Positions 1-64,000 of a DNA stretch of 64,000 nt are shown here, one piece after another. The translations under genes were made by a program, and so were the position numbers. This stretch comes from Angustibacter luteus. GTDB lineage: Bacteria; Actinomycetota; Actinomycetes; Actinomycetales; Angustibacteraceae. The stretch spans positions 806,001-870,000 of the forward strand of contig NZ_BAABFP010000005.1 of assembly GCF_039541115.1 (NCBI RefSeq), read 5' to 3'. Position 1 is the first letter of the stretch, and each line of letters begins with the position of its first letter. The notes beneath the pieces are model-generated. The model did not search any database. It saw only the letters and a list, made by a program, of their open reading frames with translations, and had not been told where the DNA came from.

Positions 1-105
1 GCTGACGTCCGACTGCCGCTGAGGCTGGTGTCATCCCAGCGGTTCGGCAGCGGCGTCGTCCACCTGCACTACGAGGTCGTGGCCGGTGGAGCCGGTCCGT
101 CCTGA
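1..105 (+). CDS. C-terminal end of a dihydrofolate reductase/RibD C-terminal family protein (partial, runs off window)
   Basis: Frame 1 reads ADVRLPLRLVSSQRFGSGVVHLHYEVVAGGAGPS*; LxLxxxxxFxSGVVxLxY is the typical RibD_C ending. Confidence 0.7.
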   Translation, partial: ADVRLPLRLVSSQRFGSGVVHLHYEVVAGGAGPS

Positions 106-425
106 GTCGCACCGTCCTTGCGGCTGAACACGAAGGCGATGAAGGCCAGGGCCGTCGCGGGCAGCAGCAGGATCCCGATCGAGAGCAGGCCGAGCAGCAT
201 GCACAGGGTGAACAGGATGGCGGCGACGAGGATCATCCAGCTCCGGCCGGTCATCGCCCCGCCGACGCTGAGCGCGCACGCGATGACCACCGCGGCGGCG
301 TAGCCCCACGCCACGCCGACGTCGTCCTGCTGGGAGAGCACGAGGCCGTAGACCACGAGGAAGAGCACGCCGAACACCGCGGCGACCACGGCCGGCCTCC
401 CGGCGCGGGCGGAGGTCGGGTTCAA
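69..425 (-). CDS. Small membrane protein (about 4 TM)
   Basis: Hydrophobic C-terminal part of ORF 69..875; probable TTG start overlapping the upstream stop (TTGA at 425-422). Confidence 0.6.
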   Translation of the reverse strand: MNPTSARAGRPAVVAAVFGVLFLVVYGLVLSQQDDVGVAWGYAAAVVIACALSVGGAMTGRSWMILVAAILFTLCMLLGLLSIGILLLPATALAFIAFVFSRKDGATQDGPAPPATTS

Positions 426-808
426 GCGCGACGCTCCCCGACGGCCTTCTTGACCAGGAAGAAGGGCAGCACGAACGCGGCGATGGCACCCGCGAGCCAG
501 ATGATCAACGCGGCCAGGATCCAGGTCGTGAGGCCGTCGATCGTGATGCCGTCCGAGATCAGCACCGTGACGATCAGCGCGACGAGCGTCGAGACGATGC
601 CGACGCCACCACTGAAGGCAGAAGCGTTCTTCTGCACCATGTTGGTCATCATGGGCGACAGGATCGCCTGGACGAGAGCGAAGATCACGGCCACCAGGAT
701 GTAGTCCCGCGCGTCCACGGTCAGGTCGGTCAGCAGCAGGTTGGCCACGATGATGCCGATCAGGGCCGACAGGAAGTACACCAGGATGCGGATCAGGAAT
801 CGGATCAC
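422..808 (-). CDS. 4-TM membrane protein, phage holin superfamily IV/YvlD-like
   Basis: VIRFLIRILVYFLSALIG...GGVGIVSTLVALIVT...GITIDGLTTWILAALIIWL pattern; GTG start at 808. Confidence 0.65.
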   Translation of the reverse strand: MIRFLIRILVYFLSALIGIIVANLLLTDLTVDARDYILVAVIFALVQAILSPMMTNMVQKNASAFSGGVGIVSTLVALIVTVLISDGITIDGLTTWILAALIIWLAGAIAAFVLPFFLVKKAVGERRA

Positions 809-862
809 ACGGGTCACGGTAGTCCCGTTGATCACCGACGTCGATAGCGACAGGCTGGGGCG

Positions 863-1213
863 ATGGGCAAACCACCAGAGGACGTCGACGCGTACCTCGA
901 GACGTTCCCCGACGACGTCCGGGATGTCCTCGGGCGGATCCGCCGGACCGCGCACGACGCGGTGCCAGGGGCGACCGAGAAGATCAGCTACGGCATACCG
1001 ACGCTGGTCCTGGACGGGCGCAGCCTCGTGCACTTCGCCGGCTGGAAGCAGCACGTCAGCCTCTACCCCGCGCCCGACGATCACGCTCTGGCGCAACGGA
1101 TCGAGCCGTACCACAACGGCAAGGGCACGCTGCGCTTCCCGCTGGACCGACCGGTCCCCTACGACCTCGTGGCGGACGTGGTGCGCGCGCTGGCCGCGTC
1201 CCGGGCGGACTAG
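863..1213 (+). CDS. DUF1801/YdhG-like protein
   Basis: VDAYL...EKISYGIPT...HFAGWKQHVSLYP...KGTLRFPLDRPVPYDL motifs. Confidence 0.85.
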   Translation: MGKPPEDVDAYLETFPDDVRDVLGRIRRTAHDAVPGATEKISYGIPTLVLDGRSLVHFAGWKQHVSLYPAPDDHALAQRIEPYHNGKGTLRFPLDRPVPYDLVADVVRALAASRAD

Positions 1214-1633
1214 CTAGCCCTGCGGGCGGCCGGCGATGTTGACCAGCCAGGCGACCCCGAACCGGTCCGTGCACATCCCGAAGCTGTCACCCCACGGCGC
1301 CTGCTCGAGCGGGACGGCGACCGTCCCGCCGGCCGAGAGCCCGTCCCAGTAGCGGCGCAGCTCGGCGTCGTCGTCCCCGCTGAGCGACACGGAGATCGCC
1401 GTGCCCGGGGTGTACTCCATGTGGTTCGGCGTGTCCGCAGCCATCAGGGTCAGCCCGGCCGGCGTCTCCAGCATCGAGTGCATGACCTTGTCCTGCTCGG
1501 CCGGGTCCTCGCTCGCCTGCATCTCGCCGAAGGTGCTCAGCGTGAGCTCGCCGCCGAGCACGGACTGGTAGAACTCCATGGCCTCACGGGCGTTGTCGCG
1601 GAATCCGAGGTACGGGTTCAGACGGTGGCTCAT
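1214..1633 (-). CDS. VOC/glyoxalase family protein (PhnB-like)
   Basis: LNPYLGF...AMEFYQSVLGG...APWGDSFGMCTDRFGVAWLVN. Confidence 0.9.
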   Translation of the reverse strand: MSHRLNPYLGFRDNAREAMEFYQSVLGGELTLSTFGEMQASEDPAEQDKVMHSMLETPAGLTLMAADTPNHMEYTPGTAISVSLSGDDDAELRRYWDGLSAGGTVAVPLEQAPWGDSFGMCTDRFGVAWLVNIAGRPQG

Positions 1634-1663
1634 GGGCGGTCTCCTCCGGTCGACGTCGTCTCG

Positions 1664-2482
1664 CTACCTCACATCCTGCCCATCCTGGCTGCCCAGCAGA
1701 AGGGCCACGTGGTCCGGCACGTAGCGCAGCTGGTCGCGGGGCGGACGCTGGTAGCCCTCCGGCTCAGGACGCTCGGGCAGGTCGATCGGCGCCCCCTGCA
1801 CGGGCCGGTACGGAATCGTCGAGAGCAGGTGGGCGATCATGTTCAACCGTGCACTGCGCTTGTCGTCGCTCTCGACCACGAACCACGGGCTGCGCTCGGT
1901 GTCGGTGTGCTCGAACATCTCGTCCTTGGCCCGCGAGTAGTCCTCCCACCGGGTGATCGACTCGAGGTCCATCGGGGACAGCTTCCACTGCCGCAAGGGG
2001 TCCCGCAGCCGGGACTCGAACCGGCGCTGCTGCTCGGTGTCGCTCACCGAGAACCAGTACTTGCGCACCAGGATGCCGTCCTCGATCAGCATGTCCTCGA
2101 AGGCGGGGCACTGGCGTAGGAACAGGTGGTGCTGGGCAGGCGTGCAGAACCCCATGACCCGCTCGACCCCGGCCCGGTTGTACCAGGAGCGGTCGAACAG
2201 GACGATCTCGCCCGCGGCCGGCAGGTGCTCGACGTACCGCTGGAAGTACCACTGCGACTTCTCGCGCTCCGTCGGCGCGGGCAGCGCGGCGATGCGCACG
2301 ACGCGGGGGCTCAGGTACTGCGTGATGCGGGTGATCACGCCACCCTTCCCCGCTGCGTCGCGACCCTCGAAGACGACCACGACCCGGCTTCCGGTGTCCT
2401 TCGCCCACAGCTGCAGCGTGACGAGCTCGGCCTGCAGCCGGGACAGCTCGGCCTCGTAGACCTTCTTGGTCAGCTTCGTCAT
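1664..2482 (-). CDS. ppk2: Polyphosphate kinase 2
   Basis: FEGRDAAGKGG Walker A, FDRSWYNRAGVERVMGFC, WKLSPMD motifs. Confidence 0.95.
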   Translation of the reverse strand: MTKLTKKVYEAELSRLQAELVTLQLWAKDTGSRVVVVFEGRDAAGKGGVITRITQYLSPRVVRIAALPAPTEREKSQWYFQRYVEHLPAAGEIVLFDRSWYNRAGVERVMGFCTPAQHHLFLRQCPAFEDMLIEDGILVRKYWFSVSDTEQQRRFESRLRDPLRQWKLSPMDLESITRWEDYSRAKDEMFEHTDTERSPWFVVESDDKRSARLNMIAHLLSTIPYRPVQGAPIDLPERPEPEGYQRPPRDQLRYVPDHVALLLGSQDGQDVR

Positions 2483-2504
2483 CGGGCCTCCCACCCGTGG
2501 GCGT

Positions 2505-3338
2505 TCACGCTCGGCGCTTGGCGTTGGTGCTGGCGTCGGGGACGAGCTCCACGTGCGGGCGCGACTGCCAGAGCGCCCACTCGGCGCTGACCTCCCCGGC
2601 GGTACGGATCAGCCGGGGCAGGTGCTCGTCGAGCAGCCGCTCGGTGGACGTCTCGGCCGCGTGCACGGTCACGTTCATCGCGGCCCGGACGGCGCCCGCG
2701 CCGTCGCGCACCGGCACGGCGATCGAGCGCACCCCCGGCGCGAGCTCCTCGTCGGCCAGCGCCCAGCCCCTGGCCCGCACCTGGACGAGGTCGTCGGCGA
2801 GCTGCTGCGGGGAGCGCCCGATCGACGGCGGCAGGCCCGAGCGGCTCGGCTCGACCAGCGCGGCGTCCAGCTCGGCGGGCGTCAGCGCCGCCAGCAGCAC
2901 CTTGCCCTGGGACGTCGACACGGCCGGGAAGCGGGTGCCGATCTCGACCCGCAGCGCGATCAGCTTGGGCACCGACACGCGGGCGACGTAGACGATGTCG
3001 GACCCGTCGAGCTGCGCCATGGACGACGACTCCCCGGTCCGGGCGACCAGGTCCTGCAGGTGCGGACGGGCGATGTCCCACATCCCCTGCGAGGCGATGT
3101 AGGCCATACCGAGCGCGAGCACCCGCGGGGTCGGCTCGAACACGCCGTCCACCGAGCGGACGAAACCCAGCTCCTCCAACGTCTTCAGCAGCCGCCGCGC
3201 CGTCGGACGGGCCAGTCCGGCGGCCGCCGCGACCTCGCTCAGCGACAGCCGTCGGTGATCCACGTCGAAGCAGGTCAGGATGTCCAGCCCGCGGGCCAGC
3301 GCCTCGACGAAGTCCGGACCCGTCCCCCGCCCTGCCAT
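2505..3338 (-). CDS. IclR family transcriptional regulator (PcaR/PobR-like)
   Basis: DFVEALARGLDIL HTH, LARPTARRLLxTL, DEELAPGVRSIAVPV effector domain; ATG at 3338. Confidence 0.92.
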   Translation of the reverse strand: MAGRGTGPDFVEALARGLDILTCFDVDHRRLSLSEVAAAAGLARPTARRLLKTLEELGFVRSVDGVFEPTPRVLALGMAYIASQGMWDIARPHLQDLVARTGESSSMAQLDGSDIVYVARVSVPKLIALRVEIGTRFPAVSTSQGKVLLAALTPAELDAALVEPSRSGLPPSIGRSPQQLADDLVQVRARGWALADEELAPGVRSIAVPVRDGAGAVRAAMNVTVHAAETSTERLLDEHLPRLIRTAGEVSAEWALWQSRPHVELVPDASTNAKRRA

Positions 3339-3346
3339 CTGCTCGC

Positions 3347-4846
3347 TCAGCTCCCGTCGTCCGCAGTCAGCCCGAAGACGCTGCCACGGGCCTGGTGCGT
3401 GGAGTCCGACTTGTAGGCCGTGTACTGGTACGGGTTGTCCAGCACCTCGTCGCGCGGCCGGTCCGGGTTCATGCCACCGGTCCAGTCGTCCTCGCCGAGC
3501 GTCGAGCGCAGGTACTCCACGGTCTGCTCCACCTCGCTGCGCACGGCGGCGAGGTCGGCGCCGACCAGGCGGTGCTGGTACTTGACCACGCGACCGTCGA
3601 CCAGGACGGTGTGCACGTCGCCGCGCTGGGCCTGGAACGCCACGTGGCCGTAGGGGTTCAGCAGCGGGAACGACACCGGCGAGCCGTCGTTCTTGATCAG
3701 CACGACGTCGGCCTTCTTGCCCGGCTCGAGGCTGCCCAGGTCGTCGCGGCCGAGGGCCTGCGCCCCGCCGCGGGTCGCCCACTGCACGACGTGCTCGGCC
3801 CGCAGGTGCACGTTGGTCACCGTGTCGCCCTTGATGTGGGCCTCGAGGTGCTCGCGGGAACGGTCCGCGCCGAGCGTGGTCCGCATGGCGGAGAACAGGT
3901 CCCCGCTCCACCAGACGCTCGTGTCCATCGACAGGGACACCGGGATGTCGTGCCGGCGGACCTGCCAGGTGGGCGGGTAGCCCTGGCCGGCGCTCTGCTC
4001 GGACTCCGTGGACACCGAGATGCTGCCACCGGTCGCCGCGATGCGGTGGTACGAGTCCGGCTCCAGGGTCGCGGCGTGCACGTAGACGCTCTCAGGGGTC
4101 ATGAAGCCGTTCTCGTGCATCAGCTTGATGCCCGCGTCGTTCGTCGCACCCCACACGCCGGCGTGCGTCGTGACCGGCAGACCCAGCTCCCGGGCCACCT
4201 CGAAGGCGGCGCGCTCGGGGAACTCCGGGTCACCGGTCACGTCGAAGGCGAGCTGGAAGCCCAGCATGTCGCCGGCTCCCGTCCGCCGACGTTCCAGGAA
4301 GGCCCGCACCGCAGGGTCGGCGGTCCACTCCCACGGCGCGGCCTGGATGTTGCCGTAGGCCAGCACGAACCGGCCGGGCACCGCCTGCAGCGCGTCCACC
4401 GCGGCCTCGGCGTGGTCCACGCTCTGCAGCCCGTGCGACCAGTCCACGGTCGTGGTGACCCCGGCCTCCAGCGCGTCCCAGGCCGAGACCAGGTTGCCGG
4501 CATGCACGTCCTGCGGGCGGAACGACTTCCCGTGCTCCAGGTAGTACCAGACGAAGTACTGGGTCAGCGTCCAGTCCGCGCCGTAGCCGCGCATCGCGGT
4601 CTGCCACATGTGCCGGTGGGTGTCGATCATCCCGGGCATCACGATCCCGCCGGACGCGTCGATCTCGAAGGTGCCCTCCGGGACGTCGAGCGCCGCACCG
4701 ACCGCGGCCACCCGGTCGTCCACCACCAGTACGTCGGCGTTCTCCAGCACGGTGCCCGCGTCGTCCATGGTCAGCACGGTCCCGCCGCGCAGCACGACCG
4801 GCCGGCCAGGCTCGGGCGACGACACCTCGGTGTGCACGTTCGACAC
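3347..4846 (-). CDS. Metal-dependent amidohydrolase (deaminase-like)
   Basis: PGMIDTHRH metal motif, GSLEPGKKADVV C-terminal motif. Confidence 0.9.
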   Translation of the reverse strand: MSNVHTEVSSPEPGRPVVLRGGTVLTMDDAGTVLENADVLVVDDRVAAVGAALDVPEGTFEIDASGGIVMPGMIDTHRHMWQTAMRGYGADWTLTQYFVWYYLEHGKSFRPQDVHAGNLVSAWDALEAGVTTTVDWSHGLQSVDHAEAAVDALQAVPGRFVLAYGNIQAAPWEWTADPAVRAFLERRRTGAGDMLGFQLAFDVTGDPEFPERAAFEVARELGLPVTTHAGVWGATNDAGIKLMHENGFMTPESVYVHAATLEPDSYHRIAATGGSISVSTESEQSAGQGYPPTWQVRRHDIPVSLSMDTSVWWSGDLFSAMRTTLGADRSREHLEAHIKGDTVTNVHLRAEHVVQWATRGGAQALGRDDLGSLEPGKKADVVLIKNDGSPVSFPLLNPYGHVAFQAQRGDVHTVLVDGRVVKYQHRLVGADLAAVRSEVEQTVEYLRSTLGEDDWTGGMNPDRPRDEVLDNPYQYTAYKSDSTHQARGSVFGLTADDGS

Positions 4847-4881
4847 GACTTCCTCCGTGGGCAGCTCGGCAACGGACGAGT

Positions 4882-5027
4882 GTCCGCTCAGCGGTCGAAC
4901 TCACGATGATCCCGCCTCCGCGCCCTGTCAACCCCCTCCCCGACGTGATGAGTTGCCGAGCCTTGACAGCCGCGTGAGGGGCCGCGCAGACTCGCCACGT
5001 ACGCGGACGTATGTCCGCATCGCGGCT
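4882..5027. promoter_or_regulatory. Divergent promoter region with candidate IclR operators
   Basis: Imperfect palindromes GTCCGCTCAGCGGTC (4882-4896) and GCGGACGTATGTCCGC (5003-5018); TTGACA at 4963-4968. Confidence 0.45.
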
Positions 5028-5044
5028 GAGGAGGTCTGCGCCGG

Positions 5045-6241
5045 ATGACGCGGGCAACGACAGGTGACGACGGGCCGGCCCCCACGGGCCCACTGGCCGG
5101 GCTGCTCGTCGCCGACTTCTCCCGGATCCTGGCCGGCCCCTACGCGACCATGCTGCTCGCCGACCTCGGCGCGGACGTCGTCAAGGTGGAGGGTCCGCGC
5201 GGTGACGACACCCGCGGCTGGGTTCCTCCGGTGCACGACGGGGTCTCGACGTACTTCCTCGGCGTCAACCGCGGCAAGCGCTCGATCGCCCTGGACCTGC
5301 GGGACGAGACGGACGCCGGGCTGGCCCGCGAGCTGGCCCGCCGGGCCGACGTGGTGATCGAGAACTTCAAGCCGGGTGGCCTGACCAAGTACGGGCTGGA
5401 CTACGACACCGTGTCCGCCGCGAACCCGGCGGTGATCTACAGCTCGATCAGCGGCTTCGGCTCCGGCGCCGGTCGCGAGGTCCCGGGCTACGACCTCATG
5501 GTGCAGGCGATGAGCGGCCTGATGAGCCTCACCGGTGACCCCGCCGGACCGCCGTTCCGGGCCGGCATCTCGGTGTTCGACGTGATGGCCGGCAACCACG
5601 CGACCATCGGCATCCTCGCCGCTCTGCACCACCGGGACGCGACCGGCGAGGGCCAGCACGTCGAGGTGAACCTGCTCTCGTCGGCGCTCACCGGCCTGGT
5701 GAACCACAGCTCGGCGTACGTGGCCGGTGGGACGGTGCCGTTCCGGATGGGCAACGCGCACCCCAGCGTCTTCCCGTACGAACCCCTTCCCACCGCGGAC
5801 GACGACCTGATCGTGGCCGCTGCCAACGACGGCCAGTTCCGCAAGCTGTGCCAGGTGCTGGACATCCCCGAGGTCGCGGACGACCCGCGCTTCGCAGGCA
5901 ACAGCGACCGGACCGCGAACCGCGAGGTGCTGCGGCCGATCCTGGAGGCGCAGCTGCGCCGCCGCGGCGCCGTCGAGTGGTTCGACCTGCTGGTGAGGGC
6001 CGGCGTGCCGAGCGGCCCGATCCAGACGATCGACGGCGGTTTCGCGATGGCGGAACGGTTCGAGCTCGACCCGGTCGTGTCCGCGGGCGAGGGCGAGCGG
6101 GCGGTCCCGACCACGCGGCACCCCGTCCGGTTCTCCCGCACGCCGGCGAGCTACCGGCTGCCCCCACCGGAGCTGGACGAGCACGGCGACGAGCTGCGCG
6201 GGTGGCTGACCGAACCACCAGCGGAGGACGGACGTGACTGA
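5045..6241 (+). CDS. Family III CoA-transferase (CaiB/BaiF)
   Basis: DFSRILAGPYATMLLADLGADVVKVE, NRGKRSIALDL, ENFKPG, GYDLMVQAMSG. Confidence 0.93.
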   Translation: MTRATTGDDGPAPTGPLAGLLVADFSRILAGPYATMLLADLGADVVKVEGPRGDDTRGWVPPVHDGVSTYFLGVNRGKRSIALDLRDETDAGLARELARRADVVIENFKPGGLTKYGLDYDTVSAANPAVIYSSISGFGSGAGREVPGYDLMVQAMSGLMSLTGDPAGPPFRAGISVFDVMAGNHATIGILAALHHRDATGEGQHVEVNLLSSALTGLVNHSSAYVAGGTVPFRMGNAHPSVFPYEPLPTADDDLIVAAANDGQFRKLCQVLDIPEVADDPRFAGNSDRTANREVLRPILEAQLRRRGAVEWFDLLVRAGVPSGPIQTIDGGFAMAERFELDPVVSAGEGERAVPTTRHPVRFSRTPASYRLPPPELDEHGDELRGWLTEPPAEDGRD

Positions 6242-7085
6242 CCAGGAGCAGCCGGGCCACCCCACGACGCCCAGCTATCCCACGGCCTTGGGCGCCTCGA
6301 CCCGCGACACGATCACGCTGCTCGGCCAGGACCTCGCCGCCGACGTGATGGGTTCTGTGGGGTTCGGGGAGCTGTCCTTCTGGCTGGCAACCCAGCGCCG
6401 TCCCAGCCCCGGCGAGGTCCGCGTCTTCGAGGCGGTGCTGGCCGCGCTGGCCGACCACGGGTTCACCCCGACGGCCATCGTGACCCGGCTGACCTACCTG
6501 TCCGCACCCGACTCGGTCCAGGGGGCGCTCGCGGCGGGACTGCTGGGCGGCGGCTCCCGGTTCCTCGGCGTCACGGAGGACACCGGACGATTCCTGCACG
6601 ACGTGCTGGACTCGGTGGACGGCGACCTGCCGGCCGACGAGGCGGCGTGGGACGCGCTGGCCGTCACCACCGTTGCCGCCCAACGGGCCGAGGGGCGCTT
6701 CGTCCCGGGCCTGGGTCACCACGTGCACAAGGACGGCGACCCCCGCACGCCCCGGTTGATGCAGATCGCCCGCGAGGAGGGGCTGTTCGGTCCGCACCTC
6801 GCGCTGTTCGACGCGATCGGCCGCGTGCACGCCCAGGTCCTCGGGAAGACGTTGCCGCTCAACGGTGCCGGTGTCTGCGGGGCCGCGCTGGCCGATCTCG
6901 GTCTGCCGCTGGAGCTGCTCCGCGGGTTCGCCCTCCTCGCGCGCACCGCCGGCCTCATCGGGCAGCTGGCCGAGGAGCTGCGCCGGCCGGTCGCCAACGA
7001 GGTGTTCCTGGCCGTCGACCTCAACAACCGCAGCGTCCCGCCGGAGCCCTACGTCCCCGACGTCCCCTCAGCAGGAGGTCCCTGA
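6234..7085 (+). CDS. Citryl-CoA lyase-like protein (citrate synthase fold)
   Basis: LADHGFTP, VPGLGHHVHKDGDPR, LPLNGAG, LARTAGLIGQLAEE. Confidence 0.85.
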   Translation: MTDQEQPGHPTTPSYPTALGASTRDTITLLGQDLAADVMGSVGFGELSFWLATQRRPSPGEVRVFEAVLAALADHGFTPTAIVTRLTYLSAPDSVQGALAAGLLGGGSRFLGVTEDTGRFLHDVLDSVDGDLPADEAAWDALAVTTVAAQRAEGRFVPGLGHHVHKDGDPRTPRLMQIAREEGLFGPHLALFDAIGRVHAQVLGKTLPLNGAGVCGAALADLGLPLELLRGFALLARTAGLIGQLAEELRRPVANEVFLAVDLNNRSVPPEPYVPDVPSAGGP

Positions 7086-7948
7086 TGGCCGAGCTCGTCG
7101 CCGTCATCGCGTCCACCCACCACCCGTTCTACCTGCGGGCCAGCACCGCAACCGGCGAGGAGCGGCCGCCGTTCGCGGACGAGTGGGTGCGCAAGGTCGA
7201 AGGCTTCCGCGAGACGCTGACGAAGGCCAACCCGGACGTGCTGCTGATGGTGGGCTCGGACCACTTCCACCAGCTGTGGCTGGACAACATGCCGCAGTTC
7301 CTCGTCGGTCACGCCGAGCAGTACGACGCCAACTGGTACAACGAGGAGCGCGAGTTCGGGCTGCCGCGGATGCACATGCGGGGCGACCGTGAGCTCTCCG
7401 GGTACCTGCTCCGCGAGGGTCTGGACGCCGGCTTCGACCTGGCGTTCAGCAACGAGCTGCGGATCGACCACAGCGTGACCTGCCCGATCATCACGCTGCG
7501 CCCGCAGAACGACCTGCCGATCGTCCCGGTGTACACGAACATCTTCGCCCCGCCGCTTCCCCAGCCGAAGCGCTTCGTGCAGCTGGGGCAGGCGATCCGG
7601 CAGATGGTCGAGGCCTGGCCCAGTGACAAGCGGGTGGCCGTCATCGGCACCGGCCACCTCTCGCTCGAGCTCGGTGGCCCGCGCCAGTTCGGTCCGCACG
7701 GCCCCGACCCCGAGTTCGACGCCCGGGCCGTCGAGTGGATCGCCTCGGGCGACCTGGAGGGCTGCCTGTCCGAGGTGACCCTGGACAGCCTGCACGCCCC
7801 GGGCAACGCCACCCACGGCTTCATGGACTTCATGCTGATGATGGGTGTCGCCGGTGAGGGCCGCAAGGCCGACTACGTCGACACGCTCGACCTGTTCCAC
7901 ACCATGGAGGCGTACTTCACCTGGTACCCGAACGGAGCGCCGGCATGA
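7085..7948 (+). CDS. LigB-type extradiol ring-cleavage dioxygenase, catalytic subunit
   Basis: STHHP, GSDHF, IDHS, KRVAVIGTG and PEFD motifs; ATG overlaps the upstream TGA. Confidence 0.82.
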   Translation: MAELVAVIASTHHPFYLRASTATGEERPPFADEWVRKVEGFRETLTKANPDVLLMVGSDHFHQLWLDNMPQFLVGHAEQYDANWYNEEREFGLPRMHMRGDRELSGYLLREGLDAGFDLAFSNELRIDHSVTCPIITLRPQNDLPIVPVYTNIFAPPLPQPKRFVQLGQAIRQMVEAWPSDKRVAVIGTGHLSLELGGPRQFGPHGPDPEFDARAVEWIASGDLEGCLSEVTLDSLHAPGNATHGFMDFMLMMGVAGEGRKADYVDTLDLFHTMEAYFTWYPNGAPA

Positions 7949-8307
7949 GCAAGTACCTGGTCAACAAGTTCCTCTTCACCGTCGACCGGGACCCCGAGCT
8001 GGTCGAGCAGTACCGCGAGGACCCGCGGGGCACGGTCGCCTGGTGGGAGCAGGAACGGGCGAACCACCTGCTGAGCTGCACCACTCCCGAGGCCTCCACC
8101 TGGCTGGCGTTCGAGGACCACGAGCGCGAGGCGCTGGCGACCCACGACCACGTCGCGCTGTTCGAGCTCGGCGCCCACCCGTTCCTGACCCTCACCCTGT
8201 TCATCGCGATGTTCGAGCGTGACTACGACGAGCCCCTGGGGTACCAGCTGCGCTACGGCGAGGCGCTGAAGCACCTCAGCCTCCCGTACGCCGACATCGC
8301 CACCTGA
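7945..8307 (+). CDS. LigA-like small subunit of ring-cleavage dioxygenase
   Basis: MSKYLVNKFLF...EREALATHDHVALFELGAHPFL; ATGA overlap with the LigB-like gene. Confidence 0.7.
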   Translation: MSKYLVNKFLFTVDRDPELVEQYREDPRGTVAWWEQERANHLLSCTTPEASTWLAFEDHEREALATHDHVALFELGAHPFLTLTLFIAMFERDYDEPLGYQLRYGEALKHLSLPYADIAT

Positions 8308-8311
8308 ACCC

Positions 8312-9271
8312 GTGCGCGCCGTCCAGCTGCACGAGGCCGGCCACCCGCCGGTGGTCGGCCACTGGGACCCGCCGCAGCCCGGCCAGGGCGAGGTGCTGGT
8401 CGACGTCCTGGCCGCGCCGATCACTCCGCTGGACCTGTTGTGCGCCAGCGGTTCCTCGTACTTCGGCGTCCCCCGCACGCCCTACGTGCCCGGCGTCCAG
8501 GGCGTCGGGACGGTGGACGGCGAGCTGGTGTGGTTCGCCACCAGCGCCGGTATGGCGCCGGGCGACGGCAGCATGGCCGAACAGACCGCCGTCCCGCGGA
8601 CCGCCACCGTCCGGCTCCCCGACGGTGCCAGCCCGACGGTGGTGGCAGCCCTGGGGCTGTCCGCGGTCGCCGCCTGGATGGCGTTGCGGTGGCGCGGCGA
8701 GCTGGTGGCCGGCGAGCAGGTCGTGGTGCTCGGCGCCGGTGGGGTCGTCGGACAGGCAGCGGTGCAGATCGCCCATCACAGCGGCGCCCGGCGGGTGGTG
8801 GCCGTCGCGCGGTCGCTGCAGGCGCAGTCCCGGGCCGCCCAGGCCGGAGCCGATGCGGTGGTCGCCCTGGACACCGAGGACGTCGCAACCCTGGCCGCCC
8901 GCATCGCCGACGCCTGCGACGGCCCGGCGGACCTGGTGCTCGACCCGCTGTTCGGGGCGCCGGCCGCCGCCGCGGCCCGCACCCTGGGGTCCGGTGGACG
9001 GCTGGTGAACCTGGGCTCCTCCGCCGGCGAGACCTGCCCCCTGGAGTCGGCCACCCTGCGCAGCAAGTCGTTGCGGGTGCTCGGCTACACCAACAACGCG
9101 CTCACCCACGAGCAGCGGCGCGAGGCCCTGACCGCGGTCGTCGACCTCGCCCTGGGCGGCCACCTCGCGGTCGACCACGACGTGGTGCCCCTCCACGAGG
9201 CCACGGGCGCCTGGCAGCGGCAGTCCGAGGGCACCCGGCACGCCCGCGCCGTCCTGGTGACCGACCGCTGA
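8312..9271 (+). CDS. MDR-family NAD(P)H quinone oxidoreductase
   Basis: PYVPGVQGVG, VVVLGAGGVVGQAAVQ, GGRLVNLG. Confidence 0.85.
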   Translation: MRAVQLHEAGHPPVVGHWDPPQPGQGEVLVDVLAAPITPLDLLCASGSSYFGVPRTPYVPGVQGVGTVDGELVWFATSAGMAPGDGSMAEQTAVPRTATVRLPDGASPTVVAALGLSAVAAWMALRWRGELVAGEQVVVLGAGGVVGQAAVQIAHHSGARRVVAVARSLQAQSRAAQAGADAVVALDTEDVATLAARIADACDGPADLVLDPLFGAPAAAAARTLGSGGRLVNLGSSAGETCPLESATLRSKSLRVLGYTNNALTHEQRREALTAVVDLALGGHLAVDHDVVPLHEATGAWQRQSEGTRHARAVLVTDR

Positions 9272-9289
9272 GACAGGTCGCCGGGTGGG

Positions 9290-10024
9290 CTACGTGGCTG
9301 GGTGGCGCAGGTCGTGCAGGGCGCGCAGGTCACTGGCCAGCCCGGCGGGCGCGCGGGCCTGCAGTCGGGCACTGGTGCGGACCGGATTGATGGACGTCGT
9401 CGTCACGCGCGCGAAGGCGGCGCCGAGAATCGCTCGGGTCAGGTGCAGGTCCTCGTGCGCCCGCAGGTCGGGCCAACCGCCCGCCTGGTGGTAGGCCGAG
9501 GCCCGGACCCCGAGGTTGGCGCCGTGCACGTGCGAGTGCGAGCCGTCGGCACCGATCTTCTCGCCGTAGCGGGCCTGCCAACCCACGTGCGCGACGTCCA
9601 GCTCGACGGTCCCCAGCACGAGGTCGGCCCCGGCGTCCGCGAGTGCCACCTGGTGGTTGATCCAGTTCGGTGGCACCTGCGAGTCCGCGTCCGTGCTGCA
9701 CACCCAGACGCACTCCGGTTCGAGGTGCGGCACCAGGGAGAGCCCCACCCGCACGCCGAGCTGACGGGCCCGGCCGACTCCCCCGCCGCCCGGCGCGTCG
9801 ACGTCGATCACGGCGGCGACCACCTGGGGGAAGGCGGTGAGCACCACCTCCGTCCCGTCCGTGCAACGGTCGAGGACGACCACCACGTGCACGGGCAGGG
9901 CACTGGCCCCCGCGGCCACGGCCAGGGTGGCCAGGCAGTCCGTCAACCGCTCGCGCTCGTTGCGGGCCGGCACCACGACGACGACCGCGGCCACGTCCGG
10001 CACCGGAACGCCCAGGCCGCTCAC
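9290..10024 (-). CDS. Glycosyltransferase family 2
   Basis: VVVPARNE, VVLDRCTDGT, STDADS, HVHGANLGVRASAY, AHED; GTGA overlap with the catalase stop. Confidence 0.88.
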   Translation of the reverse strand: MSGLGVPVPDVAAVVVVVPARNERERLTDCLATLAVAAGASALPVHVVVVLDRCTDGTEVVLTAFPQVVAAVIDVDAPGGGGVGRARQLGVRVGLSLVPHLEPECVWVCSTDADSQVPPNWINHQVALADAGADLVLGTVELDVAHVGWQARYGEKIGADGSHSHVHGANLGVRASAYHQAGGWPDLRAHEDLHLTRAILGAAFARVTTTSINPVRTSARLQARAPAGLASDLRALHDLRHPAT

Positions 10025-12141
10025 GGTCGGGCGGGAAGGGTGAACTCGGGGAACCGGTCCCAGGCCCGGTGCAGCCCGAGCGCAGCGACCAGGTCCTTGC
10101 GATGGGCTGCGGTGGCGACGTCGGCGACGAGGACGCCGGCCCGGTCGAGCTCGATGCCGGCGGCGGTGAGCGCCTCGACCCCGTCGCCCCACGCCCCGAG
10201 GGCCTTGCAGTGCCGGTACATCTCGTGCAGCAGGACCCGCACCTTGATGTCGTCGGCGCCGCTCGTGCCCGTGGCGACGACGACGGCGTCCAGCTCGATC
10301 GAGCGCACCGTCAGGAACGTCCGGTCGACGGGCAGCCGGGTCTTGCCCTTGCTGACGAAGCCGCCGTGCGGGGCGATGACGAGCAACGTCGCCCCGACCT
10401 TCTCGACCGCGGCCTGCAGCTTCGCCACGCCGGCCAGGTCCGCGCCGTCGGAGACGATCACGCCGACCTGGCGTCCGTCGACCGGGCCCGGCACGGTGAC
10501 CAGCTGGGACAGCGCCGGGGACGGGTTGACCGTCGCCGGCTCGCGAGCGGCCGTCGGGACCGGCAGACCCAGTCCCTCGGCGACGGCCGCGCAGAGCTGG
10601 GCGTCGACGCAGGCCAGGACGGCCAGCTCGCGTTCCTTGACCGACTGCTCGTAGACCTTGCCGAGCTCGAAGGTGAACGCCTCCACGATGTGCGTCTTCT
10701 CGACGTCCGTCATGCTGGCCCAGAACAGGGTGGCCTGGGTGAAGTGGTCGTCGAACGAGACGGGAGCCACGTCGGACACCCCGGTCTGCCGCACGACCTC
10801 ACCGACCACCGGCCGCTGCAGCTGGACGTAGCCGCCGCGGTTCTTGGCAGCGACCTTGGGCTCGCCGCCCTGCAGCGAGTTGGGCAGGTACGCCGCGACG
10901 CCTTCGTGCACGGCCGTCTGGTGCATGCCGTCGCGCAGGTTGTCGTTGACCGCGGCATGCGGGCGGTTGATCGGCAGCTGGCCGAAGTTGGGGCCGCCCA
11001 GCCGGGTGAGCTGGGTGTCCAGGTAGGAGAACATCCGCCCCTGCATCAGCGGGTCGTTCGTGACCTCGATGCCCGGCACGAGGTGGCCGGTGTGGAACGC
11101 CACCTGCTCGGTCTCCGCGAAGTAGTTGGTGGGGTTGGCGTTCAGCGTCAGCCGCCCGAGGGGCTGCACCGGCGCGAGCTCCTCCGGCACGATCTTCGTC
11201 GGGTCGAGCAGGTCGATGCCCTCGAACGTCTCGTCCTCGGTGTCGGGGAACACCTGCACGCCCAGCTCCCACTCGGGGAACGCGCCGGCCTCGATGGCGT
11301 CGGCGAGGTCGCGGCGGTGGAAGTCGGGGTCGGCACCGGCAGCGATCTGCGCCTCCTCCCAGACCAGCGAGTGGATGCCGAGCACAGGCTTCCAGTGGAA
11401 CTTCACCAGGCTCGAGGTGTCGTCGGCCGCGACGAGCCGGAACGTGTGGACGCCGAAGCCCTCCATCGTCCGGTACGAGCGCGGGATGGCCCGGTCGGAC
11501 ATGGCCCAGAGCGTCATGTGGGTGGCCTCGGTGTGCAGCGACACGAAGTCCCAGAAGGTGTCGTGCGCGGACTGCGCCTGCGGGATCTCACGGTCCGGGT
11601 GCGGCTTGCCCGCGTGGATCAGGTCCGGGAACTTGATCGCGTCCTGGATGAAGAAGACCGGCATGTTGTTGCCGACCAGGTCGAACGTCCCCTCGGGCGT
11701 GTAGAACTTCGTCGCGAACCCGCGGACGTCGCGGGCGGTGTCCGCCGAGCCTCGCGAGCCCAGCACCGTGGAGAACCGGACGAAGACCGGCGTCCGCACC
11801 CCTTCGGCGAGGAAGGCGGCCTTCGTGACGTCGCCCGCCGTGCCGTAGGCCTCGAACACGCCGTGCGCGGCGGCACCGCGGGCGTGCACGACGCGCTCCG
11901 GGATGCGCTCGTGGTCGAAGTGGGTCATCTTCTCGCGGAAGTGGAAGTCCTCGACCAGCAGCGGCCCCCGCGCGCCGGCGGTCAGCGAGTGCTCGGTATC
12001 GGGCAACCGGGTGCCCTGGGCCGACGTCAGGAACGTGCCGGACTGGCCGCGGTAGTTGCTGCGCGGGTCGGCGGGCCGGCCAGCAGGGCCGACGGACGAC
12101 GGTGCCTGCTGGTCGGGCTGGCGACGGTCGGCTTCGGGCAT
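10021..12141 (-). CDS. katE: Large-subunit catalase (HPII)
   Basis: [35 protein letters not shown]-terminal DJ-1-like domain; GAGGAG RBS. Confidence 0.96.
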
Positions 12142-12338
12142 CGGTGACTCCTCGATCGGTACGGATCGGGCGCCACCTTCTGGACACCGGCTGTGGTCGT
12201 GCTCCTCGACCCTACGGTCGATCGCCCGTCGCCGCCCGCCAGGCCGCACAGCACCGCTCCGACTGGCGGCTTCGTGGTTCGCGGCTGAGCATGACCGAGG
12301 AAGATGCGGTGAACCGAACTCGGCAGAAGGGCAGGCGC

Positions 12339-13346
12339 ATGCGTGCTGACGGCTTGCGAGAACCCTTGCGACAGCGATTGTCCGAGGTCGCTGGGCCGGA
12401 CGTGGACGCGGCACTCGCCCTCGCTGCGGACCTCACCGAGCTCGTCCCCAACCCCGCCGGCGGCGACACCGCGCAGCGCTGGGCGCTGCTGAGCGCCCTG
12501 GCCACGCGAGACCTGACGACGGCGCGGGTCGCGGAGGCCCACCTGGACGCCGTCGCCATCCTGCAGGAGGCCGGCGCGGCAGAGGACCTCATCGGGACCA
12601 CGTGGGGGGTGTTCGCGGCAGAGGGCCCAGGCGTCGCGCTCACAGCCACCGCGACGTCGCCGGACGTCTGGCGACTGGACGGCGTGAAGCCCTGGTGCTC
12701 CCTGGCCGGACGCTTGTCGCACGCGTTGGTGACCGCGAGGGTCGGCGACCAGCGTCGGTTGTTCGCGGTGGCCCTGCAGCAGCCCGGCGTCGTCGTCCAA
12801 CCGGGTGCCTGGCACTCCCGGGGGCTGACCGACGTCCCCTCCGGCCCGGTGGCCTTCGACGACGTCCCGGCCCGGCCGGTCGGCGAGGCCGGCTGGTACC
12901 TGACCCGCCCGGGTTTCGCGCACGGCGGCATCGGGGTGGCGGCGTGCTGGTACGGCGGAGCGGTCGGCGTCGCGCTGGCGCTGTACCGGGCCGCCTCGGC
13001 CCGCGAGCCCGACCAGATCGCCCGCTGGCACCTGGGTGCCGTCGACCTCGACCTGCACACGGCCGAGCTCGCGCTGGATGCCGCCGCGGTGCAGGTCGAC
13101 GCCGGGCTCGCGGACGGCACCGCCGGGCAGCTGCTGGCGGTGCGCACGCGCTCGACCGTCGCCGCGGCTGCCGAACGGGTGCTGGGACGCGTCGGGCACG
13201 CCCTGGGGCCGGCGCCACTGGCGCTGGACGCCGACCATGCGCGACGGGTCGCCGACCTGACCGTCTACCTGCGACAGCACCACGCGGAGCGGGACGTCGC
13301 GGCGCTGGGCGAGCAGCTGCTCAGCGCCGGCCGCGCACCGTGGTGA
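12339..13346 (+). CDS. Acyl-CoA dehydrogenase-like protein
   Basis: ARVAEAHLDAVAIL, LDGVKPWCSLAG, YLTRPGF, DLTVYLRQHHAERD; start could be 12291. Confidence 0.85.
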   Translation: MRADGLREPLRQRLSEVAGPDVDAALALAADLTELVPNPAGGDTAQRWALLSALATRDLTTARVAEAHLDAVAILQEAGAAEDLIGTTWGVFAAEGPGVALTATATSPDVWRLDGVKPWCSLAGRLSHALVTARVGDQRRLFAVALQQPGVVVQPGAWHSRGLTDVPSGPVAFDDVPARPVGEAGWYLTRPGFAHGGIGVAACWYGGAVGVALALYRAASAREPDQIARWHLGAVDLDLHTAELALDAAAVQVDAGLADGTAGQLLAVRTRSTVAAAAERVLGRVGHALGPAPLALDADHARRVADLTVYLRQHHAERDVAALGEQLLSAGRAPW

Positions 13347-14731
13347 CCTTCCAGCACACGGACGCCGGGACGCCGGAGGCGCACTGGCGTGACTGGCTGC
13401 GCACCCGTTCGCTGCCTGGCCTGGACCCGGACCGGCTGCTGGCACCGGGCGGGAGGCTGCTCGTCCTGGCTGCGCACCCGGACGACGAGACGTTGGGCGC
13501 CGGCGGTTTGATCGCGATCGCCGCGGAGCGTGGTCTCGACGTCGACGTGGTCATCGCGACCGCGGGCGAGGGCTCGCACCCGCAGTCCAGCACGCTGCGC
13601 GGCGACCTGGCCCGGCTGCGGTCGCGCGAGGTCGTCCGGGCGGTGACACAGCTCGCGCCCACCGCCTCGGTCCACCTGCTGGACCTCCCCGACGGCGGCC
13701 TCACCGAGTGCGCGGTTGCCCTCGCCGACCAGCTGTCCCGACTGGCTCGACCCGCGGCCTCGCCGAGCGGACGGGCGGTGACGGTGCTGGCGGCGCCGTG
13801 GCGCCGCGACGCGCACCCGGACCACGAGGCCGCTGGGGCGGTCGCCGCCGAGCTGGCCGGCGCGCTCGAGGTGCCGCTCCTGGAGTACCCGATCTGGGCA
13901 TGGCACTGGGCCGAGGTGGGCGACGTCCGGGTGCCCTGGGGCACTGCCATGACCCTGGGACTGTCGCCGAAGACGTTGCAGCACAAGCGTTCGGCGATGG
14001 CCTGCCACGAGAGCCAGACGGAGCCGCTGTCCGCCGAGCCGGGCGACGAGGCCCTGCTCAGTGCGGCGGTGCTCGCGCACTTCGAGCGCGAGGTCGAGGT
14101 GTTCTTCGCCAGCGACCCGTCGGCGAGCCTGCCGGCCGGGTACTTCGAGGACTTCTACGCCGGCGCCGGCCCGGACCCCTGGGGGTTCGAGACCCGCTGG
14201 TACGAGCAGCGCAAGCGGGCCCTGACCCTCGCGAGCCTTCCGCGGCAACGGTTCCGGCGCGCCTTCGAACCCGGCTGCTCGACCGGCCTGCTGACCGCGG
14301 AGCTCGCGACTCGCTGCGACGAGGTGATCGCGCTGGACGTGGCCGCGACCGCGGTCGAGCAGGCGCGCACCCGGACCCGGGACCTCGCCGGGGTGCAGGT
14401 CGCCCGCGGCGCGATTCCCGACGACTGGCCGGCTGGGACGTTCGACCTGATCCTGCTCAGTGAGGTCGCCTACTACTGCGCGGGCGCCGACCTCGACGAC
14501 CTGGTCCGGCGGGCGGGCGACTGCCTGGCGGACGACGGGGTGCTGGTTGCCTGCCACTGGCGGCACCCGGTCGACGACTACCCGGTCGGCGGCGATCTCG
14601 TGCACGCGCGCCTGCGCCAGCACCCGAGGCTGCGCCTGCTCGCCGCGCACGAGGAGGAGGACTTCCTGCTTGACGTCCTCGTCCCGGTCCAGACCTTGAG
14701 CGTGGCTCGTCAGGCCGGCCTCACGGACTGA
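13340..14731 (+). CDS. PIG-L/LmbE deacetylase fused to a NodS-like SAM methyltransferase
   Basis: AHPDDETLGAGG and HPDH (PIG-L); DPWGFETRWYEQRKR, EPGCSTG, SEVAYY (NodS-like). Confidence 0.9.
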   Translation: MVTFQHTDAGTPEAHWRDWLRTRSLPGLDPDRLLAPGGRLLVLAAHPDDETLGAGGLIAIAAERGLDVDVVIATAGEGSHPQSSTLRGDLARLRSREVVRAVTQLAPTASVHLLDLPDGGLTECAVALADQLSRLARPAASPSGRAVTVLAAPWRRDAHPDHEAAGAVAAELAGALEVPLLEYPIWAWHWAEVGDVRVPWGTAMTLGLSPKTLQHKRSAMACHESQTEPLSAEPGDEALLSAAVLAHFEREVEVFFASDPSASLPAGYFEDFYAGAGPDPWGFETRWYEQRKRALTLASLPRQRFRRAFEPGCSTGLLTAELATRCDEVIALDVAATAVEQARTRTRDLAGVQVARGAIPDDWPAGTFDLILLSEVAYYCAGADLDDLVRRAGDCLADDGVLVACHWRHPVDDYPVGGDLVHARLRQHPRLRLLAAHEEEDFLLDVLVPVQTLSVARQAGLTD

Positions 14732-14762
14732 GCAGCGTCCGCGGGCAGACCCTCGTCTCCCC

Positions 14763-15485
14763 CTAGGTCCCCTCGACCGCGGCCAGGATGAGCTCGACGG
14801 TCTCGTCGACGTGACTGATGAAGGCGACGTGCGAGCTGCTGATCTCGACCGTGTGCGCGCCCGCCCGGGCCGCCATCGCTCGTTCGGCGACGGGCGGGAT
14901 GGCGTTGTCGTTGCTGGCAACCAGGTACCAGCTCGGGATCGTCTTCCAACCCGCCGGACCGGACGGCGTCCCCAGGCAGGACAGCGCCACGGGCCGCTGG
15001 CTGACGGCCATCACGGCGGCCTGCTCGGCCGGCAGGTCGGCGCAGAAGAGCTCGTGGAAGTACTCCGGGTCGATGTAGCCGTCGCCGTCGCCCTCGGGCG
15101 CCCCAGGGTAGGGACGCACGAGGAGGTGCTCGGGGAGACTGTTCGACGCGCCGTCGAGCGCACCTGCCGCGCCCAACGTCTCGCCCTCGTCGGGGACGTA
15201 GGCAGCGATGTAGACCAGCGCCCGAACGTTCGGCGCACCGGCGCTGGCATTGGTGATCACCGAGCCGCCGTAGGAGTGCCCGACCAGGACGACGGGGCCT
15301 TCGATCGTCGCCACGAAGCTCCGTACGGAGTCGCCGTCGCTGATCACCCCGCGCAGCGGGTTCGCCGGCGCGTAGGCGGTGTAGCCGAGCGCCGACAGGC
15401 GTTGGATCACCGATGACCAGCCGGACGCATCGGCGAACGCGCCGTGGACCAGGACGATGGTCGGCTTGGAGTCTGGCTCTGCCAT
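14763..15485 (-). CDS. Alpha/beta hydrolase
   Basis: VLVHGAFADASGW, GHSYGG nucleophile elbow, SSHVAF. Confidence 0.9.
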   Translation of the reverse strand: MAEPDSKPTIVLVHGAFADASGWSSVIQRLSALGYTAYAPANPLRGVISDGDSVRSFVATIEGPVVLVGHSYGGSVITNASAGAPNVRALVYIAAYVPDEGETLGAAGALDGASNSLPEHLLVRPYPGAPEGDGDGYIDPEYFHELFCADLPAEQAAVMAVSQRPVALSCLGTPSGPAGWKTIPSWYLVASNDNAIPPVAERAMAARAGAHTVEISSSHVAFISHVDETVELILAAVEGT

Positions 15486-15581
15486 GGTGGCCTCACGTCT
15501 GTGGGTCGGGCGACTGCGGAGGTGGACCTTCAGCATCGGCCGCACGCGCAGGTCTGTCTACGCCCGCCCACCTCGTGGACA

Positions 15582-15917
15582 CGGCGCGTGCACTACTCCT
15601 TCGGCCAGCTGCTGACACCCGAGGACCTGCAGGCCGAGCAGGACTACCACCGGGAGATGCGCTACCGGCACAACCGGCTGCTCGGGCACGGCGTGGTGCA
15701 GGGACTGGGCGTCACCATCGGCGACGGCGCAACGGTCGTCGTGGGAGCCGGATCGGCGATCGACTCGTGCGGCCGCGAGCTCGTCCTCACCGGCGACGCC
15801 GTCGTCGACGTCACGGGTACGTCGCAGCCCGAGGGGCCGCTGGACCTCACGGCAACCTGGGCTCAGGAGTCCCGTCCGGTGAGGCGCCGGCCGAGTCCGT
15901 GGTCCTGGCGCGGTTGA
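15582..15917 (+). pseudogene. Fragment resembling the N-terminal domain of phage-tail/contractile injection system proteins
   Basis: RVHYSFGQLLTPEDLQAEQDYHRE...HNRLLGHGVVQGLGV...GSAIDSCGRELV; short, no clear start, probable frameshift near 15870. Confidence 0.55.
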
Positions 15918-15942
15918 CGGTGTCCGGCGGTGAGGGCGCAGG

Positions 15943-15998
15943 CGCAAGGCTTCCGTAAGAACGTGAACGCGTCCGGACGACCTCGCGCGACCTACGGT
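15943..15998 (+). promoter_or_regulatory. Response-regulator direct-repeat box plus -10 of a leaderless promoter
   Basis: CGCAAG-gcttc-CGTAAG (15943-15959); TACGGT at 15993-15998, 6 nt before ATG 16005. Confidence 0.7.
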
Positions 15999-16004
15999 GG
16001 CGGG

Positions 16005-16994
16005 ATGCGCATCGTGGTGACCGGTGGCCAGGGGTTCATCGGACGGCAGGTCGTACCGGCGGCCACCGAGCAGGGTGACGACGTGCACGTCCTGGACCTG
16101 GCCGACGGCTGCGACGTCCGCGACGCCGACTCGACACGAGCGGCGCTCGCGGGCGCCGACGTGGTCGTCCACCTCGCTGCCAAGGTCGGCGTGGAGCAAG
16201 GCCTGGACGACGTCGCCGACTACGTCTCGCACAATGCCGTCGGGACCTCGGTCGTCCTCGCTGCGGCAGCCGCGTGCGGCGTCCCGCGCGTGGTCCTGGC
16301 CAGCTCGATGGTCGTGTACGGCGACGGGATCGCGCGGTGTGCCGAGCACGGCGAGGTGCGCCCGGCCCCACGCCGGGCCGTCGACCTGCGCGAAGGCAGG
16401 TTCGAGCCGCCCTGCCCCACCTGCGGGGCCGCACTGTCCCCGATGCTGGTCGGCGAGGACGTGCCCGCGGACCCACGCAGCGGCTACGCCTTGACGAAGG
16501 CCTGCCAGGAGCAGCTGGCCGAGCTCTGGGCCCGTCAGAGCGACGGATCCGTTGTGGCACTGCGGTTCCACAATGTCTACGGCCCGGGCCTGCCGCGCGA
16601 TACCCCGTACGCCGGCGTCGCGGCGATCTTCCGGTCCGCCGTGCTGTCGGGCCAGGCACCGGTGGTCACGGAGGACGGCGCGCAGCGCCGGGACCTGGTC
16701 CACGTCCGGGACGTTGCGCGGGCCTGCGTGGTGGCGGCGCACACGGACGTCGTCGCGCCCGGCACGCTGCGGGCCTACAACGTCGGGAGCGGCACCGTCC
16801 GCACGGTGCTCGACCTCGCGACGGTCATGAGCGACGCCGCAGGCGGCCCGCCGCCGGTGGTCAGCGGACAGGGGCGGCTGACCGACGTCCGGCACATCAC
16901 GGCCTCCAGCGAGCGGGCAGCACGCGAGCTCGGCTGGCGGGCGACGGAGGACTTCGCCGCGGGCGTCCGCGAGCTGCTCAGCGAACCGGGCTGA
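16005..16994 (+). CDS. NAD-dependent epimerase/dehydratase
   Basis: VVTGGQGFIG, HLAAKVG, SSMVVYG, YALTK, LRFHNVYGP; CxxH and CxxC insert. Confidence 0.92.
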   Translation: MRIVVTGGQGFIGRQVVPAATEQGDDVHVLDLADGCDVRDADSTRAALAGADVVVHLAAKVGVEQGLDDVADYVSHNAVGTSVVLAAAAACGVPRVVLASSMVVYGDGIARCAEHGEVRPAPRRAVDLREGRFEPPCPTCGAALSPMLVGEDVPADPRSGYALTKACQEQLAELWARQSDGSVVALRFHNVYGPGLPRDTPYAGVAAIFRSAVLSGQAPVVTEDGAQRRDLVHVRDVARACVVAAHTDVVAPGTLRAYNVGSGTVRTVLDLATVMSDAAGGPPPVVSGQGRLTDVRHITASSERAARELGWRATEDFAAGVRELLSEPG

Positions 16995-18111
16995 CATCCG
17001 GCCCACCGGGCAGCGTGATGTCGAACCGGCAGCCCGGTGGCACGTTGCTGACGCTGACCTGACCGTCGTGGGCGGCCACGATGCCTTGGGTCACGGCCAG
17101 GCCGAGCCCCCCGCCGCCGTCCGGGCCGCTGAACCGGGCGGACCGGCCACGCCAGGCCAGGTCGAAGACCCGGGACAGGTCCTCCGCTGGTATGCCACCA
17201 CAGGCGTCCTGGACGCTGATCCGGATGCCGTCGGCGACCTGCTCGGCGTGCACCGACACCTCGCCCTGGGCTGGTGTGTGGTGGACGCCGTTGATCAGCA
17301 GGTTCGTCAACGCTCGGGAGATCTGGCTCGGGTCGACGGAGGCGACCAGGCCGGGATCGACGTCCCCGCTCACGACCACCTTGCGGATCTCGGCGACGGG
17401 CGCCACGGAAGCCACCGCGTCCGACACGAGGTCGCGCAGGTTCATCCGCTCCGGGTGCGGCGGCAGCGCGCCGGCATGCAGGCGCGAGAGCAGGAACAGC
17501 GTGTCCACCATCTCGGACAACCGGTCGGACTCGATCCGCAGCCGTTTGTGGTACTCGCTGGGATCGTCCAGCACACCGTCCTCGAGCGCCTCGGCCATCG
17601 CCCGGATCCCGGCCAACGGCGTGCGCAGGTCGTGCGAGACCCAGGCCACCAGCTCGCGACGCGACGTCTCGGCAGCCCGCTCACCGTCGCGGGCCGCACG
17701 CAGCGCGGAGTCCGCGGCGAGCAGCCGGTCCTGCACGCAGGCCAGCTCACTGGACACCATCCGGGCGCCCCGCGGCGGTTCGCTGCCACCGACCTGGCTG
17801 GCCGTGAGGGCCAACGAGTCGGCCGCCTGGGACACCGCGCGCGCCAGCCAGAAGGCCAGGCCGCACGCCAGCGGGAGGGCGGCGGCCAGGGTGAGCGCGA
17901 CCACGATCCCGTCGTGCGTCGACAGGAACATCACGTGCGAGTCGACCGCGACGGCCGCTCCGACCGCAGCGAGGACGACGACCGAGATCGCCACCAGCAG
18001 CGTGGCCAGCCCTCGGCCGTGCAACCGCCGGATCGTCAGCTGGCCGGCGAAGCCCACGACGAGCACGCACGCCGCGGCGATGGCGACGACCGTGACCTCG
18101 TCGGTGCTCAC
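16978..18111 (-). CDS. Membrane sensor histidine kinase
   Basis: N-terminal TMs, WVSHDLRTPL H-box, NLLINGVHHT, GGGLGLAV G-box; GTGA overlap with the regulator. Confidence 0.93.
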   Translation of the reverse strand: MSTDEVTVVAIAAACVLVVGFAGQLTIRRLHGRGLATLLVAISVVVLAAVGAAVAVDSHVMFLSTHDGIVVALTLAAALPLACGLAFWLARAVSQAADSLALTASQVGGSEPPRGARMVSSELACVQDRLLAADSALRAARDGERAAETSRRELVAWVSHDLRTPLAGIRAMAEALEDGVLDDPSEYHKRLRIESDRLSEMVDTLFLLSRLHAGALPPHPERMNLRDLVSDAVASVAPVAEIRKVVVSGDVDPGLVASVDPSQISRALTNLLINGVHHTPAQGEVSVHAEQVADGIRISVQDACGGIPAEDLSRVFDLAWRGRSARFSGPDGGGGLGLAVTQGIVAAHDGQVSVSNVPPGCRFDITLPGGPDVSPVR

Positions 18112-18800
18112 GCGGCCTCGTCCCACCGGTAGCCGGCTCCCCACACGGTGACCAGCCGGGTCGGGGCCGACGGGTCGTCCTCGACCTTCTCCCTCAGCCG
18201 ACGCACGTGCACGGTCACGGTCGAGTCGTCGCCGAACGACCACCCCCACACCCGGTGCATGAGGACCTCCCGGGAGAAGACCTGCCCGGGGTGCTCCACC
18301 AGGAAGGCCAGCAGGTCCAGCTCGCGGGTGGTGAGCTGCAACCGCTGGCCGGCGCGGGTGACGACCCGCGCCGCCGTGTCCACCACCAGGTCGCCCGAGG
18401 CCAGCGTGGTGCCGACGACCCCGGCGTCAGGGGCGCTGCGCCGCAGCAGTGCCTGGACGCGCAGCAACAGCTCGCGCGGGCTGAACGGCTTCGTGACGTA
18501 GTCGTCGGCGCCGGTCTCGAAGCCGGCGATGCGGTCGATCTCGTCCCCGAGCGCGGTCAGCAGGATGATCGGCAGCAGGCTCGTGAGCGGGTCGGCACGC
18601 AGACGTCGACAGACCTCGAGCCCGTCCGGCGGCCCCATCATCACGTCCAGCACGGCGACGTCGACCTGCTCGCGCCGCACGATGGCGAGCGCTGCCGCAC
18701 CGTCGACGGCGGGCACGGGGGTGATGCCGGCCCGGCGAAGGTAGTCGCACACCACCTGGGAGACCGTCGGGTCGTCGTCCGCCACCAGCACCGTCGGCAT
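18108..18800 (-). CDS. OmpR-family response regulator
   Basis: VLVADDD, LDVMM, GADDYVTKPFSPREL, TVTVHVRRLREK, TVWGAGY; TACAGT -10 7 nt upstream (leaderless). Confidence 0.95.
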   Translation of the reverse strand: MPTVLVADDDPTVSQVVCDYLRRAGITPVPAVDGAAALAIVRREQVDVAVLDVMMGPPDGLEVCRRLRADPLTSLLPIILLTALGDEIDRIAGFETGADDYVTKPFSPRELLLRVQALLRRSAPDAGVVGTTLASGDLVVDTAARVVTRAGQRLQLTTRELDLLAFLVEHPGQVFSREVLMHRVWGWSFGDDSTVTVHVRRLREKVEDDPSAPTRLVTVWGAGYRWDEAA

Positions 18801-18861
18801 GCTCGCCACTGTAGGTGCGCCCGACGCCCGCCACCACGGTTCTCGCCGCCAGTGCCCGTGC

Positions 18862-18918
18862 CGCAAGGATTCCGTAAGGCGATGGACGCGGCCGTCCGCC
18901 CGGACCGGCCCCTAGCGT
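18862..18918 (+). promoter_or_regulatory. Response-regulator direct-repeat box plus -10 of a leaderless promoter
   Basis: CGCAAG-gattc-CGTAAG (18862-18878); TAGCGT at 18913-18918, 6 nt before ATG 18925. Confidence 0.72.
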
Positions 18919-18924
18919 CGAGGC

Positions 18925-19587
18925 ATGCAGGTGGATGTGGTGCTGCCGTGCCTCGACGAGGCGCCGGCCCTGGCGAAGGTGCTCGGTGCGGTGCCGGCGG
19001 GGCTTCGTCCGATCGTCGTGGACAACGGATCGACGGACGGTTCGCCCGAGCTCGCCCGCGCGCTGGGGGCGCGGGTGGTGCTCGAGCCGCGACGGGGCTA
19101 CGGCGCGGCCTGTCATCGCGGACTGCTGGCGGCGACGTCGGACGTCGTCGCGTTCTGCGACGCGGATGCCTCGGTGGACCTGCACGACGTCCTCGCCCTC
19201 GCGCAGTGGCTGTCGGACGGCCGCGCCGACCTGCTGGTCGGACGGCGGGTCGCGGCGCCCGGGGCCTGGCCGGCACACGCTCGGCTGGCCAACGCCGCGC
19301 TGAGCCTGCCGATGAGCCTGGCCGCCCGCCACCGGCTGCACGACCTCGGACCGGTGCGGGTGGCCCGGCGCGAGGACCTCCTGGCGCTCGGTGTGCGTGA
19401 CCGGAGATCCGGCTACCCGCTCGAGACCGTGCTGCGCGCGGCCCGGGCCGGGTGGCGGGTCCGTGAGGCACCGATCGCCTACTCCCCCAGGCTGGGTCGC
19501 TCGAAGGTGACCGGGACGGCCCGGGGCACGCTGCGTGCGGTCGCCGACATGTCCGCGGTCCTGGCCTACCAGGGCTGGGTGCGATGA
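18925..19587 (+). CDS. GT2 glycosyltransferase (polyprenol-phosphate sugar synthase-like)
   Basis: VVLPCLDEA, VVDNGSTDGS, RRGYGAAC, FCDADAS, GRSKVTGT. Confidence 0.9.
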   Translation: MQVDVVLPCLDEAPALAKVLGAVPAGLRPIVVDNGSTDGSPELARALGARVVLEPRRGYGAACHRGLLAATSDVVAFCDADASVDLHDVLALAQWLSDGRADLLVGRRVAAPGAWPAHARLANAALSLPMSLAARHRLHDLGPVRVARREDLLALGVRDRRSGYPLETVLRAARAGWRVREAPIAYSPRLGRSKVTGTARGTLRAVADMSAVLAYQGWVR

Positions 19588-20861
19588 GCCGGCTGACCCT
19601 GCTGGTGCTGGCCAAGGCGCCGGTACCGGGACGCGTCAAGACCCGGCTGACCCCCGCGGTCAGCGCCGTCGAAGCGGCGGAGCTGGCCGCTGCCGCGCTG
19701 GCCGACACGCTCGCGGTGGTCGCCTCCAGCGCCGCCCGGCGACGAGTGCTCGTGCTCGACGGTGAACCGGGAGCCTGGGTTCCCGAGGGCTTCCAGGTCG
19801 TGCCACAGGTCAGCGGAGGCCTCGACCGCCGGCTGGCCGGCGCCTTCGCAGGGGTGGACGGGCCCGCGTTCCTGATCGGCATGGACACCCCGCAGGTCAC
19901 CGCGGAGCTGCTGGACGTCGACCTGTCCGCCGCAGGGGCCGCCATCGGCCAGTGCGAGGACGGGGGCTTCTGGGGCATCGGGCTGGGACGGCCCCGGCCG
20001 TCGGTGTTCCTCGGGGTGCCGATGAGCACCAACCAGACCGGACGACGGCAGCGGGCTCGGCTGGTCGAGGCGGGACTGTCCGTGCAGGACCTGCCGGTCC
20101 TGCGGGACGTGGACACCATGGCGGACGCCCGGCACGTCGCCGCCCTGGCGCCGGGATCACGATTCGCGGCCGCGCTGGGCCGGGTGGCGGGGCCACGCGG
20201 CAGTGACTTCCCGGTCGAGCACCTGTACGACGACGCCGTCCGCGCGGGCCAGTCCCTGCGGCTCGTCGCCCTGGACGGGCAGCCACCGCCGTTCGACATC
20301 GCGCGGTGGACAGCAGCGGCCGACCCGGTCGACCTCGCGCTCCTGGAGCGCTGCGAGGGCGTGATCCTGGACGTCGGTTGCGGCCCGGGGCGGATGGCGG
20401 CCGCCATCGCGGGCCTCGGCCGCCCGGTGCTCGGAGTGGACATCGCCCGCGGGTCGGTGGACCGCACCGCCGCCGCCGGCGCCCTCGCGCTGCGGCGGTC
20501 CGTCTTCGACACGCTGCCCGGCGAAGGTCGCTGGGACACCGTCCTGCTGGCGGACGGCAACCTCGGCATCGGCGCCGATCCCGACCGGTTGCTGCGACGC
20601 GTGCGCGAGCTCCTGCGGCCCGGCGGTCTGCTCCTGGTCGAGCCCGAGCCCGCCGAGGTCGACGAGCGCGTGCAGCTGTGCCTGCACACCGCCGACGGAG
20701 CCGTGGCGAGCGAGACCTTCGACTGGGCGCGGATCGGCGGCTCGGCCGCGGTGGGCCGCGCCGAGCGGCTCGGGTTCAGCCTCGAGGAGCGTTGGGAGGC
20801 AGCGGGTCGGCTCTTCCTGGCGTTTCGCCTGACGCCCGACGGCGCCGAGCCACTTCGCTGA
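19584..20861 (+). CDS. DUF2064 (GT-A/CofC-like) domain fused to a class I SAM methyltransferase
   Basis: AKAPVPGRVKTRL, IGMDTPQ, DGGFWGIG, LRDVDT followed by LDVGCGPGR and LLADGNLGIG in one ORF. Confidence 0.85.
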   Translation: MSRLTLLVLAKAPVPGRVKTRLTPAVSAVEAAELAAAALADTLAVVASSAARRRVLVLDGEPGAWVPEGFQVVPQVSGGLDRRLAGAFAGVDGPAFLIGMDTPQVTAELLDVDLSAAGAAIGQCEDGGFWGIGLGRPRPSVFLGVPMSTNQTGRRQRARLVEAGLSVQDLPVLRDVDTMADARHVAALAPGSRFAAALGRVAGPRGSDFPVEHLYDDAVRAGQSLRLVALDGQPPPFDIARWTAAADPVDLALLERCEGVILDVGCGPGRMAAAIAGLGRPVLGVDIARGSVDRTAAAGALALRRSVFDTLPGEGRWDTVLLADGNLGIGADPDRLLRRVRELLRPGGLLLVEPEPAEVDERVQLCLHTADGAVASETFDWARIGGSAAVGRAERLGFSLEERWEAAGRLFLAFRLTPDGAEPLR

Positions 20862-21255
20862 CGAACGCTCCCCCGACGACGAGCAGGCACAGCGCCGCCG
20901 TGACCAGCAGGATGTTGCGCCGGTAGTCCCACGGGTCCACGGACGGGTTCGCGGTGGGCAGCCGACCGAGCAGCTGACCCAGCCACAAGGGCGCCGACAT
21001 GACGATCACGGAGCCGCAGACCAGGAAGGCCACCGTCACCGCGGCTCGGGCGCGGGCCGGGACGACCCGCGTCGCCAGCCAGCCCAGCGCCACGACTGCA
21101 GGGGCCAGCACCAGGTCGTGGGCGATGACGACGGCCGCGAGCCAGATCGCCACCGCGACCGGCGGGGTGACGACCCCGCCGGACAGCACCAGCCAGGCGG
21201 CCCAGCCCATTGCGGCGACCCCCAGGACGCCGAGCAGGACCCGCCAGCGACTCAT
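20776..21255 (-). CDS. Membrane protein
   Basis: Hydrophobic, WLAAVVIAHDLVLAP and NPSVDPWDY; ATGA overlap with the oxidoreductase. Confidence 0.75.
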   Translation of the reverse strand: MSRWRVLLGVLGVAAMGWAAWLVLSGGVVTPPVAVAIWLAAVVIAHDLVLAPAVVALGWLATRVVPARARAAVTVAFLVCGSVIVMSAPLWLGQLLGRLPTANPSVDPWDYRRNILLVTAALCLLVVGGAFVSEVARRRRASGETPGRADPLPPNAPRG

Positions 21256-22382
21256 GAGGCCTCGATCCGCATGAGCCACTTCGTCTGCAGCACACCCGGC
21301 CGGTTCGGCGCGATGAGCCGCAGCGGGTAGCCGTGATCGAGCGCCAGGTCGGATCCGTTGAGCCGCAGGGCCAGCAGCGTGTCCGGATGATCGGCCTGCG
21401 CCGGCGTCAGGTGCGATGACCGGTAGATCCCGTGCGGTTCGAGCGATCGGACGGTGACATCGGCGGACGGATCGACACCGGCGAGGGCGAGGACGTCCCG
21501 CAGGCGCACCCCACCCCACCGCCCGGTGGAGCTCCATCCCTCGACGCAGGCGATCGGCAGCGCGACCTCGTGCTGGGCCATGGCGGACAGGTCGGACCGG
21601 CTGAGCCGCAACGGGTTCGTGCCGGTGACCTCCAGCCGCCACGAGTCGGCGACGGCCAGGTCTCGGACACCGGCCGCCGTCGCTGTCCGGTTGACCGGCA
21701 GGCCCTGCGGTCCGACGTCCGGGCGGCGTGGTGCCAGCAGGGCGAGGCGTCCCAGGCCGGGCAGCGTCTGCCCGATGGTCACCAGGGTGACTGCTCCCAC
21801 CGCCCCCGTCGTGGCGAGCAGCAGGCCACGACGACTGAGGCCGACAGGGTCGTCCGGCGTGGCTCGGGCGTCGTCAAGACTGGTCCGCAGCGCGGCCGCG
21901 ATGACGTCGGCCTTGACCGCGAGGTGCAGCAGGATCGACCCGACGAGCGCCCACGCGACGGCGTAGTGCGCCGCCGGGAAGAAGAACGACCACGGGTACC
22001 ACTGGACGGTGTTGAGTATCCCGGTGGTGACCTCGAACAGCATGCAGGACACCAGGACTGCGACCGAGAGCCGCTCGAGCGCGTGCTTGAGCCCGCTCAC
22101 GGGGGGCCACTGGAGCAGCAGCGGGTAGACGCTGAACAGCTTGACCAGCACGAGAGGCACGCAGGCGATCCCGAACGCGACGTGAGCGCCCTGGGTGACC
22201 TGGTAGCCCCACGTCGGGTTCGGCGGCAGCGGCAGCCAGCCGACCGGATGCTGGTGCAGGTGGCTGATCATCCCGGTGACGAAGCAGACGCCCACCGCGA
22301 TGCCCAGCGCCCGGCCGACCCGGGCGGTCACCCGGGCGTCGCGGCGAGGACTGGACACCTGCGGTGGCTGGGGAATCCTCAC
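21252..22382 (-). CDS. Membrane-anchored molybdopterin oxidoreductase (sulfite oxidase/MsrP-like)
   Basis: N-terminal TMs, LPIACVEGWS, LALDHGYPLRLIAPNRPGVLQTKW; GTG at 22382. Confidence 0.88.
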   Translation of the reverse strand: MRIPQPPQVSSPRRDARVTARVGRALGIAVGVCFVTGMISHLHQHPVGWLPLPPNPTWGYQVTQGAHVAFGIACVPLVLVKLFSVYPLLLQWPPVSGLKHALERLSVAVLVSCMLFEVTTGILNTVQWYPWSFFFPAAHYAVAWALVGSILLHLAVKADVIAAALRTSLDDARATPDDPVGLSRRGLLLATTGAVGAVTLVTIGQTLPGLGRLALLAPRRPDVGPQGLPVNRTATAAGVRDLAVADSWRLEVTGTNPLRLSRSDLSAMAQHEVALPIACVEGWSSTGRWGGVRLRDVLALAGVDPSADVTVRSLEPHGIYRSSHLTPAQADHPDTLLALRLNGSDLALDHGYPLRLIAPNRPGVLQTKWLMRIEAS

Positions 22383-22388
22383 GCCTCG

Positions 22389-22445
22389 ACGGTAGGCATC
22401 ACCCGGCGCTGCGACGAGGTGTCGGCACCTTACGGAATGGCGACG
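22389..22445 (-). promoter_or_regulatory. Response-regulator box plus -10 of a leaderless promoter
   Basis: Minus strand CGTCGC-cattc-CGTAAG (22445-22429); TACCGT (22394-22389) 6 nt before GTG 22382. Confidence 0.65.
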
Positions 22446-22495
22446 TCGGCCACTCAAGACCCGGCGGACCGGCGTCCGGCTGGAAGTCTGAGGGA

Positions 22496-23854
22496 GTGCC
22501 CCGACGCCGCTCCCCCATGCTCGCCGTAGCCGGTGGCCTCGCCGTCGCCGCCCTGCTCGTGCTGGAGCAGGCGGGCAGCGAGCGGGGCCACGCCCTCGCG
22601 CCGCTCGTGCTCATCGGCTTGATGTTCGTGGCCTACGCCTTGGCGGCCGTCGAGCTGCAGCGGGTGGCGGTCAGCACGTGCCTGCGGCTGTCCCTGCTGG
22701 GCGGCGCGCTGCTGCAGGTGATCGCCCTGCGGGTGCGCCCGCTGAACGGGGATGACTACCTGCGCTACGCCTGGGACGGGCGGGTGCAGGCGGCCGGGAT
22801 CGACCCGTACCGCTACCCGCCCGGCGCGCCGCAGCTGGCCCGGCTGCGGGACGCGTGGCTGTTCCCGGACGGGGTGACCCCGCGGTTGAACCACCCGACC
22901 GAACGCACCATCTACCCACCCGTGGCGCAGGGATGGTTCTGGCTCGTCCACGTGCTCACCGGAGGGCATGGTCAGGGCCGCGGGCTGCAGGTCGGCGCCG
23001 CCGTCCTGGCCGTCGCGACGTCGGTCGCGATCGTCCTGGTGCTACGCCGGGTCGGCGGGGACCCGCGTCGGGTTGCCTGGTGGGCCTGGTGTCCGACAGT
23101 GGTCATCGAGACCGGCGGCAACGGGCACGTCGACGTGGTCGCCTCGTTGCTCGTCGTGGTCGCCCTGGGGCTGTTGGCCGGCCGGCGCTGGGTCGGTGCC
23201 GGGGCGGTGCTGGGCCTCGCGATCGCGACCAAGCTGCTGCCGGCGCTCCTCGTGGTCGCCGTGCCGCCACGCCGCGCCGTCCGCGTCGGCGCCGCGGCCG
23301 TCCTCGCCGTGGCGTTGGTCTACCTGCCGCACGTCCTCGTTCTGGGGACCGGGGTCACCGGTTTCCTGGGCGGCTATCTCGGTGAGGAGTCCCACCAGCA
23401 GTTCGACCTGCTGAAGCCCCTGCTGCCGGACGTCGTCGTGCGACCGGTCGGCTGCGTCCTGCTGGCGGTCACCGCCCTGCTCGTCTGGCGGCAGACCGCC
23501 CGGGACGACGTGGCCGGTCTCCCGCCGAGGCCCTGGGTGCACGGCGCCACCATGGTCGGCGTGGCGTTCATCCTGCTCGAACCGCCGTACCCCTGGTACG
23601 CGCTGCTCCTGGTTCCCCTCGTGGCGCTGGGCGCCCGACCTGTCTGGCTGGTGGTGGCGGCCGCGATGTACCTCGTGTACGCGGCGGCACCGCTGGGCCA
23701 CGCGTACTTCGGCACGCGGGTCATCGGCTATGGCGTCGCCGCCCTGGTGGTGGCGGCGGGGTGGGCTCCCGCGCGCCGCGAGGTGGCTCGCTGGTCCCCT
23801 CGCCTGGCCGCCCTGCAGCCGGCCAGGCGTCAGAAACCCCACTCGGGGCGGTAA
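22496..23854 (+). CDS. GT-C membrane glycosyltransferase (GT87/DUF2029-like)
   Basis: DDYLRYAWDGRVQAAGIDPYRYPP, TIYPP, GHVD, PWY; polytopic; start approximate. Confidence 0.85.
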   Translation: MPRRRSPMLAVAGGLAVAALLVLEQAGSERGHALAPLVLIGLMFVAYALAAVELQRVAVSTCLRLSLLGGALLQVIALRVRPLNGDDYLRYAWDGRVQAAGIDPYRYPPGAPQLARLRDAWLFPDGVTPRLNHPTERTIYPPVAQGWFWLVHVLTGGHGQGRGLQVGAAVLAVATSVAIVLVLRRVGGDPRRVAWWAWCPTVVIETGGNGHVDVVASLLVVVALGLLAGRRWVGAGAVLGLAIATKLLPALLVVAVPPRRAVRVGAAAVLAVALVYLPHVLVLGTGVTGFLGGYLGEESHQQFDLLKPLLPDVVVRPVGCVLLAVTALLVWRQTARDDVAGLPPRPWVHGATMVGVAFILLEPPYPWYALLLVPLVALGARPVWLVVAAAMYLVYAAAPLGHAYFGTRVIGYGVAALVVAAGWAPARREVARWSPRLAALQPARRQKPHSGR

Positions 23855-24321
23855 TCGGGGTTGGAGCTGTAGGCCAGCCCGAGGGCCCGCACGGTGTCGC
23901 ACCAGGGCCGCGTGCCGGTTGGCGCGCACAGCTGGCAGACCCAGGTGACGGACGACGGTCCACCATCGTCGGGCGCGCGCCGGTGTGGATGCAGGTCCAG
24001 CAGTGCGCCATGAGCCCGAGCGAGCTGCAGGATCCGGTCGCGCACGTCCTGCCAGGTCGGTTGCGCGCTACCGGCCGGTGCGTCGCCGAACATGGTCGCG
24101 GTGACGGCCCTGCTGCCCGCCATCACCGACGAGAGGAACGGCAGCTCCTGCCCGACGAACTGCTCGGCGTCCCCGGCGCGGCCCGCCTCGCCACCCAGCT
24201 GGTCCGCGATCCGTACGGCGTCCGCGATCGCTGATCGGATGAACGCGACCAGGTCACCACGAGGGTCGTCCGGTACCTCGGTGCCGCTCACGTGCCCCTC
24301 CGCTTCGTCGCGCCGCTTCAT
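23830..24321 (-). CDS. DUF6221-like hypothetical protein
   Basis: CQLC...PWCDTVRALGLAYSSNPDYRPEW C-terminal signature. Confidence 0.6.
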   Translation of the reverse strand: MKRRDEAEGHVSGTEVPDDPRGDLVAFIRSAIADAVRIADQLGGEAGRAGDAEQFVGQELPFLSSVMAGSRAVTATMFGDAPAGSAQPTWQDVRDRILQLARAHGALLDLHPHRRAPDDGGPSSVTWVCQLCAPTGTRPWCDTVRALGLAYSSNPDYRPEWGF

Positions 24322-24347
24322 CCCTCGTTAGATCGCTCGCTGCGACC

Positions 24348-25856
24348 TCAGTGCAGCGGCACCGAGGGCACGGGCGCGCCGTCCACGTCCTCCAGCAGCT
24401 TCGACTCCTCCCGCTTGCGGGGCAGGAAGTACGCCGGGATCAGGGTGAGCGTCACCAACCACGCCGCCACCCAGAAGGTGTGCGAGAACGCTGCGGCGGC
24501 CGCCTCCGGCGCCAAGGCCGGCGAGGCGGGGACGTTGTCGATCAAGGCGTTGGTCAGCACCACGGAGAAGATCGCGACGCCGACCGAGCTGGAGATCTGC
24601 TGGTTGATGTTGAGCAGCGTCGAGCCGCGAGCGACCTCGTGGTGCTTCAACGTCTTCAACGCCGACGTCATGATCGGCATCATCGTGGCGCCCATACCCA
24701 GGCCCATGAGGAACAGCACGGGGATCAGGAAGCCCCAGTGCGAGGAGTCCGCCGTGATCTGGGTGAGGCTGAACATCCCGATGATGATGGCGACCAGCCC
24801 GAAGGGCACGATCCGACCCACCGGGTACCGGTCGGTGAGCGCACCGGCGATGGGCATGGTGACCATGGCGCCGATGCCCTGGGGAGCGACCAGCCAGCCG
24901 GCGCTCAACGGGGACTCGCCCTGCACCTGCTGGAGGAACTGCGGGACGAGCAGCAGCCCACCGAAGAAGGCCGCCGCGAAGATGAACATGGTGATCAGCG
25001 ACACGCTGAGGTTGCGGTTCTTGAAGAGCCGCAGGTCCAGCAGCGGGTGCTTGGGCTTGAAGCTGTAGAACACGAACGCCACCATCAGCGCCAACCCGAT
25101 CAGGCCGGGAAGCAGCACCTTGGCGTGCCCGATGCCGCCGGCGCCAGGGATGGACGAGATCCCGTACAGGAAGAGCGCGAGCCCCGGGCTCATCATCAGC
25201 ATGCCGACGAAGTCGAACGTCTCGGACGGGACCGGGTTGTCGCGCTCAAGGGCGATCCAGGAGTAGACCAGCGCGACGATCCCGATCGGCACGTTGATCA
25301 GGAAGATCCAGTGCCAGCTGAAGTGGTCGATCAGCCAGCCGCCGAGGATGGGCCCGAAGATTGGGCCCAGCAGCATCGGCACCCCGAGGATCGCCATCAG
25401 GCGACCCATCCGCGCCGGACCGGCCGCCCGCGTCATGATCGTCATGCCGACCGGCATGAGCATGCCGCCACCAAGCCCCTGCAGCACGCGGAACCCGATC
25501 AGCATCTCGATCGAGGACGCGGTCGCACACAGGATCGAACCGAGCGTGAAGAGAGTGATCGCGAGCATGTACAGCCGCTTGGTGCCGAACCGGTCGGCGG
25601 CCCAGCCCGACAGCGGGATGACCGTGGCCAGAGCCAGCGTGTAGGCGGTGACGGTCCAGGCGACCGCGGAGTAGGCCAGCGGCTGACCGTTCTTGGCGAA
25701 CTCGGTCTGGAACGTGCGCAGCGCGACGTTCACGACCGTGATGTCGATGATCGACATGATCGCGCCGAGGACGACGACCCCGGCTACTTTGAGCACGGCG
25801 CCGTCGATCTTCTCGGGGTACTCCATGGTGGTCCCAGCTGGCGAAGTCACGGGCAC
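24348..25856 (-). CDS. DHA2 (EmrB/QacA) MFS efflux transporter
   Basis: DITVVNVAL, GWAADRFGTKR, FRVLQGLGGG, WIFLINVPIG; start may be ATG 25826. Confidence 0.92.
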   Translation of the reverse strand: MPVTSPAGTTMEYPEKIDGAVLKVAGVVVLGAIMSIIDITVVNVALRTFQTEFAKNGQPLAYSAVAWTVTAYTLALATVIPLSGWAADRFGTKRLYMLAITLFTLGSILCATASSIEMLIGFRVLQGLGGGMLMPVGMTIMTRAAGPARMGRLMAILGVPMLLGPIFGPILGGWLIDHFSWHWIFLINVPIGIVALVYSWIALERDNPVPSETFDFVGMLMMSPGLALFLYGISSIPGAGGIGHAKVLLPGLIGLALMVAFVFYSFKPKHPLLDLRLFKNRNLSVSLITMFIFAAAFFGGLLLVPQFLQQVQGESPLSAGWLVAPQGIGAMVTMPIAGALTDRYPVGRIVPFGLVAIIIGMFSLTQITADSSHWGFLIPVLFLMGLGMGATMMPIMTSALKTLKHHEVARGSTLLNINQQISSSVGVAIFSVVLTNALIDNVPASPALAPEAAAAAFSHTFWVAAWLVTLTLIPAYFLPRKREESKLLEDVDGAPVPSVPLH

Positions 25857-25907
25857 CTCTTCACGGTCCGGCAGGCGATGGCAGCTTCTCTGAAAACCTT
25901 CGAATCA

Positions 25908-25929
25908 AGGCTAGCGCGTGGCACCGACA
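25908..25929 (-). promoter_or_regulatory. PafBC/RecA-NDp-type DNA-damage promoter motif
   Basis: Minus strand TGTCGG-TGCCACGCGC-TAGCCT, an exact TGTCGG-N10-TA-N3-T match upstream of the MFS gene. Confidence 0.55.
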
Positions 25930-26315
25930 GGCCACGATGGGATATCTCGACGGAATACCGATAGGACTCCTGCCACCGTCATCTTTCATCGGTCCGCTGG
26001 GGCCTGCGGCAACTGATATGACGACGCGAGACCGAGCCTCTCGTACGTGGGGCAACGCCTCGTTGCTGGAACTGACCGTCACCCGCCCCGCGCCACCCGG
26101 TCAGGCCCACTTCGGGGCCGCCTGGACGAGCGCAGCACGGCCGGCGGTCGTCCCCAGCCTCGGCCCCTGCATCAGCTCCCGCTTCGGCGTCCGCGAGTGG
26201 AGCCACCAGGGCAGGATGCGTCTCGTCGTGGACGTCCACCAGCCGGGGTCCGCCAGCCGACGTGTCATACCGCCGGTGTTTCGCAGGGCCGCCCGGAGCC
26301 CGCGCGGTGGGAGAG

Positions 26316-27662
26316 CTAGATCCTCTGCGCAAGCCGATCGAGGAGCAGGATCTGCGCGATGGTCATCGCCTCGATCTCGGCCGGGTCGACGCTCTCGTCG
26401 GAGGCATGGATACGTGCACCCGCGACGTCCTCGGGCCCCCACAGGATGAACTCGGCTCGGGGCGCGACCCCCTGCAGCGTCTTGAGCAGCGGGATGGAGC
26501 CGCCCGAACCGGCCTCGCCGACCGGCTTGCCGTAGGCGTCGGCCAGCGCAGCCCGGGCCGCTGCGTAGCCCGGACCGTCGGTGGCACAACGGAACGGCGG
26601 CGCCTCCTTGGTGCGTTCGATCGAGACCTGCGCCCCCCACGGCGCGTGGGACTCCAGGTGACGGACCAGCGCGTCCAGTTCGGCCACCGGGTCCGCACCC
26701 GGCACGATGCGCATCGAGATCTTCGCCTTGGCCTCGGGAACGAGCACGTTCGAGGAGCCCGCGATCGACGTCATGTCCACCCCGATGGCCGACACGGAAG
26801 GCTCCGCCCACAGGGTGTCGGCGATCGACCGCTGGCCAGTCACCTGCACACCCTCCAGGAGGTCCGCACTGTCCGCGAACTCCTGCGAGGACATGTCGAC
26901 GCCGTCCCAGCTGAACCGTGAGACGCCCTCGACGGCGACGTTGCCGTCGTCGTCCTGCAGGCTGGCCAGCAGGCGGGCCAGCGACATCATGGCGTCCGGA
27001 GCCGCGCCGCCGAACACCCCGGAGTGCAACGGGTGCTCGAGGGTTCGCACCGTCACGACGCAGGCGACATCACCACGCAGCGTCGTGGTCAGCACCGGTT
27101 CACCGACGCGCAGGTTCCCCATGTCGGCGATGACGAACAGGTCGACGTCGAACAGCTCGGGGTGGCTCTCGACGAACTCCTCGAGGTTGCTGTTGGTCTC
27201 CTCCATCCCCTCGACGATCAGCCGGACGGTGCAGGGCGGCTTTCCGTCGAAGGCGCGGAGCATCCCGAGGTGCATGGCCAGACCGCCCTTGTCGTCGGCG
27301 ACCCCGCGGCCGTAGATCCGCCCGTCGTCCTTGCGGGTCGGCGTCCACGGGTCGCTCGTCCAGCCCTGCGCCATCGGCGCCGGCTGGACGTCGTAGTGCG
27401 CGTACAGCATGACGACCGGCGAGCCAGGCGGACCAGCGATCTCGCCGTACACGGGCCGGTACCCGTCGGGGACATCCATCAGCTGGGCGTTGGCGAATCC
27501 CGCGCCCCGGAACAGCTCGAGCGTGCGCTGGGCCATCTCCTCCACCGGCTCGGGCGGGTAACCGGGGAAGGCGACGGACGGCACCCCGACCAAGGACATG
27601 AGGTCTGCCATCACTTCTGGCATCAGGTCAGCGGTACGAGCCCTGGCTTCCTGGATGTCCAT
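26316..27662 (-). CDS. M20 family dipeptidase/metallopeptidase
   Basis: YAHYDVQP, GRGVADDKGG, EGMEE, LHSGVFGG, GSGGSIP, IHASDES. Confidence 0.92.
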   Translation of the reverse strand: MDIQEARARTADLMPEVMADLMSLVGVPSVAFPGYPPEPVEEMAQRTLELFRGAGFANAQLMDVPDGYRPVYGEIAGPPGSPVVMLYAHYDVQPAPMAQGWTSDPWTPTRKDDGRIYGRGVADDKGGLAMHLGMLRAFDGKPPCTVRLIVEGMEETNSNLEEFVESHPELFDVDLFVIADMGNLRVGEPVLTTTLRGDVACVVTVRTLEHPLHSGVFGGAAPDAMMSLARLLASLQDDDGNVAVEGVSRFSWDGVDMSSQEFADSADLLEGVQVTGQRSIADTLWAEPSVSAIGVDMTSIAGSSNVLVPEAKAKISMRIVPGADPVAELDALVRHLESHAPWGAQVSIERTKEAPPFRCATDGPGYAAARAALADAYGKPVGEAGSGGSIPLLKTLQGVAPRAEFILWGPEDVAGARIHASDESVDPAEIEAMTIAQILLLDRLAQRI

Positions 27663-27676
27663 GTCTCCCCCTCAGA

Positions 27677-29095
27677 TCACTTCACAACAGCCGCGATGGC
27701 CAGGCCGACTGCGACCACGCTCACCCAAGAGACCAGCATTGGGATGGTGAAGGAGTGCCAGACCGGTACCTGGCTCAGCTTCGTCGTCCCGGTCTTGTCG
27801 ATGGCCACCGCGGCGATCTGCGAACCGTTGGCGGGGAACAACCAGACGCCGACCAGGGACGGCCACATCGCCGTGATGATCGCCGGTGACATGCCGGCGG
27901 CCAGTGCGATCGGGACGAGCGTGCGGGTGGTGGCGGACTGGCTGGTGGTCAGGCCGCAGACCAGGAACAGCGCGACCGCGAGGAACAGCGGGTGATCCTT
28001 CACCACCGACCCCATCCAGTCGATGATCTGCGGGTTTCCCGCGATGAAGGTGTCGGCCATCCACGCGATGCCGAACAGGGCGATCGCCGCCACGATCCCG
28101 GCCGAGAGGAGCGGCTGCTCGAGTACCTTGGCCGGTGCGATCTTCCCGACCAGCAGGATGATCAACGCGACGGTGAACATCGCGAGCTCGATGACGACCG
28201 TCATGCTCAGCGGCCCGGCGTCCTCGCCCGTTCCCACGGTTGGCCGAAGGTCCTCGAACAGGCCCATGATGACGATGAAGGCGACACCGGCCAGAAAGAT
28301 CAGCGCACTGGTCCGCCCGTGGGCCGCGGCTTCGGCGGTCTCTTCAGCGCTAGGCGGCTCGGCTGTTGCAACCGAACCCACTGACGTGCGCGCCGCGGCC
28401 GCCCGCGCCGCGGACTGGGTCTCGGCGGGCAGCCCCGCCATGACCTCCTCCGGCACCTCGACCTCACCCGCGGCGACCAGCCGAAGGTACTCGGGGTCGT
28501 CCTTGAGCTCGGCGCCGATCCGTTGCTGCACCAGCGAGGTGACGATGCAGGCCACGATGGAGGCGGGGATGGTGATCATCAGGATGTCGGTCAGCGTGAA
28601 GTCGTCCGGCAGGAGCGTCAGGTAGGCCGCCATCGCCGCCGACACCGGGCTGGCGGTGATGCCGAGGGCCGAGGTCACGGTCGAGGATGCCAGCGGGCGC
28701 TCGGGCCGGATGCCGTTGCGGTAGGCCGTTTCGTTGATGACGGGGATGAGCGCGAAGTAGATGTTCGACGTGCCGGCTCCGACAGTGAAGACGAAGGAGA
28801 CCAGCGGCGCGACGAGCGTGATCCGCTTCGGGTTGGCCCGGATGATCCGGGAGGCGATGGACACCAGCCAGTCGATGCCACCGGCTGCCTGCATGGCCGA
28901 CGACGCGGTGATGACCGCGATGATGATGAAGAACGCGTCAACCGGTGGGGTTCCGGGGTCCATCTGGAAACCGAAGACCAGCACGGCCGTGCCGGCGACG
29001 CCCCACAGGCCGAGACCGATGCCCCCCATCCGCACGCCGAGGAAGATCGCGGCGAGGACAACAAGACCTTCGAGAGCAACGACGAAGTTATCCAT
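27677..29095 (-). CDS. DcuA/DcuB-family C4-dicarboxylate transporter
   Basis: GVRMGGIGLG, MQAAGGIDWLV, IRPERPL, GITASPVSAA, SQSAT, DKTGTT...HSF. Confidence 0.85.
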   Translation of the reverse strand: MDNFVVALEGLVVLAAIFLGVRMGGIGLGLWGVAGTAVLVFGFQMDPGTPPVDAFFIIIAVITASSAMQAAGGIDWLVSIASRIIRANPKRITLVAPLVSFVFTVGAGTSNIYFALIPVINETAYRNGIRPERPLASSTVTSALGITASPVSAAMAAYLTLLPDDFTLTDILMITIPASIVACIVTSLVQQRIGAELKDDPEYLRLVAAGEVEVPEEVMAGLPAETQSAARAAAARTSVGSVATAEPPSAEETAEAAAHGRTSALIFLAGVAFIVIMGLFEDLRPTVGTGEDAGPLSMTVVIELAMFTVALIILLVGKIAPAKVLEQPLLSAGIVAAIALFGIAWMADTFIAGNPQIIDWMGSVVKDHPLFLAVALFLVCGLTTSQSATTRTLVPIALAAGMSPAIITAMWPSLVGVWLFPANGSQIAAVAIDKTGTTKLSQVPVWHSFTIPMLVSWVSVVAVGLAIAAVVK

Positions 29096-29276
29096 GCGGT
29101 GCCGTCCCAACGCTTGTCGCAGGAAACCCGCAGCCCCACTGTGATCTCATCCAAAGGTGAAATCAAGAGGCTGGGCCCACCAAGATCAACATCGCGAGAA
29201 CCGTTGACGCGACGCGTAGGCTGACCGCGATTTCCCTGGTTCGTGGCGCGGCTGAGAGAACGGATCGACTGGTGGG

Positions 29277-30779
29277 ATGGCTCAGGTGAGTGGGGCGACG
29301 GCGGGCGCGGGACGCGCCAGCGGGGTTCTCGCCGCGACGTGCCTGTCCACGTTCGTGGTGAACGCCAACACGTCCGCCGTGAGCATCCTGCTGCCCGCCA
29401 TCAGCGAGGACACCGGCATGGACGTCTCGACCCTGCAATGGGCCGTGACGGGGTACTCACTCGTCGGTGCCGCGGTGATCGTGACCTCGGGCTCCCTGGG
29501 CGACGTCTTCGGGCGCAGACGCGTGTTCCAGCTCGGACTGTTGCTGTTCGTGGCGTCCTGCATCCTCATCGCCCTGTCGACCACCGGCGGCGGGGTGATC
29601 GCCGGCCGACTGATCCAGGGCGCGGCGGGCGCCACCATCCTGGCCTGCGGGCTCAGCCTTCTCTCCGTCGCCAACAGCGGACAGGCGCAGCTTCGCGCGG
29701 TCTCTCTCTGGGGCGCCGCCGCCGCTGTGGGCGCCGCGGCTGGCCCCCTGCTCGGCGGCCTCCTGGTGGACCTGACCGGCTGGCAGGGGCTGTTCTGGGT
29801 TGACGCCGGGATCGCGATCGCCTGCATCGTCCTGACGGCGGTAACCGTCTCGGAGTCGCGGGACCCGCAGCGGTCTCGCTCGATCGACTACGCGGGCACC
29901 GTTCTCGTCGCGCTGACGTTGGCACCACTCATCCTCGCGCTGAGCAAGGGCAGCGACTGGGGCTGGTTCTCGGCAGCCACGCTGGGATGCCTGGCCGTCT
30001 CCATCGCGTCGGGGTTCGCGTTCGTCGCCGTGGAGAAGCGCGTGTCCGTCCCGCTGCTCGACCTTGCGCTGCTGCGCAACCGGATCCTGGTCGGCTCGAC
30101 CATCGCCATCCTCATCGGCGCCGGCACGATCAACGCGCTGATGTACCTGCTCAGCCTGTACTTCCAGGACCCCTCCACCTTGGACTTCAGCCCGCTCGAG
30201 GCGGGTCTGGGCACCCTGCCAGCCACCGTCGGCCTCGTCGTGGTGGCACCACTGATCCCCCGCCTCGCTGCGAAGCTCGGCGGCCGTCAGGTCATCGGCG
30301 TGGGCTTCCTGGTCACCACGGTCGGGTTCGCCGCGCTTGGCCTGGTGGACTCGTCATGGAAGTACGCCGCGTTCTTGCTGCCGCTGGTCGCGGTCGCGGT
30401 GGGGATGGGCTTGTCCAACGGGCCGGCGTCGTCCGCGTCCACCGCCTGCGTCCCCGCGAACCAGGTCGGGTCCGCTTCGGGGGTATCGAACATGGCCCGT
30501 TACGTCGGCGCTGCTGTGGCAACCGCGTTGGCGGCCAGCATCTTCAGCTCGGTCATCGCCGACCGCACGGCCGAAGGCAACCCACCCGCCGACGCTCTCG
30601 CCTCGGGACTGGCGACCGCGTCCTGGGTGATGGCCGCCTTCAGCTTCGTCGGTGTGCTGATGGCCGTCGTCATCGGACGCCACCGCGCCGCGCGCGGCAG
30701 CCTGGGCGACTCCGCGGCCGCGGCGGCAGCGCACACGCACACGCTGCCGACCACGGCGACGGCCTCACCCACCGAGTAG
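29277..30779 (+). CDS. DHA2-type MFS transporter
   Basis: GSLGDVFGRRR, GRLIQGAAG, GPLLGG, about 14 TMs. Confidence 0.88.
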   Translation: MAQVSGATAGAGRASGVLAATCLSTFVVNANTSAVSILLPAISEDTGMDVSTLQWAVTGYSLVGAAVIVTSGSLGDVFGRRRVFQLGLLLFVASCILIALSTTGGGVIAGRLIQGAAGATILACGLSLLSVANSGQAQLRAVSLWGAAAAVGAAAGPLLGGLLVDLTGWQGLFWVDAGIAIACIVLTAVTVSESRDPQRSRSIDYAGTVLVALTLAPLILALSKGSDWGWFSAATLGCLAVSIASGFAFVAVEKRVSVPLLDLALLRNRILVGSTIAILIGAGTINALMYLLSLYFQDPSTLDFSPLEAGLGTLPATVGLVVVAPLIPRLAAKLGGRQVIGVGFLVTTVGFAALGLVDSSWKYAAFLLPLVAVAVGMGLSNGPASSASTACVPANQVGSASGVSNMARYVGAAVATALAASIFSSVIADRTAEGNPPADALASGLATASWVMAAFSFVGVLMAVVIGRHRAARGSLGDSAAAAAAHTHTLPTTATASPTE

Positions 30780-30815
30780 AGGGCACGGCACCCGACCTAC
30801 GTCGAGCGCCTGAGG

Positions 30816-31217
30816 TCAGGCGAGCGCCTTGGCCTTCAAGGCGTCGAACTCGGCCTGCGTGATGGTCCCGGCGTCGAGCAGCGCCTTGGCGCTGGCGATC
30901 TGCTCGGTCGGTCCCTGGGACGAGCTCGCCACGTGCTTGATGTACTTCTCCTGCTCCGACCGCTGCTGCGCGGCGGCCGCCGCCTGCCGCTCACTCATGC
31001 TCCTGCCGCGGGCGATCAGGTAGATCAGTGCGCCGAACCACGGCACGAAGACGAGCAGGATGACCCAGCCCGCCTTGCCCCAGCCGCTGAGGGACTGGTC
31101 GCCGAACAGGTCCCACAGGCAGCGGAACCACACCATCAGCGCCGCGATCCAGATGAAGAACCAGAAGCTCCACAGCAGGACCTCGCCGAAACTCGTCGTC
31201 ATTGCGTCCATGGTCAT
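30816..31217 (-). CDS. PLDc_N + SHOCT domain membrane protein
   Basis: DLFGDQSLSGWGKAGW...GALIYLIARG; AKALLDAGTITQAEFDALKAKAL. Confidence 0.85.
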   Translation of the reverse strand: MTMDAMTTSFGEVLLWSFWFFIWIAALMVWFRCLWDLFGDQSLSGWGKAGWVILLVFVPWFGALIYLIARGRSMSERQAAAAAQQRSEQEKYIKHVASSSQGPTEQIASAKALLDAGTITQAEFDALKAKALA

Positions 31218-31350
31218 TCCTCTTTGAGTTGGACCAGGCGGCGTCCAATGAGCGTCGCCTGCACAGCGTCCCAGCACAGCCCGGCCAGATCACGCAAGAC
31301 GTGGTGGCGTGTCGAGACCTACCTGCGGGGGGGGCTCTACAGTGCCGGGC

Positions 31351-32526
31351 ATGACCGAGAGCGGAACGGGCTGGCGGGTAGTTGACGGTGTGACCACGAC
31401 GTGGTTCGACGCGTCCTCGCTGAGCGAAGGCGCCGCCTTGGCCGGGCGCGTCGTGGAGCTGTCGGCCGACATCGTGGTCGACCTGCGGGCGACCGGCGTC
31501 CGGGTGCGCCTCGACTCGGACGAGTACGCCGATGCAGTCTCGGCAGCCGCGCGGGTTCTCGGGCTGCCCCCCAACCCGGCCGTGCTGCAGTCCCTCAGCG
31601 TCGTGGTCGAATCCGCCAACCCGCTTGGGGTGCGGCAGTTCTGGCAGGGCGTGCTCGACTACGCGCCCGGGGAGGACGGCGGGTTGACGGACCGGTTGCG
31701 TCGCGACCCCGCGATTCGTGTCCGGCAGTCGACCGAGCCCCGGCCGTTGCGAAACCGCCTCCACCTCGACGTCGTGCGACCGGCTGCGGCGGTCGAGCAG
31801 GCGAGTCCGGGTGAGGCATCAGGACCGTACGGGGTCTGTCACAGCGACCCCGACGGCAACGAGGTCGACCTGGTCCCCGGCGCGGCACTCGGCGAGAGTG
31901 TCGGGACCGCCGACTGGCAGGCGGTGTTCAGCGCGATGGCGTGCTACCGCATCACCTCGCCCACGCAGCAGCGTGAGCTGGCCGCCGCGGCAGCGGCACT
32001 GGCAGATGACGCTGGCTTCCCGCTGCTGGTCGACCTGCGGCCCGGGCTCGTGATCTTCGACAGCGGCAAGGACCAGGCGGACGACGACGCGCATGGCCTC
32101 GAGCTCGACTTCACCGACCTCGCGGGACGTCTCCAAGCCGCTGCCCGCGAGCTCGGAGCCACCGCCGATCCGGGGCTGCCGCGCTTCGCTCAGCTCTTCT
32201 TCGACGCTGCCGACGTCGACGCGGTGCGCGCGTTCTGGATCGCCGCACTCGGATACGCCCAGGATCGGCGAGCCGGGGTCAGCGACATCTACGACCCGCG
32301 GCGGTTGAACCCGGTGCTGGTGTTCCAGGAGATCGACGCGTCCGAGACCGAGCGGCGTCGGCAGCGCAACCGCATCCACGCCGAGCTCGCGGTGCCGTCG
32401 GACGTGGCGCAGGCGCGCCTCGCCACGGCGGTCGCAGCCGGTGGCCGGCTCCTTGACGAGTCGGCGGGTCGCTGGCGGATCGCCGATCCTGAAGGAAACG
32501 AGCTGGTGGTCGTCAGCGGGGCCTGA
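31351..32526 (+). CDS. Duplicated pterin-dehydratase-like/VOC (glyoxalase) protein
   Basis: Two repeats with FW...LxY, RNRLHLD/RNRIHAE and DPDGNE/DPEGNE; TACAGT -10 7 nt upstream. Confidence 0.8.
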   Translation: MTESGTGWRVVDGVTTTWFDASSLSEGAALAGRVVELSADIVVDLRATGVRVRLDSDEYADAVSAAARVLGLPPNPAVLQSLSVVVESANPLGVRQFWQGVLDYAPGEDGGLTDRLRRDPAIRVRQSTEPRPLRNRLHLDVVRPAAAVEQASPGEASGPYGVCHSDPDGNEVDLVPGAALGESVGTADWQAVFSAMACYRITSPTQQRELAAAAAALADDAGFPLLVDLRPGLVIFDSGKDQADDDAHGLELDFTDLAGRLQAAARELGATADPGLPRFAQLFFDAADVDAVRAFWIAALGYAQDRRAGVSDIYDPRRLNPVLVFQEIDASETERRRQRNRIHAELAVPSDVAQARLATAVAAGGRLLDESAGRWRIADPEGNELVVVSGA

Positions 32527-32590
32527 CCTCGCGCTGCCGTCGGCCCGCGCGGTGTCCGCGGGGTGCAGGCTCTCACCTGACTCGAGCGCC

Positions 32591-33115
32591 TCAGAACCTG
32601 AAGCGGGTCAGACCTCCTGGCTCCGTTGCCAGCACGACCGTCGCAGAGCGTGGCTCGATGCGATACACGTTCCACGGCGGTGGTCCCTGGGAGGGTGCAT
32701 TGAAAGGGGCGGTGATGCCGGTCTCGCTCTTGTCCAGCTCCGCCGGCCAGCCATCGTCCGCCCACGCCTGCGCGATGCGCGCCAGCACGCCCGGTTCCGT
32801 CACCTGGGCGGCGTCACCTTCGACCACGACGTCTCCCTCGGGGATCGACAAGGCGATCGAGCATCGCGGATCGCGCGTGACGTTGCGGCCCTTGCGCGTG
32901 CCCGAACCCGTCTGGAACCAGAATGCGTCGTCCAGCCACATGGCCCCGACCGCAGTCACGTGCGGGCTGCCGTCCTCGTTGAGCGTGCTCAGCCAGGTCG
33001 TTCGCGCGTTGTGCGCGTCTCGAGCCGGCGCCGCCCGCGCGGTGAGCTTGTCGGCAACCGCACCCCAGCTGACCGGCGGCAACCCCTCGGCCTCGCCCAG
33101 GTTGATGATCTCCAC
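32591..33115 (-). CDS. Pyridoxamine 5'-phosphate oxidase-like (flavin/F420-binding) protein
   Basis: TWLSTLNEDGSPHVT, RKGRNVTRDPRC, VVVEGDA. Confidence 0.85.
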   Translation of the reverse strand: MEIINLGEAEGLPPVSWGAVADKLTARAAPARDAHNARTTWLSTLNEDGSPHVTAVGAMWLDDAFWFQTGSGTRKGRNVTRDPRCSIALSIPEGDVVVEGDAAQVTEPGVLARIAQAWADDGWPAELDKSETGITAPFNAPSQGPPPWNVYRIEPRSATVVLATEPGGLTRFRF

Positions 33116-33446
33116 AGCCGTCCCTCCATTCTCCGCGGACACCGTTACACGATGGTTCGACAGAGGTCAGACCCGCCGGGACCGGCGAAGTCATCGCCCA
33201 TGACCGCCTCGCTCCTGTGCATCAGAACGCGCGCCGTTCCGTGTCGGCGCTGGCGGACCGTTCTGTTTGGTGACCCTGTCGGTGCAGTCGCCCGGGGGCC
33301 CCATGACCCTGTTCAAGCCCGGACAAGCGCAGAGGAGCTGCCCGGCGGGACCAGGCTCCACGCCGCCCCGGCGCTGATACGTGGGGCGCGTTGACCGATG
33401 ATGTCCTGGCCGATCCTTCTGACCGACGACGACGTAGGTGCCTGCA

Positions 33447-33893
33447 ATGAGCGCGACCCGCCCCGCTCCCCGTCCCTGCACGCCGAGCGACCACGAGTGG
33501 CTCTTCCAGCTGCACGACGCGGCCCATCGCGATCTCGTGGAGCGCGCGTACGGTCCATGGGAGGACGGACAGCAGCGCGCCTTCTTCACGCCGCTGCTCG
33601 ATGAGTTCGACGTCTTCCTGTTTGAGCACGAGGGCGTACCGGTCGCCTCGGTGTACTTGGGCGACCGCGACGGTGACGTGTGGATTGAGCTGGTCGAGGT
33701 CGACCCGAGGCATCAGGGCCGTGGGATCGGCACCGCCGTCCTCTCGTGGACCGTTGAGCGCGCTCACACCCAGGGCAAGGGCGTCCTCATGCAGGTCCAC
33801 CGGGTCAATGCGGACGCCCGGCGGCTGTACCTGCGCGAGGGGTTCGAGCAGGTCGACCAGAACGACACCCACGACTTTCTGCGCCACCCGTGA
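33447..33893 (+). CDS. GNAT acetyltransferase
   Basis: VDPRHQGRGIGT, NADARRLYLREGF. Confidence 0.85.
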   Translation: MSATRPAPRPCTPSDHEWLFQLHDAAHRDLVERAYGPWEDGQQRAFFTPLLDEFDVFLFEHEGVPVASVYLGDRDGDVWIELVEVDPRHQGRGIGTAVLSWTVERAHTQGKGVLMQVHRVNADARRLYLREGFEQVDQNDTHDFLRHP

Positions 33894-33908
33894 CTGGGTA
33901 GGACCGGC

Positions 33909-34598
33909 ATGCTCACAGAGCACCACCACTCAGCGACAGCGTGGCTGTTCGATTTCGACGGAACGTTGACTGACTACGACACCGCTGACCGGGCCGCTGT
34001 CGAGACACTTCGGCTCCGCTACTTCGCCGACGTACCTGCCGACGAGTTCCATGCTGCATCGGTGACGGCACGAACCGCGTTCTATCGGACGTGGGCAGCT
34101 GGCGACGTCAGTCGAGGTCTCGATCAGTCCCGTGTCGCCGCTCTGTGCAACCGCTACGACCGGGCCAATCGCACCGATCAGGCGGTCGACACCTACCGCG
34201 CTGCGCTGCTGGCTGAGACACGACCAGTGCGGGGTGCTGAGGCCCTGTTCGCGCATTTGGCCTTGTCCTACCGGCTGGGCATCGTGACGAATGCCTACGA
34301 CGCCGCTGCGCAGCGTGCCCGCATCGTGGCGACGGGACTCGACCGGTGGGTCGAGGTTGTGGTGGTGGCGGTTGAGGTCGGCTACTTCAAACCGGATCCC
34401 CGCATCATGGTTGCCGCCGCCGAGGGGTTCGGTGTCAGCCCTGCCGAGTGCGTCTACGTCGGGGATTCGCACGAGTTCGATGTCGCCGCTGCAGACGCGG
34501 CGGGGATGCATCCCATCTACATCGGGTCTGAGAACGGCCCGCTCGATGCGCCGTGCTTTGCCGACGTGCAGGAGCTGCACCAGTGCCTTGGGACATGA
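33909..34598 (+). CDS. HAD family hydrolase
   Basis: FDFDGTL, IVTN, KPDPRI, YVGDSHEFDVAAA. Confidence 0.88.
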   Translation: MLTEHHHSATAWLFDFDGTLTDYDTADRAAVETLRLRYFADVPADEFHAASVTARTAFYRTWAAGDVSRGLDQSRVAALCNRYDRANRTDQAVDTYRAALLAETRPVRGAEALFAHLALSYRLGIVTNAYDAAAQRARIVATGLDRWVEVVVVAVEVGYFKPDPRIMVAAAEGFGVSPAECVYVGDSHEFDVAAADAAGMHPIYIGSENGPLDAPCFADVQELHQCLGT

Positions 34599-34714
34599 GC
34601 GCGGCCAGTCACATTCCGAGCGAACGGTCCTGCTCCAAGGATCATTGACCACCCCCTGGCGGATGCCCCGCGCACTGCCACAATCGAGTTGGGCCCCGAC
34701 CCACAGTCGAGAGG

Positions 34715-35593
34715 ATGACCATGCTCAAGCTGAACAACGGCGTCGAGATGCCGCCGATCGGCCTCGGCGTCTTCCAGACCCCACCGGAGGAGACGCGAGC
34801 CGCCGTGGAGGCGGCGCTCCAGACGGGCTATCGCCACATCGACACGGCAGCGGCATACGGCAACGAGCGTCAGGTCGGCGAAGCCATCCACAAGTCCGGC
34901 GTTGCTCGCGACGAGGTCTTCATCGAGACCAAGATCTGGATCAGCGACTACGGCTACGGGCAGACCCTCCACGGCTTCGACAAGAGCGCCGCCAAGCTCG
35001 GCGTCGACCAGATCGACCTGCTGATCCTGCACCAAGCACTGCCCTCCGACTTCGACAAGACCCTCGAGGCGTACCGGGCGCTGGAGACACTGCTCGCAGA
35101 CGGCAAGGTCCGCGCGATCGGGGTCAGCAACTTCATGGCCGACCACCTCACCGCCCTGCTCGAGAAGGCGAAGGTCGTCCCAGCGGTGAACCAGCTCGAG
35201 GTCCACCCCTACTTCCAGCAGCGCGAGGTCCAGGCGTTCGGCGCCGAGCACGGCATCCTCACCCAGGCGTGGTCGCCCATCGGTGGCATCACCTTCTACC
35301 GCGACGGCAGCCACGGCAGCACCCTGGAGAACCCCCGCATCGGTGAGATCGCCGCGACGCACGGCAAGACGCCCGCCCAGGTGATGCTCCGCTGGCACCT
35401 CCAGCAAGGTCGCTCGGTCATCCCCAAGTCCACCAAGCTCCACCGCATCGCCGAGAACTTCGACGTCTTCGACTTCGACCTCACGGCCGACGAGCTTGGC
35501 GCCATCGACGCCCTCGACACCGACCGGCGCGGCGGCCCCGAGCCATCCGACATCACGCTGGAGAACTTCGGCCGACCCATCCCAGAAGCGTGA
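34715..35593 (+). CDS. Aldo/keto reductase (2,5-DKG reductase-like)
   Basis: GYRHIDTAAAYGNE, IGVSNF, NQLEVHPY, IPKS. Confidence 0.93.
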   Translation: MTMLKLNNGVEMPPIGLGVFQTPPEETRAAVEAALQTGYRHIDTAAAYGNERQVGEAIHKSGVARDEVFIETKIWISDYGYGQTLHGFDKSAAKLGVDQIDLLILHQALPSDFDKTLEAYRALETLLADGKVRAIGVSNFMADHLTALLEKAKVVPAVNQLEVHPYFQQREVQAFGAEHGILTQAWSPIGGITFYRDGSHGSTLENPRIGEIAATHGKTPAQVMLRWHLQQGRSVIPKSTKLHRIAENFDVFDFDLTADELGAIDALDTDRRGGPEPSDITLENFGRPIPEA

Positions 35594-35821
35594 GCAGCAG
35601 CTCCACGCAGCCGGCGCCCCTCGCGACGACACCGGGCCGAATCGCCTGACGTACCTGCGAGGCGAGTCAGCGCCCGGTCGCGGCGGTATGACGCAGCTGT
35701 CGAACGCCGGCTTGTACTGAACTTCGTGTCGATCGGCGGACCCGACGTTCGTCCGTGGCCTGTTTCGAGGGCCACGACTCCGACTACGTCGAGGGCACTG
35801 CCTCCCCCTGAGCCAAGCGCG

Positions 35822-35879
35822 TCGAGTGACGCGGAACCGTCGTCCCACAGGTGGCAGACGACGTTTCCGCGTCACTCGA
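35822..35879. repeat. 23-bp inverted repeat (1 mismatch, 12-nt loop); terminator or REP-like hairpin
   Basis: TCGAGTGACGCGGAACCGTCGTC / GACGACGTTTCCGCGTCACTCGA, 11 nt after the ABC permease stop. Confidence 0.8.
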
Positions 35880-35890
35880 TGGTCGGGCGG

Positions 35891-36700
35891 CTACTTGACC
35901 TCGGACCGCCGGACGAGGAACAGGCCGACGGTGAGTGGGAGGACGATCCAGAGCAGGCCCGACACGCCTACGTTGGCCCACTGCTCGCCGGTCAGGTTGC
36001 CATCGAACAGGAATCCCTGGGCGTAGTTGAAGTCCACCCACGGCTGGATGTCGGCGAACCACTGCTGGCTCGTCGCCAGCAGGCCGGTCAGCCCGGCCAG
36101 CACGAAGCCGTAGACGAAGTAGGCCACGACTGCGCCGGCCGAGTTCCGGATGAGCAACCCGAGCATGAAGCCGATCAGCAGCCCGAGCACATTCGCGAGA
36201 ATGATCGACAAGGCCTGGTTCAAGGAGATGTCCCAGACCGTGTCCACCCCGGCGATCGCGGAGCCGACGATATTGCCGATGGCCCCGATGCCGAGCGCGA
36301 CCACGATGGACGCCGCACCCAGGACGATCGAGTTGATCATCTTGGCCATGATCACACGGGACCGGTTCGGGACGAGCGTGAACGTCGTCAGACCGCTGCG
36401 CTGGCTCCACTCGCTGGTCACCGAGAGGATCGCGATGATCGGCAGGATCACCACCATCGGGAAGCCGATCGCCGCTCCGAACGAGTCGTAGGTCAGCTCG
36501 TTTGTCGGCGCGAACACGATGACCGCGCCGGTGGCCAGGACGGCGCTGATCCCGATGCTGGCGACCAGCCAGAACCCTGATCGGGTGTCGAACATCTTGG
36601 TGAGCTCGACCCAGAGCACCCGGGTGAACGGGATCTTGGCCGGGACCGGCCGGGTCGGGCGGACCCGGCCCACGGTGGGTGCTGCGGTCAAGGTGGTCAT
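35891..36700 (-). CDS. ABC transporter permease
   Basis: ELTKMFDTRSGFWL, SVTSEWSQRSGLTTFTLVPNR, 6 TMs. Confidence 0.88.
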   Translation of the reverse strand: MTTLTAAPTVGRVRPTRPVPAKIPFTRVLWVELTKMFDTRSGFWLVASIGISAVLATGAVIVFAPTNELTYDSFGAAIGFPMVVILPIIAILSVTSEWSQRSGLTTFTLVPNRSRVIMAKMINSIVLGAASIVVALGIGAIGNIVGSAIAGVDTVWDISLNQALSIILANVLGLLIGFMLGLLIRNSAGAVVAYFVYGFVLAGLTGLLATSQQWFADIQPWVDFNYAQGFLFDGNLTGEQWANVGVSGLLWIVLPLTVGLFLVRRSEVK

Positions 36701-37596
36701 GCTGCTGCTCCTTCTCGGGATGTGTCTGCGGTGAGCTCGAGGAACATCTCCTCGAGCCCGGCGCCGTCGGCGGTCCGCAGCTCGCGCAGGGGTACGCCGG
36801 CAGCGTGGGCGGCCTTGCCGACCTCGTCGGGGTCGGCGTCGGCGCGGAAGCCGTCGTCGCCCATCGGGACGACCTTGATCCCGGACGCGGCCAGGGCGCT
36901 GCCGAGATCGGCGACCGCCCCGGCTCGGACGATCGTGCCGGCGGAGGCGAGCAGCTCGTCCTTGGTGCCCTGCGCCACGATCCTGCCGTTGCCGATGACC
37001 ACCAGGTCGTCGGCGATGACCTCGATCTCGTGCAGCAGGTGCGAGGAGAGCAGCACGGTGCCGCCACGGTTCGCGAACCCACGCAGCAGCTCACGCATCC
37101 AGCGGATGCCCGCCGGGTCCAGCCCGTTGGCGGGCTCGTCGAGGATCAACACCTCAGGGTCGCCGATCAGTGCGGTCGCGATCCCGAGTCGCTGGCGCAT
37201 CCCGAGCGAGTAGTGACGAACCCGGCGGCCCGCCTCGGTCTCGGTCAGGCTGACGGTGTCGAGCATCTCGTCCACTCGCGACAGTGGAAGGCCCATCGTG
37301 CGAGCCGCGATGCGCAGTGTCTCCCGGCCAGTACGGCCGGCGTGCTGTGCCGACGCGTCGAGGAGGACACCGACCTCGAGGCCCGGGTTCGGCAGGTCGG
37401 CGTACCGCCGGCCCAGCACCGTGGCCTGCCCGGCGCTGGGCGGCGTGAGCCCGACCATCACCCGCATGGTGGTCGACTTGCCGGCGCCGTTGGGGCCGAG
37501 GAAGCCGGTGACCCGGCCCGGTCGGGCCGAGAAGGTGACGTCGTCGACGGCCCGCAGACCTCCGTACAACCTGGACAGCTCAGTCACTTTGATCAT
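36697..37596 (-). CDS. ABC transporter ATP-binding protein
   Basis: GPNGAGKST, YSLGMRQR, LDEPANGLD, SSHLL; ATG at 37596. Confidence 0.93.
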   Translation of the reverse strand: MIKVTELSRLYGGLRAVDDVTFSARPGRVTGFLGPNGAGKSTTMRVMVGLTPPSAGQATVLGRRYADLPNPGLEVGVLLDASAQHAGRTGRETLRIAARTMGLPLSRVDEMLDTVSLTETEAGRRVRHYSLGMRQRLGIATALIGDPEVLILDEPANGLDPAGIRWMRELLRGFANRGGTVLLSSHLLHEIEVIADDLVVIGNGRIVAQGTKDELLASAGTIVRAGAVADLGSALAASGIKVVPMGDDGFRADADPDEVGKAAHAAGVPLRELRTADGAGLEEMFLELTADTSREGAAA

Positions 37597-37977
37597 GCGT
37601 CCAGCGTCGCCGACCGACCGGTCGCGCGCATCGGGGCTGAGACCCCACCCGCCCCTGACCGGACCCTGACGCGTGTTCGGGGTCACCCCTGACTCCTGTC
37701 CGCCCAGGAGCGACAGGTCGTGGTGACCTGTCGGCAGATGCATCTGAGGCCCTGGCGGACCCGGCCTCGTCCATGCAGCGCTTCGCGGCGGAGTGACGCA
37801 GGCCCGGATCCCGGCAGATCTTGTTGATCGCGGCCGGTCGTGCGTCCCGGTTGCCCTGTCAGCCTTGGCGTCTGCCGAGTGGCCATCGTTGACAGCGATG
37901 CCCGTTCGATTGATCGCGTGAAGGATGAGGGAACGTAGGCCTCGCGCGGGCACGCCCCCACGGGGGATCCTGGGGCC

Positions 37978-39180
37978 GTGGACACCCAGTGTGTGGTGGT
38001 GGGGGCCGGGGCGGCGGGTCTGGCGGTGAGCCGGGCTCTGTCGGAGGTTGGCGTCGAGCATCTGGTCCTTGAACGGCACGACGTGGCCGATACCTGGCGG
38101 CGCCAGCGGTGGGACAGCTTCACGCTGAACACGCCTGACTCGATGAACGACGGGCTTCGCGCAGGGCCGGGCCTGGGGACGACATGCCCGCGGGACGAAG
38201 TCGTCCAGCTGTTGACCGAGCAGGCGCAGGCTCTCCCGGTTCGTCCTCGCACGGCGGTGACGGCGGTGGACAGCATTCCCCCGGGCTTCCTGGTCTCCAC
38301 GCCGGATGGAACCCTGTCCGCCCCGACCTTGGTCTTGGCCTCTGGCCTGCTGAACGTGCCTCGAAGGCCTGCCCAAGCGGGGCTCGTTGCGCCACGGGTG
38401 CATCAGCTGCACGCCTCTGACTATCGATCTCCCAGCCAGCTGCCTGATGGCGCGGTGCTCGTCGTGGGAGGAGGACAGTCCGGGTGCCAGATCGCCGAGG
38501 ACCTGGCCCTGGCCGGACGCACGGTCTATCTGTCCACGAGCCGGGTGGGCCGCATCCCGTGGCTCTACCGAGGACGTGAGTCGCTTGCCTGGCTGGTCGA
38601 CTGCGGCTTCTGGGATCAGCGCCCGCAGGACCTGCCCCACCCGACCGATACGGCACTGACCGTCCCACTGCTGGCAGGGGGACGCAGCCTCGACCTGCGC
38701 ATCTTGTCCGGTCTCGGCGTGCGGCTGGTAGGCCGCTTCGCCTCGGCCGACGGCGAGACGATCGGATTCGAAGGTTCCCCTTCGGCGTACGCGGCCCAGG
38801 CTGACGACGCTTGGGCCAGGCTCAGGTCCCTGATCGACCACCACATCGAGGAACACGACATCGTGGCGCCCGACCCTGCAACGGCGGACCGGCCGGGCGG
38901 TCCGGTGCCAGATCCCGGCGCGGCCGTCCTCGATCTGCACTCAGCGGACGTGACCACGCTGATCTGGAGCACCGGTTTCACGGGTGACCTGTCCTGGGTC
39001 AATCTTCCCCTGTTCGGTCCAGACGGCCGACTCGAGCACGACGGCTGCGCAGCCCCCTGGCCCGGCCTCTGGTACGTGGGATTCCCCTGGCTGACCCGGC
39101 GATGCTCCGGCATCTTCCACGGGTTCTCCCGCGATGCCCAAGACATCGTCCACGGAGTGGTCCACGAGCTCGACCGCTGA
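37978..39180 (+). CDS. Flavin-dependent oxidoreductase/monooxygenase (CzcO-like)
   Basis: VVGAGAAGL, WDSFTLNTP, HASDYRSP, VVGGGQSGCQIAEDL, WSTGF. Confidence 0.87.
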   Translation: MDTQCVVVGAGAAGLAVSRALSEVGVEHLVLERHDVADTWRRQRWDSFTLNTPDSMNDGLRAGPGLGTTCPRDEVVQLLTEQAQALPVRPRTAVTAVDSIPPGFLVSTPDGTLSAPTLVLASGLLNVPRRPAQAGLVAPRVHQLHASDYRSPSQLPDGAVLVVGGGQSGCQIAEDLALAGRTVYLSTSRVGRIPWLYRGRESLAWLVDCGFWDQRPQDLPHPTDTALTVPLLAGGRSLDLRILSGLGVRLVGRFASADGETIGFEGSPSAYAAQADDAWARLRSLIDHHIEEHDIVAPDPATADRPGGPVPDPGAAVLDLHSADVTTLIWSTGFTGDLSWVNLPLFGPDGRLEHDGCAAPWPGLWYVGFPWLTRRCSGIFHGFSRDAQDIVHGVVHELDR

Positions 39181-39290
39181 CCGGCGGTCCGCTCGTCCAG
39201 CCGCTTGGGAGTCAGATGGAAGTGCCCCCGAAGGGACGAGGCACAGCGCCAGCAGCGGGACCTGCCGGGTGCATGCGGCTACATGACGCA

Positions 39291-39351
39291 CGCCCTCATC
39301 GCGGCAGATCCGGGCGAGCGTAGCCGCCCTCAACGCGGCAGATCCGGGCGA
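39291..39351 (+). repeat. Tandem 34-bp-period repeat containing copy 1 of a 48-bp element
   Basis: CGCCCTCATCGCGGCAGATCCGGGCGA (39291) and CGCCCTCAACGCGGCAGATCCGGGCGA (39325). Confidence 0.9.
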
Positions 39352-39363
39352 TCGGACCCGGCT

Positions 39364-40296
39364 CTATGCGCCGAGGGCGGGGAAGGTCCAGTCGCCGGTC
39401 AGGATCTCTGGGCGCGGGCGATAGAGGCGGACGATGTAGTTCCAGCCGTCAGTGATGGGCAGGGCGTTGTTACCCTCGCCGCCGAAGCGCACCGTGACGC
39501 TGCCGTCGTTGTTGCGGGCGGCGGTGATGTTGTTCACGCTGTACGCCCCCTGCTCGTTGGGTTCGAAGAACCCTTCGGCGTTGTAGACCGAGATCGACCA
39601 GAAACCGTCGACGGGAACGTCGCCGACGGTCAGGTCGTACTCGCCAACCGGGAGGTTCGGGAAGACACCCACGTATGTCGCTTCGGCGTCCGGTAGGCCG
39701 CCCCACCCGGCAGCCGAGCCGATGAGGTGGTGCACAGCATCGACGTGCTCGCGGCGGCCGAACATCTCCGAGAACGCACTCAGGTCGGAGGCCAGAGCGA
39801 GCAGCGCGTTGCGGGTGCGGTCGAGGCTCTCGGTGTCGTAGTCGGGCAGTTCGAACGTCCGACCTGACGTGGCCTGCAACGCGAACCCGTCCTGGACGGC
39901 GGCCACGGCGGCGAGATCGTTGGGGTTGGTGGGATCGACGAGCGTGCGGGCGGCGACGACGACATAGGGGGTGTCGAACTCTTCGACGGTGAGTTCGTAG
40001 CGACCGGCGTCGTGAAAGACCTTGTTGATGTAGTGGTCCTCGTTGACGATCATCACCGACAGGTACCGCTCACCGGAGTCCGGGACGGTGAGGGTGGCGC
40101 CCTGTGAGATGTCGACGACTGCGAAGCTGTAGAGCGTGTCACGGTTCATCCGGATCACGGTCTGCTTGTCGATCTCCGCGGGCTCGCGGTTGTGCGAGAA
40201 CACGTTCACCCCGCCGGCGTCGCGCTGCAGGCCAGCCATCATCCGGTGGGTCTCGGCCCGCTTGAAGTTGTCAGCGTTGACCTTGATCTGCGTCAT
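39364..40296 (-). CDS. DUF1254/DUF1214 domain protein
   Basis: QTVIRMNRDTLYS, AAGWGGLP, VPVDGFWSISVYN, GWNYIVRLYRP; TAGTGT -10 7 nt upstream. Confidence 0.85.
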   Translation of the reverse strand: MTQIKVNADNFKRAETHRMMAGLQRDAGGVNVFSHNREPAEIDKQTVIRMNRDTLYSFAVVDISQGATLTVPDSGERYLSVMIVNEDHYINKVFHDAGRYELTVEEFDTPYVVVAARTLVDPTNPNDLAAVAAVQDGFALQATSGRTFELPDYDTESLDRTRNALLALASDLSAFSEMFGRREHVDAVHHLIGSAAGWGGLPDAEATYVGVFPNLPVGEYDLTVGDVPVDGFWSISVYNAEGFFEPNEQGAYSVNNITAARNNDGSVTVRFGGEGNNALPITDGWNYIVRLYRPRPEILTGDWTFPALGA

Positions 40297-40532
40297 ATCG
40301 TCGACACTACTGACCGCCGTCACGGCCAATTCACCCCCACCGGGTGAAACCAGCCGGGGGTCATCACCCAGCAGATGCCGCCGTCCGCTCATCGGCACGA
40401 CCGTGCGGCGATCGGCCGCAGGTCCCGTTGTTGTAGTTGTCCCTTTCGCTGGGCTCAATCCGGCCAGAGCACAGGTCGACGCCTCTTGGAGTTCTGCCGT
40501 GCTGCTCGTTCGTGGGCCACTACTCTGCTCGC

Positions 40533-41033
40533 GTGCGTTGGGCGAACGAAGCTGAGCTGCTTGCGGCGTTGTCCACGTGGGAGCCCCTCCCCGATGAGGA
40601 TGACCCTCGTTGGGACGATGACGAGGTCTGGCGGGACGCGGAACGGTTGATCCAGGCGGCCGACGCGGCGGGAGACGCCGGTTGGCGGGAAGCTGCCGTC
40701 CGTGTTTTCGAGCATGCTGCCGACTGGGACCTGAATGGCATGATGCCGCACATCCGCCACGGACCTGAGAGGGCTTACCCCGAGGACAGCGGCTCACAGG
40801 AGTTCGCGCATCGACTGGAGCAGCTCGCCGGGCACGTGCGGGCGGGAACCCGGCTGTGGATCGTCAGGGAGCTGGGCTTACTACGGCAGTTGTCGAGCCT
40901 CCCGGTCATCCTGGAACGACTGACCGATCCGCACCCCCGCGTGGCAGACACGGCTGTCGACTCACTGCACATGCTCGCTCAGGTGTATGCCGAGGCCGTC
41001 ACGGAGTTGTGGAGTCGCGAACTGGGAGCTTGA
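40533..41033 (+). CDS. HEAT-repeat-like hypothetical protein
   Basis: RELGLLRQLSSLPVILERLTDPHPRVADTAVDSL; TACTCT -10 6 nt before GTG 40533. Confidence 0.6.
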   Translation: MRWANEAELLAALSTWEPLPDEDDPRWDDDEVWRDAERLIQAADAAGDAGWREAAVRVFEHAADWDLNGMMPHIRHGPERAYPEDSGSQEFAHRLEQLAGHVRAGTRLWIVRELGLLRQLSSLPVILERLTDPHPRVADTAVDSLHMLAQVYAEAVTELWSRELGA

Positions 41034-41091
41034 TCGCACCTCACAGCGGGCGATGAACGCCGCGGGCCGGTGAGGACGTGACCACACCCCA

Positions 41092-41139
41092 CGCGGCAGA
41101 TCCGGGCGAGCGTAGCCGCCCTCAACGCGGCAGATCCGG
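41092..41139 (+). repeat. Copy 2 of the 48-bp element (identical to 39300-39347)
   Basis: CGCGGCAGATCCGGGCGAGCGTAGCCGCCCTCAACGCGGCAGATCCGG. Confidence 0.92.
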
Positions 41140-41164
41140 ACGCTCCGCGTGACATCCTTCGCGC

Positions 41165-41443
41165 GTGCAGATCCGCTGGTTCAAGCGACGCTGGGACGAG
41201 ACCCGTGGCGACGGCTTCGACTCATGGGGCGCGGCGACGTACTTCTTCGAGGTCACGAAGGAAGGATGGCCGTCGCGTCAGATTGAGGTCTACGACAGCG
41301 GTCCCACGCTTCGCTACGGCCCTGACCATCTGGAGGACGAGTACGGCCGGCTCGGGCAAGCGCAGCTCGACGAGCGCGAGGACTGGTCCGATTGGGCCAT
41401 TTCATCTGACGAGTTCGAGAACATGTGGTCTGGGGACGCGTAG
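41165..41443 (+). CDS. Small acidic, Trp-rich hypothetical protein
   Basis: 92 aa, YFFEV...RQIEVYD...ISSDEFENMW; CATCCT -10 6 nt before GTG. Confidence 0.7.
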   Translation: MQIRWFKRRWDETRGDGFDSWGAATYFFEVTKEGWPSRQIEVYDSGPTLRYGPDHLEDEYGRLGQAQLDEREDWSDWAISSDEFENMWSGDA

Positions 41444-41491
41444 GTCACTCGGATCGGCATGACCGCGCACGATCCGAGGCATGAAAGGGCG

Positions 41492-41923
41492 CTACGAAGG
41501 TCCTCCGGGGAAGGTCGCGGGTCCACCGCCGGGAAGGGAAACCCACCTGCGTCCGGAGACCCCGGTCAACTGCCAGGCTTCGTACTGCTCGTCGTGAGGA
41601 ACGTCGAGCATCAGTCCTGACTCGAACACAAGTCGTAGCGCACCATCCTTGAATCCCACGCTCACCAGGAGCTGCTGCCCGACCAGGGACATCAAGACCT
41701 CGGATGTCCAGACCGTGCCGTCCGCCATGCGCGTCACCACAGCAGTCTCAGTGCCCGGTGCGGAGACCGCCCGTACCGTCGCGGCGGCCTCAATCGACAA
41801 TACGGACCCTCCCGCGAAGTTCAGCACGACCACAAACTCGTGGACGTCAACCGACTCCAACGCACGCTTGCGAAGGCCGAGCCACCACCTGTCATCAAGT
41901 TCCTGCTCGACCTCACTTCCCAT
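41492..41923 (-). CDS. DUF6188-like hypothetical protein
   Basis: DGALRLVFESG...VPHDEQYEAWQL...WVSLPGGG. Confidence 0.7.
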   Translation of the reverse strand: MGSEVEQELDDRWWLGLRKRALESVDVHEFVVVLNFAGGSVLSIEAAATVRAVSAPGTETAVVTRMADGTVWTSEVLMSLVGQQLLVSVGFKDGALRLVFESGLMLDVPHDEQYEAWQLTGVSGRRWVSLPGGGPATFPGGPS

Positions 41924-42072
41924 GGCCGCGAGTGTGACACCGGACGTGGCCTCACACGACCACTGACGCGACCCCCACGACCGCACGCCATCCGCGGCAG
42001 ATGAGTGCGTTCACACCGCGTGTCGTCACCCTTCTGCTCGGTAGGCAGCGGTGCCTCCGAGATGATGCCGTC

Positions 42073-42894
42073 ATGACCTCGACCACCGCGTTTGACCGTG
42101 TCGGCCACATGGTCCGCGTCCCCGTGGCACTGGCTGGCGAGAAGCATCGGTTCTTGGTCGACTCCGGCATCGGCGTCACCGTTGTCTCGCCCCAGATCGC
42201 CGCCCGTTCCGATGTACGCCTTACGGGAGAGACCTTCACCGGCCGCCGCATGTCCGGGCAGGAGCTCACACTCCCGATCGTGCAACTCCCGGAGCTCAGG
42301 CTTGGCGACTACTCGATCCACGGGCATCGTGCCGTCGTCGCAGACCTCGGTCCGGTCGATGGTCCGACTGGGTTCGCCGGAATCTTGAGCCCGCGGTTCT
42401 TTGCGGGAAACGCCGTTACGACCGACCCCGACGCGATGAGCCTGACCGTGCGCCCCGTGGCCGGATTGGATGAGCAGGGCTATGTCATTCCACTCCAGAT
42501 GCGCGCGGAGGGCCCTGCCCTGACCCCCTTCGCTGTCCTGATCCTGCCCAGCGGACGGGAGATCGAGGTCGAGGTCGACACCGGTTCCCAGAACACCATC
42601 CTCGACGTGCAGTACCTGGACGAGTGCGGAGTGGATCTTGCGCACGCATCGGTCACCACGACGACGGGCGTTGACGAGACGGGGCATGAATGGACACGAC
42701 ACTGGAGCACGATCGCCGGCCAAGTCCACCTCAAGGGCGCACCCGAGACCGCTCAGCCCGAACCGCGAGTGCAGTTCCAGGAAATCATTCACGACGGACT
42801 CATTGGCACCGACTACCTTGAGCGCTACCGCGTCACCCTCGATGCAGTCGGGGCCCGCCTCATCCTCTCTCCGCGAACCACAACAGCGCCCTAG
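42073..42894 (+). CDS. Two-domain retropepsin-like aspartyl protease
   Basis: FLVDSG and VEVDTG catalytic motifs, AGIL and DGLIGTDYL. Confidence 0.8.
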   Translation: MTSTTAFDRVGHMVRVPVALAGEKHRFLVDSGIGVTVVSPQIAARSDVRLTGETFTGRRMSGQELTLPIVQLPELRLGDYSIHGHRAVVADLGPVDGPTGFAGILSPRFFAGNAVTTDPDAMSLTVRPVAGLDEQGYVIPLQMRAEGPALTPFAVLILPSGREIEVEVDTGSQNTILDVQYLDECGVDLAHASVTTTTGVDETGHEWTRHWSTIAGQVHLKGAPETAQPEPRVQFQEIIHDGLIGTDYLERYRVTLDAVGARLILSPRTTTAP

Positions 42895-43012
42895 AAGCGC
42901 ACGACCATCCGCGCGCACATCGGCATGAGAGTGAAACTGCGGCGCCCGACGCGGGAAGTGACGCGCCCTCCCGTGCAGATTCGCAGGTCTACTGGCACCC
43001 ATACTCGGCGCT

Positions 43013-43171
43013 GGTCACCTCCGCACAGGAATCACCCGAAGCGAGGCGCGCGACGTGCTCTGGACCGACAACGCCGCCGAGCAGTACGGGCTTCTCGTCC
43101 TCGAGCGAGAGTGGAGCTCGCGTCGCGATGGCTCCTGGATCGCCGAAGCGCAGATTGCTGCCCTGCTCTAG
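43013..43171 (+). pseudogene. C-terminal remnant of a TetR-family regulator
   Basis: Hand translation GHLRTGITRSEARDVLWTDNAAEQYGLLVLEREWSSRRDGSWIAEAQIAALL*; no HTH or start found upstream. Confidence 0.55.
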
Positions 43172-43328
43172 CCAAGCGGCGCCAGATCGGCAGCAGGCAC
43201 GCCCAGGCATCGTCGGGGTGTATCGCCGTAGCCAGTCGATCCTGCGTCCATCTGGACGGAAGGACGCACGCCCCGTGCATGCGTGGATCGCAGTGCGCTG
43301 AGCTGATATGCGCCTGACCGCATGCAGC

Positions 43329-43362
43329 AAGGAGCCCCGACCCAGTTGGGTCGGGGCTCCTT
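43329..43362. terminator. Intrinsic terminator hairpin downstream of nrdJ
   Basis: AAGGAGCCCCGACCCA-gt-TGGGTCGGGGCTCCTT. Confidence 0.85.
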
Positions 43363-43436
43363 CCTGTCGTCATGTCCGGCTGACCGAATCTCGGACATTG
43401 CTGTCCGCGTCAGCAGGGCATTCGGCGACCGTTGAC

Positions 43437-46346
<2,910 letters not shown>

Positions 46347-46486
46347 GTTCCCTCGTCCCCTCGCCCTGTCTGTGTCAACGCCCGTGGCGCGACCTGTATT
46401 GCCTGCTGAAGTCCGTTACTGCTGTTGTTCGTGTGACTCGTGTGGTGCTGTTCGGAGCGAGCCGCCCCGAGGAAGTTCGAGTGGTG

Positions 46487-46528
46487 ACCGCCGGTGGCGT
46501 CGGCTTCCCCTCCGCCGCCACCGGCGGT
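46487..46528. other. 13-bp stem hairpin directly after the nrdR stop
   Basis: ACCGCCGGTGGCG / CGCCACCGGCGGT. Confidence 0.7.
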
Positions 46529-46530
46529 GT

Positions 46531-47025
46531 CTAGGGAGCGTTGCTCGAGTCGACGCCGCCGGGCTCGACGCCCGTCGGCTCGCGCTCGGCGCGCAGCAGC
46601 GTGATGGCGGACTCGAAGTCCTCCAGCGAGTCGAACGCCTGGTACACGCTCGCGAAGCGCAGGTAGGCCACCTCGTCCAGCTCGCGCAGCGGCCCGAGGA
46701 TGGCCAGGCCGACCTCGTGCGCCTCGATCTCGGCGCAGCCGGTGGCCCGGACGGACTCCTCGACGCGCTGGGCGATCAGGGCCAGGTCATCCTCGCCGAC
46801 CGGCCGACCCTGGCAGGCCTTGCGTACACCGGACAGCACCTTGGCCCGGCTGAACGGCTCGGTGACCCCGGAACGCTTCACCACGGACAGGCTCGCGGTC
46901 TCGACGGTGGTGAACCGTCGGCCGCAGTCCGGGCACTGGCGCCGGCGGCGGATCGACGAGCCGTCGTCCGCGGCGCGTGAGTCGACGACGCGCGAGTCGG
47001 TGTGACGACAGAACGGACAGTGCAC
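46531..47025 (-). CDS. nrdR: Transcriptional repressor NrdR
   Basis: HCPFC...[19 protein letters not shown] cone, [23 protein letters not shown]. Confidence 0.97.
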
Positions 47026-47189
47026 GTGCGCCTCCTCTCGGCGGTCGTTCTCGAGGTCGAGCCTGACATCTGCCACCGACAGTCCGAGGCCGTCCGACTT
47101 GACCGGCAAGGACCCGATTTCCCGCCCCGACCCGTGCTCCGCTGTGGACGGATCTGTGGATCACCTGGGGATGGACCTGTGGGTAACGA

Positions 47190-47237
47190 CCACAACTTGT
47201 GGACGAAGCACATCGGTGTAACTACTAGATGTTGGGG
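47190..47237. promoter_or_regulatory. Tandem NrdR boxes
   Basis: CCACAACTTGTGGACG (47190-47205) and CTACTAGATGTTGGGG (47222-47237), 32 bp apart, resembling acaCwAtATaTwGtgt. Confidence 0.8.
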
Positions 47238-47402
47238 TAGACGCTAGACCGTCCACTAGAGGTTCGCAAGGACCTCACGAGGATTGCTCGGCGTGTCCTG
47301 GACTTCCGTGCGGGTCGAAGCGCGCCATGCCCGATGCATTCACAGCCGTCACACGCGCCCCAGGGGCACGAACACCACGCGAAGGCGGAGCTGGGACGAC
47401 GG

Positions 47403-47436
47403 AGGCCCCCAATCCAGTCGTGCTGGATGGGGGCCT
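47403..47436 (-). terminator. Hairpin downstream of the LysM gene
   Basis: AGGCCCCCAATCCAG...CTGGATGGGGGCCT imperfect stem. Confidence 0.6.
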
Positions 47437-47467
47437 GGGTCAGCCGCACGTCGAGGTGCACGTCACG

Positions 47468-47887
47468 TCAACGCGTGGGGACGGCGATCCGCTGGCCGGC
47501 CTGCAGGTTCACCGAGCGCAGAGCGTTGAGCTCCTGGATGCGAGCCACCGTGTCGCGACGGTCCGCGTTCGGCGCCACCTGGCCGGCGATGGCCCACAAC
47601 GTCTGCCCGGGGGCGACGGTCACGTAGCGCGTCGGCACCGGGGCCGAGTCGGTGCCAGCCAGGCTGACCCCGCCGAGGAACATCGAGACGACGATGGCCG
47701 CGCTCGCGAGCAGCCCGGTGATCACGAGCCTGCCGCGACGCGTCAGCCGCAGCGCGGCCGCGGGAGCCGCCGACCGCACCGGCGCGATCTGGGTAGCACC
47801 CCACTTGGAGCCAGCCGGACGCGCGGCCCGCGCCGCGGCAGCCGGACGTCGCGTGGACATCGGTGCGTTGAGGGTGATCGCGGTCAT
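47468..47887 (-). CDS. Membrane LysM protein, SOS cell-division inhibitor (ChiZ/YneA-like)
   Basis: LRLTRRGR + TM + VTVAPGQTLWAIA...GQRIAVP; divergent from lexA. Confidence 0.85.
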   Translation of the reverse strand: MTAITLNAPMSTRRPAAAARAARPAGSKWGATQIAPVRSAAPAAALRLTRRGRLVITGLLASAAIVVSMFLGGVSLAGTDSAPVPTRYVTVAPGQTLWAIAGQVAPNADRRDTVARIQELNALRSVNLQAGQRIAVPTR

Positions 47888-47911
47888 GGGGGCCTCCGGG
47901 GAAGTAGAGGA

Positions 47912-48108
47912 TCGAACGGTTGTTCGATCGAACGCCTGTACGATTTCTAGCACCAGGCCCCGACACTTGTCGAGTCCTGACCGAACACTCGTTCGACTCA
48001 GTCGCCTCATTCGTGCTCAGGGACACCACACCAGAGACCACCGACAACGCCCACTGACCGTGGTCCGCTCCCCCGTGGGGCCGGCAACACGTTCGAACAG
48101 ATGTTTGA
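47912..48108. promoter_or_regulatory. Four LexA (SOS) boxes
   Basis: TCGAACGGTTGTTCGA 47912, TCGAACGCCTGTACGA 47928, CCGAACACTCGTTCGA 47981, TCGAACAGATGTTTGA 48093. Confidence 0.88.
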
Positions 48109-48163
48109 ATCCGGGCCGGTCAGGCCCTACGGTTGGCCCACCGCCAGACGACGGAGGAACACG

Positions 48164-48907
48164 ATGGCCACGCTCGGACGACCGCCCGCCGATGTGCACG
48201 AGATGCCCGAGCGCGACAACGGCGACGGCTTGACCGCCCGCCAGCGCAAGGTCCTCGAGACGATCCGGGACAGCGTGGAGCGCCGTGGCTACCCACCGAG
48301 CATGCGGGAGATCGGTGAGGCCGCCGGCCTGGCGAGCCCGAGCAGCGTGTCCCACCAGCTCACCGCGCTCGAGCGCAAGGGCTACCTGCGGCGTGACCCG
48401 CACCGCCCGCGCGCCATCGAGGTCATGTCGCCGGACGCGCCAGTGGCCTCGTCCGCCTCGTCAGCGGCCGCCTCCGCCGCACTGACCGCGGACTTCGAGG
48501 GCGATGCCACCGGTTCCGGCGATGCCCGTCCCACGCCGACGTACGTCCCCGTCCTCGGCCGGATCGCCGCAGGTGGGCCGATCCTCGCCGAGCAGGCGGT
48601 CGAGGAGATCTTCCCGCTCCCCCGCGAGCTCGTCGGTGACGGCGAGCTGTTCCTGCTCAAGGTGGTGGGCGACTCGATGATCGAGGCCGCCATCTGCGAC
48701 GGCGACTGGGTCGCGGTGCGGCGGGAGCAGACGGCGGAGAACGGCGACATCGTGGCCGCGCTGCTGGACGGCGAGGCCACCGTGAAGACGTTCAAGCGCC
48801 GCGACGGGCACGTGTGGCTGATGCCGCACAACCCGTCGTTCGAACCGATCCCGGGCGACGACGCCTCGGTGCTCGGGATCGTCCAGGCGGTCCTGCGCCG
48901 CCTCTGA
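48164..48907 (+). CDS. lexA: SOS repressor LexA
   Basis: [19 protein letters not shown] cleavage site, GDSM, ATVK; GGAGG RBS. Confidence 0.97.
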
Positions 48908-48937
48908 CCCGCCCCGCCGCCACCGCAGGTGCGCAGG

Positions 48938-49294
48938 TCAGTCGACGATTGCCAGCCCGGCGAGGTTGTGTCGTGCGACGGCGTCGCGGACGGCGGGAGA
49001 CGGTCGCACCAGGGTCACCACCGCCGGGCGGGCGGCCCGTCGAAGCTCAAGCAGCAGCCAGATGCCGGGCAGGCCGAACAGCGTGACCTGCTCGGCCAGC
49101 ACCTGCACCGGGCGCCCGGCCGTCCCCGCGGCGTCGGACTCCAGGTCCGCAACGAGATCCCGCACATCGGCGTGCATCTCATTGCCGATCGCACCGTGCA
49201 GCACCACCAGGACGCCGACGTCGGCGTCGATGAGCAGGCTCACCGAGCCGGGCTCGTCAGCGTGGGTCGTTGGCTCTTGGACATCCAGGGACAT
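48938..49294 (-). CDS. STAS-like domain protein
   Basis: VLHGAI...VTLFGLPGIWLLLEL...LVRPSPAVRD. Confidence 0.5.
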   Translation of the reverse strand: MSLDVQEPTTHADEPGSVSLLIDADVGVLVVLHGAIGNEMHADVRDLVADLESDAAGTAGRPVQVLAEQVTLFGLPGIWLLLELRRAARPAVVTLVRPSPAVRDAVARHNLAGLAIVD

Positions 49295-49396
49295 GGGCAG
49301 CCTTTCAGAGCGCTCCCACCACGTGCGGGGAGCGGCTTCGTGAACGGCCCGCCACCTTGCTGGACGAGACGGCGGTCACCTTAGCAACTGCCGCCG

Positions 49397-50464
49397 TCAT
49401 CTCGACAGCGCGTCCCCAACCTGTTGCAGGTCAGCCTCGTCGTTCCACAGGTGGAACGCGATGCGCACCAGACCGGCCCGGCCGGCGACCGTGCACCCGG
49501 CCTCCCCGAGCCGCCGGGCGAGCACCCCGTCGGCGTCCGGCAGGGACAGCACCGGCCGACCCTGCGGCGCGAGGTCGAGACGGGTACGCAGCCGGTCCGC
49601 CAGTGCGGCCCCGTGACCCAGCTGGTCGGGCGTGAGCGAGGCGAAGAGCTCCAGCGACGGCACGGTGCCCACCCAGGACAGCCAGGCCGGGGACACGTCG
49701 AACCGGCGCGCGTCGTTCGCCAGCCGCATCTGCGGCCCGTAGCACGACCCCCAGACAGACTCCCCCGCGTACCAACCCGCGTTCAGTGGGGTCAGGCGCT
49801 CGAGCACCTCGGGGCGGACGGTCGTGAACGCCGACCCACGCGGTGAGCACAGCCACTTGTAGGCGGAGCAGACACTCACGTCGAAGTCGGCGGCATCCAC
49901 GGCCAGCCAGCCCACGGCTTGGGTCAGGTCGCAGAACGTCAGGGCTCCGACCTGGCGGGCGGCATCGAGGACCGCGTCGGCGTCGACCAACCGCCCGTCC
50001 GCGGACTGGGCCAATGAGAAGGCCACCACGTCGCAGCCCTCAGCGACCGCATCGGCGAGCTCCTCCAGCGGAACCTGCCGCACGTGCAGCGACCTCTGCA
50101 CGAGGAACGGGTAGACCATCGAGCTGAAGTCGCCGTCCACGCAGACGACGCGACTGCCGGCTGGCAGGCTGGCCGCCAGCACCCCGGCCGTCACCGACAC
50201 CTGGGAACCCGTCGCGACCCACGAGCTCGGCACGCCGACCAGGGCCGCGTACAGCGCGCGGGCCCGGTTGACGACCGCGTCGTACGCGACGGCGCACGCC
50301 TCACCCCGCTGCCAGGCCTCGACCTCGACGCGCACGGCGTCCGCCGTGGCCCGCGGCGGCAGCCCCAGCGTCGCCGCGTTGAGGTAGCCGGGCGCCGGCG
50401 CGAAGGCCGGGTGACCGCCGGGCGTGGGCGCGGTCGGCGTCTCGACATCCAGGTGCGTGATCAT
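49397..50464 (-). CDS. Class V PLP-dependent aminotransferase
   Basis: YLNAATLGLPP, DLTQAVGW, CSAYKWLCSPRG; ATG at 50464. Confidence 0.88.
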   Translation of the reverse strand: MITHLDVETPTAPTPGGHPAFAPAPGYLNAATLGLPPRATADAVRVEVEAWQRGEACAVAYDAVVNRARALYAALVGVPSSWVATGSQVSVTAGVLAASLPAGSRVVCVDGDFSSMVYPFLVQRSLHVRQVPLEELADAVAEGCDVVAFSLAQSADGRLVDADAVLDAARQVGALTFCDLTQAVGWLAVDAADFDVSVCSAYKWLCSPRGSAFTTVRPEVLERLTPLNAGWYAGESVWGSCYGPQMRLANDARRFDVSPAWLSWVGTVPSLELFASLTPDQLGHGAALADRLRTRLDLAPQGRPVLSLPDADGVLARRLGEAGCTVAGRAGLVRIAFHLWNDEADLQQVGDALSR

Positions 50465-50520
50465 CCGACCAGGGTCCCGAGATCCGGGAAGTAGCACAAT
50501 GACCGGCTCTGTCCGCTGTC

Positions 50521-50537
50521 CATAACACAGCGTTATG
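50521..50537. promoter_or_regulatory. LysR operator palindrome
   Basis: CATAAC-acagc-GTTATG (T-N11-A) between the divergent aminotransferase and LysR genes. Confidence 0.7.
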
Positions 50538-50545
50538 CTCTGTCC

Positions 50546-51448
50546 ATGCTCGACGTCAACGCGCTCCGGGTCGTCCGTGCCATCGGCGACGAGGGCGGCT
50601 TCACCGCCGCCGCCAACGCCCTCGGGTACAGCCAGCCCGCCGTCAGCCAGCTGGTCCGCCGGCTCGAGCGCCGGCTGGGCACCGCCCTGGTCGAACGGCA
50701 CGGCCGCACGGTCCGGCTGACCGAGGCCGGGCTCGTCCTGGCCCGGCACGCGGTCACCGTGCAGGGCGCGCTGGACACCGCCGACGAGGAGATCGCCGCC
50801 ATCACCGGCCTGCGCGCCGGACGCGTGCGGGTGATGGCCTTCCCGTCCTCGTCCGCCTCCGTCGTCCCGCGCGCGCTGGCCGACCTGAGGGCCCGCCACC
50901 CCGGCCTGTCGGTCACCTTCAGCGAGGGCGAGCCGCCGCAGTCGCTGGCCGCCCTGCGCTCCGGCGAGTGCGACGTCGCAGTCGCGTTCACCTACCCCGG
51001 AACCAGCGCCGGTCGGGACGTGGACGACCTGTCCGGCCTGCTCACCGTGCCGCTGCTGGACGACGAGCTGCACGTCGTCCTGCCCGCCGACCACCCGCTC
51101 GCCGACGGCGAGCGGATCGGCCTGCCGCAGCTGCGGGACGAACCGTGGATCGCCGGCTGCCCGCGCTGCCGCGGCCACCTGCTGTCGCTGGCCGACCGGG
51201 CCGGGTTCACGCCACGGGTCGAGTTCGAGACCGACGACTACGTCGCCGTCCTCGGGCTCGTGTCCGAGGGCTTGGGTGTCGCCCTGGTGCCCGGGCTGGT
51301 CCTGCGCACCACGACCCACCAAGCTGTCGTCACCCGGCCGCTGCACCCGACGTCCCGACGTTCGGTGCTGGCCGTCACGACCCAGGACCTGCGGCGGGTC
51401 CCTGCGGTGCACGCACTGATCGAGTCGCTGCAGCGCGCGTCGCGCTGA
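50546..51448 (+). CDS. LysR family transcriptional regulator
   Basis: GGFTAAANALGYSQPAVSQ, RLTEAG, GLGVALVP. Confidence 0.94.
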   Translation: MLDVNALRVVRAIGDEGGFTAAANALGYSQPAVSQLVRRLERRLGTALVERHGRTVRLTEAGLVLARHAVTVQGALDTADEEIAAITGLRAGRVRVMAFPSSSASVVPRALADLRARHPGLSVTFSEGEPPQSLAALRSGECDVAVAFTYPGTSAGRDVDDLSGLLTVPLLDDELHVVLPADHPLADGERIGLPQLRDEPWIAGCPRCRGHLLSLADRAGFTPRVEFETDDYVAVLGLVSEGLGVALVPGLVLRTTTHQAVVTRPLHPTSRRSVLAVTTQDLRRVPAVHALIESLQRASR

Positions 51449-51470
51449 CCTCGGGCCGTACCGTGAGCCC

Positions 51471-52208
51471 GTGCCCGCCGCCGCCCCGACCGTCCTGCTG
51501 CAGCTCTGGGGAGTGGACACCCGGCACGTGGGCTCCGCCCTGACCCGGATGGCCACCACCCGCCGGCAGCTGCGCGACACCCCGGGGCTGCGGTTCCGCA
51601 AGCTCCTCGGCACGGGCAGCGGGCGCACCTTCACCGTCCGGGACGCCGACCCGCACCGCTGGGGGCTGCTGACCGTCTGGGACGGCGAGGCGGACGTCGC
51701 GCGCTACCTGGCCGGTCACCAGGCCCTCGACTCCTGGGACGCCGTCGCCACCGAGCGGCTCGACGTCCGGCTCGCGCCGCTCGCCTCCCGAGGTCGGTGG
51801 TCCGGGGTCGAACCCTTCGGGAACCCGTTGCCGCGCAAGGTGGACGGCCCGGTCGCCAGCATCACCCGGGCCCGCATCCGGCCGAGCAAGGCCGTCACGT
51901 TCTGGCGGGCCGTCCCCCCGGTGTCCCTCGACCTGCAGCGGGTCGACGGGCTCACCCTCGCCCTCGGCATCGGGGAGGCGCCCGTCGGGTTGCAGGGCAC
52001 CTTCAGCCTGTGGCGCTCCGCGGAGGCGCTGACGGCGTTCGCGCACCGCCGCGCACCGCACGCCGAAGCGGTTCGGCGGACCGCGACCGAGCAGTGGTAC
52101 GCCGAGGAGCTCTTCGCGCGGTTCCAGGTGCGCGACGTGCACGGCACCCTGGACCACCGGCCGGTCGAGGTCGGCACCCGACCCGACGCCAGCCCCACCA
52201 GCCCCTAG
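51471..52208 (+). CDS. crtA: Spheroidene monooxygenase CrtA-like protein
   Basis: FRKLLGTGSG, GIGEAPVGLQGTFSLW, WYAEELFARF. Confidence 0.75.
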   Translation: MPAAAPTVLLQLWGVDTRHVGSALTRMATTRRQLRDTPGLRFRKLLGTGSGRTFTVRDADPHRWGLLTVWDGEADVARYLAGHQALDSWDAVATERLDVRLAPLASRGRWSGVEPFGNPLPRKVDGPVASITRARIRPSKAVTFWRAVPPVSLDLQRVDGLTLALGIGEAPVGLQGTFSLWRSAEALTAFAHRRAPHAEAVRRTATEQWYAEELFARFQVRDVHGTLDHRPVEVGTRPDASPTSP

Positions 52209-52219
52209 ACTCGCGCCTC

Positions 52220-53062
52220 GTGACGGTCCGCACGCGTACCCGTCGAGGCGTCGGGCGCACTCGCGTCGCTGCGCACGACGGCCTGCGCCACCTCTCGGCA
52301 GTGCTGGCGGCGGCGACGGTGCTCGCCCAGATCGCCTACCCGCTGACCGATGAAGGCCGACCGCTGCGCCTCCTGACGATCACCACCGTGCTGCTGTTCG
52401 CCGGTGCCTCGGTGCTGCACGCCGCCGCGACCCGCGGCTACGGCTGGGCGCTCGGCCTGCTGGTGGTGGCCGGCGGCATCGGGCTGGCCGCAGAGGCGGT
52501 CGGCGTCCGCACCGGCTTCCCGTTCGGTGACTACGCCTACACCGGCACGCTCGGCCCCGAGGTGCTGGACGTCCCGGTCGTCGTCCCGCTGGCCTGGGTG
52601 ATGATGGCCTATCCCTGCCTGCTGCTCGGCCGCCGCCTCGCCCGCGCCGGGGCGAGGCGCAGCCGACGGGGGACGCCGTCCTCGCTCGTGGTCGTCCTCA
52701 CCGGCGGCCTGACGCTCGCCGCCTGGGACGTCTTCCTTGACCCGCAGATGGTCGCAGCGGGCTACTGGCACTGGGACGACCCGACGCCCGCGCTCCCCGG
52801 TGTGCCCGGCGTCCCGCTCACCAACTACGCCGGCTGGATCCTGGTATCCCTGGTCATGATGGCCGTGCTGGAAGCCGTGCTGCCGCCCGGTCGCAGCACC
52901 GCCGAGGGCGTGCCCGGCGTCCTGCTGGCCTGGACCTGGGCCGGCTCGACGCTCGGCAACGCCGTCTTCTTCGACCGCCCCGGCGTGGCGATCTGGGGCG
53001 GCGTGCTCATGGGCATCTTCGTCGTGCCCTACCTGTACCTGTGGTGGGACGGACGACCGTGA
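52220..53062 (+). CDS. cruF: Carotenoid 1',2'-hydratase CruF-like (DUF422)
   Basis: EAVGVRTGFPFGDYAY, VPLAW, AWDVFLDPQM, VPLTNYAGW; start approximate. Confidence 0.8.
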   Translation: MTVRTRTRRGVGRTRVAAHDGLRHLSAVLAAATVLAQIAYPLTDEGRPLRLLTITTVLLFAGASVLHAAATRGYGWALGLLVVAGGIGLAAEAVGVRTGFPFGDYAYTGTLGPEVLDVPVVVPLAWVMMAYPCLLLGRRLARAGARRSRRGTPSSLVVVLTGGLTLAAWDVFLDPQMVAAGYWHWDDPTPALPGVPGVPLTNYAGWILVSLVMMAVLEAVLPPGRSTAEGVPGVLLAWTWAGSTLGNAVFFDRPGVAIWGGVLMGIFVVPYLYLWWDGRP

Positions 53063-54186
53063 GCGCGCGCGGCCTCGCCCGCGCGCTGACCTGGACGACG
53101 TCCGCCGCCGCGCTCGCCCTGACCGCGCACAGCGTGTGGAACCTGCGTCACCTGCGCCAACCGCAGCCCGAACCCCCGCCGCCCGGTGAGTGGGTGTCGG
53201 TGCTGCTCCCGGTGCGCGACGAGGCGCACCGCGTCGAACCCACCCTGCGCGCCCTGCTGGCCGCGCTGGACGGCTGCCACGAGCACGCCGAGCTCGTCGT
53301 GCTGGACGACGGGTCGAGCGACGGCACGCTCGACCTGGTGCGGGCCGTGGTCGGCGACGACCCGCGCGTGCGGGTGGTCGAGGGCGAGCCGACCCCGACC
53401 GGTTGGCTGGGCAAGCCCTGGGCCTGCCGGCAGCTCGCCGACCAGGCGAACCACGCCAGTACCGTGCTGGTCTTCGTCGACGCCGACGTCGTGCTCTCCC
53501 CCGACGCCGTCGCCGCAACCGTGCACCAGCTGCGGGACAGCGGGCTGGACCTGGTCAGCCCGTACCCGCGCCAGGTCGCCGTCACCTGGGCGGAACGGCT
53601 CGTCCAACCACTGCTGCAGTGGTCGTGGCTGACCACGCTGCCGCTCGCGGTCGCCGAACGCTCCGCCCGCCCCTCCCTGAGCGCCGCGAACGGGCAGCTG
53701 CTCGCCGTCGACCGCGCCGTCTACGACCGGGCCGGCGGTCACGGCGCGGCGCGCGCCGACGTCCTCGACGACCTCGCGCTCCTGCGGGCGGTCAAGGCGA
53801 CCGGCGGCCACGGTGGGGTCACCGACGGCACCACCCTCGCCACCTGCCGGATGTACGAGGGCTGGCCCGACCTGCGCGACGGCTACGGCAAGTCGCTCTG
53901 GACGGCGTTCGGCAGCGCCTCCGGCGGCGTCGCCGTCAGTGCGGCGCTCGGCGCCGTCTACTGCTGGCCGGCGCTCGCCGCGCTGGCCGGCTCCCCGATC
54001 GGCGCGTTCGGGTACGCCGCCGGGGTCGCCGGTCGGGTGGCGACGGGGCGGCGCACCGGCTCCCGGGTCTGGCCGGACGCCCTCGCCCACCCGGCATCCG
54101 TCGCTCTGTTGGGCGCCCTGACCCTGCGCTCCGTCCGCGAGCACCGGGCCGGCACCCTTCGCTGGAAGGGAAGGCCGCTCCCGTGA
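53059..54186 (+). CDS. Carotenoid glycosyltransferase (GT2, CruG/CrtQ-like)
   Basis: LPVRDE, LDDGSSDGT, GWLGKPWAC, FVDADV, CRMY, WKGR. Confidence 0.85.
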   Translation: MSARGLARALTWTTSAAALALTAHSVWNLRHLRQPQPEPPPPGEWVSVLLPVRDEAHRVEPTLRALLAALDGCHEHAELVVLDDGSSDGTLDLVRAVVGDDPRVRVVEGEPTPTGWLGKPWACRQLADQANHASTVLVFVDADVVLSPDAVAATVHQLRDSGLDLVSPYPRQVAVTWAERLVQPLLQWSWLTTLPLAVAERSARPSLSAANGQLLAVDRAVYDRAGGHGAARADVLDDLALLRAVKATGGHGGVTDGTTLATCRMYEGWPDLRDGYGKSLWTAFGSASGGVAVSAALGAVYCWPALAALAGSPIGAFGYAAGVAGRVATGRRTGSRVWPDALAHPASVALLGALTLRSVREHRAGTLRWKGRPLP

Positions 54187-54207
54187 GCGGCCGGTAGCCT
54201 CCCGGCC

Positions 54208-55719
54208 ATGGCGCGGATCGTGGTGGTGGGCGCAGGCATGGGCGGCCTCGCCGTCGCCGCCCGGCTGGCCGCGCAACGGCATGACGTCACCGTCGTCGAG
54301 CGGTCCGACACCGTGGGCGGCAAGCTCGGCTGGTTCACCCGCGACGGCTTCTCGTTCGACACCGGACCCAGCCTGCTCACCTTGCCCGCCGTCTACCGCG
54401 ACCTCTTCCTGAAGACCGGCGCCGCCCTGGATCGCTCCGTCGAGCTCGTCGAGGTCGACCCCGTCTGCCACTACCGCTTCCCCGACGGCACCGAGGTCGA
54501 CCTGCCGAACGCCTCCCGCGGCCGCGTCGTCCGGGCCCTGGACGAGGCGCTGGGCACCGGCTCCGGCGCGCAGTGGGCGGCTCTGATGGACCGGGCGGGC
54601 GCGATGTGGGAGATCACCCGCGGCCCGTTCCTGGAGTCACCGCTCGACGGTGCGCGCACCCTGGTCGGCCTCAGCCGTCGGGTCGGCGACCTGCGCACCG
54701 TCGCGCCCTGGCGCACCCTGCGCGGGCTCGGCCGCTCGTACCTGCGCGACCCCCGGCTGGTCATGCTGCTCGACCGGTACGCGACGTACACCGGGTCCGA
54801 CCCCCGACGCGCCCCGGCCGCCCTGGCGACGGTGCCGTACCTGGAGCAGACCTTCGGCGCCTGGTACGTGCGCGGCGGGCTGCACCAGCTGGGCGAGGCA
54901 CTGCACCAGCGGGTCGTCGAGACCGGCGCCCAGGTGCTGACCAGCAGCACGGTCACGGAGGTGCTCGTCGAGGGCGACCGGGTGTCCGGGGTGCTCCTGG
55001 CCGGCGGGCGGCGGATCGAGGCCGACGTCGTGGTCTCGGACGCCGACGCCGCGCACCTGTACGGCGACCTCGTGCGCAGCCCCGCCGCCGACCGGGCCCG
55101 CACGTCGCTGGCCGGCGCGACGCCGTCCCTGTCGGGCTTCGTCCTCCTGCTCGCGCTACGCGGACGCACGCCCGGGCTCGCCCACCACACCGTGCTCTTC
55201 CCGCAGGACTACGACGACGAGTTCGACTCCGTGTTCGGCACCGGCCCGCACTCGCGAGCGCCGCGGCCGGCGCCGGACCCGACCGTCTACGTCAGTGCGC
55301 CCGACGACCCCGCCCTGCGCCCGGACGACGACCACGAGTCGTTGTTCGTCCTGGTCAACGCGCCACGGCACAGCGTGGACGACGCCGCCGCCGGGATCGA
55401 CTGGGACGCACCGGGTCTGGCGTCGTCGTACGCCGACCGGGTGCTGGACGTGATGGCGTCGCGCGGGCTCGACGTCCGGGACCGGGTCGTGTGGCGTGAG
55501 CTGCGCACCCCCGCCGACCTGGCCCGCGCGACGTCCAGCGTCGGCGGCTCCATCTACGGGTCGAGCAGCAACGGCGTGCGGTCGGCGTTCCTGCGCCCGG
55601 CCAACCGGTCACCCGTCGAGGGGTTGTTCCTCGTCGGCGGATCGGCCCACCCCGGCGGTGGGCTGCCCCTCGTCGGGCTGTCGGCCGCGATCGTCGCAGA
55701 GCAGATCGGCCGCGCCTGA
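54208..55719 (+). CDS. CrtI-family desaturase, probably a CrtD-like 3',4'-desaturase
   Basis: VVGAGMGGL, FDTGPSLLTLP, RYATYTGSDP, GGSAHPGGGLPLV; cotranscribed with cruF and the GT. Confidence 0.8.
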   Translation: MARIVVVGAGMGGLAVAARLAAQRHDVTVVERSDTVGGKLGWFTRDGFSFDTGPSLLTLPAVYRDLFLKTGAALDRSVELVEVDPVCHYRFPDGTEVDLPNASRGRVVRALDEALGTGSGAQWAALMDRAGAMWEITRGPFLESPLDGARTLVGLSRRVGDLRTVAPWRTLRGLGRSYLRDPRLVMLLDRYATYTGSDPRRAPAALATVPYLEQTFGAWYVRGGLHQLGEALHQRVVETGAQVLTSSTVTEVLVEGDRVSGVLLAGGRRIEADVVVSDADAAHLYGDLVRSPAADRARTSLAGATPSLSGFVLLLALRGRTPGLAHHTVLFPQDYDDEFDSVFGTGPHSRAPRPAPDPTVYVSAPDDPALRPDDDHESLFVLVNAPRHSVDDAAAGIDWDAPGLASSYADRVLDVMASRGLDVRDRVVWRELRTPADLARATSSVGGSIYGSSSNGVRSAFLRPANRSPVEGLFLVGGSAHPGGGLPLVGLSAAIVAEQIGRA

Positions 55720-55732
55720 GACGGCGACCAGG

Positions 55733-56380
55733 TCAGCGCAGCGTGCGACCCACGACCAGCATCAGCTGACCGAAGCCCACGGCCCCGACGGCGAGCAGGC
55801 AAGCGGCCCCCGCCGTCCCCCACGCCGCCGCGGAGTCCGGGTAGATGCCGGCGCCCAACAGGAACATGACCACGACGATGAGCCGGGTGGGGCGCTCGGC
55901 GACCGTGATCGCGCCCGCGTCCGGCATGCCGACGGCGGTCGCCCGCGCCCGCGCGTACTCGTGCAGGTAGCCGAGCACGCCAGCGCCGAGCGCCAGCCCG
56001 GCCCAGCCTCCGACCGCCCACAGCGCGAGGCAGGCCGCACCGTCCGCGACCCGGTCGGCGACGGCGTCCAGCAACGCCCCCCAGCGGGTCACCCGCCCGC
56101 TGAGCACGGCCACCGCCCCGTCCAGGTTGTCCAGCAGACCCGAAGCGACGAGCACGACCGCGCCCAGGACCGGCCAGCGACCGCCCAGCGCGGCGATCGG
56201 CACCACGGCGCAGGCGACGAGCAGCCCGACGCCGGTGAGCACGTCCGGGGGCACTCGCCAGGAGGCGAGCGGCCGGGCGAGCGTGAAGGTCAGCGAGAGC
56301 CAGAACCGGACGAGGCGGGAGGAGCGAGGGTCGGTACCGTGCAGCCGTGCCCAGCCGTCCAGGTACTCGTCGCGGTTCAG
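55733..56380 (-). CDS. CDP-alcohol phosphatidyltransferase family protein (probable CTG start)
   Basis: LDNLDGAVA...GALLDAVADRVAD motif; frame open from the metF stop; first ATG/GTG/TTG only at 56254. Confidence 0.8.
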   Translation of the reverse strand: MNRDEYLDGWARLHGTDPRSSRLVRFWLSLTFTLARPLASWRVPPDVLTGVGLLVACAVVPIAALGGRWPVLGAVVLVASGLLDNLDGAVAVLSGRVTRWGALLDAVADRVADGAACLALWAVGGWAGLALGAGVLGYLHEYARARATAVGMPDAGAITVAERPTRLIVVVMFLLGAGIYPDSAAAWGTAGAACLLAVGAVGFGQLMLVVGRTLR

Positions 56381-56392
56381 GTCAGCCCCCGC

Positions 56393-57331
56393 TCAGGCGC
56401 TGACGGTCCGGCGGTCCAGCCCCAGGCCCTGGTAGATCTCCAGCGTCGCCGTGGACCGGTTCAGCGTGTAGAAGTGCAGGCCCGGCGCTCCCGCGTCGAG
56501 CAGGTCGCGGGCCTGCTCGGTGGCGATCGCGATCCCCGTGGCCCGCACGCGCGCCGGGTCGTCGCCCGCGGCGTGCAGCCGGTCCACGACCCACTCGGGC
56601 ACCGCCGCGCCGACCAGGCCGGCGACCCGTTCGATCTGCGCGACGCTCGTGATGGGCATCAGACCGGGGATGACCGGCAGGTCGCTGCCCAAACCACGGA
56701 CCTTGTCCACCAGGTCGGTGTACGCCTCGACGCCGAAGAACATCTGGGTGATGGCGAAGTCGGCGCCCGCGGCCTCCTTGGCCACCAGCACCCGGGCGTC
56801 GTGGTCGAGGTCGACCGACTCGGGGTGCTTCTCCGGGAAGGCGGCGACGCCGACGCAGAACGAGCCCATCTGCCGCAGGAGCGTCACCAGCTCGTCGGCG
56901 TGGTCCAGCCCGTGCGCGTGCGGCGTCCAGGTGCCTCCTGGCCCGTCCGGCGGGTCGCCGCGCAGCGCGAGCACGTTGGAGACTCCGGCGTCGGCGTACT
57001 GACCGATCACCCGGCGCACCTCGGCCACGGACGCGGAGACGCAGGTGAGGTGGCCGACCGGGGTCAACGTGGTGTCCCGGGCGATGCGCTCGGTGATGCG
57101 GACGGTCCGGTCCCGGGTCGTGCCGCCCGCGCCGTAGGTGACGGACACGAACGTCGGCTGCAACCGCTCGAGCCGGCGGATGGCCCCCCACAGGGCCGCC
57201 TCCCCCGCGTCGTCCCGCGGGGGGAAGAACTCGAAGGAGTACGACCGGCCGCCGCTCTCCAGCAGGTCGCGCAGGCTCGCCTGCACGGACGGTGCGGAGG
57301 CGCGCGGCGACGACGGCAGGTCCAGGCCCAT
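56393..57331 (-). CDS. metF: 5,10-methylenetetrahydrofolate reductase
   Basis: SFEFFPP, SVTYGAGG, LALRGDPP, ITQMFF, HFYTLNRS. Confidence 0.95.
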   Translation of the reverse strand: MGLDLPSSPRASAPSVQASLRDLLESGGRSYSFEFFPPRDDAGEAALWGAIRRLERLQPTFVSVTYGAGGTTRDRTVRITERIARDTTLTPVGHLTCVSASVAEVRRVIGQYADAGVSNVLALRGDPPDGPGGTWTPHAHGLDHADELVTLLRQMGSFCVGVAAFPEKHPESVDLDHDARVLVAKEAAGADFAITQMFFGVEAYTDLVDKVRGLGSDLPVIPGLMPITSVAQIERVAGLVGAAVPEWVVDRLHAAGDDPARVRATGIAIATEQARDLLDAGAPGLHFYTLNRSTATLEIYQGLGLDRRTVSA

Positions 57332-57427
57332 GACGCACAGGGTAATCGCGCCACTGCCGGGACCGCTCGGGTGCTCACGGTGTGGGCACGGCATACGCTC
57401 TGGTCACCCGTACCGCAGGAGGATCCC

Positions 57428-58504
57428 GTGCACCACCCGCTGGACGTCGAGGACCTGCGCGACCGCGTGCACAAGGCCGTCGACGACCACCTGAGCCAGC
57501 AGGGCGCGACCCTGGACCCGCTCGGTCCCGACCTCGTCCCGCTGCTGCAGGCCATCGCCGACCTGGTGGCCGGCGGCAAGCGGCTGCGCGCCGCCTTCTG
57601 CTACTGGGGCTGGCGCGGGGCCGGCGGCCCGGACTGCGCCGAGATCGTGCAGGCCGCCACCGCGTTCGAGCTGTTCCAGGCGGCGGCACTGCTGCACGAC
57701 GACGTCATGGACGCCAGCGACACGCGCCGCGGCCGTCCCGCCGCGCACCGCCGGATGGCCGCCCTGCACCGCGAGAACGGCTGGGACGGCGACGCCGACC
57801 GGTTCGGTGAGGCGGCCGCGATCCTGGCCGGCGACCTGTGCCTGTCGTGGAGCGACGAGCTGCTCAGCCACAGCGGACTCCCGGCGGCCGCCATCACCCG
57901 GGCCCGGCCGACGTTCGACCTCATGCGCACGCAGCTGATGGGCGGCCAGTACCTGGATGTCCTCGAGCAGGTGCTGCCCCGATCGGCCGGTGGCGGCACG
58001 TCCGAGCGCGCCCGGCGGGTGATCCGGTACAAGAGCGCGAAGTACTCCGTCGAGCACCCGCTGCTGGTCGGCGGCCGACTGGCCGGGGCTCCGCCGGAGC
58101 AGCTCGCCGCCTACTCCGCGTACGGGCTGCCGCTGGGCGAGGCGTTCCAGCTGCGCGATGACGTCCTGGGGGTCTTCGGCGATCCCGCGTTGACGGGCAA
58201 GCCGGCTGGGGACGACCTGCGCGAGGGCAAGCGCACCGTCCTGGTCGCCGAGGCCCTGGCCCGAGGCAGCTCGGCGCAGGTCCAGCTGGTCGAGCGGCTG
58301 CTGGGCCGTCCCGACCTGGATCCGTCCGGGGTCGCGGCGCTCCGTGAGGTCATCGTCGACACCGGTGCCCTGGAGGTCGTCGAGGAGCTGATCGTCGCGT
58401 TGGCCGGTCAGGCGAACGACGCGCTGCGCGGGAGCGGCGTCACCGAGCCCGCCCTCACCGTGCTGGGCGACCTCGTGGTCGCGGCCACGTCGCGCACCTC
58501 ATGA
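57428..58504 (+). CDS. crtE: Polyprenyl (geranylgeranyl) diphosphate synthase
   Basis: GGKRLR, LLHDDVMDASDTRRG, FQLRDD, GDDLREGKRT; AGGAGG RBS. Confidence 0.9.
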   Translation: MHHPLDVEDLRDRVHKAVDDHLSQQGATLDPLGPDLVPLLQAIADLVAGGKRLRAAFCYWGWRGAGGPDCAEIVQAATAFELFQAAALLHDDVMDASDTRRGRPAAHRRMAALHRENGWDGDADRFGEAAAILAGDLCLSWSDELLSHSGLPAAAITRARPTFDLMRTQLMGGQYLDVLEQVLPRSAGGGTSERARRVIRYKSAKYSVEHPLLVGGRLAGAPPEQLAAYSAYGLPLGEAFQLRDDVLGVFGDPALTGKPAGDDLREGKRTVLVAEALARGSSAQVQLVERLLGRPDLDPSGVAALREVIVDTGALEVVEELIVALAGQANDALRGSGVTEPALTVLGDLVVAATSRTS

Positions 58505-58511
58505 GCTCGCG

Positions 58512-60032
58512 GTGAGCCTGCGGACGGTGAAGGGTCCGACCGACCACGTGGTCGTCGTCGGGGCTGGGCTCGGCGGCCTGTCGGCGGCGATGCGGCTGGC
58601 GGGTGCCAGGCGCCGAGTCACCCTGCTGGAGCGCGAGGACCGGCCCGGCGGGCGCGCCGGACTGGTCGAGCTGGCCGCGCCGGACGGCGCCGGCACGTAC
58701 CGCTTCGACAACGGACCGACGGTGCTGACGATGCCGGACCTGATCGAGGACTGCTTCGACGCCCTCGGCGAGTCCATGGGCGACTGGTTGCAGCTGGAGC
58801 CGGTCGCGCCGCTCTACCGCAGCCTGCACGCGGACGGGTCGCGGATCGACGTGCACGCCGATCCGGTGGCGATGGCGGAGGAGCTGCGGCAGGTGTGCGG
58901 ACCGGCCGAGGCGGCCGGCTTCGAGCGCTACGTCGAGTTCGTCACGAAGCTCTACCGCTACGAGATGAGCGACTTCATCGACCGCAACATCGACTCCCCG
59001 CTGGACCTGCTCACGCCGAACCTCGCCCGGCTGGCCGGGATCGGCGCGTTCCGCCGGCTGGCACCGAAGGTCGGGCAGTACCTCAAGGACGACCGGACCC
59101 AGCGCCTGTTCAGCTTCCAGGCGATGTACGCCGGTCTCTCGCCGTACGACGCCCTCGCGATCTACGCCGTGATCGCCTACATGGACTCCGTGGCCGGGGT
59201 GTTCTTCCCCAAGGGCGGGATGCACGCCGTCCCCCTGGCGATGGCCGGCGCCGCCGAGAAGCACGGGGTCGACCTGCGCTACGGCACGACGGTGACCCGG
59301 GTCGAGCACCGCGGCGGGCGCGCTGTCGCCGTGCACACCTCCACCGGCGAGCGGATCGCCGCGGACGTCGTCGTGCTCAACCCGGACCTGCCGGTCGCCC
59401 AGCGCGAGCTGCTCGGCCGCAACCCCTGGTCGATCCGTCGGCTGCGCTACTCCCCCTCGTGCTTCCTGCTCCTCGCCGGGTCACGGCGGCGGTACGACAC
59501 CGGCGCGCACCACACCATCCACTTCGGCCGGGCCTGGCGAGAGGTCTTCGACGAGCTCGGCTCGGGGCGGTTGATGAGCGACCCCTCCGTGCTGGTCACC
59601 AACCCCACACGATCGGACCCGTCGTTGGCACCGGAGGGACGCGAGATCTACTACACGCTGTTCCCGGTGCCGAACCTCGACGCCGACCTGGACTGGGTCA
59701 CGCTGGCGCCGCGCTACCGCGAGCACGTGCTGGAGACGTTGGAGGCCCGCGGCTACGACGGCTTCGGCGACGCGATCGAGGTCGAGGACGTGACGACCCC
59801 GCTGGACTGGGCCGCGCGCGGCATGGAGCGCGGCGCGCCCTTCGCGGCCGCGCACACCTTCCTGCAGACGGGGCCGTTCCGGCCGCGCAACATCTGGGGC
59901 GAGAACGTCGTGTTCACCGGGTCGGGGACGCAGCCGGGCGTCGGCGTGCCGATGGTCCTGGTGTCCGGACGCCTGGCGGCAGAACGGGTGCTGGGGGTCG
60001 ACCCCGGCTACCGCTCGCGGGCCCGGCGATGA
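58512..60032 (+). CDS. crtI: Phytoene desaturase
   Basis: VVGAGLGGL, FDNGPTVLTMP, FSFQAMYAG, GTQPGVGVPMVLVSG. Confidence 0.92.
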   Translation: MSLRTVKGPTDHVVVVGAGLGGLSAAMRLAGARRRVTLLEREDRPGGRAGLVELAAPDGAGTYRFDNGPTVLTMPDLIEDCFDALGESMGDWLQLEPVAPLYRSLHADGSRIDVHADPVAMAEELRQVCGPAEAAGFERYVEFVTKLYRYEMSDFIDRNIDSPLDLLTPNLARLAGIGAFRRLAPKVGQYLKDDRTQRLFSFQAMYAGLSPYDALAIYAVIAYMDSVAGVFFPKGGMHAVPLAMAGAAEKHGVDLRYGTTVTRVEHRGGRAVAVHTSTGERIAADVVVLNPDLPVAQRELLGRNPWSIRRLRYSPSCFLLLAGSRRRYDTGAHHTIHFGRAWREVFDELGSGRLMSDPSVLVTNPTRSDPSLAPEGREIYYTLFPVPNLDADLDWVTLAPRYREHVLETLEARGYDGFGDAIEVEDVTTPLDWAARGMERGAPFAAAHTFLQTGPFRPRNIWGENVVFTGSGTQPGVGVPMVLVSGRLAAERVLGVDPGYRSRARR

Positions 60033-60502
60033 CCGGCCAGCGTCTCGCGGACCACCGCCACGACCCACAGCGGCCGACGCTGCAGGTCGCGGTAGGTGAA
60101 GCGCAGCATCAGGAAGTTCACCCAGCCCACCTGGTCGACGAAGACCTGGCTCTGGACCGGGCCGAGGTCATGGGTCAGCAGGAGCACGCGGGCCGCGCTC
60201 TCCAGCACAGACTGCGCCTTCGCGTCGACCAGGCGGACGGCGCGTCGGATCCCCGGACGGCCGAAGATCTCGAGACCGTGGTACTCGGCGGCGGCGCCGC
60301 AGCTGAGGACGCCGTTGACGCGGACGGCGACGGTCACGGGGTCCTCCCGGGCGCCCTCGAGGACGTAGAGGCCGCGTGCCTCGCGATGCACCTACCCCGT
60401 GCCGCACGCCCGACGCAGGGCGCTGCGGCTGACCCCGTGCCCGGCCAGCTCGGCCCACCTCGCGGCACCACCCAGATCGGTCAGCGCGGCCACCGGGTCC
60501 AT
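60008..60502 (-). pseudogene. Degenerate AbiEi-like/DUF559 endonuclease-family gene
   Basis: MDPVAALTDLGGAARWAEL...G* then in-frame VHREARGLY...VLSCGAAA...AQSVLESAARV...LRFTYRDL; internal TAG at 60394-60392 and apparent deletions. Confidence 0.65.
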
Positions 60503-60561
60503 GACTCCAGGGTTTCGTGGATGGCGTCGCCCTCGCTGAGGCTGTCCACAGGCCCGGCGTG

Positions 60562-60647
60562 TGCAGAGATCTACAGCCTTGTGCCGCTGCAGCGTCCCAG
60601 GAGCTCACCCACGTCACGGCCGTTGCACAAGGCTGTAGATCTCTGCA
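60562..60647. repeat. Perfect 23-bp inverted repeat with a 40-bp spacer
   Basis: TGCAGAGATCTACAGCCTTGTGC / GCACAAGGCTGTAGATCTCTGCA. Confidence 0.9.
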
Positions 60648-60657
60648 AGGAGCGGGT

Positions 60658-61590
60658 ATGACGAGGTGGTTCGACCGGTCGCTGGACGCCGCCGGCATCC
60701 AGGACCCGTTCCTGCGTCACGCCTTCGAGCAGTGCCGCCTGGTCAACGCCGAGCACGGCAAGACCTACTACCTGTCGTCCCTGCTGCTCCCGGCCGACCG
60801 CCGCCCGCACGTGTTCGCGCTCTACGCGTTCAGCCGCACGGCCGACGAGTTCGTGGACGACCTGGAGGCGCCCGACCCCGAGGGGTTGCGCCGGTGGGGG
60901 GCAAAGGCCCTGCAGGACCTAGCCACGGGCACGTCCACCGACCCGGTCATCGCCGCGGCGGCGCACACGGTGGCCACCTTCGACCTGGACCTGACCCTGT
61001 TCGAGGACTTCCTCGCCGCCATGCGCCAGGACATCGACACGACGCGATACCAGACCTTCGAAGACCTTCGTGGCTACATGTGGGGCTCGGCCGCCGTGAT
61101 CGGGCTGATGATGCTGCCCCTGCTCGGCCCCCTGCACGAGGACGCCCGCGAGCACGCCGTGGCGCTGGGCGAGGCGTTCCAGCTGGCGAACTTCATCCGC
61201 GACGTGGGCGAGGACCTGCAGCGCGGCCGGGTCTACCTGCCCCTGGACGACCTGGACCGATGCGGAGTCACCCCGGAGGACCTGGCCCGGGGCACCGTCA
61301 CCCCGGCCATCCGCCGCCTGCTCCAACTGGAGATCGCCCGCACCCGGGAGATCTTCGCCTTCGCGGCTCGCGGCGTGCCCCTCGTGCGGCCCGAGAGCCG
61401 GCCCTGCCTGACCACCGCCGTCCGGCTCTACGGCGGCATCCTGGACGAGGTCGAGAAGGCGGACTACCAGGTGCTCACCCAGCGGGTCAGCGTGCCGAAC
61501 CGACGCCGGGCCGCCGTCGCCCTACCCCAGCTGGTCCGAGCCGTCGGCGCCCGGCGCGACGACCGCCGTTGGCACCTCGCGGCGACCTGA
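60658..61590 (+). CDS. crtB: Phytoene synthase
   Basis: HGKTYY, LYAFSRTADEFVDD, YMWGSAAVIG, AFQLANFIRDVGEDLQRGRVYLP. Confidence 0.93.
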   Translation: MTRWFDRSLDAAGIQDPFLRHAFEQCRLVNAEHGKTYYLSSLLLPADRRPHVFALYAFSRTADEFVDDLEAPDPEGLRRWGAKALQDLATGTSTDPVIAAAAHTVATFDLDLTLFEDFLAAMRQDIDTTRYQTFEDLRGYMWGSAAVIGLMMLPLLGPLHEDAREHAVALGEAFQLANFIRDVGEDLQRGRVYLPLDDLDRCGVTPEDLARGTVTPAIRRLLQLEIARTREIFAFAARGVPLVRPESRPCLTTAVRLYGGILDEVEKADYQVLTQRVSVPNRRRAAVALPQLVRAVGARRDDRRWHLAAT

Positions 61591-61929
61591 CCGCACCCGG
61601 TCGCGCTGCACCCCGCGACGACCCCAGAACACCCACCAGGACAGCGTCTGCAGGACCAGCGAGAAGCCGAATGCGAGGTCCTCCACCGGCGCGTACAGCA
61701 CCCGCCAGTGACCGAACGCCACGGCTTCACCCGTGCCCAGGATCGCCGAGCCGGAGTAGGTGACCACGCCTCGGCCGGTGAGCCAGCCGTTGGTGAGCAG
61801 CTGGAAGAAGACGATGATCGCGTAGGACACCCAGAACGCCTTGCGCGCCAGCAGCCGGGTACGCAGCAGCGCGAGGTCGAGCAGCACTGCGAGCGGCACC
61901 GCGACGAGGCAGAGCTGGGTGTAGGTCAT
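61522..61929 (-). CDS. Heterodimeric lycopene cyclase subunit (CrtYd-like)
   Basis: Hydrophobic, NGWLT...APVEDLAFG. Confidence 0.8.
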   Translation of the reverse strand: MTYTQLCLVAVPLAVLLDLALLRTRLLARKAFWVSYAIIVFFQLLTNGWLTGRGVVTYSGSAILGTGEAVAFGHWRVLYAPVEDLAFGFSLVLQTLSWWVFWGRRGVQRDRVRSGRREVPTAVVAPGADGSDQLG

Positions 61930-62255
61930 CGCTCGTCACCGACCGGCCACCCGCGCACCCGCCGGACCGCCTCCAGCGTCATCACCGCAGCGAGCGGCAC
62001 GACGAGGAAGAAGGCGGCCTCCTCGAGCGGGAGCCCACCCGGCAGCCGGACGGCCAGCACCTGCGAGGGGTCGAACTGCCAGTGGTCCTGGGCGATGGCG
62101 TAGAGGTCCCAGGCCAGGAACAGGGGCGCCACGCACAGGACGGACAGGCCCAGCCGTCGCCAGCGCCGGTACACCCCGACCTTGAGGTAGAGCTCCAGGG
62201 GCAGCGTCCCCAGCAGGCAGAACGCGAGCATGCCCAGATAGCTCAGGTGGCGCAC
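61926..62255 (-). CDS. Heterodimeric lycopene cyclase subunit (CrtYc-like)
   Basis: FLAWDLYAI...W.F...LPLEEAAFF. Confidence 0.82.
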   Translation of the reverse strand: MRHLSYLGMLAFCLLGTLPLELYLKVGVYRRWRRLGLSVLCVAPLFLAWDLYAIAQDHWQFDPSQVLAVRLPGGLPLEEAAFFLVVPLAAVMTLEAVRRVRGWPVGDER

Positions 62256-62262
62256 CGAAGGC

Positions 62263-62619
62263 TCAGATCGCCAGGGCCTGCGCCCGACGCCGGACCTCGG
62301 TCTTGTGCCCCGCGTGCAGGGCACCGATCGGGCTCCCACCGGTGATCGAGTCGTCCGGGGTGAACAGCCAACGCAGCGCGTCCTCACCCTCGTAGCCGGC
62401 GTCCGCCAGCACGGTGACGGTACCCGGCAGCTCGGGCAGCAGCCCCTCGGCGCCGAGCAGCCCCGCCGGTACGGACAGGATGTTGCGGTCCCCCCGCCGG
62501 ACGGCGATGAGCTGGCCGTCGTGCACCATGCCGCGCACCTTCATGATGCCGATGTCGAGCCGCTCGGCGACGTCGGGCAGGGTCAGCCAGTCGCCCACGA
62601 GGGCGTCGAGTTCGGTCAC
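62263..62619 (-). CDS. Rv2175c-family DNA-binding protein
   Basis: WLTLPDVAERL, GTVTVLADAGY, WLFTPDDS, EVRRRAQALA. Confidence 0.88.
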   Translation of the reverse strand: MTELDALVGDWLTLPDVAERLDIGIMKVRGMVHDGQLIAVRRGDRNILSVPAGLLGAEGLLPELPGTVTVLADAGYEGEDALRWLFTPDDSITGGSPIGALHAGHKTEVRRRAQALAI

Positions 62620-62825
62620 GAGGCCAGCCTGCCACGACCGCGGCCACGGGAGTAACCGTCACCCGAAACGACGAATTACAGCGGTGTAACTCTTCTGCCG
62701 CAACGGATTTCGTGTACCTTCACATGAGTATCGCTTGTCACACCCGTCACTTGGGGCACGCTGGTCACCGGCCCGCCCCCGCCGCCGGCGATCGGCGCAC
62801 GACGAGATCGAGGGGAACCCCATCC

Positions 62826-63920
62826 ATGCCGGTCATCATCACCGCAGCGTTGGCCACCGCGCCGTTCCTGCTCAGCTCGGGCGCCGGGTCGTGGACGAGC
62901 TACACGGTCCAGCCTGGCGACACCCTCTGGGACATCGCCAGCAGGCACCACACCGACGTGCGCAGCCTCATCCGGGCCAACCACCTCAGCGCCGGCGGCC
63001 ACATGATCCGGATCGGGACGAAGATCAAGGTCCCCGGGCACGCCCGCACCGCGGCGACCCGCCCCGCCGCCGCCCGGACCGCGACGTACCTCGTCCGCTC
63101 CGGTGACACGGTCAGCGACATCGCGCACCGGCTCAAGGTCTCCCCCGGCACCCTGCTGCGGCTCAACCACCTCGACGCCCGTGGGCGCATCTACGTCGGG
63201 CAGCACCTGAAGGTGCCGGCCAGTGCCCTGCGCGCCCAGACGAAGGCGAAGGCCGCCAGGGCCGCCGCACTGCGGTACACGACGTACCGGGTGCGCAGCG
63301 GGGACACCCTGAGCGCCGTCGCCGTGCGGTCCCGCACGTCACTGGCGACGGTGCTGAAGCTGAACCACCTGCACCTGAGCTCGGTGATCCACCCCGGGCA
63401 GGCGCTGCGGGTCCCCCGGCACGCCGCAGCCAGGACCAGCCACAACACGTTCGCCGGGCGCACCTACTCCAGCGCCGTCGTCCGCGCCGCCGACGCGAAC
63501 CGGCACAAGCTGGCCAGCCGGGCCGTCCCGGGCAAGGAGGCCACCAAGCGCATGATCGTGCGCACCGCCAAGCGCTACGGCGTCAACCCGGCGCTGGCCC
63601 TGGCCGTGGCCTGGCAGGAGTCGGGCTGGAACCAGCGGCAGGTCTCGGTGGCCAACGCGATCGGCACCATGCAGGTCATCCCGTCGTCCGGTCGCTGGGC
63701 CGGCGAGCTGGTCGGGCGGCGCCTCAACCTGCTCAACACCCAGGACAACATCACCGCCGGCGTGGTGATCCTGCGGGCGCTGAACCACTCGGCGAAGACC
63801 CCGGACGCTGCGATCGCCGGGTACTACCAGGGGCTGGGCTCGGTCCAGAAGAACGGCATGTTCGCGGACACCAAGCGCTACGTAGCCAGCATCAAGGTGC
63901 TCGTGAAGCGGTTCGGCTGA
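62826..63920 (+). CDS. LysM x3 lytic transglycosylase (SLT)
   Basis: Three YxVxxGDT LysM repeats; AWQESGW, AIGTMQV, AGYYQG. Confidence 0.9.
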   Translation: MPVIITAALATAPFLLSSGAGSWTSYTVQPGDTLWDIASRHHTDVRSLIRANHLSAGGHMIRIGTKIKVPGHARTAATRPAAARTATYLVRSGDTVSDIAHRLKVSPGTLLRLNHLDARGRIYVGQHLKVPASALRAQTKAKAARAAALRYTTYRVRSGDTLSAVAVRSRTSLATVLKLNHLHLSSVIHPGQALRVPRHAAARTSHNTFAGRTYSSAVVRAADANRHKLASRAVPGKEATKRMIVRTAKRYGVNPALALAVAWQESGWNQRQVSVANAIGTMQVIPSSGRWAGELVGRRLNLLNTQDNITAGVVILRALNHSAKTPDAAIAGYYQGLGSVQKNGMFADTKRYVASIKVLVKRFG

Positions 63921-64000
63921 CGTGACGCGGGCCACCCAGGACGTCGGGCCGCGTGCTCGTGCCGTGCGTCGCCTCCCCGACGACGCGCCTCGGCGACCGT

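Follow-up and report, generated by a model that had tools for sequence, protein, structure and literature searches.

Candidate recombination sites in a gene array of Angustibacter luteus and their association with a clade of Xer-like tyrosine recombinases

Next to nrdJ in the genome of Angustibacter luteus, a row of functionally unrelated genes is punctuated by short, similar intergenic sequences. What are these repeats, and do the genes between them move? The first-pass annotation of the window (the whole 64,000-nucleotide stretch of DNA analyzed) took the repeats for recombination sites of an integron-analogous system acting in trans, and our analysis supports this view, with breakpoints of shared blocks at the site core and a recombinase clade in which the core is positioned like attI. 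Judging from sequence comparisons, we consider it about 80% probable that the repeats serve as recombination sites for a cassette system whose enzyme belongs to this clade, YRa.

A two-armed site behind the repeat

The 9-mer GCGGCAGAT occurs on the + strand at all five positions originally reported (39301, 39335, 41093, 41127, and 41994); a sixth copy in the window, at 56868 on the − strand, had not been listed. Shuffled sequence contains a mean of 1.1 copies, with six or more in 1 of 100 shuffles, and the 9-mer count by itself is therefore modest evidence. The repeat is real, but its unit is not the 9-mer: the full site is a 26-bp dyad with a 10-6-10 layout, in which two loosely mirrored 10-bp arms surround a fixed, one-way 6-bp core, (G/T)CGGCA in the A type. 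A matrix trained on the other islands of such sites in this genome, with the window itself excluded, returned at ≥10 bits 9 A sites from 39301 to 42920, all on the + strand, versus 3 scattered matches in the remainder of the 64 kb. Sites beyond those first listed include 40392, 41454, 41476, and 42920, as well as 35680 and 37785, which are of a sister (B) type. The individual genes from 39301 to 42925 are each bracketed by sites, on one strand throughout. The shorter copies noted at 37733, 37813, 40371, 42911, and 42975 are present in the sequence; those at 37733, 40371, and 42975 score −13, −11, and 2 bits, respectively, and the string at 42911 is the left arm of the 42920 site.

The suggestion that the copies fold into hairpins did not hold up: 14 folds gave z values from −1.9 to +1.0, which is not above chance, and the cognate arms displayed no complementarity or covariation (5.34 versus 5.27 ± 0.09 for shuffled arms). 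With no fold signal and no arm covariation, a single-strand hairpin model was rejected. Classical attC sites are absent, as had been stated: no RYYYAAC...GTTRRRY pairs 40 to 150 bp apart were found in 35600–43400 on either strand. Rfam yielded zero matches (E ≤ 0.5) in the window from 30 to 48 kb or in two other islands.

Organization of the array

The array had been thought to start at about 37700; B sites extend it leftward to 35680. Its left end is a B site (35670..35695, + strand; core GCGGCG at 35680) that scores 30.6 bits when the matrix is trained on sites from outside the window. Between this and the next B site lies a 2.1-kb unit with the permease and ATPase of an ABC transporter (35891..37596, − strand; Pfam ABC2_membrane_4 and ABC_tran). 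The following junction (37775..37826, +) consists of a B site (core 37785, 22.9 bits) and, 26 bp later, a weak A site (core 37811, 12.2 bits, and <10 bits with the window-excluded matrix). Then come cargo encoding a flavin-dependent oxidoreductase (37978..39180, +; Pfam Pyr_redox_3, FMO-like) and a triple junction (39265..39350, +) of a B-like site at 39275 and A sites at 39301 and 39335, with gene-less units of 26 bp and 34 bp. The cargo gene for a DUF1254/DUF1214 protein (39364..40296, −; Pfam) is separated by an A site (40358..40407, +; core 40392, 19.4 bits, with a GCAGAT copy 24 bp before it at −11 bits) from that for a HEAT-like protein (40533..41033, +), whose Pfam HEAT_2 score of 27.1 bits is just below the cut-off of 27.7. 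Two A sites, 41093 and 41127 (41083..41142, +), enclose a 34-bp gene-less unit and are followed by the cargo gene for a 92-aa Trp-rich protein (41165..41443, +; no Pfam match), two A sites 22 bp apart (41454 and 41476; 41444..41491, +; 12.8 and 17.5 bits), DUF6188 cargo (41492..41923, −; Pfam), an A site (41984..42009, +; core 41994, 22.3 bits), and cargo for a clan AA aspartyl protease (42073..42894, +; Pfam Asp_protease_2). On the right, the A site with its core at 42920 (18.0 bits) shares the segment 42910..42987 (+) with degenerate site-like strings at 42951 (recognized by eye) and 42972 (2.4 bits). Beyond it lie the 3′ remnant of a regulator gene, presumably TetR (43010..43249, +), which is 90% identical to an intact copy (G000:C8:375411-375650), and a hairpin seen in the sequence after nrdJ (43331..43360); nrdJ itself occupies 43437–46346 (−). 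Homology to the same-genus genome G003 begins at 43319, at this hairpin.

Pfam searches upheld the original gene labels, HEAT_2 falling marginally short of its cut-off, and the cargo is indeed richer in A/T-ending codons: third-position GC ranges from 0.74 to 0.82 for five cargo genes and is 0.89 for the DUF1254 gene, compared with 0.95 for nrdJ. The window encodes no recombinase, as the first-pass annotation had it. Two homologues of the Trp-rich protein were found (L169 and L170), both within other arrays; DUF6881 is a lead only for this protein. A palindrome at approximately 40331–40347, upstream of the DUF1254/DUF1214 gene, is also seen in site-less homologues (flanks of five homologues, compared by eye).

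Cassette arrays in Actinomycetota

The host genome contains four co-oriented islands of such sites, to which the sites are restricted; the expected clustering and co-orientation are both there, with 82 sites in one direction and 0 in the other (the matrix was trained on that strand). Related arrays are found in many Actinomycetota, at unrelated loci, and co-orientation in loci other than those of the host is 515 versus 25. No replication-strand rule emerged from dnaA, dif, and skew, as three A arrays are lagging and one is leading. Among 119 units, the median length is 525 bp, and most consist of one gene and no enzyme; with a crude choice of ORF, the gene has the same orientation as the site in 50, the opposite one in 61, and no ORF is seen in 8. 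As many as ~30 copies of the 34-bp unit occur in tandem. Matches to immunity families were seen for only 4 of 78 cargo proteins.

Cassette ends were located from blocks of near-identical sequence in different contexts. For blocks that are ≥97% identical, 21 of 25 ends fell within 14 bp of the core, versus a mean of 1.2 and a maximum of 5 in a shifted control. Cassettes start and stop at the core. One cassette is present in different arrays of a single genome, the single-contig genome G290 carries 94 to 98% identical cassette copies in its arrays, and the nearest relatives of some cassettes are ordinary site-less genes. Alignment of the nrdJ-downstream region among strains, from which breakpoints in the motif had been expected, was negative: the left flank of nrdJ differs in four same-genus genomes, none of which shows an array or an empty site there (G001 offers 3.6 kb only). 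The boundaries of three blocks in common with G003 (26328–29096, 30816–31220, and 31334–32522) coincide with gene ends rather than with sites. Of 40 relatives, 1 contained a 20-mer of the site, and a plasmid search returned 1 distant match only. Four sequencing runs without the host organism (best share, 0.07) contain pieces 95 to 97% like the protease gene, too short to carry weight as evidence.

The YRa recombinase clade

YRa is a clade of Xer-like tyrosine recombinases, stand-alone proteins of ~303 aa whose homologues carry the PF00589 catalytic domain. Residues R155, K181, H245, R248, H271, and Y280, which we take to be the catalytic-type R-K-H-R-H-Y residues, are invariant in 7 sequences. 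Matches to the recombinase at E ≤ 1e-60 comprise >5,900 protein clusters, and by this measure the system is common; the cassette-linked clade was not found among viral contigs, and its best viral relative shows 53% identity.

In 55 of 86 cases, the exact core lies 30 to 95 bp upstream of YRa and on the opposite strand; the count for the same strand is 1 of 86, and in-gene controls give 8 to 9%. In recombinase loci picked without regard to the motif, sites flank all 12 YRa genome loci, versus 2 of 18 loci of more distant relatives, and accompany 39 of 60 metagenome YRa loci, 21 of 60 having no flank match at 11 bits; there were 0 matches inside the genes in 68 kb and none at 19 viral relatives. 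Sites are present on both sides of YRa, and upstream of five close YRa genes the site points toward the gene instead. Where recombinase-side flanks match, 11 of 16 pairs, from four independent groups, diverge no more than 2 bases past the core; the recombinase-proximal arm is specific to the gene, and the first cassette varies. These matching flanks and differing first cassettes support placing the upstream site as a putative attI. The recombinase unit (1039 bp) is 99.8% identical in two contexts (L046 and L193), and this comparison shows the YRa gene itself traveling as a 1-kb cassette.

The sister recombinase clade has the GCGGCG core in 6 of 7 loci, and sister-type sites inside A arrays are co-oriented 18 versus 0; the loci show this clade paired with the sister core.

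The host genome has no intact YRa gene, its sole family gene being a frameshifted member of the sister clade; nor does it have a Y1 transposase (PF01797), IS110, resolvase, or IntI above the cut-off. As no intact gene of the likely enzyme is found in the host genome, the array in the window may be dormant. The recombinase family was absent from 5 of 5 array genomes searched, two of them single-contig; five further array genomes included 2 with an intact gene, 1 with a fragment, and 2 with none, so that the family is missing in 7 of the 10 other array genomes examined. In 400 genomes of the class, the overlap of the family with the strict site pattern was weak (10/54, P = 0.29), and that for genomes with two or more pattern matches was 4/12 (P = 0.07); within one genus, it was 4/7 versus 1/17 (P = 0.014). 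IS110 and phage-type integrases match YRa in how often they recur near sites, with 10 genome groups each. A Tn554-like recombinase pair was also considered and rejected, as it is not recurrent near sites.

Proposed mechanism and alternatives

In the proposed mechanism, YRa would bind the arms on double-stranded DNA and exchange strands within the core, and directly repeated sites would therefore allow a cassette to be excised as a circle, which could re-enter at the recombinase's own site or at any other site. The one-way core would hold all sites co-oriented. Genes would be captured as DNA with their own promoters, which would explain why cargo is found in both orientations, and the gene-less 20- to 34-bp units would be products of deletion or unequal exchange. 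The window array would be an orphan that has lost its recombinase cassette.

The same joints could, however, be true cassette joints used by host XerC/XerD, the arrangement in Acinetobacter pdif modules, or by an unlinked enzyme, with YRa only as frequent cargo. The Xer-like spacing of the site, the weak genome-level co-occurrence with YRa, and the arrays with near-identical cassettes in G290, where only host-type Xer matches were found, all fit this scheme, but the dif-like site of the host (C5:482339, close to where the GC skew switches) has neither arm in common with the repeats, the sister clade has its own core, and the recombinase-side arm is gene-specific next to a variable first cassette. 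In addition, pdif modules usually have inverted sites (excerpts of PMC6160057), whereas the sites here are direct. We consider this explanation unlikely. A reading of the repeats as REP/BIME-like elements, or as scars of IS110 targeting, that accumulate in variable islands while the intervening genes stay put is very unlikely: the finding that gene-bearing blocks end at cores largely refutes this, the sites are one-directional, island-confined, and do not fold, and the host genome lacks Y1 transposase, IS110, and resolvase. The tandem runs of the 34-bp unit would suit such elements, IS621 targets REP elements (PMC11208160, in the text available), and 13 of the 14 IS110 copies whose right end was detected are inserted in the core; however, IS110 splits the site and thus uses it rather than makes it. 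A third possibility, that independent small integrative elements inserted one after another into a single chromosomal target with no reshuffling, would be consistent with the sites on both sides of YRa and with the location of some arrays next to phage-type integrases and a relaxase-like match (G656 and G290). We regard it as highly improbable, given that most units measure ~0.5 kb and carry a single gene but no enzyme, that the same cassette recurs in different arrays of one genome, and that arrays lie at unrelated loci. It differs from the YRa explanation mainly in degree.

Comparison with known systems

Our literature search found no description of this system. Integrons and CALINs are likewise series of units, mostly of one gene each, set between sites of one orientation; they include enzyme-less arrays and have similar cargo. 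In layout, though not in sequence, integrons also share a recombinase gene that faces away from a short core followed by variable first cassettes, and an IS110-family element targets their site (IS1111-attC, a reference title in PMC11208160). Nevertheless, the array is not an integron. TIGR02249 scores 47 to 61 bits against a cut-off of 265, and YRa aligns continuously to XerD without the IntI insertion, the IntI4 match being C-terminal only; the site has a fixed length of 26 bp with no attC boxes or significant hairpin, cargo genes point either way, and the recombinase gene travels as a cassette. In available parts of the IntegronFinder 2 survey, complete integrons are absent from Actinobacteria (PMC9024848).

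The rAID-1 system of Bacteroidales resembles this one in having a XerD-family recombinase, gene arrays, repeated intergenic motifs, immunity-type cargo, and an integron-like organization without IntI. As outlined in portions of its preprint, it is defined by co-directional genes downstream of a 5′ recombinase whose close homologues are confined to Bacteroidales (bioRxiv 10.1101/471110). By this description of layout, the arrays differ, their recombinase being divergent or mid-array, their genes running both ways, and their immunity matches few. The pdif modules of Acinetobacter plasmids are likewise modules of genes between two-armed sites with a 6-bp center; a given module is found in different contexts, and insertion sequences target the sites. 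In the excerpted account, however, these sites are bound by host XerC/XerD, are dif-like, and usually switch orientation from one to the next (PMC6160057), whereas the sites described here repeat directly, do not resemble the host dif, and are linked to a recombinase clade of their own. Simple phage tyrosine integrases (Gp33, PDB 5vfz; the IntBrujita subgroup, PMC8138268, as far as its available text goes) are also two-domain proteins of ~300 aa, and the wider YRa family has integrases on viral contigs, whereas the cassette-linked clade was not found there and viral relatives lack the sites. REP/BIME elements with RAYT differ in that no Y1 transposase accompanies these island-confined, one-strand, nonfolding sites.

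Implications

On balance, we favor, with less assurance than the YRa reading itself, a broader interpretation: a counterpart of integrons that evolved independently in Actinomycetota, in which a phage-related Xer-like enzyme would act on 26-bp double-stranded sites, its gene being an excisable cassette that passes through genomes and leaves arrays in its wake, two recombinase clades differing in their cores would build mixed arrays via 26-bp adaptor units, and ordinary chromosomal genes would be captured with their promoters. The absence of integrons from whole phyla and the origin of cassettes are open questions. If the interpretation is true, soil actinobacteria, which have no true integrons, have their own gene-collecting system, and the actinobacterial gap is filled by different parts that attC-based tools miss. 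Gene capture becomes testable through those cassettes that have ordinary site-less genes as their nearest relatives, and the 303-aa enzyme with its 26-bp directional sites, possibly of two specificities, could serve as a genome-engineering tool for high-GC hosts.

Cassette sites in the source genome

In the first-pass annotation, window positions 37700..43200 were read as an integron-analogous cassette array with a recombinase acting in trans. The five plus-strand copies of GCGGCAGAT on which it drew are all present, and a sixth lies on the opposite strand at 56868; shuffles give 1.1 copies and reach six in 1 of 100 cases. A scan of the whole genome (4.16 Mb, 72% GC) with a 9-mer-context matrix returned 56 matches, 51 of them on the plus strand and all 51 inside four islands, C2:1099k, C4:463-466k, the window (C5:806001-870000), and C8:545-563k. 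With a refined matrix, the islands (32.7 kb) contain 82 plus-strand and no minus-strand matches, a count that is partly circular because the matrix was trained on the plus strand, and the frequency outside them is 0.022 matches per kb per strand. A matrix trained without the window placed nine sites, all plus, within 39301-42920 and three scattered matches elsewhere in the window. These A sites flank five genes on both sides (DUF1254, HEAT-like, Trp-rich, DUF6188, and aspartyl protease); the oxidoreductase gene has a weak site at its left. A 3' remnant of a regulator gene (window 43010-43249), whose ends are not at scored sites, is 90% identical to an intact copy at C8:375411-375650, close to the island holding a broken recombinase.

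The consensus of 422 distinct sites from other genomes comprises a near-invariant core, (G/T)CGGCA, between two 10-bp arms that loosely mirror each other. The hairpins proposed earlier were not upheld, as none of 14 folds tested was better than shuffles, and complementarity between arms within one cassette does not exceed that of shuffled pairs (5.34 versus 5.27 +/- 0.09); these results are consistent with an A site that acts as double-stranded DNA and has a one-way core. No paired attC boxes were found, in agreement with the annotation. Runs of sites spaced 20, 22, 24, or 34 bp were seen in 12, 25, 12, and 160 cases, respectively. Units of 34 bp are repeated in tandem up to ~30 times, near-identical in L023:9979-10625, L074:9975-10922, L078:9779-10453, L022:9909-10404, and L043:9645-10216; these units are 90 to 98% alike between genomes and too short to circularise.

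Distribution of the sites

Searching GTDB genomes with a 21-mer of the site gave 70 matching stretches, mostly from Actinomycetota (Nocardioides, Kribbella, Cellulomonas, Humibacillus, Angustibacter, Marmoricola, and uncultured members); among non-actinobacterial or unlabelled records, six had 0 or 1 site and one, from Limnocylindria, had three. Over 1.1 Mb of other loci, which are kin rather than independent, the majority strand carries 515 sites and the opposite one 25. Fourteen further regions carry 5 to 26 sites each, on a single strand throughout in 11. The strict site pattern, which covers one arm type only, occurs in 54 of 400 genomes of the class, mostly as one match each.

Tyrosine recombinases linked to the sites

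A tyrosine recombinase family of 303 aa appeared in 10 genome groups among the ORFs surrounding the sites, with IS110 and phage-type integrases equally frequent. The 303-aa family scores ~120 bits against XerC/XerD models (cutoffs, ~330) and aligns to XerD without an insertion. Identity as an integron integrase was rejected (at most 61 bits against a cutoff of 265). With loci picked by protein alone, the family is present in 55 of 401 class genomes, counting the unpublished G063, which enters no other result. In 30 loci returned, a site lies within 200 bp in 12/12 at at least 64% identity (the YRa clade) and in 2/18 that are more distant. Of 80 metagenome loci, 60 had both flanks, and 39 of these a site; the genes themselves contain none in 68 kb, and the other sites are directed away from the strand of the gene in 122 cases versus 25. 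None of 19 viral relatives is flanked by a site.

Linkage to a recombinase gene, which the annotation had proposed to test, shows in the position of the core: of 86 YRa genes, 55 have an exact core 30 to 95 bp upstream on the opposite strand and one has it on the same strand (controls, 71/860 and 78/860; distant relatives, 6/39). Among 16 pairs with matching recombinase-side flanks, 11 part company no more than 2 bases past the core; the remainder are two duplicates, two pairs anchored on an earlier chance core, and one diverging after the next core. This layout, a divergent core followed by varying sequence, is that of an integrase and its entry site. The recombinase gene is itself a cassette, since a core lies within 50 bp 3' of its stop in 35 of 78 cases, it sits mid-array in genomes G656 and G264, and a 1,039-bp recombinase unit recurs at 99.8% identity in two contexts.

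One YRa subgroup has its upstream site directed toward the gene; at L046, L069, L083, and G221:C9:202-234 kb, the flanking sites both point into it and neighbouring arrays face each other. Genome G221 carries four copies of the recombinase, of which three seem to be frameshifted, and its site orientation switches. In L184 (G656:C81:45000-64999), a 26-site array with an intact YRa gene has an integrase and a relaxase-like match next to it, and mobilisable elements may therefore carry arrays.

A second well-supported clade, YRb, is 40 to 43% identical to YRa; in 6 of its 7 loci, GCGGCG (the B site core) lies on the opposite strand ~105 to 125 bp upstream of the gene, the seventh being without a located 5' end. 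The sole family member in the source genome is a frameshifted YRb gene (C8:369k) amid six GCGGCG sites facing away. With a B matrix built from 11 seeds, window B sites at 35680 and 37785, and a weak one at 39275, lengthen the array across an ABC transporter pair; in the B-bounded unit, a 23-bp inverted repeat (96%; 35822-35879) 3' of the permease gene is probably a terminator. Within 102 loci having at least three A sites, B sites are co-oriented (18 versus 0), and the source genome has three cases of a B site with an A core 26 bp on.

Moved units and cargo

Of 25 ends of blocks sharing at least 97% identity, 21 fall no more than 14 bp from a core (shifted control mean, 1.2; maximum, 5); at 93% identity, 32 of 45 ends do so (control, 1.7). 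These counts leave out 202 hits from tandem repeats, three IS110 blocks, five hits between DUF1254 loci, and 19 ends close to where a locus stops. One shared block, in L063 and L069, spans 4,082 bp, and cassettes of 300 to 350 bp recur between arrays of G290. A 198-bp noncoding unit of the source genome, with a core at each end and an internal inverted repeat, has two full copies (94%; C2:1100059-1100256 and C8:379425-379621) and a partial one (C8:567000-567085); the unit could represent an empty cassette or a small RNA. At the L076/L082 junction GCA alone is common to both, from which we infer that crossover lies in or beside these core bases. L076 (~10074-10100) and L083 (~4115-4150) have a common junction with the core reduced to GCA and an identical unusual left flank, which may point to a secondary target or a different type of site.

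In 119 cassette units the median length is 525 bp, and genes run with the sites in 50 and against them in 61. Pfam matches for 22 of 78 cargo proteins (of 111 picked) include glyoxalases, NUDIX, a dehydrogenase, several DUFs, and four immunity-type families (SUKH, SMI1-KNR4, Barstar, and Imm8). A search of 351 genomes from a single genus gave two homologues of the Trp-rich gene, both within arrays, with a site just upstream and different neighbours; four other window cargo genes have no DNA match at that threshold. A site adjoins the gene in 2 of 28 DUF1254 homologues and is missing beside 26, including the closest (88%). By eye, five homologues share the palindrome upstream of the window copy (~40331-40347), likely an operator, which site-less ones keep; this suggests capture together with the promoter region.

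In 13 of 14 IS110 copies with a detected right end, that end is followed directly by the right half of the core; left ends were sought with the motif as a requirement, which makes that search circular. Insertion is at a single core position in L027, L070, L043, L046, L072, L017, L022, L173, L175, L187, and L188. This IS110 group is a parasite of the cassette sites. PMC11208160 describes REP elements as the target of IS621 and cites a paper whose title gives attC as that of IS1111 elements.

The nrdJ locus and overall interpretation

The comparison across strains beside nrdJ (43437-46346) proposed in the annotation yielded no empty site: to the left of the gene, the DNA in four genomes of the same genus is unrelated. 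Since all four differ in accessory DNA there, the spot is an insertion hotspot. Just left of nrdJ, L107 (G002) and L108 (G001) carry a gene whose sequence resembles that of an anti-phage-type nucleotidyltransferase. Window 24000-35600 is lower in GC and has neither site type; three of its blocks recur, rearranged, in a congener, where they lie within the island left of nrdJ (G003:C1:2709000-2749000).

Judged from sequence, YRa-type recombinases probably act on these sites (roughly 0.8). Against this, five array genomes have host-type Xer matches only, five more have an intact YRa (two), a fragment (one), or none (two), and genome-level overlap of the family with the strict pattern is weak (P = 0.29 and 0.07; 0.014 in one genus). 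Such a distribution would be expected if the recombinase cassette is gained and lost, and also if a host enzyme acts on the sites. The host dif-like site is unlike the cassette site in both arms.

A literature search covering few subscription papers found no published description of these arrays. The sources consulted deal with tyrosine recombinase subgroups (PMC8138268), rAID-1 (bioRxiv 10.1101/471110), and pdif modules (PMC6160057), and PMC9024848 reports no complete integron from Actinobacteria. The system probably works in an integron-like way, yet it is not an integron.
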